The position numbers and the translations under genes are program-made. A stretch of 64,000 nucleotides of DNA. Origin: Catajapyx aquilonaris (lineage: Eukaryota). Below are positions 1 through 64,000 of this stretch, piece after piece. The stretch spans positions 1-64,000 of the forward strand of contig KZ538282.1 of NCBI GenBank assembly GCA_000934665.2. Direction: 5' to 3'. Position 1 is the first letter of the stretch. The number at the start of each line of letters is the position of its first letter. The notes beneath the pieces are model-generated. The model did not search any database and was not told the DNA's origin. It saw only the letters and a list, made by a program, of their open reading frames with translations.

Positions 1-195
1 TCAAAGGTCAATAAATTTGAGTTACTTCGACAAGGGTACAGCGAAAACTGTGGGTCCTAGACGGTCGTACCATGTGTCATTAGAACTGCTGTGCCCTCTG
101 GCGGTGCCCTTCTGCACAAACTTTTTTGCTGAAGCTTTTACTTTCCGAGTTATTGTGTCATTAGTCATTACCGTATTACGATGGTGTTGGTTCGG

Positions 196-447
196 GGCGT
201 GCGGGAGGCGGCTGGGTGAGTGGTGGCTGGGGGCAGCTTGGCTGTGTCGCAAAGGCAAGGATGCAAAGATTGATTTTTTTGGATTATTGAAGGGGTATGC
301 TGCACAAACCTAACCTAACCAAGCCTAACCTTCCTTCCTTGCGGATACAGACCTATCTTCAGCGGATACACGCCTATCCTTTATCCTTGCCTTTGCGACA
401 CAGCCCGCTGCCCCCACCGACTACTACTCTCCCGCCTCCCGCACACC
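196..447. mobile_element. Inverted-repeat element with internal TAACC repeats (MITE-like)
   Basis: GGCGTGCGGGAGGCGG...GCTGTGTCGCAAAGGCAAGGAT (196-270) is the imperfect reverse complement of about 376-447; AACCTAACCTAACCAAGCCTAACC lies at about 307-330 in the loop. No TSD resolved. Confidence 0.55.
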
Positions 448-471
448 AGTAAGGTCAATTGTATCCAAGAA

Positions 472-789
472 GTAAATAAAACATGCAGGTAAAACTGCCG
501 AAAACTATTCTTCCTCTGGGTGAGATCAAAAGTAAGAAACGAGTCAATTGGTTGGGGTGGGTCCGTCTCATGATGATGGGTGAAATTCATTTGTAATTAA
601 AAATATTCGTGCCTTGGGGTTGGGAACAATTAGGCAGATTAAGCTATTTGATACAATATTTTAATTACAATTGAATTTCACCCATTCCCATGAGACGTAC
701 CCACCCCAACCAATTGACTTGTTTCTTACTTTTGATCTCACCCAGAGGAAGAATAGTTTTCAGCAGTTTTACCTGCCTGTTTTATCTAC
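472..789. mobile_element. MITE with about 135-bp terminal inverted repeats
   Basis: GTAAATAAAACATGCAGGTAAAACTGCCGAAAACTATTCTTCCTCTGGGTGAGATCAAAAGTAAGAAAC... pairs with ...GTTTCTTACTTTTGATCTCACCCAGAGGAAGAATAGTTTTCAGCAGTTTTACCTGCCTGTTTTATCTAC. Confidence 0.8.
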
Positions 790-851
790 GCCATCAGGTG
801 GCCTGCAGTCAGCCTGTGAATGTCTATCATCTTAATCCTTTTTCCCCCTAC

Positions 852-976
852 GGGCCGGTTTCACCGAGCTTGGTATATGATAAAACCAGGTTTCTTTAGG
901 AAAATCCATACAAATAGATAGGGATTTTGAGAAATACCCTGGTTTTATCATATACTGAGCTTGGTGAAACCGGCCC
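852..976. mobile_element. PIF/Harbinger-type MITE
   Basis: TIRs GGGCCGGTTTCACCGAGCT / AGCTTGGTGAAACCGGCCC; 3-bp duplication TAC at 849-851 and 977-979. Confidence 0.8.
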
Positions 977-1359
977 TACATGTGTATTATAATACACATA
1001 GGAAAAAAATGGTATCTCCTATTTGCCAAATAAGCCTTCTCAGCAATGATGTTACACATGCAGAGAACTGGGCCACCGCCCCATATTAACTTTGTGCTTG
1101 TAAGGTTGTGTAAACCCTGAACTGATTTTAAAACATAACATTATGAAACTTGAAATCCTTTTGGATATCTGGTGGAAGTGGCCCATAAGGTCGTGTCTGG
1201 TCACTACTCGTTTGTCCCAACAATGGTCACTTCATACAATGGTGGACGTCTGCTGGTCTTGCATTGGACCATGGTGCATTGGACGGACACACGACTTACC
1301 CTGCCAGCTATCAAAAATTCACGTTTCTTCCAGGGCCGGATCTAGGGGGGGGGGGGGGG

Positions 1360-1460
1360 NNNNNNNNNNNNNNNNNNNNNNNNNNNNNNNNNNNNNNNNN
1401 NNNNNNNNNNNNNNNNNNNNNNNNNNNNNNNNNNNNNNNNNNNNNNNNNNNNNNNNNNNN
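1360..1460. other. Assembly gap (N run) flanked by poly-G and poly-C
   Basis: Ns bounded by a G run on the left and a C run on the right, within a CAGGGCCGGATCTAGGGG hAT-like repeat end. Confidence 0.95.
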
Positions 1461-1749
1461 CCCCCCCGGCCTGACGCTTAAAAATGCAAAATTTTAAATT
1501 GTGTTCTCTCCTTCGTTTAATGTTATTTTATTTTAAAATATTATATTGAAAGTTATGGCCGACCAGAGGGCGGCCGCCCTTCGGCAATTACCTTTTCTGC
1601 CTCTAGTGGTAAATCAAGCTCTCAAAAATTCGATTTTCTTTGTGATCTCGCCTTAATTTCCTATTATTGTATTTGAGAAATATATTTATTGCATCTCGCT
1701 GCCGCCCCTAGGCCAGTGCCTACTGTGCCTAAAGGGAAATCCGCCGCTT

Positions 1750-1957
1750 TTGCGGTCGCGACCCCTGTGGGGTCGCGAGGAAGGTTAACTACGTAGTTAT
1801 TTGTGCAGATTGATTCTATCTCTCTTGCCCGTAAACGAGATGTGTTAATTTAGCGATTATTGTAATTAACTACCACCAAAGGAAAGGGGTAGGGTTGAAT
1901 TGGAAGTGGTGGTCGCGAATTTTACGCATCTATCCGAAAAAGATTGGGAAGCACGGC
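1750..1957. mobile_element. hAT (Charlie-like) MITE fragment, same family as 16985-17248
   Basis: Shares GGTCGCGAGG, GATGTGTTAATTTAGCG, ACTACCAC, GGGGTAGGGTT and AAAAAGATTGGGAAGCAC blocks with 17041-17248. Confidence 0.7.
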
Positions 1958-2476
1958 TCTGTAATGATCGAAAACCCGCTAATGTACGTTGACAACACTG
2001 GAATTGTTTGTGAACTTGTAACGACAAAACTACAGCCACCTAAGCAGAACTCCTTTCAAGTGCAATATGCAGATCTGAAATAGTTATTAACCTTCTTGTC
2101 CTGCAGAATGCTTTCATGCTAACCCTTCTCCTGTGTATTGTCCGGGACAATGACAAGACGTGCGTTCATTGCGGAAATATCTGCAAACAGTATATTATTT
2201 GGACTGGTAGTCAAAACTGTAGTGCATCTTAGGGACTCTTTCCCAGAAATGCAAAACAACGCTGACGATGATATTTCTTTCTGGCAGAAAGAAATTTAGC
2301 AGCCTCAGCTTGTGTGACCTTGAACACACAAAAATTTTCGCCTGCGGCGGGCTTCCTCGCCTGCCAGCTCCCCACCAAAAGAACATTTTGCATGCGCCAC
2401 TGCCGGAAGTGCAGAAGATCCATGTCAGAAAAATCAAACCAAACTTTCAAACCGCGGGGGTGGGGAGGGGGGGGGG

Positions 2477-2781
2477 NNNNNNNNNNNNNNNNNNNNNNNN
2501 NNNNNNNNNNNNNNNNNNNNNNNNNNNNNNNNNNNNNNNNNNNNNNNNNNNNNNNNNNNNNNNNNNNNNNNNNNNNNNNNNNNNNNNNNNNNNNNNNNNN
2601 NNNNNNNNNNNNNNNNNNNNNNNNNNNNNNNNNNNNNNNNNNNNNNNNNNNNNNNNNNNNNNNNNNNNNNNNNNNNNNNNNNNNNNNNNNNNNNNNNNNN
2701 NNNNNNNNNNNNNNNNNNNNNNNNNNNNNNNNNNNNNNNNNNNNNNNNNNNNNNNNNNNNNNNNNNNNNNNNNNNNNNNNN
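2477..2781. other. Assembly gap (N run) flanked by poly-G
   Basis: Ns bounded by G runs on both sides; CTAGATCCGCCACTG hAT-like end nearby at about 2841. Confidence 0.95.
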
Positions 2782-2910
2782 GGGGGGGGGGGGGGGGGGG
2801 GAGCGCGGCGACAAATCACCCCCCACCCCAACAACGACGTCTAGATCCGCCACTGCCCCAAACCAATAAAGAAGCCCAACAATATCCATACAAACTGTGA
2901 GTTAAATGTA

Positions 2911-3125
2911 AGGTGAAGTGGGGGAAGTGCACACACGGGGAAAGTGCATATATTGTGCCGCCATATTGGAATGAAAATGGCTGACGACACCAAAACGCGT
3001 CAGCTATGTAGCTGGACAGTGCAGCTACATAACTGACGCGTTTTGGTGTCGTCAGCCATTTTCATTCCAATATGGCGGCACAATATGTGCACTTACCCCG
3101 GGTGTGCACTTCCCCCACTTCACCT
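2911..3125. mobile_element. Tc1/mariner-type hairpin MITE
   Basis: Near-perfect 215-bp palindrome AGGTGAAGTGGGGGAAGTGCACAC...GTGTGCACTTCCCCCACTTCACCT flanked by TA at 2909-2910 and 3126-3127. Confidence 0.85.
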
Positions 3126-4058
3126 TATGTAAAAGCTGACAGATCAATCCAATGCCAAATTTTTAATCCAATTGTTTTCAATTTGATAGCAATGGCATAT
3201 TATTCCGCTTTTAGAGCTGCTGTTCAATAAAACTGCCATTTAATGAAACTGATGGTTAAATGCTATTGAATGCCAACTAAAATACCACATTTGAAGGCAT
3301 ATTGCACTTGAAACTAGGTGCACGCAATCATTATATTAAATATAGCAATTTAGTGTTATGTGACTCAAAAATTAGTATTATCTACCATGTTCATATAAAT
3401 AAACAACAAATCCAGCTGGGTATTCTGGTCATTTTTTTGTGGCCATTTGGAATTTGAATAAACACTGCAACTGTCACCATAAATATGACCTTAATAAGAT
3501 AGTGTCAACATGTACTGAGACAATCATGGTATTCCAGGAGTGAGACATTGGTGTTACGTTTTCTTATTTAATGTTATTGGGAACGACTTCCATTAAAAAT
3601 TATCATGGTAATACACCGCAAAATCAATCCTGAAAGGAATCTTTTAGCCTCAATGCTGGGACTTAAGGGCAATTCCATGTGAAGTGCATCACCTTTTGGA
3701 CGAAAAGATTTGCCCATCGGTCAGTGTGAGATATGTTGTAGTCCAGGTGAAGTTATGACCTTTCCCATAAGGATATGGTCCGCTGATGCATGGTTGCATA
3801 TCTACAGGTGCTAATTGTACTTTGATCACATTTAGAGGCGCACCCCTATTACATGCACGATGTAATACAAGTACATGTTTCATAATTATGTGAAGCTGTC
3901 TCCTCTTTTGGTAAAAAATGTTCATTTTCCGACAGCTGTGCAAATTAATGCCAAAAGGGGAGATTTTTGGGAAAAAATGTAATTTTTGAGTCGAGGGCCC
4001 AAGTCAAATGCCATCACATTGATATCAAAATACACCTCATATTGTCCTCTATCTGCAA

Positions 4059-4690
4059 TCGCAAAGCGAGTCAAGTATATATAAAGCCCCTAAACGAGGA
4101 GGAGGAGGAGGAGGAGGAGGAGGAGGAGGATATAGGATGGAAAAGATTTCGCACTTCCCGGCGTCGCAGAGACGTCGGACTTGCACCGTTGGATTCCTTG
4201 CCCCCGGTTTAGTGTTTACAAAAATCCTCATAATCGCAAAATTCCCAGCCGTTTTCGAGATCGCCAAATTAAATGTAGACGCAAACCCTAGATCGCGAAA
4301 TTAATGTATCCGCAAACTCCCCCGGATCCCCGAGAACAATGGCCCACCCACTCCTCTCCACCCGCTTGTCACTCAAACCCACAGCTCAAACCAGCCGCGT
4401 TGGAATGATACGTCACAGATGGTCCCACCTGTCATCCCAAGCGCTGTTTTGAACGATACGTCACAGAGGGCACGTTCGGAAACTCCTCATCGCTACCAGT
4501 GACGTCACTGATTTCTGTAACCGGATGAATTAGGCGGAATACGGGCACCGCGCCTTCGGCGCGCAGGGGGGGCGCAGCCCCACGGGGGGGTCCGGGGGGG
4601 CGGAGCCCCACCGGCTCGCAAAGCGAGTCAATCAAGTATATATAAAGCCCCTAAACGAGGAGGATACATAGGAGGAGGAGGATGAAAAAG
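4059..4690 (+). mobile_element. Tandem Helitron-like unit (about 561 bp) with (GAG)n microsatellite
   Basis: Junction TCGCAAAGCGAGTCAA(TCAA)GT|ATATATAAAGCCCCTAAACGAGGAGGA occurs at 4059 and 4616; GC hairpins (GGGCGCAGCCC, GGGCGGAGCCC, CTCGCAAAGCGAG) precede the second junction; (GAG)n at 4096-4130. Confidence 0.6.
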
Positions 4691-5158
4691 TGGCTTCAAA
4701 GCATGACCTGAGTTCATGGGATTTTCCCAAGGTGACGCCCAAACCTGTCACCCCCACTCCATATCCTCCAAAATGTGACCCTGGAGCAAAAGCCATGCAA
4801 GTAAGAATCCTTTTTCTGCAGCTTCGGAAAATCCTATCCCTCGACCCCCACAGGCCTCCAAAAGAGGAGAACACGCCCAAAACATGAGCTAAACAGGCCA
4901 AGCACTACAATATTTTAGGTTTAATTTCGTTTGAATGTCTACAAATGTCTTGCATGGAAGGGTGAAATAAACCTCAGGTCAGAAATATAAAGGCGAATTC
5001 ACGCTAATTAATGATCATTAAGCCTTCCTCGAGAGTCAGGGGAAAGTCATGTTTTAACTAAAAAGTTGTTAAGTGAATTACAGGAGGATTAGAGCCCTCA
5101 CAAACGGCCACTGACAGCTAGGTTAGAGGATGGAGCTTGATCCTATTTTCCTTCTCCT

Positions 5159-6149
5159 CAGAAGAAGCTCTCTATAAGTCGAAGAAAATTATGAGCTTGG
5201 TTGGTCACAATGTAAAATAATAGGAAATAAACTTCCCTAACTCGAATTTCTTTAACTCGAAGTTCTCCATAACTCGAAGTGCAGGCAGGGCCTTACAATG
5301 GGATATCAATGCATTTTCAGTCTCCCTAAGTCGAAGTTCATGTTGGCGAGTACAGAAAATTGTCTCATTTCCCAGCCGAAAGGTCAAGAGTAGGACACAT
5401 GTACAGAAAGGCTCAATTTCCTGATCTCCGTCTACCAGAAATACCGAAAGAAGTGCTTGACTCGATTGTGACAATTGAATCCTTGAATCTAAGAGTACGC
5501 TAACGTCCACAACGGAGATTTTTTTACAACAAAACAATGAGGAACATTGTAAGTGTGATAGTGACAGTTATTTTTAAGTTTTGAACACCTTTCGTGGCTG
5601 GATATAAAGGTAGGCTTCCTTATAGAGTTCCGTGCTCAAAAAAAGCCAAACTTCTCTAACTCGAATCTTCTACAGGGTGTATCTGAACTCAGTGCCCCGA
5701 CGTATATGACTGCCTTCCTAGCCACCAGAGGATCGATTTAAGTATAGGAATCATATGTCTGGGCAGCCTCATTACTGAGATACTTTCCTTAGCGATTTTT
5801 GCCTAATCGCTCCTTCTGACTTTTAAATAAAATTTTCTGGTGTAACTAGCCAAAGAGGCCTTACCACCTGTGGGCAACAAACCAACAAAGTCCCGCCCCC
5901 TGACCTTCCAGAGCCTTCTGACTGGGGGAGGGTTCGATGGGTGGCCTAACCGACAGGATATTTTGTACTACATGTTTGCGGCCAATTATCTCCGTAATGC
6001 GGCGGCCAAACATAATGACTCCTATACTTAAATCGATCCTCTGGTGGCTAGGAAGGCAGTCATATACGTCGGGGCACTGAGTTCAGATACACCCTGTATA
6101 ACTCGAAGTTTTTTTCCGGTCCCATGGAGATTCGATATTAGTTTTACTG
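5159..6149. mobile_element. pogo/Tigger-like non-autonomous element hosting a nested MITE
   Basis: Repeated TAACTCGAA/TAAGTCGAA subterminal motifs; right end GTTTTACTG-TA; the host reads TAACTCGAATCTTC-TA-TAACTCGAAG across the insertion at 5673-6096. Left boundary approximate. Confidence 0.6.
5673..6096. mobile_element. Tc1/mariner MITE family A, copy 1
   Basis: TIRs CAGGGTGTATCTGAACTCAGTGCCCCGACGTATATGACTGCC / GGCAGTCATATACGTCGGGGCACTGAGTTCAGATACACCCTG; TA duplication at 5671-5672 and 6097-6098; second copy at 8694-9130. Confidence 0.92.
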
Positions 6150-6699
6150 TAGTAGTCTCACAAGACATTTTTCACATACAATTTATAAACAAAACCCAGC
6201 TCTTCTCTGGAATAGCCAGTATATACACCAGATGGGAAATTTCATAAATCAGGTGACCCTGATTTAACTGGCTCAAATGAACACTATATAGTATTCAAGC
6301 GAGATTTTCAATGGCAATGATTACCTTTTTTCTCAATTTCAGTGCAGTTCCTAAGGTTACTGATACAATTCTTCCATGAGTAGGGACAAGGTGTGCAACA
6401 AGGGTAGAAGGGCTTATGAAGACATTTTCGCCCTTTATGAAGTCCTGTACAGGCATGTAGGCAGAATTTTTTTTCAGAGGGGTGCCAATTTCATAAGCAC
6501 AAGGGGAACAAGCCGTAAAGGGCAGGGAGCCAGGCCGCTGCAGGCGAAATTTTTTGTGGGGGTTCAAGGAGATTTGAAGCACTTTTTCCAAAAAATCATG
6601 AATTAGTCATTTCTAATGCTATTTCAAACTGTCCTGCATATCGTCGCGGTCCGGACAAAATTGCGTTGCGGTCCGCCAGTTGAATAGCCCTGCACAATG

Positions 6700-6740
6700 G
6701 ATTTGAAGGTCTAGTGCAGGCTGCACTAGACCTTCAAATC
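6700..6740. repeat. Perfect 41-bp palindrome (20-bp arms, 1-nt spacer)
   Basis: GATTTGAAGGTCTAGTGCAG-G-CTGCACTAGACCTTCAAATC. Confidence 0.95.
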
Positions 6741-6954
6741 TATCTTCCTGGCATTATGAGGTCCTCTGGATGGAGCCAAGCAGTTCTAATATTGTGTTAC
6801 CATCACATTTGAATGGGTTGCCTGATAGGGGAGGTGGCATCCACCTCACTTACCTATCCCATTTTTTCCATGATTTTTTTTATGGCTGGTATCATTAAAG
6901 CTTGTAGCACAATAGCCAGATCTGAATCCCACCCAGCGCTGCCCCAAGATTGTA

Positions 6955-7619
6955 CAGGGTGATTCTCTCGAATGGAAACCCAAACATTCATCAATAACTT
7001 TTAAACTATGATATGGTTCCCGATGAAAATTGACAAGTACTTACCTTGTATCATGCCAAACAAGGTCTGACTAAAGAATATACCAAAAGTGTTCCCCTCC
7101 AGCATCCTAGAATTTTTTAATGCGAGTCTGCATATTGCCGAAGACTCCTGCAGATGTGGCGGTGGGGATGGCATCATCTCCCTCCACCGCGCGCCGTCAG
7201 CTACCGTCACCAGCTGACCGGGGCATACGAAACGAGCGAAACGGAATAGTGGACCAATCAGAGCCCACATGAGGATGACTACAAGTGACTTTCACTTTCA
7301 CTTTTGGGCTCTGATTGGTCCACTATTACGTTTCGTTCGTTTCGTATGCTACCGTCAGCTAGTGTGAACCCCCCTACGGCGCGCGGTGGCGGGAGATTGA
7401 TGCCATACCCTCCGCCACATCTGCAGGAGTCTTCGGCAATATGCAGACTCGTATTTAAAAATTCTTGGATGCTGGAGGGGACCACTTTTGGTATATTCTT
7501 TAGTCAGACCTTGTTTGGCATGATACAAGGTAAGTACTTGTCAATTTTCATCGGGAACCATACCATAGTAAAAAAGTTATTGAGGAATGTTTGGGTTTCC
7601 ATTCGGGAGAATCACCCTG
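6955..7619. mobile_element. Tc1/mariner fold-back MITE (about 300-bp arms)
   Basis: CAGGGTGATTCTCTCGAATGGAAACCCAAACATTC... / ...GAATGTTTGGGTTTCCATTCGGGAGAATCACCCTG; TA at 6953-6954 and 7620-7621; the arms pair almost to the centre. Confidence 0.92.
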
Positions 7620-8143
7620 TATTTTTTTGGGTTGGAATGGTTGGTGGGATTAAGGCAATACCACGACGGTTTAGCCCCAAACTATAATTGTAGTCACTTA
7701 CAGCCTTGACTCCTCCCAAAATGAGGAAAAAGGACCCTCCTCCTCCCAAATGCTGTTAATTTCAAACTGTGCTTGTACTATTTACAAAAAAATCAGGCAG
7801 GTAGCTGGTACATTTCCAATCCCCCAAAAAGTAATTCCACGATTTTCCCACCTTTACTTCAGTGACCAATCTCCTGGCAAGCCCTACAGTTGAAAATGGC
7901 ACATTCATGGGCCAAGATGAAAGTCAAGCAGGAGGGAGATCACTGCATCTAAGCTGCAATGGTCCCCTTACTTCTAGTGTTTTAAAAACCAACTTCGAAG
8001 TTCTTCACAGAAAGGTTACCCCAGTCCCTAGTTAAAAAATCATTTCCAGTTTTTGTGTACTTTTTATTTCCTTGCGATGGAAGGCTCAGGGTTAATAAAG
8101 GAAAAATTAATATTCATCCAAGCCACACACTGGTTCCATGAGT

Positions 8144-8149
8144 TTTATT
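8144..8149 (-). promoter_or_regulatory. Candidate polyadenylation signal of separase
   Basis: AATAAA on the minus strand about 70 nt after the stop codon; a second AATAAA at 8063-8068. Confidence 0.5.
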
Positions 8150-8216
8150 TGAGGCAATTCCCAAGTAAAACACTTGCCTATAGGATCTAGGATGGAATGA
8201 GCAAGCTCTTGTGTTC

Positions 8217-8439
8217 TCAATCACCTTCACGTTTACCCTCAATCCGGACAGGGAGCCCATAAATGGCAATAGCAGCTGAATTTGTGAAATGCAATGCAGC
8301 CTTCCTGGTTTTGAGTAGAGCATAGACCATCTCATCTTCCTCATGCAGAGGACCTGGAAGCCAGCAGTCCAGAAATGCTTGAGTGAAGAAATCAGTGTCA
8401 CGATCTGTGACTTGCCACAGCAGTCCCAAAACACATGGG
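8217..8439 (-). CDS. ESPL1: Separase last coding exon
   Basis: tttatag|C CCA TGT GTT...: PCVLGLLWQVTDRDTDFFTQAFLDCW...AIYGLPVRIEGKREGD*. Confidence 0.95.
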
Positions 8440-11400
8440 CTATAAATAAATTTACAAATGAGCCCTGACAAACAACATAAAATGCTTACTCACAAGGTTA
8501 CCTGCAGCCTATAATGTAACTGAGCACATGTCCTGCAGTTCCCTTGTTATTAGTCTCCAGCTTGAGGCTACTGCAACCCATCAGAAGGGCAACAGCTTTG
8601 CAACCAACCTTTTTCAATGAGCTACTCAGAGTGAATCTGTGCCCAGTACCGTGTCCACAGTACCTAAAATCACAGGGGTAATAAAATATTATACAGGGTG
8701 TATCTTAACTCAGTGCCCCGACGTATATGACTGCCTTCCTAGCCCCCAGAGGATCGATTTAAGTATAGGAGTCATATGTCTGGGCAGCCTCATTACTGAG
8801 ATACACTCATTAGCGATTTTTGCCTAATCGCTCCTTCTAACTTTTAAATAGAATTTTCTGGTGTAACTAGCCAACGAGGCCTTACCACCTGTGGGCAACA
8901 AACCAACAAAGTCCCGCCCCCAGACCTTCCAGAGCCTTCTGACTGGGGAGGGTTCGATGGGTGGCCTAACCGACAGGATATTTTGTACTACATGTTTGCG
9001 GCCAATTATCTCCGTAATGAGGCTGCCCAGACATATGACTCCTATACTTAAATCGATCCTCTGGTGGCTAGGAAGGCAGTCATATACGGGGTATATACAT
9101 AGTCGGGGCACTGAGTTCAGATACACCCTGCTATACAATTCAAATACAACAATGGTGACATTTTCCAAGCCATTCAGTCATTGAGGTGAGATGCCAATTG
9201 TTTCAACGGGCCACTTCTTCATCGGAAATACATACTTTGCAGTTCAGATATTACATAGATGATAAAGTTCAGTATAATATCAGTAGCTAATACTTTTAAT
9301 AACCATTAAAAGAAACCATGCAAAAGTAACTGCTACAAAATAAGCAGCTTACAAGGAAACCTCTCGAAGTGCTATGCAAACTTCCATGTTCAAATAATTT
9401 GTTTCAGGTTCCTTAGCTGCTAAAAAGAAAGTAGCCTTCCTGAGAAATCCTCGATCTCAAGCGTTTTTGAAATACAGGGGTCAAAAGGTCAAAAATGGGA
9501 CACTGTGAAAGTGCTGTCCTTAGTGCTATCGGCGAGATTTTTGGTACTTAGCAGTTTCTTGGGATGGGGAATATAATGGCTAATTGTAAAATTTAAAAAC
9601 GGATTTTCAACGGGTGTTAGGGTGTGCACATAGAGGAAGCTGGGAATGGGTCCGAAGGGCCAGTGACAATCCCTTTAGGAGATGTCGACCTTTGACAATG
9701 AATATGAGCATCCTTGCAAATGCCCATACATGCCTGCATTGCTTGTGGCCGGAGACAGGCGGTTGAGGTATGGTTTGGGGGTGAGAGCCCTTGGCAAACT
9801 AAATAAAACGAAACCTCTTACACTGTCCCAATTAATTTGCACAGTACTGTAGTATGAAGAGTTATAATTCAGCTTCATAAAATTAACTGTAAGATAGGCC
9901 CTAAAAAATTACATTAGGTAGTGTCGGCGACACAAGCAGCAGGTTTTTGCCGTGAATATGTCTTTAAAATTGGAACAGTACTGTGGGCATGCACAAAAGT
10001 TGGCAGTTACAAAAATTGGTGATAATCTTTTGTTTCCATTACAATGATTATTTTCTAAGCAATCCTCCATGTACTATAGGACGCAAAAACAATGTCCGGG
10101 GAGAGTCTTCGTTCAGCCTGGTGGAGGCAAACCATTGCACAGATGTGCACACACACACTTGTGTGTACGTCCGTGCTCATCTGCTGAGTTTTTTCCCTCC
10201 TCCCTTAGCTACCCAGGTGCAATGGGTTGCTTCCACAAGGCTGAACGAAGAATCTCCCCGGACATTGTTTATGCGTCCGATAGTACCGCCTGTCTTTTAG
10301 CATCTTGCATGTAATGTTGTATGGGTGCGGGTCGTGTCGTTGTACCTAGTACTCAGTGATTCATCCATACGCCCCCCCTCCCCCTCCATGCGCGCCCCCT
10401 GACCCTGAGCTAGAAATCCTTTGTCTAGTGACTCTAGTTGCCGGTATATTTATTGTTTGGATGTTGCTTTTAGTTATAAGATGAAACATTATCAGGTATT
10501 TTTGTAAAGGGTAATGCTCGACTTTTCGTGATGCCCCCCAGGACTGATCTGATTTTAAAGACGTATTCACGTCAAAATGTGACACATGCTTTGTGGCATA
10601 TGACAAGGCCTTCCTGGAAAGCATGGGAGTTGCTTGCCCTATGGCCGCATAGTAAAGCCTCCTGGTGGTGGTGGAGAGGTGTGTACATGGGTCAGGAATA
10701 GGGGCACCATGTGGAAAAGTTGTGAAGACAGAACTATGATCATGACACCTTTGGGCAGTGCACATTCAGAAAATTGAGAAAGGGAAAGAACCTATTTCCC
10801 TGGCAGTTTGGAGGCAACTACTCAAAAACTGACTCGTATGACAGGCAGATACAGTATATGCAGAATTACATGGCATGGGAGACCCAACTAGTCTATAAAG
10901 CCATTCTCTTCTGCAAGTTCTTTTTATTACTAAAAGCCTATTTTCATTATTCCTTTTAAACAGGCACAGCCCCATGAAACAGGATGATAATTTTTGACAT
11001 CATACCAACCTAAATCTAATGAATCCCTAATAGTGAGACATGCCATGTTAAGTTGCTCTCATGAGATCTTATCAACCACAAGTCCACAAGGTTAGATGAG
11101 ATGGCCCAAAAAATCTTGGATGCATTTACACAAATACTGTGCAATGTTATGCAAAATTTGTGCATAATTCCTTTCACAAAATGCTAATTGTTCATTTCAA
11201 CTTTAAACTTGAAAATTAAAAAATAAAACTTTCACCATAAAAAATAAAAAAATAAAAGAATACTTACACCATCAGATCTTTTGTACACAGGACCTCAAGG
11301 AAGTCACTTGGATTTGGAGCTTTCCCAACAATCCCTTTCCCATTGAACTTCTTATGCAAGTACTTTCCCATCCTCTCGGTGGTACGAACTAGGTCGTTCT

Positions 11401-14400
11401 TTGGGTCCAAGACATAGTATCCGTTCAGTGGATTTACCACGCCATTGCCATTTGATTGGTATTTCTCATACGCAACCTCCATCATCTTCAAGGAATTCAT
11501 TCGTGTTGCAGGTTGGATCTTCATAATCTGCATTGATTCCCAGGGGAGCATTTGCACATCCTGTGGAAACATTTGCAGATTCAGTATATTGTGGTATGAG
11601 TTACCGAAGCAGTGGTGGCAGAGGGGATATGGTATCCGACTGCTAATCGGGGAGGTCCTGGGTTCGATCCCCGGGGCCGGCAACCCTAACCGTGGTTTTC
11701 TGTGGTTTCCCATGGTCCCTCCAGGTAAATGCAGGGGTTGTTTCCTAAAATAATAGGCCACAGCCGCTTCCTTCCTTCCCTATCCTATCCCCAAAAGCTA
11801 AGTAAAAATGCAAAGAGTTCCAGTCAAAACAAAACTCCCCCCTAAAGAGCCGCCGGCTGATAATGGGGTATGATATTATTATTGTGGTATGAGTTATGTT
11901 GTAATAAATTCAAGGTCATGTTACAGAATAATCTGTGTGCATAGGTGACATTCAGTGAATAATGTACAACTGCAGGCCTTCTTTCAATTTTTTTAAAATC
12001 TTTTGGGCTATGCTTCCAGTCATATTTCTAGTATTATGTGCTTCCAAAATGAAAGCAGAAGCGTCTGTTTTATTGGTACTAGACACAATATGCCGTCACT
12101 TAAGCTCACCCCAGTGGTTTTCTGAACTAAAGGCCTGTTTCCATCGGCACAATTTTGGTTCTTGACAAAATGCAAGCTAGAACAATTTTTGTTCAATGAC
12201 GATTTTGTGTAGCACAAATTTAAACACCTGTTCCAACCAGGGCAATTTTTGTTCTTTTCACAAAAACTCGCTCGGTGGGAAGGGAGCATCCTAAGTTCCA
12301 AATGTATTTTATTTAAACTGAACCCCCATCCAAAAATTGTTTAGCTTAATTCAATCGTCAATGATTGTGCTTGAATTATCACAAAATAATTCCGATAAGT
12401 CCACTGTCTCGCGGCCTTGCAGAGTTGGCCATCTTGGATTTCAATTCTGTGTCAGTCACAATTAGAATTTCTGAAAAGATTAAAATTTTGTACTTTGGAA
12501 TAATTCCAAATTGTGTTTAATTTTGTGCTCATTTTTTGTGCTTTTCATCAAATGTTGTTTTGGTGCTTGAAAATTATGCTGGTGAAAACAGGCCTTAAGT
12601 GAATGATTGAGACCAATTTTGCTGCAATTTCTGAAAAAATCTTCAGGCACTTGCAATTGAGTTAGATGGGTGGACTTTACCCTCTGTATTGCAATAATGC
12701 ATTGAAAACCATGTTCAATGCAAAAATTTGTAAAATGTATTCTAAATTTTTGTGTGAGTCTTTTATTACACTCACATTTAATGTGGTACTCAGACCTTCA
12801 TTTGCTTTTGTAAAAAATCCAAATTTTTACATAATTGTCATCACAATATTAAGTAATTGTCATTAAGCATGTGTACAAGACACCATGAGTGACAGGCCAC
12901 ACACCCATAGGCTGAGGCAAGTTGCCCAAGCTTCCAAGAGCCATGCATTTGGCTCTGGATCAAAACTGTTACTAAAGAAGGAGCCCATGTGATTGCCAAA
13001 AATTACACGGTTCACAGCTGGCATCAGCTGACTTTATTTACACTCGAAGTCATCCATGGAACTACCGTATTACCTCACTTAAAGCGGCATGCCATGTAGT
13101 CGAGGTTGACCAGTTTTTAGAAATGCACGATCTGGTGGCTATACCGGCATGCCTGTCTAAGCGAGGTATACTGGTGTAAGGCGAGGTTTTCTTACGCACA
13201 GCATTATCATGATCTCTGTGAGAATTATTCCTGCTCAAATGAATGCATTACATGTTCTACGGTGCAGATACAGCCCAGGACACTTCTATGGCCTGACACA
13301 TCCCATAAGATCGTTAAGTTCTTTCACAATAACATATTCAATTAAAAGTGCAAGGCTGCAAGAAGGGAAGCATACCTCTCAGGATAATGCATACGTTGGG
13401 TTTGGATTTTATTATCTGAGTAACGAGGCTTCACAGACAAACTACACTACACTCCACAAAGTGATCCTATAATTGCCAACGGGATCTGAGCATCGAAATA
13501 TTTAGCAAAACGAAGGACTGAAGGAATTTGCCTCAATCCTTTGTAATATTTAGGGAGGTTCCCCTTTCAGAGCATGCTGTGTATGGGATTGGTCTCACTC
13601 TATGCCATGCGCAACATACTAACTTGCATATTCTCACAGACCTGTAGGCCTGTACTCGTACCTTTTCCACCGTAGCATTATTTTAGAACAGTACCAAATG
13701 CATTCTGAAAATTTTGACAGGGATCAAAATATTATGGAAAGCTGCCTCGGTTATTGCGGCATGGTGGGCACCCCCGGGTTATACAGGCATGCTGGTCGGC
13801 CTCGTTTTATACCGCCATGCCACTTTAAGTGAGGCAATATGGTAGTACCTACTGCTGGAAGATCACTCTCTCTCCACCTAGGTGCTGCAAATCCAAGTAA
13901 AACTATTTTTTGTTCAATATTCCAACGTGAAATCTAGAAAGCATCCAGGTTTAATTGCCCATGGAATATCTGACCTGAACATAATTATGCCAATAAATGG
14001 GGTAGGAAGAGCCATTTATTCAGATATATTTTCAACTTGTTTTTTCTCTAACTCCCAACTTTGGTGATAGTTTATCTAGGCCCCACATTTCCTTACAAAA
14101 TTGTATTGACCATTCACTTAAATCATTCTGATGTATTTTCTGCAGGTTGTGAATAATAAGCAGATCTCTAAGTTACTTAGAAAAAAGGATAAACTATTGT
14201 TTATCCGCACCTTAACAATGCAGTTGGGGTTGGGCGGGCGGGGGGCCTCTCGACGGTTGGCAACGTTGCGTCGCAAACAATCGGGTGCCTTGATACTGCT
14301 GCCAGCCAAATTCGAATGCCTTCACGGGTGCTTGACGGAGTGTCGTTCATTGGGTTAACGGATTGTAACAACCATCATGGCTTTCATATTTCCCACCTCC

Positions 14401-17400
14401 TTCATTAATACTGTGGTCCTAGCACTTGTCTGATCGGTTTGCATGGCAAGGGTAACAAGATGCCCTTTGTTGTGCTCTCCCGGCAACAGATTGTTTGCGA
14501 CCCGTAGCCAACATGTTTGGAGCGCACCACGCCAGGGAGCATATACATAATACATATATATATATATAAGAGGCGCAAACTTTTGTCGGCGCCTTTGTTG
14601 TTCACGTCTCTCTGTTTATAGGGCGTTGCCAAGGCCGGCGGCCATCTTGACGTGTGTGGTATGCCAACGAGGTATAAATAGGGTACAGGCAAAAATAAGG
14701 TCCGCCATCTTTGATGGTTTTGGCTGCCATGGCAATACACGGCAATAACACGCGCGAATTTGAATTCGATATTGGAAAATGGGCAAGTAAATTGTTATTG
14801 CCGTGTATTGCCATGGCAGCCCAAACCATCAAAGATGGCGGACACCGCGGACCTTGACGGCCTGCCTGTACCCTATTTATACCTCGTTGACATACCACAC
14901 ACTTCAAGATGGCCGCCAGCCTTGGCAACGCCATAAACAGAGAGACGAAAAAAATCGAATGTTTGCGCCTCTTATGTAGTATATCGTCGTCGGCAATGCA
15001 AAACCTCGTAACTCACAATTTGGCCGAAATAGAGTTACTCATGTAGTTGTGTGCCGAAAAATTGTCCGCGTCGACCTGAAAAAGCTCGTATTTTTCGGAC
15101 CAATGAGAGTGGGTGTTTAGGTCACGTGGCAAAACCACGTCACCAACAGCTAACCGAGATCGGCGGCAAGACCTCGTATTTCTTTCACCAGCCACAATGG
15201 CGGCCATTCCTGTTTGTGATCACGTAGGCTTAAGTAAGGCAGTTACCATACCTACACTTATGCCCATGAGGTACTGCACCTCTTCATGACGACAGGATTA
15301 AGTATTGTCAAACAATAATGATGCAATCAACCCACAAAAAAAAAGTTAATCTATAGGAGGTTTTGCAAGGCACTCATCTACCGTGTAAGCAGAAATTTTG
15401 CGAGGTTTTGCACGAAAATGTTTTTCCTTGTCCTGTAAAATGACATTATCGTGAGAAACGAGGTTTTGCATTGCCGACGACGATATGCTCCCTGACCACG
15501 CCTTCCCAACCCCGCCACATCGCTAGGTGCGGATAAACGATAGGCTTTCCAGAAAAAAAGTACCAACCTGGTCCAAAATCAATATGACAGGTCTACGGCG
15601 GGCATTCTTGAATGCCTTTAACTTTTGCTCTTGCCTCATCAGTGCTTTCACAGCTCTCAAAAGTCGATCTGGTTTTATCTGCTCTATGCCTCTTGCTCTA
15701 TTCACCCCCTTGCTACTTCCAGGCTGCGAAGAGTCCAATCTTGGCTGCTTCTTCCTCCCTGGGTACATTTCTTCCTCAGCATCACTATCTCCTGAATCAT
15801 GTTTGGTACATGACATTCTTTCCCCTGGTTGCAATTTCAGCACCTTGTACATAGCTCGAACAACTTCTTCATCCGACATGTGGGAGTAACTTTCAATCAG
15901 TTTACCTAGCAGAAATTTCCTTTTTGGGTGTGGTTCCAGATTTAGTTTGGACATGAAGTAAGAGACCATGTCGTCCGAAAATTTCCTCAACTTTGCCTTC
16001 TCCAGACATCCCAACATCAGAGAGGTGTTTTCACACAGCCATTTTTCTCCCATTGCTTTTACCAACCTCTGAAAAAAATAAAAATCATTATGATCACATG
16101 CATGGTTGCAAATGCTGCTGTAATTCTGGTCCAAGCTAAGCAAAAAGCATAAGTATGGAATGCATACATTAATACATGTAGCATGTGCCACACAATACAA
16201 GCAATTTCAGAAAATTAAGAAGGAAGATTCTATGAAGTAATTATAAGAAAGCCTAATGTTTTAGCATACTGCATTTCATTGCTGTTTATAGTTTAGTAGA
16301 CAGTTAATAACAGTGAAATACAGGCTGTTAAAACTTACAGGTGTAGGCGAGTCAAGTTTTTCTGCAGTCTACAGATTATTGCATACTAGCTGCGGCACCC
16401 GGCGTTGCCCAGGAAGAAATGAATGAAGCCTGCCAGTAGCCCCGTCAAAATTTTCACGCACAGAGAGCCGCCCTGACAGTTTTAAGAAGGCCGGGTGGGA
16501 AGGCCCGGAGGGGTTGCAGGTGTTGAGGGGCGTTGGAAGTGTTGGGGATGGATCCCAGATGGCAGGCAAATGACGGTTGGCAGGAGGGCAGACAGACAGA
16601 GAGACAGACAGACTCACAAACGGCTTTATTTATATAGAAGATAGAAGATAGATGAAAAAGGGAAGAGAACTGCTCATAAAAGATTTTTTTTTTGTTCATT
16701 GGGACAGTTAACGTTATAAATACTGGTGTAGGTGCCTCATGTAATAATGAAGATTCATGAATACACCAAATTTGATCGAGAATATGCCACCACTGCTACT
16801 GGATGGTAGTGAAAAAATGTATGTATTTTCAATATACAAAACCAAAAATGCAAAAAAAAATTGACATCACACTTTTCTCAGAGTGCAAACCCCTTGATAT
16901 GGTGTAGCGGTCACAACACACAAGTACACCAAAAATTCACATGTTGATCTTTCATGAAGTTGTTGTCCATAACACAACCTACATCAGTGCTTCTCAAACT
17001 ATGGGCCCCAACTCCAAATGAGGTCACAAAAAGAATATTTGAGGTCGCGAGGGAGGGTAACAAATTATTTTTCCAAAATTATTCTCTCTCTCTGAAAAAA
17101 TATGCCTATAAAGGAGACGATGTGTTAATTTAGCGCTTATCGTCATTGACTACCACTGAGGGGGGGTAGGGTTTAATGGGAAGTGGGGGTCACGAGATTT
17201 ACGAAACTATTTTCTGGGGTCTCCAACGAAAAAGATTGGGAAGCACTGACCTACTGTATGTTATGCAGAATATTTTTGGTTTTTAACATTCTCCTTGCCC
17301 CAAAAAGAATGGCAGTCCCACTTGACCAGCTCTCCCACCTTCCTCCAGAAAAAAATGTTTGTCAGAATACACATGTCAAATTTCTTCCATTCCCCCCTTC

Positions 17401-20055
17401 ATGTGCAAACATAAACCACCTACTTCAAAAGGACACCCCTGCTAGCAGATAGCTCATCTTGCATGCATATTTTACTCCTGGTTTCATTCTAAGTTTCTCC
17501 AGAACAAACCCTGCTGTACTAAATGAGACAAAGCAATGCCATCTGTTTCCTACATCAACATGGCTCAGCTTAAATGCACAACATAAACGGGGAAAAAAGC
17601 CATCACAGAAATTCCATTACTTTGTGATTACTTGGGTGTCGCAGAAAAATTGTTCTCCCCCTACTGGTAAGATCAGCCCCCTGCAACTCCTATGATACAG
17701 TAGAGTACTTAAGAGTCTCTGCCACCCTGGATTTGGTGCTGCCATCACTCCAGTGGGTTGCCAGGCACACTCGGGCAGACGTCAGCCAAATCTGCGGACG
17801 GGGGCTCAGGGCATACAAGGAGCCGCAAGGAGCATGGTGCGATGGTGTCAGAAAAAACTTGTGCCCTTGGCCTTGTTTACCCATCCCGAGAGGGCTCTAC
17901 AATGTGCTACCACCTGGAACAGGGTTGGATCAGAAGGCGTCCGTCCGAGTGCACCTGGCAACCAGCTGGAGCGACGCTAGCACCAAATCCGAGGTGGCGG
18001 AGACTCTTTAAGTACGCTACCAAAACCATAAGGAAAGGGTATGAGTTGCAGGGGGCTGGGTAAGACATACTGTACCTACCGCCCAGTTTAAGGGGGTTAA
18101 TGGCAAATATATTGTTTTTGAAGCAAACAATAGTCCCACTGGGTTAATATTTGGGTGGCGATGTGGTTCGTTTAAGGTCAACATTCCTTTTGCATGATTG
18201 CTTTTCCAAGAGGATGAGGGGGAGCGGGAGGGGGGCAAAACATGCAACAATATTTTATGAAAAAATTATCAGCCTGCTAAACCTTTTGTTGTTAACAAAT
18301 TTATATTCTTTACCAATGATATAAGTGAAAAAAAGACCCCAAAAACCATGTTGCTTTGTGGAGAAACACTCAAGTTTGACCAACTGAAACTTTTCTCTGC
18401 TGCCTTCAGAGCCTATCTGAAGCCCATATTATTAGCTTTAAACAGCGGTTCTCAACCTATGCCACATCGGGGGCCCCTGGAAAAAAATTTCAGATGTCGC
18501 GCCCCCCTTTCCATCCCCCACCCATCTAGGCACTCGACTACTTCACTACTAGTAAGTAGTTCAGCAAGTAGTTTAGGAATGTACAGAAGTACTGTACTTA
18601 CCAAATCAGTGTGACTTTTGCGCCTGTTTCAAGTCACATAATTTTTGGATTCGGGGCAGAACGTTGCTGATAGCCACTCGGAGGTCCTTTCAATCACCAC
18701 CGGTTGAGAACCGCTGCTTTAGAGGATGCCCCTTTCAGACTTTTTCAAAGAAAAAAGTCTTATAACACGAATCTGTCTGTCTGTCTGTCTATGGACAGGT
18801 ATCAGACAGACAGACAGAGCCTTGCTATAAGAACTTTTTAGAGCCCCCTGGCTGCCCCCTCCCCCCACCACCCCCGACCCCTGACTGCCCATTCCCCCCA
18901 GACCAGACAGAGCCATGCTATAAGACTTTTTTTCGATTTTTGGGTTCCGGGTTCATGCTATCCGCCCCTTCCCCCTAGCTGCTCCCTCCCCCCACCTCCC
19001 CCTCCCCCAGATCACCCTTTCCCCCCTCCCAGGGCCGTGACTGATGTTGGGGACAATAGCAGTAAACATGAAAAAGGCTACTCTAATCACGCTCAAGTGA
19101 CCTGCCAATCTTGTTTGATGGTGTCATGAGATATCCATATGTCGCGCCTTCTCAAGGTGAGCTTAAAAAACATCGCTCATACAATAAGACATTAGTACCT
19201 TAAGCTTGTTGCTGAGGTCTAATCTCTTGGTCCAATAAGCTTCCTTTGATGTCCCAGGTGATCTGTTGATATCTGCATGGTCTTCCAGCAGGATCCCAAA
19301 GTCTCTTATGAGATATTGGCAATCTGTAGATGCTGGTACTTTCATCACAAAAGCAGAAGCATTGGTTCCACACTTATAGTGTGTCAGGTACATATGGGGA
19401 GTCGTTTGTGGGACCTTCTGGTGCCTATTGAGTTGGCTCGGCCTGGGCAGTGTGGTGAGCTGAACAATGGTCCAGTCTGAAATGTGATACATCATGAGAT
19501 CTTGAAATAACTAACATAACAGGCAAAATTACCATCTGGAAACTTCTCTAAAATGGGTTTCACTTGATTAATGCCTTGGGTGAATTGCAGCAGCTTCTTT
19601 TGTGTTGTCAACAAGGGTTTGTCTGTGGGTTGCTTCTGGGCCAATTTTGGTTTCAGTCTGAAACTAAATCTCTAACTGTATATTTATTCAACCAAGACCA
19701 CAACAACATGAGTTATTCTAAGCACAACAATGGGAATCGTATGAAGCTTTCATATAACTTACCCAATCGCTTTATGGTATGTTGTGCTAGCCTGATGCCT
19801 GATATTGATGCCAACAGACTGAGCCAAGAGGGAAGCAGCACTTTCATCATCACCTAACTTCAAGAATCTGGCAGCTTCTTTCTTGCACAGGACATTATTA
19901 ATATTCTCTATTCCTAGGTGTCCCACTTCCTTCAGTATGCCCGATACACCCACTCGCTCAGGATTACTGTAATTCTCAGCAGTTCTAGGATATGGTCGCT
20001 TCTTCACAGTGCGAACAGTGCAGGAGTTTGCTGTTTTATGAATGGCTGATTCCAT
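8217..20055 (-). CDS. ESPL1: Separase (separin, peptidase C50), 7 coding exons, about 624 aa: join(19763-20055,19533-19657,19199-19476,15568-16068,11268-11560,8502-8663,8217-8439)
   Basis: Motifs WTIVQL, YWTKRLDLSNKL, PVILILD, LPWES, YVLDPKNDL, catalytic YCGHG and LMGCSS, and LWQVTDRD..YGLP. All six introns are GT-AG with matching phases, and the exons sum to 1875 nt (625 codons with stop). The start codon (ATCATGG, 20055) is inferred; the six downstream exons are well supported. Confidence 0.93.
8502..8663 (-). CDS. ESPL1: Separase catalytic exon (His and Cys dyad)
   Basis: ttttag|G TAC TGT GGA CAC GGT...: YCGHGTGHRFTLSSSLKKVGCKAVALLMGCSSLKLETNNKGTAGHVLSYIIGC, ending AG|gtaacc. Not present in the ORF track. 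Confidence 0.95.
8694..9130. mobile_element. Tc1/mariner MITE family A, copy 2
   Basis: Highly similar to 5673-6096 in the same orientation; TA on the left (8692-8693), right TA disturbed; 14-nt insertion at 9088-9101. Confidence 0.92.
10074..10283. mobile_element. Tc1/mariner-type MITE
   Basis: TIRs CTATAGGACGCAAAAACAATGTCCGGGGAGAGTCTTCGTTCAGCC / GGCTGAACGAAGAATCTCCCCGGACATTGTTTATGCGTCCGATAG, flanked by TA. Confidence 0.85.
11268..11560 (-). CDS. ESPL1: Separase coding exon 5
   Basis: ccacag|GAT GTG CAA ATG CTC CCC TGG GAA: DVQMLPWESMQ...YYVLDPKNDLVRTTERM...KDLM, ending GT|gtaagt. Confidence 0.95.
11604..11879 (+). mobile_element. tRNA-derived SINE, family 1
   Basis: A-box-like TGGCAGAGGGG and B box GGTTCGATCCC; central GTGGTTTTCTGTGGTTTCCC...GGCCACAGCCGCTTCCTTCC block; short (ATT)n tail; 17-bp TSD TATTGTGGTATGAGTTA at 11587-11603 and 11880-11896. 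Confidence 0.9.
12131..12595. mobile_element. PIF/Harbinger-type MITE
   Basis: TIRs AGGCCTGTTTCCATCGGCACAATTTT / AAAATTATGCTGGTGAAAACAGGCCT; TAA duplication at 12128-12130 and 12596-12598. Confidence 0.75.
13065..13842. mobile_element. pogo/Tigger-like non-autonomous DNA transposon
   Basis: TIRs CCGTATTACCTCACTTAAAGCGGCATGCC / GCCATGCCACTTTAAGTGAGGCAATATGG flanked by TA; subterminal GGCATG and CGAGG motifs. Confidence 0.8.
14533..15494. mobile_element. P-superfamily-like non-autonomous element (7-bp TSD)
   Basis: TIR CAGGGAGCATAT//CGTCGTCGGCAATGCAAAACCTCG (split by an insertion) pairs with CGAGGTTTTGCATTGCCGACGACGATATGCTCCCTG; ACCACGC duplicated at 14526-14532 and 15495-15501; CA...TG termini. 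Confidence 0.75.
14545..14980. mobile_element. Fold-back MITE inserted in the left TIR of the P-like element
   Basis: ATAAGAGGCGCAAAC... / ...GTTTGCGCCTCTTAT with long internal arm pairing; ATAT duplicated at 14541-14544 and 14981-14984; (TA)n expansion in the left end. Confidence 0.8.
15568..16068 (-). CDS. ESPL1: Separase coding exon 4 (pseudo-protease region with acidic/basic insert)
   Basis: ttttcag|AGG TTG GTA AAA: RLVKAMGEKWL...RRRPVILILDQ, ending CAG|gttggt; 501 nt, phase 0/0. Confidence 0.93.
16386..16652 (-). mobile_element. Non-autonomous Helitron
   Basis: Minus strand reads A|TCTATCTTCTATCTTCTATATAAATAAAG...(CTGT)n...CCTGGGCAACGCCGGG hairpin...CTAG|T: 5' TC, 3' CTAG, inserted between A and T. 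Confidence 0.85.
16985..17248. mobile_element. hAT (Charlie-like) MITE
   Basis: TIRs CAGTGCTTCTCAAACT / AGATTGGGAAGCACTG; degenerate 8-bp TSD ACCTACAT / ACCTACTG. Confidence 0.75.
17713..18007. mobile_element. TTAA-flanked MITE (Kolobok-like)
   Basis: About 70-bp TIRs GAGTCTCTGCCACCCTGGATTTGGTGCT / AGCACCAAATCCGAGGTGGCGGAGACTCT; TTAA at 17709-17712 and 18008-18011. Confidence 0.75.
18443..18716. mobile_element. hAT (Charlie-like) MITE
   Basis: Perfect 15-bp TIRs CAGCGGTTCTCAACC / GGTTGAGAACCGCTG; flanks CTTTAAA / CTTTAGA. Confidence 0.8.
18750..18932. repeat. (CTGT)n/(ACAG)n hairpin repeat element
   Basis: AAAAGTCTTATAACACGAATCTGTCTGTCTGTCTG pairs with CAGACAGACAGACAGAGCCTTGCTATAAGAACTTTT; a second CAGACAGAGCCATGCTATAAGACTTTT copy at about 18904-18930. 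Confidence 0.55.
19199..19476 (-). CDS. ESPL1: Separase coding exon 3
   Basis: atttcag|AC TGG ACC ATT GTT CAG: (D)WTIVQLTT...KEAYWTKRLDLSNKLK, ending AAG|gtacta. Confidence 0.92.
19533..19657 (-). CDS. ESPL1: Separase coding exon 2
   Basis: gtttcag|A CTG AAA CCA...: LKPKLAQKQPTDKPLLTTQKKLLQFTQGINQVKPILEKFPD, ending G|gtaatt; phases fit both neighbours. Confidence 0.85.
19763..20055 (-). CDS. ESPL1: Separase coding exon 1 (start codon inferred)
   Basis: MESAIHK...AASLLAQSVGINIRHQASTTYHKAI, ending GG|gtaagt; strong-context ATG at 20055; in-frame TGA just upstream; acceptor ttctcattgcag with exon start at 20098. Confidence 0.7.
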
Positions 20056-20912
20056 GATGCTGTAATCGCACCTGCTTGAACTCACAGATCATCTGTTTCT
20101 GCAATGAGAAAGTCAAGTTGTAAATTCCATTAAATTAGTTACATATACAGTGTGTTCCAAGTATCCGGGTCCTTTTAGTTATAGCAAATTTCGCATGGAG
20201 TTATTTTTGTGTCCCAGACCCTAAACAATAACCATTGTGATAAACTTAAAAAGCAACACAGGTAAACATAACACGATTAAATGCCCTAAATAATAAATTA
20301 AAACATGAAAACAATAAAATACGTAAATATTGTTTCATAAAATGAAAATTGCAATTACTGTAATAGTGAGAAGTGGTGATATCCCACGTGGCTGGTGAAT
20401 AGGAAGACAAAGGTTACTGTTTGGAAGGGGAGTCACCTTCCCTGATCCACACAGTACCTGTGTGCACATAACCAAACACATCAAAAATAAAGTCATAAAA
20501 GCTCTCAAAATACACAAGTGTAATGCAAGAGATGCTTTCACAGCGACAGTGAGAGACAACTTAGGCTCAAAACATATGGCATTTACAGAGCTAACACATT
20601 TTTACACTGCACGTGCAGTTCGAACTTAAAAGCATCGTTCAAACTCCAGATAACACGTCTTTGGGATAGGAGACAGTGGCTTATTTTCTGGCGTGGAAAA
20701 GTACCGTTATGAGAGGTTGCAAAAAACTGAGGCAATGTGGGGCGCTTCTCCGATTCAATTCATGATGTCACAGACGGACTTGAAAATTATACCTATTCCT
20801 ATTTCTTGGTGCGAGTCAGTGAGACACGCCCTCTCCCCATTGGTTACTCCCTCCGCGCATGCTCACAAGGGACATTTCCCGGGTGATAATGGCGGATCTT
20901 GATGAAACTTAA

Positions 20913-21716
20913 CCCCTTCGGCCCCAGATCGGCCCGAACCACACAGTTTTTGGCTTACGCGTACTCCGAAGAGACGGACAAGATATTTTGCAAATAATAA
21001 CGGCTATACGGTACTTACGAGATCTGGGAAAACCCTATGAATGTGTCTAGAACCATTTTACTCGTCTAGAAGTCCCTAAATTAATTTCCAAAAAAGGGCT
21101 ATAATAACCCGAAATTGGACTACTGCCGCCCAACCTTTAGGGTGATTTAATTATGAAATGCGTGAAAAGATGCGGAATAACAACCTTGAGAACCATGCCT
21201 GAGGAATTTGCTGAAATCGTCGTGCTTTGCGAGAAATAAATTAATACTTATTTGCGGCTTTCTGGCACTTCGGAAAACTTCTGAAAACTCCCAAATTTAT
21301 TTGTTTCTCATGAAGTACGACGATTTCAGAAAATTCATCTCATACTCATTTAGGATTTTTCCTAAGTGCTAGAAAGCCGCAAATAAATATTAATTTATTT
21401 CTCGCAAAGTACGACGATTTCAGCAAATTCGTCTGGCATGGTTCTCATGGTTGTCATTCCGCATATTTTCATGCATTTCATAATCAAATCAGCCTAAAAG
21501 TTGGGCGGCAGTAGTCCAATTTCGAGTTATTATAGCCCCTTTTTGGAAATTAATTTAGGAACTTCTAGACGAGTAAAATGGTTCCAGACACATTCATAGG
21601 GTTTTCCCAGATCTCGTAAGTATAGCTGTTATTATTTGCAAAATATCTTGTCCGTATCTTCGGAGTACGCGTAAGCCAAAAACTGTGTGGTTCGGGCCGA
21701 TCTGGGGCCGAAGGGG
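20913..21716. mobile_element. piggyBac-type fold-back MITE (about 365-bp TIRs)
   Basis: TTAA|CCCCTTCGGCCCCAGATCGGCCCGAACCACACAG... / ...CTGTGTGGTTCGGGCCGATCTGGGGCCGAAGGGG|TTAA; TTAA at 20909-20912 and 21717-21720. Confidence 0.93.
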
Positions 21717-22270
21717 TTAACATGCTAATACAAGACAATATGTGATAATCAAAATTAAAATATTTTGGGCTGACGTCCATATTTGCAAAAGTTATGACGT
21801 CTTAAAGTGCCAAAAATAATACATTTTCATACAAAATGGGATTACATTTGTGACCAGTTATAATGACATTGAAGAGCGTAAACAGTTTTTAGATTGGATT
21901 GCACCTTAACTGTGACGAGTTTTTAGAAAGGATTTAACTTTGATAATTTTATTTGGGTTGAAGCTTGATGTGATTATGGAGGTTCAAACCATAACTAATT
22001 ATGACATACTTGAAATGAGGTGATGTGACATTTATTTTGTGGAGATAATTTTGAATGATTTTGATTGTCGGGAGTTTTGACGTGGAAGTCTATGTTGTCA
22101 GAGTGCTATGGGTGTGTGGTCTGTTGTGTACAGGCATTTCCTGCAGAACATTTGGAGCGATCGATGGACCTCGATGGGATGTTCCAGTGTCTCATGCAAC
22201 GAGACATTCTGTGCTGACCTATGGATTTTCCTGTGTGGTTCCCCATTCTACACGAAAAGAGACGAAGTAA

Positions 22271-22576
22271 GCCAACTTCTTAATCGAAGCGGAGCGACGC
22301 AGTGCCCTGCACCCAGCATGGACGTATGGACCATTGTATATAACAATTATAATTTTTTTGATCATATTCATTATTGTTGTTAGTTATAGAAAATGTAGAA
22401 AACCAGGTAAAAGGACCCGGCCCTCAGTCATGTTTACTCCTGTCCCTCCCCACCCCAACATTCCCCTTGTCCAAATTGCCCCACCAGCCCCCAGATTATA
22501 TCCACAACTCCTCGCCCCCTCATACACCACTAAACCTCCCCTACCTAGAGTAGTTACTTTCGCAGAGGATATATAA
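22271..22576 (+). pseudogene. Transmembrane anchor and cytoplasmic tail fragment, possibly the end of a retroelement env-like ORF
   Basis: ANFLIEAERRSALHPAWTYGPLYITIIIFLIIFIIVVSYRKCRKPGK followed by a proline-rich tail; the stop at 22574-22576 abuts the candidate LTR start. Confidence 0.4.
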
Positions 22577-23617
22577 TGTAATCTAGTGAATCATAACATG
22601 TAAAAATGCAAAAGTTTAGGTCGACCACCCATGTTATTGGCAGGACCCCGATTTTAATTCATTCAAAAGGGTACCATACTCACTCGCAAGGCCAGAGGCG
22701 CCAACCCGAGGTCCAGGAGCAAGCAAGGGACGGAGCGGAAGGAAAGGAAGGAAGAGGACTGCAGCAGTACGCACAAGGCGAAGCTGCAGGCCGCAAGAGT
22801 GGGAGCTGGAAAGGTGCTGCCCACAACGTGGAAACAGGAGGCTGGGGAAGGCCATCCAGATGCTAGAGATCGTTATCCAACTATCAAAAGTGCGAGATAT
22901 GCCATGTTTAAGGGATATCTACACTTTCCGAGAGAAATGACGAATGTGGCGGTGGCCCACCCAGGAAGAGAAAACGGAAGTAAAAGGGAGATTGGACCGG
23001 GAACAAAACACAGCCAAGGGCAAGTCAACATGGAGCCATATCCTAGAGAAATGGAATCCTATTGACTACCTAGTGACCTACAACCCGGAAAAGAAGAGAA
23101 AGTCATACGGTTTGAGCCTGCAAGGACCCTCAAACCCACTTATCCCAGAAAAACAGAAGAGAAACTGAAAGTATCAGGCGCTTTATAAGGAGCGAGATGT
23201 CAAGCGTGGAGAGGTTGAGCGTGCAAAGTCGGAACGTGAAGTCGAACGTCGAACGTCGGAGGAACGGTCTGGATCAGTCCAGAGACACGGGAGAGGAGTC
23301 CCAAACCATCCCTGGAACGGAGACGCCAGCGCCTGTACCAGCAGTGAGTATGGGAGTGTCAGTACTGTGTACGCGTCACCAGTGAAGTCCTGGTCCCATG
23401 TCCAGCCATAAGCACGGGTGGTCATCCTCTACATTGTCTGTGTAATGCCTATAACCATTATGTCATGTGTCGTTCAATAAATGTGTACTGAGGAACTCGC
23501 CTTGATCAAGAGTGCCCCAACCCACTCCATACTGGAGAACCCGGTGGGCATCGGAACCTATCCTTACTCCCAAGTCTTTAATCCCAATCCTTAATCCCTA
23601 ATTGACCAGTCGTTACA
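22577..23617 (+). mobile_element. Probable LTR (3' LTR remnant) of an LTR retrotransposon
   Basis: TGTAA...TTACA termini; TATA-like CTTTATAAGG at 23181; AATAAA at 23476; the TTACA end falls where the R2-like RT reading frame breaks off. No second LTR or clear polypurine tract; left boundary uncertain (alternative TGTAA at 22599). Confidence 0.55.
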
Positions 23618-26600
23618 CTGGATACACAAAAGTTCTTAGTGCATCCAGCCTTTGCCAGGGTGCCAGTTCAGAGCTAAGTATCTTCCGACCGATCGAGATA
23701 AATTCATCGATTTTGGAAACACTTGAAAACCCACGGGCTTCCCCCAGAACGTTGTGGATTCCCCGTCCCTGAGGCATCTGACCTGATATCCTTCCGGAGT
23801 AAAGGGAGTCGGCCTCATCCCAACTGGGGTCCTGCCACATACCCTGTAGGTGGATAGTGACAGTCTTGGCTGGGTTGACGCAAATGGAAACCTGGGGCCC
23901 CTCCCTCACCACCGTCTCCATCTGGGGCTGCAGCTCCTGGGGCGAGTCTGCGATGATGGTAATGTCATCCTCGAAGGCCAGGACCTTGTGGACACCGCTG
24001 TTAGTCCCTGGCTGAAGTGCCCACAGAACAGGATCGATGGCACGGTTAAAGAGCAAACAGGACAATGGGTCACCCTGTCTGATGCCATTCAAGATAGGAA
24101 TCCAGTCTGTGAGCCCCTCTGATGTCAGAACTTTTGTGGAACCATCTCGGCACATGTCCTCCACTATGGAAGCCATAACCTCTCCCGCTCCGGCTGCCAG
24201 AAGGGCCACTGTCAAGGCTCCATGGGGAACTGAGGTGTAGGCAGACAAGAAATCCAGCCAGGCCACACAGGTCTCCTTCTCCTCCTCCAAGGCTCTGTCC
24301 ATCACCCTCTTCAAGATGAAATTGTGCTCAACACTCTGTCAAATGACTAGAAACCCTTTTGAGCACGGTGCAATACGCCATACTTCTCCACCCACTCTCC
24401 TAGGTGGACCGCCAGGCACCCAGTATAAAGTTTGTTTAGCGTAAGTGATATGGAGATGGGCCGCCAGTTAGCAGGATCATCGACACTGCCCTTCTTGTGA
24501 ATAAGGATGGTGGTGGAACTCCGCCAAGCTTACAGGATCCGCCGGTGACGCAGGCACATGTTGAACAGTGCCGAAAGGAGCACCGCCTCAGGATCAAGAC
24601 TCTTCCAATGATGGTAGGACAGCCGATCTTCCCTGGGAGCTAAGTTTTCACACCGGCGTAACTTGGCACAAACCTCTTGAGGAGAAAATGGTGGCATGGG
24701 CATCTCAGGGCGATCCTGGCACCATGGGTAAAAAGAGGGTTCCCATGGTCTCTCCTCATAAAGGCCAGTATCGACGTAAAAGTTTCTCGGGCACAAGTCC
24801 TCTTGACAGAGGAATCTTGCATGTCGAGACGGACTCTATGTCGCCTCAGGGCCCCTCTGGTCCCTCAGGAAGGGGATTAAAGTTGAAAATTTTCTACTTT
24901 TTCTCGTTCCTCGGATACGGGCATGCCCAGTTAGCTCCTCGTGCACGAGAAATCTTTTAATTGGTTACCGGCCTTAAGCATGTCTAAAATAATCGTGCAA
25001 AAAGGTCAGGGCCAAAGGCGCATTTGGTGCCTTTGCCCTGTAGAATCAATCGGGTAGCCCCTTTCCTGTTGCAACGGTACAGTGATTGGATAACCTTTGG
25101 ATCCTCCACATCTATGGGCCGTCTTCTCCCAGTCTGTCCCTCAGGTCGCGGAGGGATCTGAACCACTTCACATGCAGTTTTAGTGATGGTTTCAAGGACG
25201 GACTCAAACTGGGCCCACATCTCCTCAGTTACGTCCTCCCTCAGTAGCTGGTGTAGATTCAGAAGATGAACGTGAATTGGAGTCGTTCCCACCGGGCTGA
25301 GGAGCTCATCATCCCAGCTGGCTGCACCGTGATCCATCCCGTCATTGCGCCCAACCTCAGCCTCCACCTCATAGGTCCTCCTCGTGATCAGGATTGGAAC
25401 CCTCTATAGGTGTATTGAAAGATGGCTGATGTTTGCTACCAGGGGACGGAGGCCGACTGCACTGATCAGGTGGTGACAGGTGCTGCGCAATGAGAAGGGC
25501 AGAACTGGCTCCAGGATCCTCCGACTCATCTCTCACGTCTTCATTGATGAAATTGTCATCCACTTGTTGCTCACATTGGGATGGGGTGATGCTTTCACAA
25601 GGGGCGGGAGAGGAAGCACCGCCAACATCCTTTCTCCTACGTCGACCACGGCGAAAGGGGAGCTTTCTCAATCTGCTCTTGGCGTTTATGCCATCGGAGA
25701 TGATTTGACAATCTGGATTTTGAGGGGAATCCCAGCTGGCAAATATCACATTTGAAAGGGTAGTCCTCCTCGTCACGTGAGAGCAGGACAACGTTTGTAT
25801 TCCAGGGAGCATTCATGTTGAGGAGGCCACTTGCCCATAACTTTGTGGCATCCAATGCAAATGAGTGTTCTTGGTGCGGATAAGGTGATCTTTCTCCAGG
25901 TGCCTGCTCAAAGAGTTCTTGGCAGTTGACCATTTGGCACACCGAAACTCCTTGTCGCAGCCAGGTTCTGTACATTTCAGGCAATCTGGGGGAGGGAAGG
26001 AAAGCATAAGCTCCTCTCCTTGTCTCAAAGGCAGGTTATCAACAAGAGGGGAGGTCTTCACCTGAGGATCATGCTGATCAGTTTCAGAGGAAACTCTCAC
26101 GAGATCAGGCAGCCCTCTGTCTGGAGTAGCACTCAATGGAACATTTTGAGAACTCACAGGGGAACCCCTGGGAAGAGTAGCAAATGGTTGGCAACATTTA
26201 TGCTTAGAGGGGTAATAACCCACATCGGTATCACACTGACTGCACTTCACTACAATTTCCAGAGGGCATAAATCGTGAATCTCCTCCATGTCGAGATATA
26301 CTAAACTTCAAATGTTTGAAATGTATACTCCGGAAAGAACGCTCACGCCTGTCTTCAGGACATACTAGCTCATTAGGAAGTGGATAAAATATAACAAGCA
26401 AAGAGTCCGTCCGAACAGGCTGCTTGAGAGACTCCGTCGATCCTAAGGCCGGTGAAATAGCAGCAGAGGCACCAGCTTTGTCCATAGTAACAACCTGGCT
26501 CACCAATTCGGGAACTGAACTCGATGAAGACATCACGGCATGGGTCTTGTTGGGTCTTGAGTGGGTCTTGTTGGCAGCCGTTGGCAGGCGATGGTGTATG

Positions 26601-26900
26601 ACACTGGGCTGGATAACTCACTGGGTGTTGGCAATGGTGAGGGGGGGAAGGAGGTTGAATTTATCCCTCCTGCTGTTCCACTTCTGTCTCTTGGTCTCTC
26701 TTCGTCTGTCTCCTACCCCAAATACCTGTCCGACTTGGGTGGCCCTGCCAATAGACAAAGCTACTACTGGCATAGCTCTTGAAGTCACAGGAGAAACGCA
26801 AACCCCCGCCACAATAAGGTGAAGATACCATCAGGGGGCAGGCAGCTTAAGATACCAGTCTTTCCTCTCTTCTTTTTCCTCGTTGTTTCTGTCTCCATCT
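23618..26900 (-). mobile_element. Decayed R2-superfamily non-LTR retrotransposon (NeSL/Utopia-like), 3' truncated
   Basis: C2H2-type fingers (CTEPGC..SLSRHLEKDH; FKCDICQLGFPSKSRLSNHLRWH), IQSLYRCNRK, APREDRLSYHHW, NWRPIS, WLDFLSAYTSVPH, GIRQGDPLS, LAFEDDI, LAPWQRLDALRTFVYP; many frameshifts and stops; endonuclease domain absent; a small foreign insert near 24800-24975; 5' boundary approximate. Confidence 0.88.
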
Positions 26901-27151
26901 GTCCCATCATTGTGTCTTCTAACAGCCAGATAGCCATAGTTGCTTTGGCTCCTTCCTAATAAACCCAAACCGAACTCCCCAGATCGAATTTCTCTCGAAC
27001 GTAGCGTTCAAACTCTGTAACGTTCCAAGTTAGGGTCGTTCTAAATACGAGGTTCCACTGTACCTTCAATCAATCACTGCTACAATTATTCCAATCCATA
27101 GTAAAATATGCAAGTTGCAAGAGAAAAGGCTCACTCTATAATCGCCCCCAT

Positions 27152-27379
27152 TCTTGGTGTAAAGGCACATCCCACCCACTGCCTTACCTGAATCCCACCC
27201 TAATAATTGAGGCCCAGAAACATGCGGTGTTGTCATATGCACCAGGTACGTAGGCAATTATCATGAGCAATGTATGACAACTCTTTTTCAAGCCTCAGTT
27301 ATCACGGTGGGCACTCCACAGTGTGGGGAGATTCAGGTATGGTAGTGGTTGAGATGTGCCTTACACGTTACACCAAGGA
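27152..27379. mobile_element. MITE-like inverted repeat
   Basis: TCTTGGTGTAAAGGCACATCCCACCCACTGCCTTACCTGAATC pairs with GATTCAGGTATGGTAGTGGTTGAGATGTGCCTTACACGTTACACCAAGGA. Confidence 0.6.
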
Positions 27380-28440
27380 CCAACTATAACATATCCATAA
27401 TAGACCGGAGCCAGAAGAAACTTTCTCTACCTAACTCTTTGGTCCTACATCTCGTTTATCATCAGTAAACCGGGCATGGAAGTAGCCTAGTCTGTTGGCA
27501 AATTCATCCAACCTCATCAGGCCCTAGCACTCAGTGATGGCTTAAGGATCCGTGGGGCCCATAGCACTACTAATAGCGGGGCCTCCTTGGCTCCATGTAC
27601 ATAATTGCATTTTGCAACTCCCTTGGGTAGACAGGTTAAATGACGACTGAATGACGATAACCTTGGGTATATGTGAATGGAGAAATGGCAACATTGCATA
27701 TTTGCATTAAATTTAATTTATAGAAAAACAAATATTTGGATTGTTGGTCCATGACTTGCCTAGTATGCAGTTGATCTCTAACGCAACTGTCAGGATGACT
27801 TTGCTGAAAACGTTTGCTAACGACACTTATTACCCTGAACTTTAAAAATCCATCTATCAAGGGTTCATATTATGGTCCTCATGCTAATCTCCATGTACGA
27901 GATATCGTAGCTTAGACTTGATGGGACAGCAGAAACTATACTGAAGATTTAAGGCGTATTTAACATGAGGTCAATTGTATATAAACTTTGAACTGTATTT
28001 AGACTATTACGTTCAAAACTTCACAAGTAGTATTCACACTCTAACTTTAAAATAATTCTGAATCATAGTTAGGATCAATGGCGCAGTCTTCAAGCTTTGA
28101 CACTTGCAAACACATCAATTCTTATCGCATTTTTTTGGGACTATTTCAAATATGTTATCCTGTATTTTCTAGAACCCACGGTTTTTGAGTAATCTGAATT
28201 TTTTAAAGTGGCAAAGAACTTCCCCTGACATACTGTATACATATGCAATGTTACCATAACCTGACCTAAAATTTACATGCGGATTTTCTGCTGTACCTGG
28301 CTTGACAAACATCCCTCTTGACATACGAAGAAAGAGACAGGCCGAGGGAATAATAGTTGACACATGTACTGCATGGTTACATTATGAAATCCTAGTAAAA
28401 TATTCACAAAACTTGGTTATGAGTTGTACACTGCAATTCC

Positions 28441-28763
28441 GGAAGGCGGAGTGGCGCTGCGGTAACGTAAACGCCCACGGATGGAAGGGTCCCGGGTTAA
28501 ATCCCAAGCCCGGGCTTTCCTCCCTTTCTTCTCGTGCGGAGTTCGGGGTCATCTCCGGCTTCATCTAGGGTGGGATTTCCGATAGATGAACCACCCGGGG
28601 GAGCTAACAAAATGACCATAGCTACGACATTGCACTTGCACATTGCACATCCCCTCCCAGTCACCCTGCCCTCGGACCAGGGCTCTTCGTTGACCAAACT
28701 AATGTACTATCTTGGCAAATAAAGGTCTGTGCCGAAACCTCAGATGAGGTATGGCACTATACC

Positions 28764-28805
<42 letters not shown>
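28441..28805 (+). mobile_element. tRNA-derived SINE, family 2
   Basis: A-box-like TGGCGCTGCGG, B-box-like GGTTAAATCCC, 3' hairpin GTGCC-GAA-ACCTCA-GA-TGAGGT-AT-GGCAC, long (ATT)n tail; 14-bp TSD TACA(C/A)TGCAATTCC at 28427-28440 and 28806-28819. Confidence 0.88.
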
Positions 28806-28808
<3 letters not shown>

Positions 28809-29619
28809 AATGCAATTCCTCATAATTTGACATTTTCGAGTAAGCAAGGAATGATAAGACTTGATTAATGGATGGCTTACGTTGCCCCAGTTGATATTGT
28901 GACAGCAGTAAATGAACCAAAATCCTTACATGGCATTACAAGCATATTACAGTATTTTAAAATATGCCTAGGATCATAATTATCAAGCCATACATGTTAC
29001 TAGAAGAGAGGGTAGGTTTGTTTCAAGAAGATAGTTGCCGATAGAAAAATTCTGACTGCATATGCAAACCAGTGCCTCTGAATGTGTAGGAAATACCATA
29101 CCTAATATTGTTCACAGATATTGTTCCCAAGATCCTTGTCCCCTGTGACTTATTTCTTGCCCTGTACAGTGACCCTCGACCAGAAGTTGGGATTCCTGAA
29201 GGTACCTGATTTCCCTCTGTTGCGGAAAGAAAAGCCAGCCAGTTTTATGTCACAAAATTTTCGCCCCTTCAACCTCCTGTGCAGTAGGTGGGGACCGGAC
29301 TGGGACCCCCCTTCCAAGTATATCCAGCACTGAATTAACTTAGTCTCGGTGAAGCCTGCACAGCTATACGAACAGACCCCTTTTTTTCCATCTTAAACAT
29401 CATCCACTCAAGCAAATAAATCATTATTCTATTCCACGAATGTACTGTGCAAGTAATTTGCAATGCTCATGAAAAATTTCTAACAACCAGCGTACAAGTG
29501 TACATATCAGCGCGGGGCCCGTAGGATGTAAAACCGCGCTGCCTAGCACACTACATTCAACCGGCAAGCGTGAAACTTAGCCCTAACCATGTGGCCGGAG
29601 CAGCATGGCAAAAGCTTAC

Positions 29620-29820
29620 CTCGTTACCGGATTACCAAGTTCTAGGGAGCCGACTCCTGTCTCAGACTACAGCAAGGTTCCTCCCGGTGCAAGCCACGTA
29701 ACGGTCGGGCTGTACAAGGTTTCCCAGCGTCAACGGTCCGGCCAGGACCGGCAGACATTCAAACGATAATCTTCCACACCACAGACCACAATTCTCTGTC
29801 GTCTAGTTTGCGCGGGTCCC
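29620..29820 (-). promoter_or_regulatory. Probable non-coding first exon and core promoter of separase
   Basis: CpG-rich patch in AT-rich surroundings ending in a consensus donor GAG|gtaagc (exon end 29620); CHR-like TTTGAA at 29758-29763; no open frame through to the donor from the ATG at 29758. Confidence 0.5.
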
Positions 29821-29954
29821 GCTAGTTAGCGCTGCTTGGGGAGGGCACGGGGAGGGGGAATATATATTTTTAATGAAGAACACATTTTAAAATATGTACT
29901 TTAAAATTATTGTTATTAAATTAATTAAAAGTCATTGCTGATAAGCAGCAGTAG

Positions 29955-30090
29955 AAACTTTCCGCCATTGAGTTTATCTTAACACCTAATGTATGAACCC
30001 GGCTCATAATTGGCTACTTCCGAGAACCGAGCTCCAAAGGTAGCCAATTGAGAGCCTCTTTTATACGTTTGTTCATGGCGGGAAAGTCTT
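29955..30090. promoter_or_regulatory. Imperfect palindrome carrying E2F-like and CCAAT motifs
   Basis: TTTCCGCC (29959) and GGCGGGAAA (30077-30085); ATTGG (30009) and CCAAT (30044) symmetrically placed. Confidence 0.45.
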
Positions 30091-33000
30091 CCAGGCAGTT
30101 TTCCTTTTGTACGATAGAGAGCGGCGCTCTACGCGCCTGCCAGTGATGACCCATGCAATAGCGCCACATGTATTCAGAATAGTACTACGACTTGTGTGTG
30201 TTTTTATTACAGCACATGCTGGCACATGCTAAGATTACCGCACGACCACGTGCGGCAACACGTCATTTACTCACTAAACATCCCAAATCGAAAAAGATTA
30301 CGACTATGAATGTAGTTGGTCAGTGTCACGTAAATTTAGCCGATTTTTTTATATCATCTCTCTGTATGCCAGCACGGCATATCTACGACTAATACAGTAC
30401 TGTACAAAACAAAGTCCAATTTAGCATGAATCAATATCTTTGGTGTTTCCGAACTCGATGCTTTGGAGCCAATGTACCATGATCTCATTACAAGTTCCCG
30501 ACTGAAAGTGACACGTGAAGAAGACGCAGCAGGATATAGTCCTTGTCCTACTATAATAAGCAGCGGCGTAGCCAGGATTTGTAAGGACGGGGTTATGTGA
30601 GGGGAGAGCGAAGATGCCCGCCGCAGGCGGTTTTTTTTCTCTTTGCTGTTCAAGCTCACACAAGCTTAGGTGAATGTAACTGACCAGTTAGTTAGTTTTT
30701 TTAACTGGTTTGCATGCTGCTTGGTTCCTTTCGTCAACATGCTCAAAATTTAGACAGCCAAAATTATACAAAACATTATATCCATCCAGTTTATTGACAT
30801 CTGCCAGTTATTTTCTTTAAGAAAATGCTGAAAAGGCAGCAAAATGCAAGATAAATTTTTACAACTGGAAAATGACCCAACAGACTCTTTGGGAATTGGC
30901 TGAAATATACACAAAGAGCGTAATATATTCAAGGTATAAATACCATAAAATGTGTGCATGGGATAATAATAAATTATAGTACGGTACTAAGTTGTAGTCA
31001 AACTCCATATCCAACATTACATTACATGGGAAAAAGAAATGGTCACGATGAGAAGTAATTATTTTTAAAACTCAGAAAAAAACCCTGCTTTGTTGCACTT
31101 TTACTGCGATGGAATCTAATGGTGACACAAACAGTAGTGATACGTAGGCCTACAACTGATGTCCAGAACGGATGATTAGTTTTTCCATTTTTGTACAAGT
31201 TGGCATAGCCTACATCACAAAAAATTATATATATGATTGTGAGAGCTTTGATCTCATCTTTTTTATGTGTTAAATATTGGAAAAATAATCTATGCAGATT
31301 TTCTGTTAAAATCAGGGTCTTTGTATAAAAAAACGGGAAAACCCCAAATTTTCCTCGGAAAATCAACTTTTCCCTGGCTTTTACAACACTAGCCCTTACC
31401 CTTGACAGCTTGGCCGACAGTTCGGCATCTCGAATGACCCTTGAAAAATCCGAGACAAAGGGTGAAAATTCGGGACTGTGCTGGAAAATTCGGGATGTCT
31501 GGTCACCTTGGTTATTTTTGATTTGGAATAAATTATACTTAGGCTACATCATCCACTACATACCATATTTGCGCATGTGCGTTTTAACATCAGTATTAAA
31601 ATATCGGATTTGAACTTTTCTTTTTTGGTCCAGGGCCACTGATAATAAGTGACGAAGAAGACTTCCGATTTCGAAGACGTCTCGTCGCCAACAGCAGGTG
31701 AAGCTTCGCAGGCAGTAAGAGATTATCCCAATTTTTTAAAGTCCCAAGACACAGCAGACAAAGTCAATGACCGGGTGGCTCATGGTAAATGGCAGAGGCC
31801 TATTATATATTTATTTAACTCTTATATAATGCTAAAAGTGGCTCAGTTCTGGGTTGTTGTTGACCTCGTGTGTTTTTGTGCACGGGCATCTCTTCAAATA
31901 TAATTTATTCATCAACTACATTAAATACGCTCTTACACGAATTTGCATGGGAATTGTGTAGTGATAATATAGGGCATGGTTTTCCCATTTACTGTAAATA
32001 TTTCTCTCGTGCAAGGCCAAACTGCACTCAACAAAATGAAAGTTTCGTTGGCGGACAATAATTCCCAACTGATCATGCATATCATGCAAATGAACCTATT
32101 GTATATCTTTCAAAAGAGAGTTTCTCAGTTGATAATGGGCTAATAGCTACTCCCATCGGGAAACAATGTTCCGGACTCGTCATCGTATGGGTGAGGCCTG
32201 TATTTCCTATTGTCATGGCAACTTCACACGCATGTAACATTTATAGAATTTTCATAGATATTTATAGAATCTGATACACATGGTTCGCCTTTTGTGTTAT
32301 ACTAAGAACATGGGATTTCCAGTTTTTTATTAGCATTCACTAGCGATGAAATTATTTTTTTAGGGGTCATTAACGTTAGTATTAGGATTTTAACCTTTCG
32401 ACTTATGCATGTGGAGTGCAAACCTTTTATATGGAGACGCACCACACCGAAAAGTGAGTGTGGTCTAACTACTTGTCAGGTTGAATAGGCCACCATAGGC
32501 TAACAAGATAAATAGGCTCATGAAATGATAACTTACTTCCTGTTGTGCTGCAGATAATGATGCCAGACGGCACTTTGTGGTGAGCAGAAGGGATATCTCT
32601 CTATAGAGCTAAGTAAGTGTTACCCCGCTGGTGCTGAATACGTGCTTGCTAAAGCTGAATGGAGACTGTTCAATCGACAGCATTCTGCCCCGAGATAAAT
32701 AGGACAAGGCTGGATAGGCGTGTCTTCCTAGCGCTCAAGTCCAATATGATGTCTTTAACACCTATATACGAGCTCATTTCGATATCTTCTGCATTTGAAT
32801 ATTTTAGGCGATCTGTATACTGCATTCAATTGGAGCACATAATACAAATGGATGCACAATGAGTCACAGCCAGTCTAAAGGTGGGTCTTTATTTCAGCTG
32901 GTCTGTTTAGCTCCACACTACTATAATTCAGGGGGGCTTGGAGCTACACTGTTGCTCTAGACCTCCCGCACAGACACAACAAAAGAATACCATCTGAGCA

Positions 33001-33225
33001 TAAATCCTGGACCAAATTTTATTTGACTACATTTTTTTGTCCTCTTGCCAATGTGACTAGTCAAACGATCATTTACCTAAATTTACTACCGTATTTGGCT
33101 GTGGTATATATTATCAGAGCAGCAGGCAGCAATAAAACAAATGTAAACGTCAGGGTTATATAGTCTTCCAAATGTACGACAACCTAAAGAATAATACAGT
33201 GTCTGCTGCCTTATGCGCTCTTTAA

Positions 33226-33889
33226 AGGGACACTCCACTCAAATCACAAGTTTGGCTCTAAAAATCGGGCAAAAGAATCCTGAATCCGAAGGTGCAATCC
33301 GTTTTTCGCTACGCGGAACGGTAATCCCAGGGCGAGGGGTCAAAGTGAGGAAATTCAAATAGTGCGCTAGAAGCTGGCCGTCCGCCAGCGACGCCCTCGG
33401 GACCTTGGGAACTGGAAGGCTGCTCCCGCCTGCCCGCGCGCTTAAGGCCTCTACACAAATTCGGCGAATGGCTGGGCGGGCGGAAAACGTGCGATTGGGG
33501 CGCGGAATGGGAGTGGTGACAATTCACATATTCAAGCGGTGGCGCTGCGGGCGGAAACTGGTGCGCGGTGGGAATCGCTCAAGTCCATCCGGGTGGACTC
33601 GTGCGATTGCCACCGCTCAGTTCCGCGCCCCAAACCACGCCCCCAAACGCACTCTTGCCGCCCGCTCAGTCTTCCGCCGAATTTGTGTAGCGGCCTTAGG
33701 CCCATCCCAGAGTGGTGCAGCCCTCCAGTTCCCCTCTTCCCCGCGTGGCGGCGCCGCTCAGACGACACACTTTGACACCTCGCCCCGGGATTACCGTTCC
33801 GCGTAGCGAAAAACTAATTGCGCCGTCGGATTCACGATTTTTGCCCGATTTTTAGAGCCAAACTGTTTTTTTTTGAGTGGAGTATCCCT
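33226..33889. mobile_element. Kolobok-type fold-back MITE
   Basis: TTAA|AGGGACACTCCACTCAAA...TTTGAGTGGAGTATCCCT|TTAA; arms pair through TTTTTCGCTACGCGGAACGGTAATCCC and the GC-rich interior. Confidence 0.88.
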
Positions 33890-34855
33890 TTAAATAGCTT
33901 TCGGAATAAGCATGCCTACGGGCACTATGTTACGCCACTGTACACTTACCTTTTGAAGACATGTAATCGTAGCACTCATCGTCCTACTGTGAGTACATCA
34001 AAAGGAGTATTTAGGGTAATAATAGGATTATTCTTACAAAAAATATGAAATGCAGAATATTCAAAGACATTTTATTATATTTTCACTAGCAATACCAAAT
34101 TTGGAAACGTATCAACCAACTACTTGGATGAAATAGATGTTATAAAAGACTCCACAGCTACTGTAACACAAGATGGTGGTCAACTCAAATGGCGAGTCCC
34201 ACTATATTAGCTGTCTGTTGATCTTTATCTGTCACCTCTGAAGCCGGCAGTGCACCGGAAACTGGTTGTAACTCTGAGTATTAATAATACATGCTTGCTT
34301 ATTATCACCAAGTAGCTTGGATACAAATAATTTTTTTTTCCTTTACAAGTAGAACTCACTTTTACAAAAAGGTTAAATCTGATACAGAACACTATGAGAA
34401 AATGGGTAGGTCTACGTAATTAATCCACGCGCCGCGAAAGCAAAGTCGGGTAGAACGTACGGTCCTAGAACCGGAAGATGACACAGATAGATGTGGAAAG
34501 CAGCTAAGTAAATACGGACATATGCTCACGGACTACGTTGGAGACCTTCATATCCTGACATTGACCGATTAATGCATGTATCACAGGAGATCTAAGTAGC
34601 ATGTCGACCGCATATAGCCTTGAGAGAGAGCAGTGTCTCTGAAAAGAGATGATGAGTGGCTGTGACTCGCGGAAACTGGGAGAGAAAAGCCACGCACACC
34701 TAATCCGAATAAAACAATACATAAATAATCATACGGAAGACAATATATATACTCACACACGTCACACAGCAGTTCTTCGGTGTTTTTCTTCTTCTTTTTT
34801 TTCTCTCTCGGATGGCTTCGGAAACAGTTCGTTTCAGGAGGGGTTAAAAATCTGG

Positions 34856-35106
34856 GGACTTCTTTCATTTAATCACGGGACGGAGTGCGCTATTCAAACG
34901 TGGAACATCCGGGCTCGTCCAATTACAACAAAAAAGCTAACCTAATATGACCTAAATCTAACCATCTTCACTGCCACAGGCTACATAAGGACGCTGTATC
35001 CAAAGTTTGAGCGCTCTCCGATTATCAGAAGCCGAGATACAGCGAGTACCCCTCCACACCCTGCCCGCTCCCCTGCCTCCCCCATTGATTAAAGGAAAGA
35101 AGTGCC
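34856..35106. mobile_element. Inverted-repeat element with degenerate TAACC repeats
   Basis: GGACTTCTTTCATTTAATCA pairs with TGATTAAAGGAAAGAAGTGCC; CTAACCTAATATGACCTAAATCTAACC at about 34937-34963. Confidence 0.4.
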
Positions 35107-35857
35107 GACAATCTGTGGCAGGTCAAAGGGGTCATTCCAGGACAGTTTGGCACCCAAAGGTAATAACCATACATTTCTTTATTCCACTCAAAACTGACAC
35201 GCTGGTTGATTATTACAATGATATAACGAGCGGGATTATTTCAAACACCAGGGTCAACAGGTTGGTTAAATGCATACATATTACAAGTGTGTAAATCGGC
35301 GTAACTAATATCTCATACTCGACACTGCACCTGTTGACTCCAGGCGCGCTACTGGTGGATTCTTGCTGCCTATACTCTTGTCATAATAAGCCAACATGCC
35401 AGTCTTGAGTGGAACACAAAAGCATATGGTGTCGTTCTGAAATAATTTTTTGAGTGAAGTGTGATGGAATGACCCCACCTGCGATGGGAGACCTACAATC
35501 ATGGAAGCCATTTTGGTCGTGATGCACACACACTCATGCACGCGTCACGCACACGCACACATACGCACACTTCCCTTATCATAATAATATTAAACTCTCC
35601 TCTGTATGTCTTTCTTTTCTTATCTTTTGACTGGCGCAGTTCGAAGCAGAGAACAGCGTAGTCACTAGAGAGAACTTGCACAAAACACGCAGGCGATGGC
35701 AGTGAATGTACACATGACAAACACACATAGGCTACACACACTGAGAGGTGACGCTTTTAACACGTGTCTTGGTCAGCACGGCCATCGACACTGCGGGAAT
35801 GTATAGTCTGAGTGTTCGTATTTTTTGGGGGGAGATGAGGCAGATCCATCGGGAGGC

Positions 35858-36055
35858 CTAAATGTTGGCAATCTCGGTGATTTTGGGCTTGAACTTGATC
35901 TCGGCATATTCTGTCCTCCTGGGAGACCTGGATGGCCGAATGACCTTTGTGGATCCGTAGTTGCTGGTCCTGGGAAGCTGGAGATCAGTGTATAGGGAGT
36001 TGCGTTTCTCATAGTCTCTTCTTTCCGCTGTTCTTTGCCTGACTTCTTCCCTCCG
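35858..36055 (-). CDS. Ig receptor terminal exon
   Basis: tttgcag|CGG AGG GAA...: RREEVRQRTAERRDYEKRNSLYTDLQLPRTSNYGSTKVIRPSRSPRRTEYAEIKFKPKITEIANI*. Confidence 0.82.
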   Translation of the reverse strand, partial: RREEVRQRTAERRDYEKRNSLYTDLQLPRTSNYGSTKVIRPSRSPRRTEYAEIKFKPKITEIANI

Positions 36056-39000
36056 CTGCAAATCAAGAGTACACTTCAGCCTGCTCACACGGGAAGGGGC
36101 AGGGTAACATGCGACACTCTGAAAGCCTTTTGTAGTGGTGGTCTATAAGTGCTCAAAGCACAAGATTAGTTTTAGAAAAGCAGCTCCAGCAGGCGTATAT
36201 CCAAGGAGGTTTGTGGGGCGCCCCAGTCGCGTCACGGAGATCATGTTACGACAAGAACCCAAGCTTGTTCAATATGGCCACCCTTCATGCGTTCCCGTGA
36301 CGTCTCCATCGAACCTCCTTGGGCGTGATGTGCCATATCCTGTGCTGACAGCGTGTTAGGAGCAACGCGTGACGCATTTCTTATTTCATTCAGGTTATGC
36401 CATGCAGAAATAAAATACAAAAAGTGATAAATGTCATCGTCTCTCTTGGAAGTCTCTGTCAGTGAGTACGCACACACGCAAAGCACGCAAGCATGGTGTG
36501 GAGTGAGCGGTGTGTGTAGGTGCCTACCCATCGTTTCATGCATCCGGCTCGATCCGTCAGCAGTGCTCTCCTATACAGTGGTGGGTGGTTGGAGGATTGC
36601 AGCGGCTTGCCTCACCTTCATGTTCTCGTAATCTAAGTCACTGTGGTTAGGGGGAGGCTTCTTCGGAGAACTGTAGATGGCGTCCTGGGGGATGGGTCCA
36701 ATACTCGAACCCTTCACCGCTTTGCCGTTGTGGCTGCTGTCGCGAGTACTCTCGGCGTCGCTCTTCTCGCTGTGACAGCAAAAGCATTGGGTTACAGCTA
36801 TATGCACACACTACAGAAAATCAAGCATGCCCTGGATTGTTATGTCCAACTGAAGTCGTTACCTTTCCAGATCAGTTGGCTTGAAGTCACCCCGTTCTGG
36901 AAGAGAAAGCAAAAAAAGATGCCATAAGAACAGCAGTAAGGTCTTCAAATCAAGTCTTCAAGCATTCTGTCGGAATGGACGTAAATACATTGATCCACGT
37001 CGCGAATCAAGTCCAAGTGTCTGCTCAATCTTTGCGCAAAATCTCGTGAAATAGTAAACGCCAACTGATGCTCCGAGCGCTGGAAAACACCAAGAGATTC
37101 CACTTTTGAAAATTGGAACGGAAAGTCTGGGAACAGAAATCCAATCTTTGGGACAGATGAGGCAGGAATTACGGCTCTAATTTAATTCTGCAGATATACC
37201 CGGATTCAACTTTCGGATTAGATTTTGTAAATTGGCATACCAGGACAGACCTCATTTTGCGGTGCAAGAGGTAGAAGAAGCCTGGATTTTACGACCTCCT
37301 CCTCCACATTGCAGGTACTACATAGTACACTAACCAAACAACAAGAGCTAACCAATTGACACAAATCTTTCCGGATTTAAACATGCATTATGAGAGAGTC
37401 TGACTGCCGTAACAACGCTGCGTTTTGATGAAACCGACCGCTCTAAAAGTGCGAAAACAGGTAATTTGTGCCTTGACAGTGGAGGTATTTACAATGCGGG
37501 GGGGTTTGAGTGGTGGAGAGAAAGGGTGGGGGGTGGGGGGAACAGGGAGTTTCGGGGGGCGATAATTTACGACCTTTAATTAAAGCCGGGAATAGGCATT
37601 ATTAATGTCGGATTAAATTAATTTAAGCCCGGTCCTATGTAAGGGACGAGCACAGCTAGCTTTCTGGAGCCGCGTTTGCGCATGCAATTCTAAAGGGACG
37701 GAGGGGGTTGTGGAAGAGCAGGAGGAGGAAGAAATTCCTTCACTCGTTGTGCGGGTAATTACTTGGGTGAAAACGGAAAGGCGCCAAGTTATTAACAGCG
37801 CCGGCTTCATTTGTACCCACGAATATAATTCCCCTAGTGTTTGTTTCCCCTAGTTGCTTTCTTGTGGCCATTCAACCCGCACAAGCCAGCCCTAGTCAAA
37901 GGGAACCAAGTCTGCCCACTACATAGGTGCACTCCAAAAAATTTGGCCAATTAAATTGAAGAAGCGGATCTAGGGGACAGAATAAAAAATGGCAGACTGG
38001 AAAATGAAACATGGGAATTGGCACTGGTTGGGCCGCTAATTCTATGGGCCAACATCCATTTCGAGCTGAAAGTGGGGGGGATAGCGAGAAAAGTCCTTAT
38101 AGGCTTCCAGCTCGTTTGATGGCAGATGTTTGGCGGGAGGAATGCGTTGGGGCTCTCCAAATGGAGCCGGGTCCTTTCAATCCTTTTTCCCTTCCTCTCG
38201 AGGAAGACGAATAAAAAAAAAATGGTAAAATCTCGAGGCAAAACTTGGACTGCAAGCCAAAAAAGGAACGGAGAGGAAAGGAATGATGGCCGCTAATAGG
38301 ACGATGAAAGGAACTCGTAAATTTCTTCAGGCCCCCTGTGATAAGTCGTGATGGATGTAACTGGTTCCAATCGGCACTGCACTCCAAAAACTTGACAACT
38401 ACTCCACAAATTTACACCAACATTTGGAGCTAGCTGCCTCAGGGTCTGAAAGTGGGTGGTAGGGCTAGACGAAAGGACAAATTAATAGCCCAGATGCCTG
38501 AATTGGGGGCTTGGCGGTCCGTAAACGATTAGTCGTGGGCAACCTAAACCGTGCGCATGTGATTACACCACCCGGCTTGATCTACTGTTCTATCTTTTCT
38601 GGCTGGCTTGGCAATGGAGGTCGCGAAAAGGGAAGGTCGGGAAGAAGAGAGAGTAGCTATATAGGGATGGGATGGATTTTCATTACACGGCTAATCTCCT
38701 GCGGGGATTACCTACATGCTATTATGCTGCTTACGCGATGGAAAATGACGTTGGGGGAGGAGACCAACCGTTTAGAGTTGGGAGAGTGCCCTCAGGATTT
38801 GTCATATTTTTTCCCTCTCGCTGCCAAGTGGTGTACAGGCCTGCAGGGAGGTTCGTACTATTCTGGCCTGTTGTAACTATTCAATTTTTCAGAGCGAAAC
38901 AGCGTTTGTGGTGAGGGTATATGGGGAGGGAAGGTACATAATTTATATATTTACAGTGGAAATGACGAGTTCAGAGAGGGGCTTCCAGGGACGGGGGATG

Positions 39001-42000
39001 GCCAGAGGCACAAATTGTGACCAGAGCGGGAGGCTGGGGAGATAATGTAAATAATTTTTTTGTGGCGAAACACAATGGCGGCATGGGGCGGTATTTACAT
39101 TTTGACACATGCGCCTGATCAAATTTAAGTGTATTTTTCTCTCGAGGTATAGTCCTCCAAAAAAAAAAAAAAAAAGTTTTGGATGAACCCATGAAAAGCT
39201 TGAAAAGAACCTTTAAGATCCCATCAAGTTGGCACGTTTGTGGCCCACCAGCACTCCACCTCGGCCTATGTGCAAGTAGAAAAGGACCAGGGCAAGCTCC
39301 CCAATCGACCCGTTTCGACTTCAAAGGCGGCGGAGCATTTCAAGCACTCCCAGTAACGAAGATTTTTCTCTCCTTCAATCCCTCCCCATCGGATAGAAAA
39401 GAAGGGTCCTGAACCACATGAATGCTCAGAACTCCAGGCATGTGGAGGTCTTGGTGGCTTTCGCAGCTGATATCGCTTTCTGTTTTGTCGGATGTCTCTT
39501 TGTGCGGTCGTACCCAATCTGATTGGATTCCCTCAACTCAATTAGATTCCGCTGGAGGAGGAGGACTAAAAGTGCTGGCGTCAATTCATGGCGCTTCTAC
39601 TAATCCGGGAGCAATTCACGCGATAAACTTAATGAGTCTATACCTGTGTTGATGCTGGAAGAAGTCAGTACAGACGGAAATTTCTCTTAACAATCGGCTT
39701 CGTGTTTTCTGATTCCGTCTTGGCGAGTTGTAATTCCAAGAGTCTTATCTCGCCGTTTTTTATTTATTTGGCAGAGTTATTCAGGGATGTCCTTCTGTTT
39801 TCAAATATTTGCTCATGCAAAAAGTGTCTGGATTTCCAGACGCTTTTCTCTTCCTATTTCGCTGCAGCACAGCTTGCGCACGCATTGGACCATATTTTAA
39901 AAGGAAGCCAGTGGAATGGAAGTACCGTAGAATTGGCCAATTCGCTTCCGCCGCAGCAATATTGTTCCACATGTTTATTAAGACGTAGGCAGTGGAACTC
40001 GTAAATGAAGTCCACATTTCCAGGCAATTTTGCACAAAACGTAAATGAGTTTGCACCCCGCTTTTACACTAGACCCACTCGGCTTTTCTATTATTACCAG
40101 TGTTCTTTCCTTTTTCCTGGTCACTCGCACTTTTTTTTTCTGTGGTCGCACAAGCTGCGTGGACCATATCGATTGCAAAGTTTGAGCAATGACTGCATGG
40201 GCTCTGGAAAAGAGGATCTGGCATCAGTTGTAGAGGGCGCCAGGAATGAAGCCCCCATGTTAGCCACACTTGAAAGCTTTTAGTTGCCAATGACAGTTGA
40301 CAGTATAATAACCTCACGCAGTGGTTTCACTTTATTGTTTTAGACCTCAACTCGGTGACAAATGGAAGTCTCACTCTTGGTGCCCACTCAGAGGAAAGTT
40401 CAGGGCACTTAAAGAGACCACCAGTCGTGTATCATCAACTGCTCCCATTATTTATTTACAAATGAGCTGAGATTGTTAAGATTCATTTACAACACTCGTG
40501 GTATACACCGTACATGGAGAAACCACTAACGTGAGATTACAACCATACAGTTCCGATGGCTTCAAGGAAGCCTGAAAGACTAGGAAACGATAATAATTCG
40601 GAAGACCGCGCAATGCACAAGATACCCGCCATTTGGGTTGACTACTAACCCCGACAGAAAAATGTACATGCTGACCCAACACCATTCAAAAGCCCCCGTA
40701 CGCCATCATGCACCGGAAAAAGTAGTCTCTTGAGTACAGTGTAAGGCAGTGTTGGAAATGGAACGGGCTTCTCGGAGTTTTCGCTATTAAAACCGCACTG
40801 CTGGAGGAACTCTACCGCTAGAATTGCACACATTAGCGAAAGTTTGTTCCTTGTCACTTTTTAAAACTCTTCCTCTGGGAGAACAAGCACAACACTCGCG
40901 GGTAAGAATTGACACTTTCAGACATTACATGTTGGGGTTTCCCACATGATTTCTCCTTTTTTGTCTGTCTGGATCAAACTGATCCCACAGAGCTTTTATA
41001 CCCTCTTATCATGAAAAGATAGCAACGCCCGTGGACATAATGGGCTCGATAAAACCAGTAAAGGTGTTAGCAGGTCATCACCACAGCTTTACGGGCTACA
41101 TAAGTGCGCGATTTGGTTCCTCCGCCTCTTATGCTGCTTTAAAAAAAAACCTTAATGCAAACGACTTTAAAATGAAAGATCTTTAAATCCGTCCGTCGCA
41201 GTGTCTCTTGAAAAACAAAGTTTGATTCACTGCAGATGGCCCTTGGGAACTTATATTACTCTTGTACATACTGTACCAGAAAATTTCAAGTTAGGCATAA
41301 TCCGCGTGAAAGCGTTCTCGGTTGTGTTTTTTTTTTTGCCCCTTTGGTTACAAAAGTTCTGCTGGGTTACCCCATGGCAGAACCCCGGCAGCAGCTTTCT
41401 GCAACCGGATTGAAGGTCCGAGTAACCCGCAGGGTTGCCGCGAGAATTTGATTCCGAGGGCTTGCGGAATGGCGGCACAAGACGGGAGAGGAGGGTTAAT
41501 GGAATTTCTGTGTACACCAGAGAGATCTCTTTACAAGATGCAGCGCCCATTTGGTATGCAGCTGCAGCCCGTTCCGCTTGCCATGTCCTTTAATCGCGGT
41601 CTTCAGCGACTAACGAGCCCCTTTCAGCTAAATTCACTGCCATTAGCTCTCTTGTAACTTGCCTTACATTTTTTTCAGTAAAAGGTCTCGATGTTTTAAA
41701 AAATAGTAAACGCCCATTTTTAGGCATAGTGTCCATGTTTGTACACAATGCTACAACAAATCGGATCATCACACAAATCCCCACCGATTTTGACGAGAAA
41801 TAGAAGTCCAATTCTACGACCTGACATGGCTCAATTTTCAATATTACACCTCCGCGATCGTCATTTGGCATCCGCCAGAAGTTCGGCGGGGTGATTCCTG
41901 CTCGCGTCAGCGTTACTTAATGGAGGCCACTTTGTGATTGGCCGCGACCCAAGGGCCATCTGTCGGGACGCCCAGAGAGGAATATACCCGCACCTGCTAC

Positions 42001-45000
42001 GACACTCGAAAGACGCTTCACTCCCCGAAGAGAGAGCTTCACTGCCCGAATTTATTTCCCGGAGAAAAACTTTCCGTTCATGTCAGCCCCATAAAAAGGA
42101 GGTTATTATTTCTCCCACCGCTGCCACCATCAAATTTACGTCGCGGACCGGATTGGTCGGAAAAGCAGGCATTGTTCTCCAGAAAATATGGTTGTGGTAA
42201 GCACGATCCGTATAGCCAGGATACAATCGGGCGTCCAACAGTTCCTCCAACTCCCAAAGACCCCTTGGCTTCCTTTATCAACTCGGTTCAAAAGCACTTT
42301 TTTGCCCTTCTACTATACCCACCCCCTCCGCTGCTCCACTTGTTACATGAAGAAAAAAAACTGGGGCTTTTTCTCATTAGGTGTAAAATGTGTGTTGCTG
42401 TCTACAAAAACGCATAGCATTTTTTGGTCCTTTCAAGGAATCGAGCCACATTCACAAAACTATCCTCGGGAAATGAACCTATTCGTTTTCGTTGTATAAC
42501 TGGAGACATGACAAGACATAACTGGTGCGCTAAAAACTAGTGACTTACATTGCACACATGACTCCACACAAAATCATTCTCACTAGTGGTGTAACAATTA
42601 CAGAGTAACAAGATCAGACTTCACAACCTATGAACTACCATGGGTGCATAACCCTGAGGAATGATCAAACATATGCTGAATCTTGCACAGCGTATGTGCA
42701 GTCATAAAATTACTGCTGTAGACTGTTCAATGCAGTATTTTTCGGAAGCTTCTGAGCACTCACTTCACTTATCTAAAATAGGAGATTAAAAACTGGACCA
42801 ACGAATAGATGCATTTTCCCGACTTCAGTTCACATCACGAGCATCAGAGCAGGACATTGACATCGCAGAACGTGACAGTTCCTCCAGACTACATCGACAC
42901 GTTGCTCTGGCTGCCAGCATGCAGGAAACATAAACAGAACGGTACAGTAGGCTGGGCCATGCTGCACTTTTAAAGCGCTACAGCACGTGGCATGGGGAAT
43001 GCTTTGAAGTCTTCCCTTCGGGAGGAAAATACTTGAATACGTAGCCGTGGTACAAGGACAGAGAAGAAGAAGGCCCTGGCAAAAGAAGAAAACAAGTTGA
43101 ATAAAATGAAACCACAGCCAAAAAAATAAAAGAATCTTGCACAGCAAGTCATCTACAGCCATATGTCAAGCATGTGCCCCCATCATGCACTATCCCAAAT
43201 ATTAGTGTTAAATGCATTTTTTTCCTCAGCACCTTAGTCATATTAGTGCTTACCCTGAATACCAATCACATTTGGACTTACGAGAAAGAAAAAAAGGGAA
43301 AAAAACCAGATTAGGACCAAGGGGTCTCGTGCACCCTAGCCGAGCTTTGGGGGAGCAAATGGAGACGAGTGGAGCCTGTAACTCGGGCAGTATGCAAGAA
43401 GGCAAAGTCCTTCCATTCCATCCCAATCCCAAAATTTCTACTCCCAAGGAAAGCCAAACACGTTGGGGCCCGAAAGCCGGCCCGGATCCTCCGCAAACTA
43501 ACGGAGATAAATGAGGCTCGTCTCTCCTCGAGACTCTGTGCCTCTTCAACCACACGAAATATGACGCGTCACTCTTTCGTCTAACTTCCTTTTGCCCACC
43601 CCCTCTCAAAAAAAATGGTGGGGGAGGAGATGTCTTTCAGAGAAAATGTTTCCGGCAGAAAAATTGATCCGATGTCACAACACACTATAATTCCTTCCCT
43701 CCAGTGGATGGAACAGGCACTCTAGTGCACTATTATTGCCACATTATTTTTAAGAGAAGGGGGCAAGGGGAAGTAATGCGACACTTTTTTGACCAGCATA
43801 TCCTTCTTTCAGATGGCTTGCAGTAAAACCTGAAGCTCTGCCGTCACACATTGGCGAGCATTTTTTGTTTTGTTTTGTTTTCTACCCACCCCAACCTCAT
43901 GTCAATCCGTCGAAAAAGGTGACGAGTCTGGAGGTTTTTCTACTTACGGGAGAAGCACCACTTTTCCGTTTTGAAGGCATACAAAATGAATAGCACTACG
44001 ATGACTAGGAGGATAAGGCAACCAATCACAATTCCCATGACCGTCGCCATCGAAACCGGATCTGGAAGACAAAGTGATGTGTCAGGTACTCTGTACGTCA
44101 CTAGAGTGTCGTGGAAAGGGTTACAAGTGCTGCTACTGTGCAAACTATTGGACTTGCAACGTTGGACAAAGGGACTCGTGCAGAATGAAAAAAACGATAT
44201 TACAAAAAACACAAAGAGAGGTGAGTGACAGAGGCTTCACCTCGCTTAACAGTTGACAGGACATGACAGGTTTCAATATTGCTACAATCTCACGCATTAT
44301 GATCAGGAAAGGGGCTGATAACTCGTGACCTATGGCTTCTTGGTCTTAGAACATGCAACAGTGGAATAATTTGACGTGTAGACCAACCCCCTCCGTTTTA
44401 TTGGTGGTTATGCGTGAAAGAGTTAACGTTCACCAGCATGCAATTCTGGAGGGGATTGGACTACAACTTTCTGGGAGGTTATGTCTCGGTAATAGTCACG
44501 CATCCGGGAGACATGCTTACAAGAATCTGTAGATTAATAATCACAAACCGCCAATTTCAACGAGTTATCAACTTTGACCTACAAGGTAATCACTCTACCT
44601 CCGAACGCAAATACATGTAACTAACACACTTTCTAATACCGAAACATGGCAAGTACCACAATCATTGACTGCATTACTGTTCTCGAGTTCACGTCGTGTC
44701 AGTCACGACCTCGTTTCCTTTCTTCATGTCTGGTGCTAGTTACAGTACCTGCATGCAGAGGTATTGACCAATACATACCAACACCATTCTATTCTACTAC
44801 CCACTGTCCACCCATGCACCCCATAAATACATCATGCACGGGTTGGAGCATGGTCATCGTCTGCAAGTGTGTTACATACACTTCTTAGTCCATTTTTGAA
44901 TAGAATTATTCCAAGTTGAGTAGAGCAGAATGTCTTAAGACAGCTGAGAAGAAGGCCGATGGACGCATCCATGTTCCCCCCTCGTGCCCCCGTACGCACC

Positions 45001-48000
45001 CCGGATAGTGTCTCCTCCTGGCTCACCTCTGACGGCAAGAGCCACGGCGTATCGGTCGAGCCCATGGTCATTCTCCACCTGCAGGTAGTAGTTGCGGGCA
45101 TCGGCTGCATCAGTCCGAAGCACACGAAGACGGGCCTCGTAGCAGTCCTCCCGTTTCTCCTGGCCAAATCCCAAAATTTACTAATACACACACCACGACT
45201 ACATTTTTATCACTATCAGTTTCAGCTCATTATTTCTTGGACATTTTAATCATCTCAAGGACAGATGCGACCTTGTAAACCATCCTCATCCATAAAAAAT
45301 ATCTCCACGTAGCCCCTTATTCATGTTACCAAACCCAGAGACCAACCCTCCATGCAAAGCTGAAAGAAGGGAATATGGCGTGAATTATGGGGTTGCGTGA
45401 AGAAGTGAAGCCAATTACGTGACTTCTTTAACGTTTCCAAGCCCATTTTTTGTATCCCAGGTAGAGGGTGGCTAACAAGGTGCCAGTGACGCCCCTGACA
45501 GATGGATCAGATATCACCTGAGGTGTTCCACGTTACGTTGGTTATGTGTTCATTACATGTGCAAAGAGTTTTGTGTGGATAGTATACCAAGAAATAATGG
45601 CTGGACACAACGTTCTCCAATTTTAGGAGAGATGTCCACTATAAGAGAAGCTATATGCTATCTCTGTACTGTTGCTACAGTTGGCACTCCAATCTGAGCA
45701 CACGTATGTGACATTTGGTGACGAGTGGAAAGCACTGCACTTGCCAGCTGTCTGCGACACTAGAAATCCTTCCCATGACAGTTTTGATTGAAAACTGCCA
45801 CACATTTTGACTCCAGAAGTACAATATTTATGCCACATGACGTAAATGTTGCCCCGAGCTTATTTTACGTTCTGAAAATGTTCTCGTTCTGGAAACTTGA
45901 CTCTCAGCAGGAACTAGTCCCAGCAGGTTGAATATTATGATCGTTGCAATATCTTCATTTGTGAGGCTTCCTGGCGGGAGCAATCCCTTGGCCACGCAAA
46001 GATCCAATAATGATCCAGCTCGTTATGACTAGTGAAAACTCGGGGACTCGAAAGGAAATGGGGGGCCAATAAAGCTTCGCCGATAGTCAAGGAAACTTCT
46101 CAAACAACTCCAATCTGCATTATTTCAAAGAAACTAGGGGGGTTAAGTATGCAAGTAGATATCCCTCAAAAGGAAGCCAGAAGTTAAAACACAAAGCCGC
46201 AGAACAATTTTGACAATAAATGATTCCAGTTTTACAACATGGTTCTTTGCAAACCTTTGACTTTGCACAGATTTTTTTAAAAAGGTCAGAGAACCAGAGA
46301 GCTAAAAGTAGGCGCAAATCTAACTAAACAGGTCCATATTACGCAGTGTGTAATATATGCAGACATATTCATATACTCTCACGTTTGTTATTGACATGCT
46401 GCCAGTTGACTTTTTGTTGCTATGCCCCGAAAAAGTAGGGGCAGTCAAAATTATCCTAATTAAGTTTGGAGGGAGGCTAGAACCGATTAAAATATTTATA
46501 TCCACATTTGTGAACCGCTACAGTGATTACTGCAAAGTTCTCGTTTGGGGGCATGTGATACATTTAGTTTGCTTTTTATAAAAACAGTCAGATATAGTCA
46601 TTTCCATTATGTATACAGCACACGCATATACACTATTCAAGAACTCGTGAGAGATGTATTATACAGTGTCTCTGTATATTTTGGTAAGCTGCTAAGTTCT
46701 ACAGTACACTGACGCAGTTCATGCAGTATTCTACTACATTATTTTCAGACGTGACAATGAACTGTAGTATAAGACTACTGGCACAATTAGACCTACCACT
46801 GTTTTAGTACAAGCAGCAACAAAGTGACATTCATTTCCGCATTAATGGACTGTCATCGACGCAAAACTTTTCACCTTTGATTGAGTTCATCGGTCCAGGA
46901 CGTTTTTAAAAATGTATAAATTTTGAATAATTCATATGTTCCAGATACGTCGAGCCGCTAACTAACCAATTTAATGTCATAAACACCGCGTAACTGCCCG
47001 GAACCATATCCATGACGTGACTGCCGATGGCAGAGAGAACTATATGTATTGGAAATGGCTGATCAATGTTATACACGATGTACTGGAGAGTAGTGTAACG
47101 CCGAACATGATTCAATTAACAGCCCAACTCGCATCGCAAGAAACGACCCACCCTATAGAGAAACGCAGACACAGATTTACCCGGGTCGTAAATCGGTCGT
47201 AAGGTGAGTGATTCCGGAACTAATTGTGCTGTAAACTGGCGTGTGCTGAGTGGATTTCGTGCATGTATTGCTGGACCGTATTGCAAACCTACTGTTAGCT
47301 GTCTTGCTCCCGAGTATCCCCATTTGCTGGATACAACGCCAGGCAAATATTTGAAGCCAACAGCAAGCCCGATGGAGCGAAAGAGATACTCTCTCTTTCA
47401 CTTTGGCTAAGCGGTTGGTTCCATGATTGATGAGATCGCCCTCTGGCCTGCGTGACCACAGGGCTAGCTAATGGAATCCGGATCGAAACTTTAACCGCTT
47501 TTTTTTTTTGAACAGCTCCACAACTCTTTCGGCCATTCCCACCTGAACAGCAAAGCGATTAGTTTCCGTCATCTTTAGGGCAGAGCGCATACATCTTTAA
47601 AGTGTACATGCTGCGGTGGTATACTCTCATGGAGGATTATTATTGCTTCCGGGCAAAATGAGGCTCCTACCTGGTTTCCAATAGGTGGTCATCAACGGAA
47701 GCTCCAAGAGGACGCAGGCTTAGCGTTATAGGTCCAGCAAAAGATTAATCCTCTGGCTCCCCCAGGGCCTGGCATCCTTGGACGCCCACAATATGGTAAT
47801 AGTCAGGGGATAAAGGCCCAGAGCCCATGATCGGGGGCTAAAATTACCACTACCTGACCTCTTATAATATGCTCGTTTATTCCAGCCCGGCTATTCCACC
47901 AATAATTCAGCGCCCCGGGCATCCGCAGGAAATTACCTGAAAAGTCGCCTTGTCTTCTGCACCAGCTAATGGACTGACTCTCTTTCCATTGCTAGATGTT

Positions 48001-51000
48001 TTTTGTGTTTGTTATTTTAACTGCGGGTCGTTGGGCCGGATCTATCGCTGGATTTTACGGCTCCTGATCAGCGAGTGCCCTTTATGATGGCCGCTTCTCC
48101 GGGATCAGGCCCGTAAAAAGGCCGGCCCGTGAGGAGACATATACCAGGCGCAGAATTAATGACGCAGGCACTTTGGCGACCAGTGTCCGAGCGGACGTTT
48201 CATTTAATCTTTCATGGGTACTGGCTGTTCAGCTGGGAGTGAAAAGTCTCGCTCCTGCTCTACATGCACGCTGTGGACGTGCTGCTGGGGCAGACTCAAA
48301 CTAGGCCTACCTTTCGGATTTCTTCGGCCACATATCGGCCCTCACCGGCACCCGCCACCAGCTGGATGCTGCCCCATTCCCACGTGGCTCGGTTGGGTCT
48401 CGGGTTGGCGCAGAAGACCACGGGGATGAGTGCATCGTGTCCTTTCTCCACCACCACCTCTCTCTCCACAGAGTGCCGAAGAACCTGCGGTGCTCCTGAA
48501 ACGACCACAGAATCCCTTTGATTTAAAAGACCATAAAAGGACGTGCATTTCACTACACGGTGTTAGTTGTACCCATAGCTTTCCCACGCTGGACAGCATT
48601 TTGAAAGGCTGCAATTGGTGCTCATGACATTGATTAACCTGGGCGAAAAGTACTGTGCAACTAACGGGCAGCGTGATTATTTATAATTCATCATTTCACA
48701 CAATTACGGCCGTCCGCTTGATGACACTGCTGAATTTGTCAAGGGGTTTCAGGACTGCGGGGATGAGACAACAGAAAAATCGGTCCTGCACGCCACGTCT
48801 GTAGTCAAACGTGCAGGGTGATGGGCACAACAGTATCAAAAAAAGGCAGGTCCCAAATCAATCAAATCGCTCGCTATTGCAGTGCAAACCATTTAACGCG
48901 ACTAAGTGGGACACTTTCATCGATTAAATCGAATCACGATGTGACGGGCCCCATCACTAGAGTACTCTCGCTGACTAATGATTACCGCAACTTCGATTAC
49001 AGCGCAAAATAACAATATTATGTTTAGGGAAACAATGTGGCATGATTGCCCCATAGCCTAATTAGTTTCCAACTCGGAAGAACCCATGCAGAGCGGTCCA
49101 CGCTGCTGCTGCTGCATTGTATACGCAAAGAGAGATTGTGCACCCCGAAAGGAGCGAGAGAGAAAAATCATACTGCAGTTTCAACCCCGGGATATTAATG
49201 CCCCCGTCCGGATGCCACGCAATCTCGGATGCATTAATCACGCTAATATGCATAATCGGCTAATGTTTCTGCAATCATAGCATTTGTACATCAACAGCGC
49301 TCTGGCTTGATCCAGGACCATCGACCCATTTTCTACTGGGGAAACGAGTCTCCCTTTTCCAACCCCCGGTCTCTCTCTCTCTCTCTCTCCCATTTTATTT
49401 TTGTTGTCTTTTTTTCGCTTTCTAGGCACGTGCATCATGTATTTGTTGCGCGACAGCTAACACTGCCTTTACCGGTCCTAGCAACACAAGCCCTATTCGC
49501 AGACTGTTTTTGGGACTAGGTGTCTCCCAGTCCGCTTCAATGCTTACTCATCATCTGGATAAAACATTTCCGCGGACACCATCAAGCTGCATCCACCACC
49601 CAAAATGCAATCCTTCACAGTCCAGCATTGCGGCATATGAGCCAGTTAAAGCTGGCCTTTTATATTTCATAATGGCGTGACACATACGATGCTCAAGAAG
49701 CCAATAGTCGAGGCAGAACGACCCTCTTTGATAAATTAGCGCCGTTTTGGCTTTTCCTTTCTGTTTTCCACGCGGATGAGCAGCGAACGATTAAAGGAAA
49801 GGCCCGGAATGAATTTGCAAAGGCGCCGGGTGGGTTCTTCTCACAGACATCCCGTCGGAATCCTCCTCGACTTTGGCTTATATCCACCTTGCTGCTACTC
49901 CCCATTTTCTATCTCTTTTAAGTGAATCTCTCTCTTTTTTTCTTTCCTTTTTTCTCTCCCCTTTCTTAGATTCTATCCTATCCCATCCTTACGCGGACCG
50001 TTTCCTATCTACAGAACTAGACAAAAAAAAAATCAGCCAAGGAGCTGATTTACGGGGGTTGGGGGACTATGCAGATTTACTGCACCCCAGTCTTTGATGT
50101 TTTCGGGGAGGCAGAGAATGCACTCGTTCCAAAGGCAGGAGGATTCGGATGGATTTTCATATTTGGAACTGGTTCAGAGGGAGCAACGTGTTGTCAACCG
50201 CCTGCTGCTCCAGCTTTCTCTCGACATGAATCGGGTTAAACATAGATGTATAGAGAGGTCCAGATGGGCAAACACGGCTAACTACGCGCGCATCAAAACT
50301 TGAGAGCAGGAGAACTGCATAAATGAGTCGCCTGGAAGCAGGGGACAAATGCGACTGATACCTCAGCAATAATTTCGAGGCGGAGGAGATATACGGTGTC
50401 CTTTAATAGGTCCTTGCCGTCTCCGTGCGGCGATTTCAATTCGCTTAGGTGCACTTAATGTCCGGGTGAGGCGTCTCTAAGTGGAGGAAATTACGTCTAA
50501 TCATCGTCCCAGTTGTTCTGCATAACCCTTTATGAGTGGAATGAGAATGGAAGCTCGAGTCTTTAAAACCAGCTTAGCCCTTCTCTTCCGTTACCGCCTT
50601 TCAGAAAGAAAAGACAGCAGTTTGCCAGCACTCCTGCGACTTTCCCTGGCAAATGATTGCGACGCCAGTGGCGCACAAAAGCCTGGAGGCCTGCACGGGA
50701 TAGATTGAGTCGTTAGGAGCATCAGGACCAAACGGATATCTGTTGCGGAATTTTCTGGCGCCGCCGCCGCCGCTGCTGCTTCTACAGGGGCGCATTGGAT
50801 GATGACGCCACAATGCTTCCCGCTTAACGGCCCTGTTAGAGAGAGAGAGCCCGACGAGCCAACTGGCCGGGCTTCACACTCGTATCCAGCCTTTGCTTTG
50901 CCCCGAGTCCAATTGGACTCGTTCTGGATTTGTAGGGTAAGTGTGAGCTGCGTACAGACATCTTCGTGTTGCTAATGCTGGATCAAACGAGCCGGAGCGC

Positions 51001-54000
51001 TGCTAGAGGAGTTGGGTTGAAGCAACCAACGCTGATATGTAGGCACTTTCTACTGACAGGGGGAGCCTCCAATACAGGAGGTGCCTTGATAGGCTAGGAT
51101 TGGCCCACCCTAACCTTACTCCCGAGCTCCTAGGCTTAGGATGCTGGATCCAGGAGGACATGACTCGTTACAAATTCCCTTTCAACTCGGGATATAGGCA
51201 GCTATAGCTGCTCAAGTACATTTGCACCACTGAAGCACACGGGCTTACCTTTGCGCGGCGCGAAAATGCTGTCATGATGATGCAAATCAAAAGCTTATTA
51301 TTTTACCCTTCCTAGGAGATAATCTGGACTTTACGGGCAAGTAAAAAAAAATCCATACTAATCCTCTGGCAGTATCCTACCCCTTTAGTCTGAATGTATC
51401 TAGTTCAGAGGCATATTACAATGGAGATAAATGACATAGTAGTTGCAGTTGCAAAAGCACAGTACGTGTACACGATTTATTTGCATGTGATACCCATCAG
51501 CAGGCTAAATCTGTTTCCGGGACTACATCAGCCCACGTATACTATATGAACCTGCTATAGATGCAAGAGAGCAACCGCCACGTTATAAGCCTGTTAATGT
51601 TAAATGTACAACAGCTGTCGGTTTACATCAGCTAATCAGCATAAGTCCTGAAACAATACCCTGCCGCTCTAAAAGGAACCTGTACAAAGCTGGTTCATAT
51701 AGGTCCCCGTGAAGGCTAGCAACATAAAGGTGGAGAGGCATGGGCTATATAGTCGGTGAATACTGACATAGGCAGTGTTGACGCCCTGCAGAATTTATAT
51801 GAGTTGTGCACCGGGCGTTGATTCGGAAAACCTCTTCTCCGCTCTCTGGAGTTGGTGGAAGCAATTGGGATGCTGCTGGAAGGTTCGCTTGGCACCCGTA
51901 AAAAGACCCACAAATGAGCTATAAAAGACAATGGACGGCAAAGTCGACTCGGGGCTTTATGCCTAGGGGACACTGAGCAGTGACCTTGCATGGTGGATTC
52001 CTTTCCCCTAAGCGGACTTCATAAAGGCAGAAACAATTTCTGTGGCCGCTTCATTATTGAAAGGGCTTCCTTTGTGCTACGTGCTGATACCGGACACTGG
52101 GAGCAATGGAGAGGAAAATGGTCAAAGGAAAGCTCCACCACTCCAATAGGAATACTCCGTTGGGTCCACTAGATACCCAAACTTCCCTCTGCTTGACCTA
52201 CCTAAGGCGATTCTGAGGCGCAGACCCAAAAGGGGATTTCACTCAGGCCGAAGCTCTATACATATGTTTGCACCCAAGCCTCAACGATCCATCTCAAAAA
52301 AAAGTAGATAACTTGCACGGAAACTACAGTACATGGGAGGAAGGAAGGCTCCTGTTAATCTTGTTGCTTCATTTTCTCACCTGTTATGTTTAATTATTGT
52401 GATCTAATTACGTTAACGATGTTTGCCGAGGAAAGTTTCGTCTCCCAAGGCAATAACCATTCTTCAACGTCCTTACCCTGGGTTTTACACTTTCCAGCTT
52501 TTTCCATTATCGCCTCGTACTGAGTCTCAATCGATACTAATACGGTAAAACACATCAGTTGGGATTACAAATTGCTTCTACAGGCCTGGGTCTCTTATAG
52601 AGCTCTAACAAGAAGGTGCACTTGAGAAGCTGACCTACATCCAGCCTGTGGGTACCGCACGTGTATAATAGCAGGATTCCTTTTAGGTGTCAATTTGAAC
52701 ACTGATGATCCTAGGTGCAGGGTCGGGGAATTTACGTCGCTTCCAGAGTGCGATGAAACCGCCTTCCAATCAATCGATCAGGTTATAAAGTAACGAGCAA
52801 CCCACCACGTCTCCGCCCACTCTCTGTCTTCTACGATCGACCTCCACCCGAGAACAATTCCAGTTCCGTTTAGATGCTCTTAGTGGGGGAACCGCAACCT
52901 CAAAGAGTGATGTGGTCGTGCCAATACACCAGGGCAGACCCATGGAAACAGCGTCTCTAATTTCCGCCACGCAGAAGGAGGGAAAATTATTATTACAACT
53001 TCTTCTAACATTACTATTGATCTTTTATCGAGCTACTCGAGACGCCTTCGAAATGGGAGGACTAGCCGAGTCAGCTTCCCTTGTTGCGGTATACGTGCTT
53101 CACCGGCGGCAACTTTTGGATGACCAACACACCACAAACCTCTCATGCTAACGGAAAGAAGAGGCGGATAGAATGAGCAAAAGGGCTTTTCCTGGCCTGT
53201 ACCACACTGGAGGCACGCACGATTATTTGGCTGGCAACTCGGACGAGTTCGTTGCACTTTTCCTCAAAATGGGAAAGGGAAAAACTTGGACACCAAGCAA
53301 TGATCGATATTTTGTGTGATGATCTTCCAGTCGGATTCATCCCCATTATGCTTTCTACAGAAATCCTATTCAATTTGCAAACCAATAACTGCAGTCTGTC
53401 AGAGGCTTGTCCCCCCTCCTACTTCTGCTGCCTCCCCTTTCCATCCGAAGGCAAGAATTAATCCTTTCCTTTTATGCTGGGATAACACGGTTGATCCCTC
53501 GGTCTGTTTCGCAGCACTTCACCACACGCGTACAGTAGAGGAACAATCCATCTGCCAAGTCTCATCCAGGCATCCAGAAAGGCACGGGGAAATAAGGATT
53601 AGGAACCAAAATCGAAGCAAGTTCTCAAAAGCGACGAGAAGCTGCGACTCTGTAATCTCATATCGGGTGACAAATTGAGAGTTGGAGTCGGGCTTCCGTC
53701 AACTAACTCTGGCTCTCTCCTCAAGAGAGAATTCGCTTGGCTGCCAAGCTTGGAGTCGGGAACATTTTTGGAAACTCCGGATGTAGGTCCTCTCCGGAAG
53801 GACAGGAAATAAAGCAAACCTTCCTGCTTGCCTTCACATCGATCTGCTGGGAGGTGGCCCCTTCCGCTCTCTTGTGAGTTACAACGCCGGAAGATTCATG
53901 GCCCGCCAATTACTGTTCCAGTTGGACGCAACTCTCCAAGGAAGCTGGCACCATATAAACATACCACCAGATTTCAAACACCGCCACTTTGTTGCAGAAT

Positions 54001-57000
54001 CCTTGCAGCAAATACCTCACTGTCTGGGACCAAAACTGCGTCCAACTCCAACGGTCATCGCCTTCCAATCATGCTGCCACCCTCTAACGGTAGCGTCCTA
54101 AAACACCGTCCAGCATGTACATGCTAGCGATTCAATATACTATAGAGAGGGTAAAAATGATTCCGCCAGCAGAAAGGCTCCATGCTTGGCTCTCAGTCGT
54201 ATTCTAATTTTTGGGGTCGGCGTTATGGGAGTGTCTTTATAGGAGCATAAAAGTCCTATTATCCTAAGTCCGTCCCTGATGGGAACTGAGAGCAGTTTAG
54301 GTGAAAATGGCTTCGGGGACCATGCATTGGCCTATGACGTGCAGCGCGGTGTATGTGGGATTTGCTTAACTAAACTTTCCCAAAAATGGACTGAACGAGT
54401 TTTAGAGCGGAGGACTCGATTTTTTTTTTTGTAAAACGTACTGTGCTGTACTCGTTTTTATTCGGGTCGGAATTTGCACATGGAACCAAGGAAGAGGTAT
54501 GTGAGGGAAATATGTGAACATCCTGGGTTGTTGAAACTCGCCACTCAGGGTCGTAGCCATATTTGCAGCGTATTTCCTAATTTTCCCGGGGGAATACCTC
54601 CGGACGACCCCCCCAAAAATACAACACTTCATCAACACGTCCACTCTACTGCCGCTGCTGGAGTGGTCCAACTCCAACTTGTGCCCTGTTTTGGCACACA
54701 CAAAAAAAATGATTGAAACGTGTAAAATGAGGTTGAAAGTTGGAGTGGTAGCGTATCCTACTCCTGTGGGAACGAGCCCACGTTTGATGGGGCGGAGGGT
54801 CCTACCCCTCTTTTGTGAGTCAAAGCTGGACTAATTATAAGAAGTGGAGTTATGGGAGCGTCGCAGCAAAGGATCAAAGCGTCAGTTGGCGCCATGCAAC
54901 TGATCGCCGCCATGCAGATAAAAAGGCTTCAATTTATGCCAGTCTGCCTTCGGGACAACAGGCTCGAATTAAGTGGGGGGTAGGGGGTACTGGTTTAGGT
55001 CTCTCTTTGTCAAATTACTCCCCCACATATATTATTATTCTAATCCGTTTCACACTTNNNNNNNNNNNCCTTATCAAAGGACGTATGCGACAATAAGCAT
55101 AAGCCTATTACTTCTGTCTGGCTTCCGTTGTGCTAATTGAACCATCGCTTGACTAGGTTCTGATTAAGTGTAGAGGGGTGAAAGAGTAGGCTACAAAACG
55201 CTTAGAACTCATTGTCACTCTTCGTTCGAGCGTTGACTTTTTGCGCAAATGTGCGAAGTGACGTCCAGTGAAAATGCTGTTCAGCAGCTTTGTGCCAGAC
55301 ACTTTGCCCCAAGAGCACTATATTATGTGGACGTGCCCGCAAAGTTCATTTGATAAAGGTGCTTTTTCGTGTCAGTCACTTTTTTTCCTACTGCACGACT
55401 GGCCACAAACGCATTTCAGCCGGAGAAAACCTAATTTCCGATATGGCTCCGACCGTTTGATAAGTCTCAATCTGCTGACTATTCATATATGTATTTTTTT
55501 GTTTCCATTTGCTTTGTGGGTGCACAACCGCGCGCGTGTCAAATCAACACGATAAATCAATAGCGCGGCCACATCAATCCATAGAGATTATTGGCCCACC
55601 GTTTGATTTAAAAACCTTTGTTCAAAATATAAAAATATAACTGGGTGTTGAGGTAGGACAACAATATTTATAAATTTATAAATTTTATTTTGCATATATG
55701 GGTGATTCTCCCAAAACTTACCAATACTATGTCCCGGCATAATATCTCAAAAATGGCTTTACTGAGAGATTTGATTTTCTAAACATCTGTAGAACCAGTT
55801 GACACCTATAGCCATCCCCATGCAAACAAAGAAAAATATTAAATTACCTTTTACTGCAAAAAAATGTCTACGGGCCTAAAATCATTCTTCCAGGCGTGTC
55901 CCGATAATATTTTAAAGCATGCTATATTTTCTTACCATGTTATCATTAACATTAGACAAGTTCCATTACTATAATTAAATTGTACATACTTGAAGGTATA
56001 ACACAACATTTTAAAAACAATTTAATCATTTTACATGACCTTGCTGCATCACTCCAAAGTGTGTCCCGAGTAGTTTTCATGTTACTCTACTGGATCAGAA
56101 TATTTTTTAAAATTTTGCAGTGAAACAAAGGGATTGTTCACTCGGTAATTTGGCAACACTGCTTCTCCACGACACCTTGATTTAACTACAAATTTCTGTG
56201 CAAGAAGTACGTCTCCTAGTGGGTTAAAAATTAAGGAGTTTTAAATTCAGTTATGTAGCACATTTTGCGTTAACACTCCTGGATCACTTTTCTATGGCAT
56301 ATAATGACTCAAATGTTTTGAAATAACTGTTATTCCATTGAATGAAGGGACCTCATCACCTGACAGAAATGTCTAGAGTCAACGTTTGTTCTAGACCGTG
56401 ATATTAATACTAATGCATCCAAAGGTCATTCTTCGGGCTCCCAAAGTCCTGGCAATAATTTTAATATTTCAACAAAATTATCGTTCTTGAACAAGATGCG
56501 ACTCAAAAAATTGGCCATCATCAACTAGTGTCTGAAAATTTAATATTAAAATTCCGGGAGTTTTTTAGTGCATGCTGTGGCCATTTCAAGTGCAAAAAGA
56601 CTTGTGAAACCAGGTTTTCACTCCCTGGGGGATATTTAAAAACTGAGTTTCACTTTTTGATCTAATATTATGATGAACAACGTCCAATAAAAATTATTGC
56701 GGTTAACTGCAAAATTAATCATGGAAGATTTCAACCACATTATAATATGAGAGTTAGGTCCCCCTATTTTTCCCTTGTTTGTGACCTCGTATATAGTAAG
56801 TGGGAACTTTACCTCGTTTTTGAAACAAGTTTTGAATTTCATTAATTTTTGTTTTGAAAATGGTAAGATTTTGGAGAATCATCAATATATGGCATACGCA
56901 GGACTACAATATGTACAACGTGCTGACATCTCAGCACAGTCGAAGACAAGTGTACGTCTGGCTGTTCGTTGTGCTAGACTCTAGACAAGTCTCTGAGTGC

Positions 57001-60000
57001 TTCTTTCCTATACTCCAACTGACATGGTTACAATAAGCGGCAGAGAAGGTTTTAATCCCTGGTGAGTGGCATCTATTCAGAGGCGGCAGAGCACAAGTAA
57101 TAAATTCCACGTCCGAATTTGCATCGCGCAGATGACAGAAGCTCGACTTGTGTGACCCATTCCCCCACCCCTAGAGCTGTTTTCATTGCTCGAAAGAGCG
57201 GACATGATGATGAGAAGGGATATTGTCCAGTCCGCCGCGTAACAAGCCGCACAGTCAAACTTCCTGCCTGCCACCAAGAGAGATAAAAGGCAATGACTCC
57301 AGTGCAGTACACGCCCAGCGGGGAATTTCCACTATTTATTGCTAGCTAGGAAGTGGGGCTTGACTGACTCCTCTGAAAGGCTGGACATTACTCCTGAAGT
57401 ACGACTCACATCAAGACTTACCGAGTAGTTGCGCATGCAAATGCGCAGCGACCTGCCATTCAAACACTATCTTACGATGCCAGACTATTTGCTAGCATGC
57501 TAATGTTAATGCTCAAGACCAACCTAAACACAGTAGAATAAAATGTCAAATATGCTGACACTATAGGTGCAGGGTGAACGGACTGCAATATGACTGGTAG
57601 CAGCGAGGTGCCTATCTGCGCCCCAGTTGTACTTCGTTATGGCCTTGTTCCTCAGGCTTAAAAGAAGGTAAACTTCAGAAAATCCTCTTTCCTCTAAGAT
57701 AAATAGTCCCGTTTGGAGGGAAGTGAGCGTTAAAAAAAGTCTCCGGGAAGCCAATCAAATCCTACACCCTACTCTCTGCAGCAGCTCGCATGATTGGGGA
57801 GGATTTGGCACTTGTTAAACACACTACCAGCTTCTTGACACGAGATGAAACGGCTCTAACTTCATTTTCAACGATGGATTAGAGCTGCCTCTATGCATCT
57901 AGGAGCCAATCCAAGCTTTTGGAAGCCGCTCAACTGCAAATGTGCCAGAAGCTATGAGGACAAGGGTAGTTAGAGAGAAGAAACCACGCCCACTATATAT
58001 AGAAACGGCCAGCATTACTACGTTTCCAGATGTCATTTAGATTGGCCGCCAGGGTCGGGATTGGTCAAACTTTATAGATGTAAGCCAAGCAATCTTGATA
58101 GCTTGTTGTTTTGGCAGAGGTTTCAGGAGGGTCGTACTGCTGAGCCCAATATTTTGATTATTGTCAATTCTGTATAACTAGTGTTCAGACCACTCCGATC
58201 CACTCCGACTAGAATGCAAGATGGCACTTGGAAGTTTGCGTCTCATTCGAAACATGAGATGAAGCGCAAAATCCTTGCTGAATGAATGTACAGCAGAGTG
58301 GAAGCCGACTAACAATTCCCGGAAAGCCATGTCGGTTGTCAAGCAAGGAAGGAGGCTCCATCACGGGTAGATTCTGTTTGGCTAGGGTAGAGGTACTCGT
58401 GTCTCGGAAGCCTGTAGTCAGCTTATAATCAAGTATAAAGCAGACTTGGCAAGCGTATTAGGACGTCTGTGGCGGAGTAATTCCGGCACAGTTGTTTCTG
58501 GTCGGGAGACGCGGCGGGCGAGGAATAGGAGGAAGATGAGGCCAGCATTCTTCTCACATCCTCTCCTGCCTCAATTGAGCGCCGACTTGCGCACCTCCAA
58601 AAGCCCTCCCTAGAAACCCCGCAGCCTCCAAAAAACTTTTCCTCGCGCATCTTGGAATCTGCCACAAAAGGCAAGCACAGTTGCTGTTGCCCTTACAAAA
58701 ACTTGTCTCGTCAAGCTCAAAGTGACCGGCAGGGGCCTTCCTTGTCTTTGCCTGCACCTATCCAAATCTCGTTTGTGGCAGCAGCAAGTAAGCAAGGCGG
58801 GTGGCAAGACGTGCTTCTAGATACCACCTACATAGTGCAGTGGAGCAATTTCTGCTGCGGCTGTTGCAAATTGACTTGTCGAAATATTCCGATTCAGAGG
58901 CGGAGTTGCAGACTCTCGGTGGTGGGCGTCGTTAAAACTTGGCGCATTTCTTTTCATCAGTTGCCTCTCTCCTTCATCAAGAAACTGGGGAGAGAATCGC
59001 AGCTTCCCATGCCCAGGAGGCGCCGGGCCAAAATGACCTATTAGGCCCAAGACTAGGCGGGAGAAATGAAGCCTAAGGGTGAAAAATGAAGGCGCACGTA
59101 CAACTTCTTTAGCTCCTTTTCGCCTCCTCTCTTTTCTTTCTCCTGGGCTTTGCTGCTCCCGCAATTACACAAACACATTCGGCTTTTTCTGCAGAAAGAA
59201 TTTGTCATCCAGCTATATGAACTAAAAGAAGCGAGCCACTGCAGAAGGAAGAAAAAAATGAGGGTGAGAAACAAACATTCATTGGAGGATGGAGCATTGT
59301 TATCTGGCGCATTAGAGACAAGAAGGCTGTCAAGAGCTGCCCAGTTTTTGGGGGAAGAAACTTTCCCGATGACAGAAGCTCTCCCACGCCCGTCAATTTG
59401 TTCCAACTTGTAATTGCGTTATTAGTGCGCGTCGCCTCCAGACCTGATAGCACCACGTTTATGACAAGTTAACTGCAGGAGGGACGACACAAAATTTTGC
59501 TCTCCGTGACGTATCAGGCTTCATTTCTAGGGGGGATCCTACGCATCACTGCCTCGCCCTTGCTATATACCCTGGATTTCACGGGGTTTTCTCCCCCACC
59601 CATACATTGATAGCGAACATGAAGAGTGGAGATCCTGAGAGATCCCGTTCCATTATCTGGCAAAATGTCCCCTCTTCCAACATCCGGACAAATTGGTTTT
59701 ATGATTTACGCTCTGCTCCGCCGCCAATATCGCCCTCCATCCCCGGTTTAAACGTTTGTCCGACTTGCACGATTCGGCAGGGGAACGAGACTCCCCGAGT
59801 TATAAACACAGTTAAGAGATGACAGATTTTTCTGTAGGACTCGGTCGAGGTTGCCCAAAACTTCCCGCCAAAACATCAGAAACAAAAGATGGGCGGGAAA
59901 TCCGATATTATTGGCAAGTAGCCTGGCGACCTGGCGGTCAACAAACTCTCGAAGTCATTCATAGACGAAAGACGTATATTTGAACACCTCCCAAAATGTT

Positions 60001-63000
60001 CAAGCGTATGGCTGCCATGCTGATACCCAAGCACCCCAGGGACATCACCAGCTGGCTCTTCACCAGCGATACCATCATGAGGGAGATGCACATGATCCCG
60101 ACCATCATGTGCTGCGTGACCTCCCTGAGCCTTGGTGTCTACACCATCATCCACTCCTGCTCCAAGTTGGACTGCGAGTGGACCCGCAAGGGACACCAGC
60201 CCAAGTGGGAGTATGTGGACCTGCGCAAGCCGCCCTACATGCACATGTACAACCCCTGTGGGAAGCCCTACCCCCCGATGCCAGAACTGCAGGCTCTTCG
60301 TGAGGAGATTGGGGTCATCTCCCACGACCCGTGCAATAAGTAATAGGTAAGCTTGAATTTCATTTTCAATAAGGTCATACTCACGAGTATATTGGTTTCC
60401 ATTTTGGCTGAGTTGGTCTATTGTTACCAGCAGGGGTGCCAATGCTGCTTTGTTAACATTTACAAGTATTGGTAGTATTGCAGTCAATTTGCTTATCATG
60501 GTTACCTGAATAATGGTGGGTATTACCTTGACGATGATGCCAACAAAGAGGGGGAGGAACTAATCCACGCTAATTCGAAGTTACATGCACGTATTAAATA
60601 AAAATATCCTGTCTAATCGCAGGTGTCCATCTGGATGTGGACAGCTAGCATCGGAGCTACCAGCAGCGCAGCACCCGGCAGCAAAATTAGCACCTTAAAA
60701 CGGCCTCATCAAAATTGACGATTAAAGTGGTTAATACTCCAACCCTTTGTGCCTCAATCAACCCTAGGGACCCAAAGCCTTTGTCCGTGCAACGCCCATT
60801 GTTTTCAGCATGGGAAAATGATGCGATTACTGAAAAAAATAATAATCGATGGGGAATAACGTCAAGTCGGATTACACCGAATTGGTGGTGGAAATTAATA
60901 CGGCGTAGATTGTCAAGAAAAAAATCCCGAATGTGAAGCCATTGCACCGGATGAAGCCTATCATTTTGGGCTAAAAATCCGAGCAGGGTTGGGGGGATGG
61001 TGGGAGGGGATCTGGTGGGAAGATAATAGGGGGACAACGAACCACGAATCTTTCTTGTCGGAACGGGATTTGTGTGAGCTGGAAAAAAATGAATGTCACC
61101 CGCGAGTGACGTCGTCAGCTAGGTACAACCTAATTCCCTAGAGCATCCACATCCGCACCATACTGTCACCATTGTCGCTGGTGGTCTGACTCTGAGACGG
61201 CGAAATCTTGGCCTTTGGCGTAATCCTCCGGAAGCCCTTACTGGTGGAACCAGCTCGTTAGCGGAACCTAATCTGCCTGTCGCATATTCCACCTTGACGA
61301 CCCCAGTGGTTAGCTTCGTATCCGCTTTGAGGTTGGCTTTAACTTGAGAAAGAAAGGTTACTCACCCACGACGTTCATGGTGATCGGCTCACTCTGTACA
61401 GTTCGATCCTCCCCAGCGATGACGTTGGATGCCTTGCACACGTAGTCTCCTTGGTAGTCGTAAGTCACGTTGTGGACCACCAGTCGTCTCTCGCTGCCTC
61501 GCACGTACACCGTCTCCTCGTTGGCCGACATGCGTTGCAGCCACTGGAACACCGGTGGTGGGTTGCCTTCGGCCTCGCAAACGAACGTGGCTCGTTCATA
61601 CAGGGTCACAGTCAGCTCGGACGATGGCTCCATTTGGGTTATCTTAGGTGGATCTGTGCGGGAACAGTAGTGATGATGTATCGCCCGTCATTACCACTCC
61701 AGGACTTAATATGCAACTGTCACTTTGATTAATTAGGGAAAAACACTCGCGTTAGGACCCAATCCCCGGACGACTAGTGGACTGGACAACTCGGAGGGGG
61801 TGGGGGAAAAAAATACAGTTCGCTTTTGCGACCATGCTTGTGCCCTAGGTCAATAAGGGTTGCAGAGTTCCAAAGGAGCGGAAAAATTCCCTTGGCACAG
61901 GATGTTTGTCGGAAAAGCCTTTTGGCCCCTATTTGAGGATGTGGGTCAGCTCGTTGAGGAAGGGAGGTAGACTCCATCGGGGGGATTTTCCCCATCACAG
62001 TCGTGGATGATGGAAGAGGACGTTTACGGTAATTGGATGCTCCTTTCTCCACCCCTACCCCCTCTCCCCTAAAACGAGTTCCAGAAATCCATTGAGACGA
62101 GTACCCGAGTAGCGAGCGCCAGAGAGAGGGACACGGGGAGAGAGTTGCTCTTTGTGATTACTCGCACGTACTTTCGTGCAAACTTTTCTTCAATTTCGGA
62201 TGGTTGATGGCAACACAAATTGTCTTTCAGGTATTACCGGGATGGAGTCGCGTGAGCTCTTCCGCATTACGCATGTGAAAGAGGAGGTTGGTGGAAACGA
62301 GTCCCCTTTGAACGGGAAATAGATACCCACCACCCCCTGTAGCAAACCAAGTTCTGTATGAAAAAAAACACAGTTCCTATTCTTCTTGTTCTTGTTCCCA
62401 AGTCCCAACTCTCCTCTTAGCAACTTCGGCGCTGACTTGCCCTTTTAATCGATAGCTTTCCAAACTGAGCCGGCGTGGATTGGAGGGAAAATCGTTTGAC
62501 TCGGAGGGATCTGACAGTTCTTTAGTGCGGGCAAAAACAACCCAACGGATCCCTTGGGTGACTATAGGTGACACTGTCTGGAAAACAACTCCTCTCAACA
62601 GATTCGGTCCAGGGCAGCTCGGACCATTGTTATACCTTAGCGACAAGCAGATTAATCAAACCACTATTCAACCTTGTTTTTGTCTAATTAGCGGGGGGCA
62701 ATTCAGGATTCGTTAGTCTTGCATGCTAATTAGGACTGGTACTTTGGCGAGGGAGAAATCTGGTAACTCACATTTAACATCAACTTCTACTCGGAGTGTG
62801 TCGCTAGATCCCAGCGTATTTTTGGCCTCGCAGACATAGGTACCGGCGTGTCTTCGGCCGACAGGACGGAACTCGACGGACTCTTGGAAGTTGTAAGTGT
62901 CGGCACTGCCCAGCTTTCGCCAGACGATGTGAGCCGGTGGGTTTGCATCAGCGGTGCACCGTAATGTCAGTGCGTCCTTTCCTTCCTCCAGATCGGCGTT

Positions 63001-63032
63001 AGGGCTGCCTTGGAGTTTGGCGATGGGTAGAT
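35858..63032 (-). CDS. Type I Ig-superfamily cell-adhesion receptor (Fasciclin-3/Kirre/nephrin-like), 5' partial: join(62772-63032,61366-61653,48311-48495,45027-45159,43948-44061,36863-36896,36616-36769,35858-36055)
   Basis: Two canonical Ig domains (LRCTADANPP..W..GTYVCEAKN; FVCEAEGNPP..W..GDYVCKASN), a non-canonical third Ig domain, a TM helix and a tyrosine-rich tail. All seven introns are GT-AG with matching phases; about 455 aa lie in the window. The upstream exons are beyond position 64000. Confidence 0.9.
36616..36769 (-). CDS. Ig receptor cytoplasmic exon
   Basis: gtcacag|C GAG AAG AGC...: EKSDAESTRDSS...DAIYSSPKKPPPNHSDLDYENMK, ending AAG|gtgagg. Confidence 0.85.
36863..36896 (-). 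CDS. Ig receptor 34-nt juxtamembrane microexon
   Basis: ctcttccag|AA CGG GGT GAC TTC AAG CCA ACT GAT CTG GAA AG|gtaacg = (Q)RGDFKPTDLE(S); it bridges phase 1 to phase 2. Confidence 0.82.
43948..44061 (-). CDS. Ig receptor transmembrane exon
   Basis: cttccag|AT CCG GTT TCG ATG: PVSMATVMGIVIGCLILLVIVVLFILYAFKTEKWCFS, ending C|gtaagt. Confidence 0.92.
45027..45159 (-). CDS. Ig receptor exon (second half of the membrane-proximal Ig domain)
   Basis: ggccag|GAG AAA CGG: EKREDCYEARLRVLRTDAADARNYYLQVENDHGLDRYAVALAVR, ending G|gtgagc. Confidence 0.92.
48311..48495 (-). CDS. Ig receptor exon (first half of the membrane-proximal Ig domain)
   Basis: tttcag|GA GCA CCG CAG: APQVLRHSVEREVVVEKGHDALIPVVFCANPRPNRATWEWG...EEIRK, ending AAG|gtaggc. 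Confidence 0.92.
55058..55068. other. Assembly gap (11 N)
   Basis: Short run of Ns. Confidence 0.95.
55600..56900. mobile_element. AT-rich island, possibly a DNA-transposon remnant
   Basis: Abrupt drop in GC inside an otherwise GC-balanced intron; begins near GGGTGATTCTC (55700), with repeated TGTCCCG motifs. No paired TIR resolved. Confidence 0.3.
59862..59900. promoter_or_regulatory. Inverted pair of E2F-like sites upstream of the nested gene
   Basis: TTCCCGCCAAAA (59862-59873) and GGCGGGAAA (59892-59900), about 95-135 bp upstream of the ATG at 59996. Confidence 0.4.
59996..60343 (+). CDS. NDUFA4/COXFA4 (B12D/MLRQ) family mitochondrial complex IV accessory protein, C15orf48/NMES1-like, 115 aa
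   Basis: MIPTIMCCVTSLSLGVYTIIHSCSKLDCEWTRKGHQPKWEYVD..P....N....P.PELQ follows the NMES1 pattern LIP-TM-YS..K.D....RK....PWETVD...P.....N...KP.EELQ. Strong C/G third-position bias against the flanks, AAAATG start context, tandem TAA TAG stops, AATAAA at 60597. Confidence 0.82.
   Translation: MFKRMAAMLIPKHPRDITSWLFTSDTIMREMHMIPTIMCCVTSLSLGVYTIIHSCSKLDCEWTRKGHQPKWEYVDLRKPPYMHMYNPCGKPYPPMPELQALREEIGVISHDPCNK
61366..61653 (-). CDS. Ig receptor exon (Ig domain)
   Basis: cgcacag|AT CCA CCT AAG: (Y)PPKITQMEPSSELTVTLYERATFVCEAEGNPPPVFQWLQ...YQGDYVCKASN...MNVV, ending G|gtgagt. Confidence 0.95.
62772..63032 (-). CDS. Ig receptor exon (Ig domain)
   Basis: ttttgcag|AT CTA CCC ATC: LPIAKLQGSPNADLEEGKDALTLRCTADANPPAHIVWRK...AGTYVCEAKNTLG...VDVK, ending T|gtgagt. 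Confidence 0.95.
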
Positions 63033-64000
63033 CTGCAAAAAAATGGGATGACAAACGAACGTCAATTGTGGTGGGTAAAGTTGGGCGGTGAATGCACTCT
63101 AGCACATGTGGATTCCAGCTCAGGAGGCCGTTTCTATTCCCGGTTGAAGCCTTGGCCTGCACCTAAGCTCACCGCAGGCCTTACTAATGGGCGTCCGCCG
63201 GAGGAAACTAATTGGCTGCCATGTAGTTGGCGGTTAACAGGAACGCCGCGCCATTTATTTTAGCCTACAGTTATTCTCCATTGCGAGTCTGTGTATGAAG
63301 ATGTAAATCTGCAGGGAGGGAGAGTGCAGGTGTTTGAAATTTTCTCTCCAATTTCCATACCCTTTCCATCAAAGCCACCCGGATGCCTAGGACTACATTC
63401 CATGTATCTCGAAACAATATTCCTGAGAACCAGTAAAGCTAGCGCACTGTATGCCAACTGTTCATAGCCTGCTTCCATAATATTAACTTAGCGATGGAGT
63501 CCAATAGTGTACAACCACTACCAGGAATGTACAGTACATGTGTAGATACCGTGCTTGACCCCCTAATCTGGTCCCCATCGAGGTAATCGTGGAAGCGGAA
63601 AATAATCAATTCGCACCCTCTCACTTTCGTGCCAAAAGTGATTACGCGCCGCTTTTCTGCCCTGATTAAGTTGCTGCACCTAAGTGGATGTTGATGGCGT
63701 TTAGCACTCGACAACAGGTTGACTCGCTTTTGTTCCGCCACTGCGGCGTAGTACGTGGGCATCAGCAAAATGAGATTGCACTCATACATGCCCCGGCCTA
63801 CTCGACTGGAGGACATCTTTGTCGCAGCGAGAACGCCGCGCTTACAGGCCTCTCAATTTCACCGCAACGGCCTTACAAGTGGCTGCTTTTAAGCGTTCAT
63901 CCTGCCATGTCGGTTACCTATGCGCTTCTCTTGTTCGCCGCATTGCCTGGAAGTCAGGGGCTTCTTTTGCACCCATATGACACGCCCAGATAATTATTAT

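Follow-up and report, generated by a model that had tools for sequence, protein, structure and literature searches.

Homologues of both MISTR1 (NDUFA4) and MISTRAV (C15orf48) are reported in protostomes, and the S3 Table of the paper concerned (PMC7793259) has C15ORF48-type entries from scorpion, horseshoe crab, tick, leech, snail and octopus as well as from a non-protostome, starfish. In the same table fly and sea-anemone NDUFA4-type entries stand beside vertebrate ones, and S. pombe SPBC3H7.08c is among the NDUFA4 homologues. Drosophila ND-MLRQ is a recognised orthologue of mammalian NDUFA4 and co-migrates with cytochrome oxidase subunits (PMC9346487). 'ND-MLRQL' as the name of a fly paralogue had no literature match. 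Canonical insect OXPHOS genes keep an NRG element, whose core is expected no more than about 1 kb from the transcription start, and in 214 of 215 duplicate cases only one of the paralogues has it (PMC2241641).

A gene nested in an intron of an adhesion gene

The locus considered here is in a 64-kb window, this being the whole stretch of Catajapyx aquilonaris DNA analysed, on whose minus strand there is a Kirre/IRRE-like Ig adhesion gene. The best match of this host gene is a springtail protein with 60% identity, and as no closer match was present the proteome of the genome is probably absent from the protein collections searched; the 115-aa protein described below is likewise missing from them. 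In tblastn the springtail Kirre-like protein, P0003, is colinear with the minus strand at 63027-62773, 61666-61364, 48511-48311, 45162-45025, 44062-43946 and 36007-35861. The exons relevant to the nesting are:

61364..61666, minus strand: host exon on the upstream flank (Pfam Ig_3, E 8.8e-15; 60% identity to P0003 by tblastn)
48311..48511, minus strand: host exon on the downstream flank (tblastn to P0003 residues 418-484, 57% identity, continuing directly from the preceding exon)

Between them is an intron of about 12.85 kb, from about 48511 to 61364, the bounds of which are the ends of tblastn matches and are approximate (the initial annotation gave 48496-61365). The antisense nesting that the initial annotation described holds: within the intron, at 59996-60343 of the plus strand, is an intact ORF that runs from ATG to a TAA stop and encodes 115 aa in a single-exon CDS. 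An in-frame TGA at 59981-59983 is 12 nt 5′ of the ATG, whose context is CAAAATG.

The length of the ORF alone is not significant, since 41 ORFs that overlap 44000-64000 run for 90 aa or more from stop to stop. Its codon bias, also claimed initially, is well borne out. GC at codon positions 1, 2 and 3 is 0.46, 0.42 and 0.86, with the 1-kb flanks at 0.48 and 0.46 GC, and the GC3 value ranks first among the 188 ORFs of the window that span 80 codons or more from stop to stop; for the stop-to-stop frame GC3 is 0.84 as against a mean of 0.49 (sd 0.075) for the 188, and so about 4.7 sd higher. Three-base periodicity sets in at about 59990, declines at about 60340 and is co-extensive with the ORF, in which several codons are used one-sidedly (AAG 8 of 8, CAC 6 of 6, ACC 7 of 7, ATC 7 of 9). 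By these signs the ORF is a genuine protein-coding gene, with its CDS in one exon, and the codon bias suggests that it is highly expressed. Bias as strong as this is a better fit to a highly expressed gene than to a young testis-specific duplicate.

Layout of the product

The encoded protein can be divided as follows:

59996..60091, plus strand: N-terminal extension, aa 1-32, net charge +2, with PKHP at aa 11-14; covered by no profile
60092..60154, plus strand: predicted single transmembrane helix, about aa 33-53 (Kyte-Doolittle)
60092..60220, plus strand: putative B12D/NDUFA4-like core, aa 33-75, consisting of the helix and a juxtamembrane segment (PF06522 positions 6-49/54, sub-threshold)
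60221..60340, plus strand: C-terminal tail, aa 76-115, containing Pro and Cys (cysteines 88 and 113); unmatched

Among Kyte-Doolittle windows of 19 residues, those above 1.0 begin at residues 30-40 and reach 1.78 at most, and this is the only hydrophobic stretch; aa 54-115 have a net charge of +1. The product is thus a small single-helix protein with a polar C-terminal segment, which is the B12D/NDUFA4 layout, and like NDUFA4 (COXFA4, ND-MLRQ) it has its one membrane helix in the N-terminal half. The six cysteines counted in the initial annotation are at residues 39, 40, 55, 60, 88 and 113. The N-terminal extension that it noted is also real, for the sole Pfam alignment begins at residue 33, corresponding to profile position 6-7; the extension has the same codon bias as the rest of the ORF. 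On their own aa 1-32 match no Pfam family, and the tail (aa 76-115) matches none at E ≤ 10. AlphaFold2 run without an alignment gave models that are unusable, with mean pLDDT 36.8 for the full length and 46.2 for aa 28-89.

Relationship to B12D/NDUFA4

Searched at full length, the protein has no Pfam match at E ≤ 10. With three overlapping pieces as queries, PF06522 (B12D/NDUFA4) is the only family found among 24,736 models, with scores of 12.2, 12.6 and 13.0 bits (E 0.12, 0.091 and 0.069). Family membership as initially annotated therefore falls short in the HMM search, since 12-13 bits, with nothing for the full length, compares with a gathering threshold of 21.5 bits. The alignment of aa 33-75 to PF06522 positions 6-49/54 is nearly gapless, so that the helix and about 22 further residues align. 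A Pfam E of about 0.07 is not striking on its own, because of the 148 hydrophobic ORFs taken from the window as decoys 12 match some Pfam family at E ≤ 0.1, just one of them (RVT_1) clearly real; B12D matches among the 148 decoys at E ≤ 1 numbered zero.

A second approach leads to the same family. In the ESM Atlas, which compares protein-language-model features, the top three clusters are B12D, with scores of 0.91, 0.91 and 0.90 (193, 189 and 192 of 256 features shared), values that by the tool's own calibration rank as leads and are reached by 4-10 per 100 shuffled proteins. B12D features in 20 of the 30 matches, and the top cluster is one of arthropod proteins of 131 aa. When aa 54-115 were used alone, PF28569 C3H7_08c_C came first at 0.86 and B12D clusters at 0.83 were second and third, all of these scores being below the 0.9 lead level and the calibration not extending to parts of proteins. 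In that first cluster, whose taxa are fungal, 29% of members carry PF28569, and its family is common to just one of the ten best family-bearing matches. To go by its name only, PF28569 refers to S. pombe SPBC3H7.08c. The resemblance of the tail to fungal NDUFA4 homologues would, on that reading of the name, lie in this top Atlas cluster; against this the score is short of the lead level and the matched taxa are fungal.

Searches for homologues proper gave no counterpart. Exhaustive phmmer against 1.84 billion representatives at E ≤ 0.001 detected no true homologue, and its two matches, proteins of 700 and 386 aa, are artefacts, namely translated tandem repeats. A PDB sequence search at E ≤ 10 found nothing for the full length and no NDUFA4 match; the lone match of the core piece, a mannanase (E 5.5), is irrelevant. 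A word-indexed protein search produced no candidate homologue, and pattern matches in metagenome contigs (64) and viral contigs (5) included none that was confirmed. No second B12D/NDUFA4 family member was found in the 64-kb window.

The product might instead have no relationship to B12D/NDUFA4 and be a single-pass membrane protein confined to its lineage, its weak signals being due to a generic arrangement of helix and charged tail. In keeping with this, all of the family evidence is below threshold, hydrophobic decoys readily gather weak matches to assorted membrane families, and the exhaustive phmmer search was without a homologue. We nevertheless regard this as unlikely: two independent methods agree on one family out of thousands, the helix-free tail still recovers NDUFA4-type clusters, and the decoys gave no B12D match at E ≤ 1. 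Of the original family assignment, what survives is that B12D/NDUFA4 is the sole family to which any method points, and what does not is any score above threshold. The evidence is coherent though below threshold, and the 115-aa product is probably a divergent B12D/NDUFA4 relative.

Comparison with C15orf48 and with OXPHOS duplicates

C15orf48 (MISTRAV, MOCCI, COXFA4L3) is placed in print in the same Pfam family (PMC7793259). The initial assignment of the ORF to C15orf48 in preference to NDUFA4 gains no support from the results. In contrast to it, no miRNA-like family was found by Rfam in or near the ORF; a miR-147-type hairpin, which is a feature of the vertebrate C15orf48 transcript, is absent near the gene both in the scan of the whole window and in that of 59000-61400, with no Rfam match at gathering score in the former and none at E ≤ 1 in the latter.

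The testis-biased and often retroposed OXPHOS duplicates of Drosophila, such as COX4L, provide another likeness, in that the ORF is intronless and the NRG element absent (PMC2241641, PMC8950493, PMC2995371). Unlike them it has an extremely strong codon bias, and marks of retroposition were not seen: a reading of the locus revealed no A-run or poly(A) relic 3′ of the gene and no target-site duplication, flanking direct repeats there being limited to a 12-nt chance pair. The intronless CDS may also differ from ND-MLRQ of D. melanogaster (CG32230), which has the figure 3 in a structure column in PMC551531, though the meaning of that column is unverified. Elsewhere in the window, at 23616-24338, there is a reverse-transcriptase ORF.

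It is very improbable that the frame is non-functional, be it an ORF that arose by chance, a dead retrocopy or a piece of a transposon or virus in which a coding signature persists. An intronless CDS, in a window which that reverse-transcriptase ORF shows to have retroelements, is what such an origin could leave, but the frame opens with a good-context ATG and is unbroken up to the tandem stops, its extreme codon bias is exactly co-extensive with it, and the locus lacks direct repeats and a poly(A) tract. Moreover, neither viral nor metagenome contigs have confirmed relatives, and Pfam shows no transposon family.

The three matches to the NRG core, TTAYRTAA, in the window (3125, 12827 and 31822) compare with 4.1 expected by chance, and no match is closer than 28 kb to the ORF; the NRG rule is insect-based and may not hold outside Insecta. 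This bears on whether the ORF is the canonical and sole NDUFA4/ND-MLRQ orthologue, a housekeeping cytochrome oxidase subunit that evolves fast in this lineage and is not a swap paralogue, a reading that we consider quite unlikely. In its favour, housekeeping genes that are highly expressed typically show a codon bias of this strength, and the 64-kb window has no second family member. However, fly ND-MLRQ is recognised as an NDUFA4 orthologue (PMC9346487), and fly and sea-anemone entries stand with vertebrate ones in the S3 Table of PMC7793259, whereas for this ORF phmmer finds no genuine match at E ≤ 0.001 in the 1.84 billion representatives and the Pfam score is below the cut-off. The missing NRG element, with the reservation just given, also counts against it, as do the 32-aa N-terminal extension and the 40-aa tail that no profile covers. 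Measured against NDUFA4 and PF06522, the product has about 27 extra residues before the profile start, 40 unmatched after it and six cysteines, and has no phmmer-detectable relative.

Sequences flanking the coding region

Several features adjoin the ORF:

59955..59960, plus strand: TCATTC, initiator-like (regex scan against the initiator consensus; a weak inference only)
60341..60346, plus strand: tandem stops TAA TAG (direct reading), with GTAAGC, which is splice-donor-like, immediately 3′
60347..60472, plus strand: 42 sense codons in the same frame past the tandem stops, with coding-like periodicity; putatively linked to the gene
60593..60602, plus strand: overlapping ATTAAA (regex) and AATAAA (direct reading), polyadenylation-signal-like, about 250 nt past the stop

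TCATTC is the sole initiator-like match in the 296 nt 5′ of the ATG and is downstream of both upstream ATGs (59819 and 59889). In the post-stop stretch GC3 is 0.60 as against 0.27 for GC12, a difference that ranks third among 894 ORFs and is reached by just 0.07% of 62,283 other windows of 126 nt; its translation has no Pfam match. By eye no convincing donor-acceptor pair was seen for an in-frame splice that would join the ORF to it. A second periodic patch, at 60828-60986, has its GC enrichment at codon position 1 of an open minus frame instead of position 3, and it too is without a Pfam match.

A divergent cytochrome oxidase subunit?

The reading that we favour, and hold to be reasonably probable, is of a nested single-coding-exon gene whose product has a very divergent B12D/NDUFA4 core and is likely a lineage-specific alternative or additional member of the family; as it is too diverged for a canonical orthologue, this status is the most likely one. 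The helix at about aa 33-53 and the next 22 or so residues would be a very divergent B12D/NDUFA4 (COXFA4) core, flanked by the basic 32-aa N-terminal extension and the 40-aa Pro/Cys-containing tail. If mammalian NDUFA4 and fly ND-MLRQ are a guide, the product may insert into the mitochondrial inner membrane and attach peripherally to cytochrome c oxidase, as its accessory '14th' subunit. Homology, mitochondrial location, cytochrome oxidase association and paralogue status are what we infer here from sequence and from known relatives.

A more adventurous and less likely possibility is that of a heavily expressed and highly diverged COXFA4-type subunit that would replace the canonical one in particular tissues or conditions, or else give cytochrome c oxidase a further, redox-sensitive point of control. 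It would have the basic extension and a Cys/Pro tail facing the intermembrane space, and the 42 codons past the stop might be what is left of a longer, two-helix isoform.

The testis-biased OXPHOS duplicates of Drosophila are amply documented. The general idea is also in print, as NDUFA4- and C15orf48-type homologues are reported from protostomes (PMC7793259), and so the finding is less new than was first implied and the gain would be one more, unusually divergent, case. That the ORF is an addition to the known NDUFA4 family is plausible but unproven. If confirmed, it would be an arthropod case of diversification of the cytochrome oxidase '14th subunit' outside vertebrates, and a family member hidden in an intron and beyond the reach of ordinary homology searches. 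It would then be a warning for the annotation of small nested genes, and useful for learning how the exchange of small subunits tunes complex IV.

An intronic gene of 115 codons

Among the open frames of the window is an ATG-initiated one of 115 codons at 59996-60343 (+), which has an in-frame TGA 12 nt upstream of its ATG, the start context CAAAATG and, at its end, adjacent TAA and TAG stops. Length by itself gives it no distinction, since 41 stop-to-stop ORFs that are 90 aa or longer overlap 44000-64000; it is the coding signature that does. By codon position (first, second, third) its GC is 0.46, 0.42 and 0.86, and the 1-kb flanks have a GC of 0.48 and 0.46. By GC3 it ranks first, with 0.84, among the 188 stop-to-stop ORFs that have 80 codons or more (mean 0.49, sd 0.075). 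Phase-specific GC in a sliding 90 nt exceeds 0.8 from 59990, is 0.87-0.97 within the ORF and falls off where it ends. Synonymous codons are used one-sidedly (AAG 8/8, CAC 6/6, ACC 7/7, ATC 7/9; ENC about 37.5) and, because the N-terminal 32 residues carry the same bias as the remainder, the first ATG is likely the start of translation. The protein has a single hydrophobic stretch, at about residues 33-53, and six cysteines (residues 39, 40, 55, 60, 88 and 113). The ORF is a real gene, and the intact, codon-biased frame with six cysteines described in the initial annotation is borne out by the ORF listing, GC3 and periodicity.

Immediately beyond the paired stops, the gene's frame is open for another 42 codons (60347-60472, +), specifying a hydrophobic, Cys-rich peptide. 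Its GC3 of 0.60 against a GC12 of 0.27 places it third among the 894 ORFs with 40 codons or more, the first two being the 115-aa gene and its antisense frame. The value is attained by 0.07% of 62,283 other 126-nt windows, most of which lie in known exons or in the retroelement ORF. The stretch has no ATG and no Pfam match, and starts with GTAAGC, which is splice-donor-like. It may be left over from an ancestral frame that ran further, may serve as an exon in another isoform, or may have arisen by chance; readthrough across two adjacent stops seems unlikely.

The host gene

The two minus-strand ORFs closest to the gene are immunoglobulin domains (Pfam Ig_3, E 8.8e-15 and 9.8e-11). Of 43 candidates from a comparison of host exon 61361-61687 with longer proteins, 11 have E<=1e-5. 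A springtail 'Kin of IRRE-like protein 3' heads them with 60% identity, and adhesion molecules of beetles and spiders come next; the host organism is an arthropod. With tblastn the springtail protein falls on the window as six colinear minus-strand pieces.

Pieces of the host gene matched by the springtail protein (tblastn)
63027-62773 (-), piece 1
61666-61364 (-), piece 2
48511-48311 (-), piece 3
45162-45025 (-), piece 4
44062-43946 (-), piece 5, the most conserved, 82% identical
36007-35861 (-), piece 6

Six or more exons of the host gene fall in the window, over 35861-63027 (-). Since the springtail residues are uninterrupted between pieces 2 and 3, the 115-codon gene lies antisense within a host intron of about 12.85 kb, and the nesting in an Ig-gene intron proposed earlier holds.

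Several other features of the window were recorded.

23616-24338 (-), open frame of 241 codons with a moderately high GC3 of 0.62 and an RVT_1 domain (E 1.8e-16), and therefore a retroelement fragment
33312-33813 (both strands), an apparent GC-rich island, less likely a gene, in which several open frames overlap, rich in GC at every codon position (GC12 0.61-0.65, GC3 0.61-0.69); no Pfam family was found in the two frames scanned
60828-60986, patch of three-base GC periodicity within a minus-strand open frame of 143 codons (60690-61118), whose first codon positions, and not its third, carry the enrichment; no Pfam match
1360-1460, 2477-2781 and 55058-55068, N runs (417 bases in total), which are assembly gaps

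Family assignment

The initial annotation had called for a profile search against the B12D/NDUFA4 family (Pfam PF06522), and this fails: the full-length protein matches no Pfam family at E<=10, and pieces of it score 12.2-13.0 bits, below the gathering score of 21.5. Each of the three pieces, aa 28-115, 8-85 and 32-89, matches one family, PF06522 B12D (E 0.12, 0.091 and 0.069), residues 33-75 forming a nearly gapless alignment with positions 6-49 of the 54-position profile, and no Pfam match is obtained with the N-terminal 32, the last 40 or the last 64 residues. As decoys, the 148 most hydrophobic of 480 N-free stop-to-stop ORFs of the window (at least 55 codons, none overlapping the gene) were scanned in the same way. 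Some Pfam family is matched at E<=1 by 25 of the 148 and at E<=0.1 by 12, among which only RVT_1, in the retroelement ORF, is clearly real; B12D is matched by none. By this standard an E of 0.07 is unexceptional, and the weight rests on which family is named.

The ESM Atlas names B12D independently of the Pfam scan. The three clusters closest to the complete protein are all PF06522, sharing 193, 189 and 192 of 256 features with it at scores of 0.91, 0.91 and 0.90, a level (0.9) also attained by 4-10 per 100 shuffled proteins. B12D accounts for 20 of the 30 matches, and the nearest cluster comprises arthropod 131-aa 'signal anchor' proteins. With the helix-free residues 54-115 the first match is a fungal cluster (0.86) in which 29% of members have PF28569 C3H7_08c_C, followed by plant and chordate B12D clusters (0.83), scores below 0.9 being leads only and the Atlas being calibrated on whole proteins, not on parts such as this; the family of the first match is common to just one of the ten best family-bearing matches. 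Going by its name, PF28569 would refer to S. pombe SPBC3H7.08c, which the S3 Table of PMC7793259 has among NDUFA4 homologues.

Direct homology searches are negative. A word-indexed protein search gave no candidate, phmmer against all 1.84 billion representatives at E<=0.001 no true homologue, a PDB sequence search nothing similar, and metagenome and viral contigs no relative. The only two phmmer matches were translated tandem repeats and were rejected. The AlphaFold2 models, built with no alignment, have mean pLDDT values of 36.8 and 46.2, too low for a fold comparison. As the best host-gene match is only 60% identical, the proteome of the host organism is probably missing from the collections, so that the absence of the ORF there is uninformative on annotation quality.

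Judged from its sequence, the product is quite probably a very divergent B12D/NDUFA4 relative. Its best Pfam score lies below the formal cut-off for the family, and filing it as a member would be premature. Of the nested antisense C15orf48/NMES1-like complex IV subunit initially envisaged, the real nested gene and the probable B12D/NDUFA4 relationship stand, with the Pfam threshold missed.

Relation to known subunits

An embedded miR-147 is the vertebrate hallmark of C15orf48, and Rfam detects no counterpart in the window or around the ORF. On possible retroposition, the coding sequence has no intron, and neither a poly(A) relic nor a target-site duplication was found in its flanks.

Protostomes are described as having MISTR1 (NDUFA4) and MISTRAV (C15orf48) homologues without MISTRH (PMC7793259), and the C15ORF48-type entries in the S3 Table of that paper include scorpion, horseshoe crab, tick, leech, snail and octopus, as well as starfish, a deuterostome. 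Exchange of C15orf48 and NDUFA4 in inflammation is reported (PMC8035321, PMC8654286), as are testis-biased OXPHOS duplicates in Drosophila (PMC551531, PMC2241641, PMC8950493, PMC2995371). The concept is thus already known, and the novelty is one unusually diverged candidate.

In mammals, NDUFA4 is given as subunit fourteen of cytochrome c oxidase, and its fly orthologue, ND-MLRQ, as co-migrating with oxidase subunits (PMC9346487). In insects the NRG element, with the core TTAYRTAA, marks canonical OXPHOS genes and is in one paralogue only in 214 of 215 duplicate cases, the account in PMC2241641 not stating its reach beyond Insecta. The core occurs three times in the window, against 4.1 expected by chance, and nowhere within 28 kb of the ORF. 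This absence, and the failure to detect the ORF in collections that yield arthropod, springtail and beetle matches to the host gene, suggest that it is not the canonical NDUFA4 orthologue.

By analogy with NDUFA4 and ND-MLRQ, the protein would be anchored in the mitochondrial inner membrane through its single helix and may bind complex IV at its periphery. So extreme a codon bias suggests high expression, which would suit a subunit in broad use better than a testis-specific copy of recent origin.
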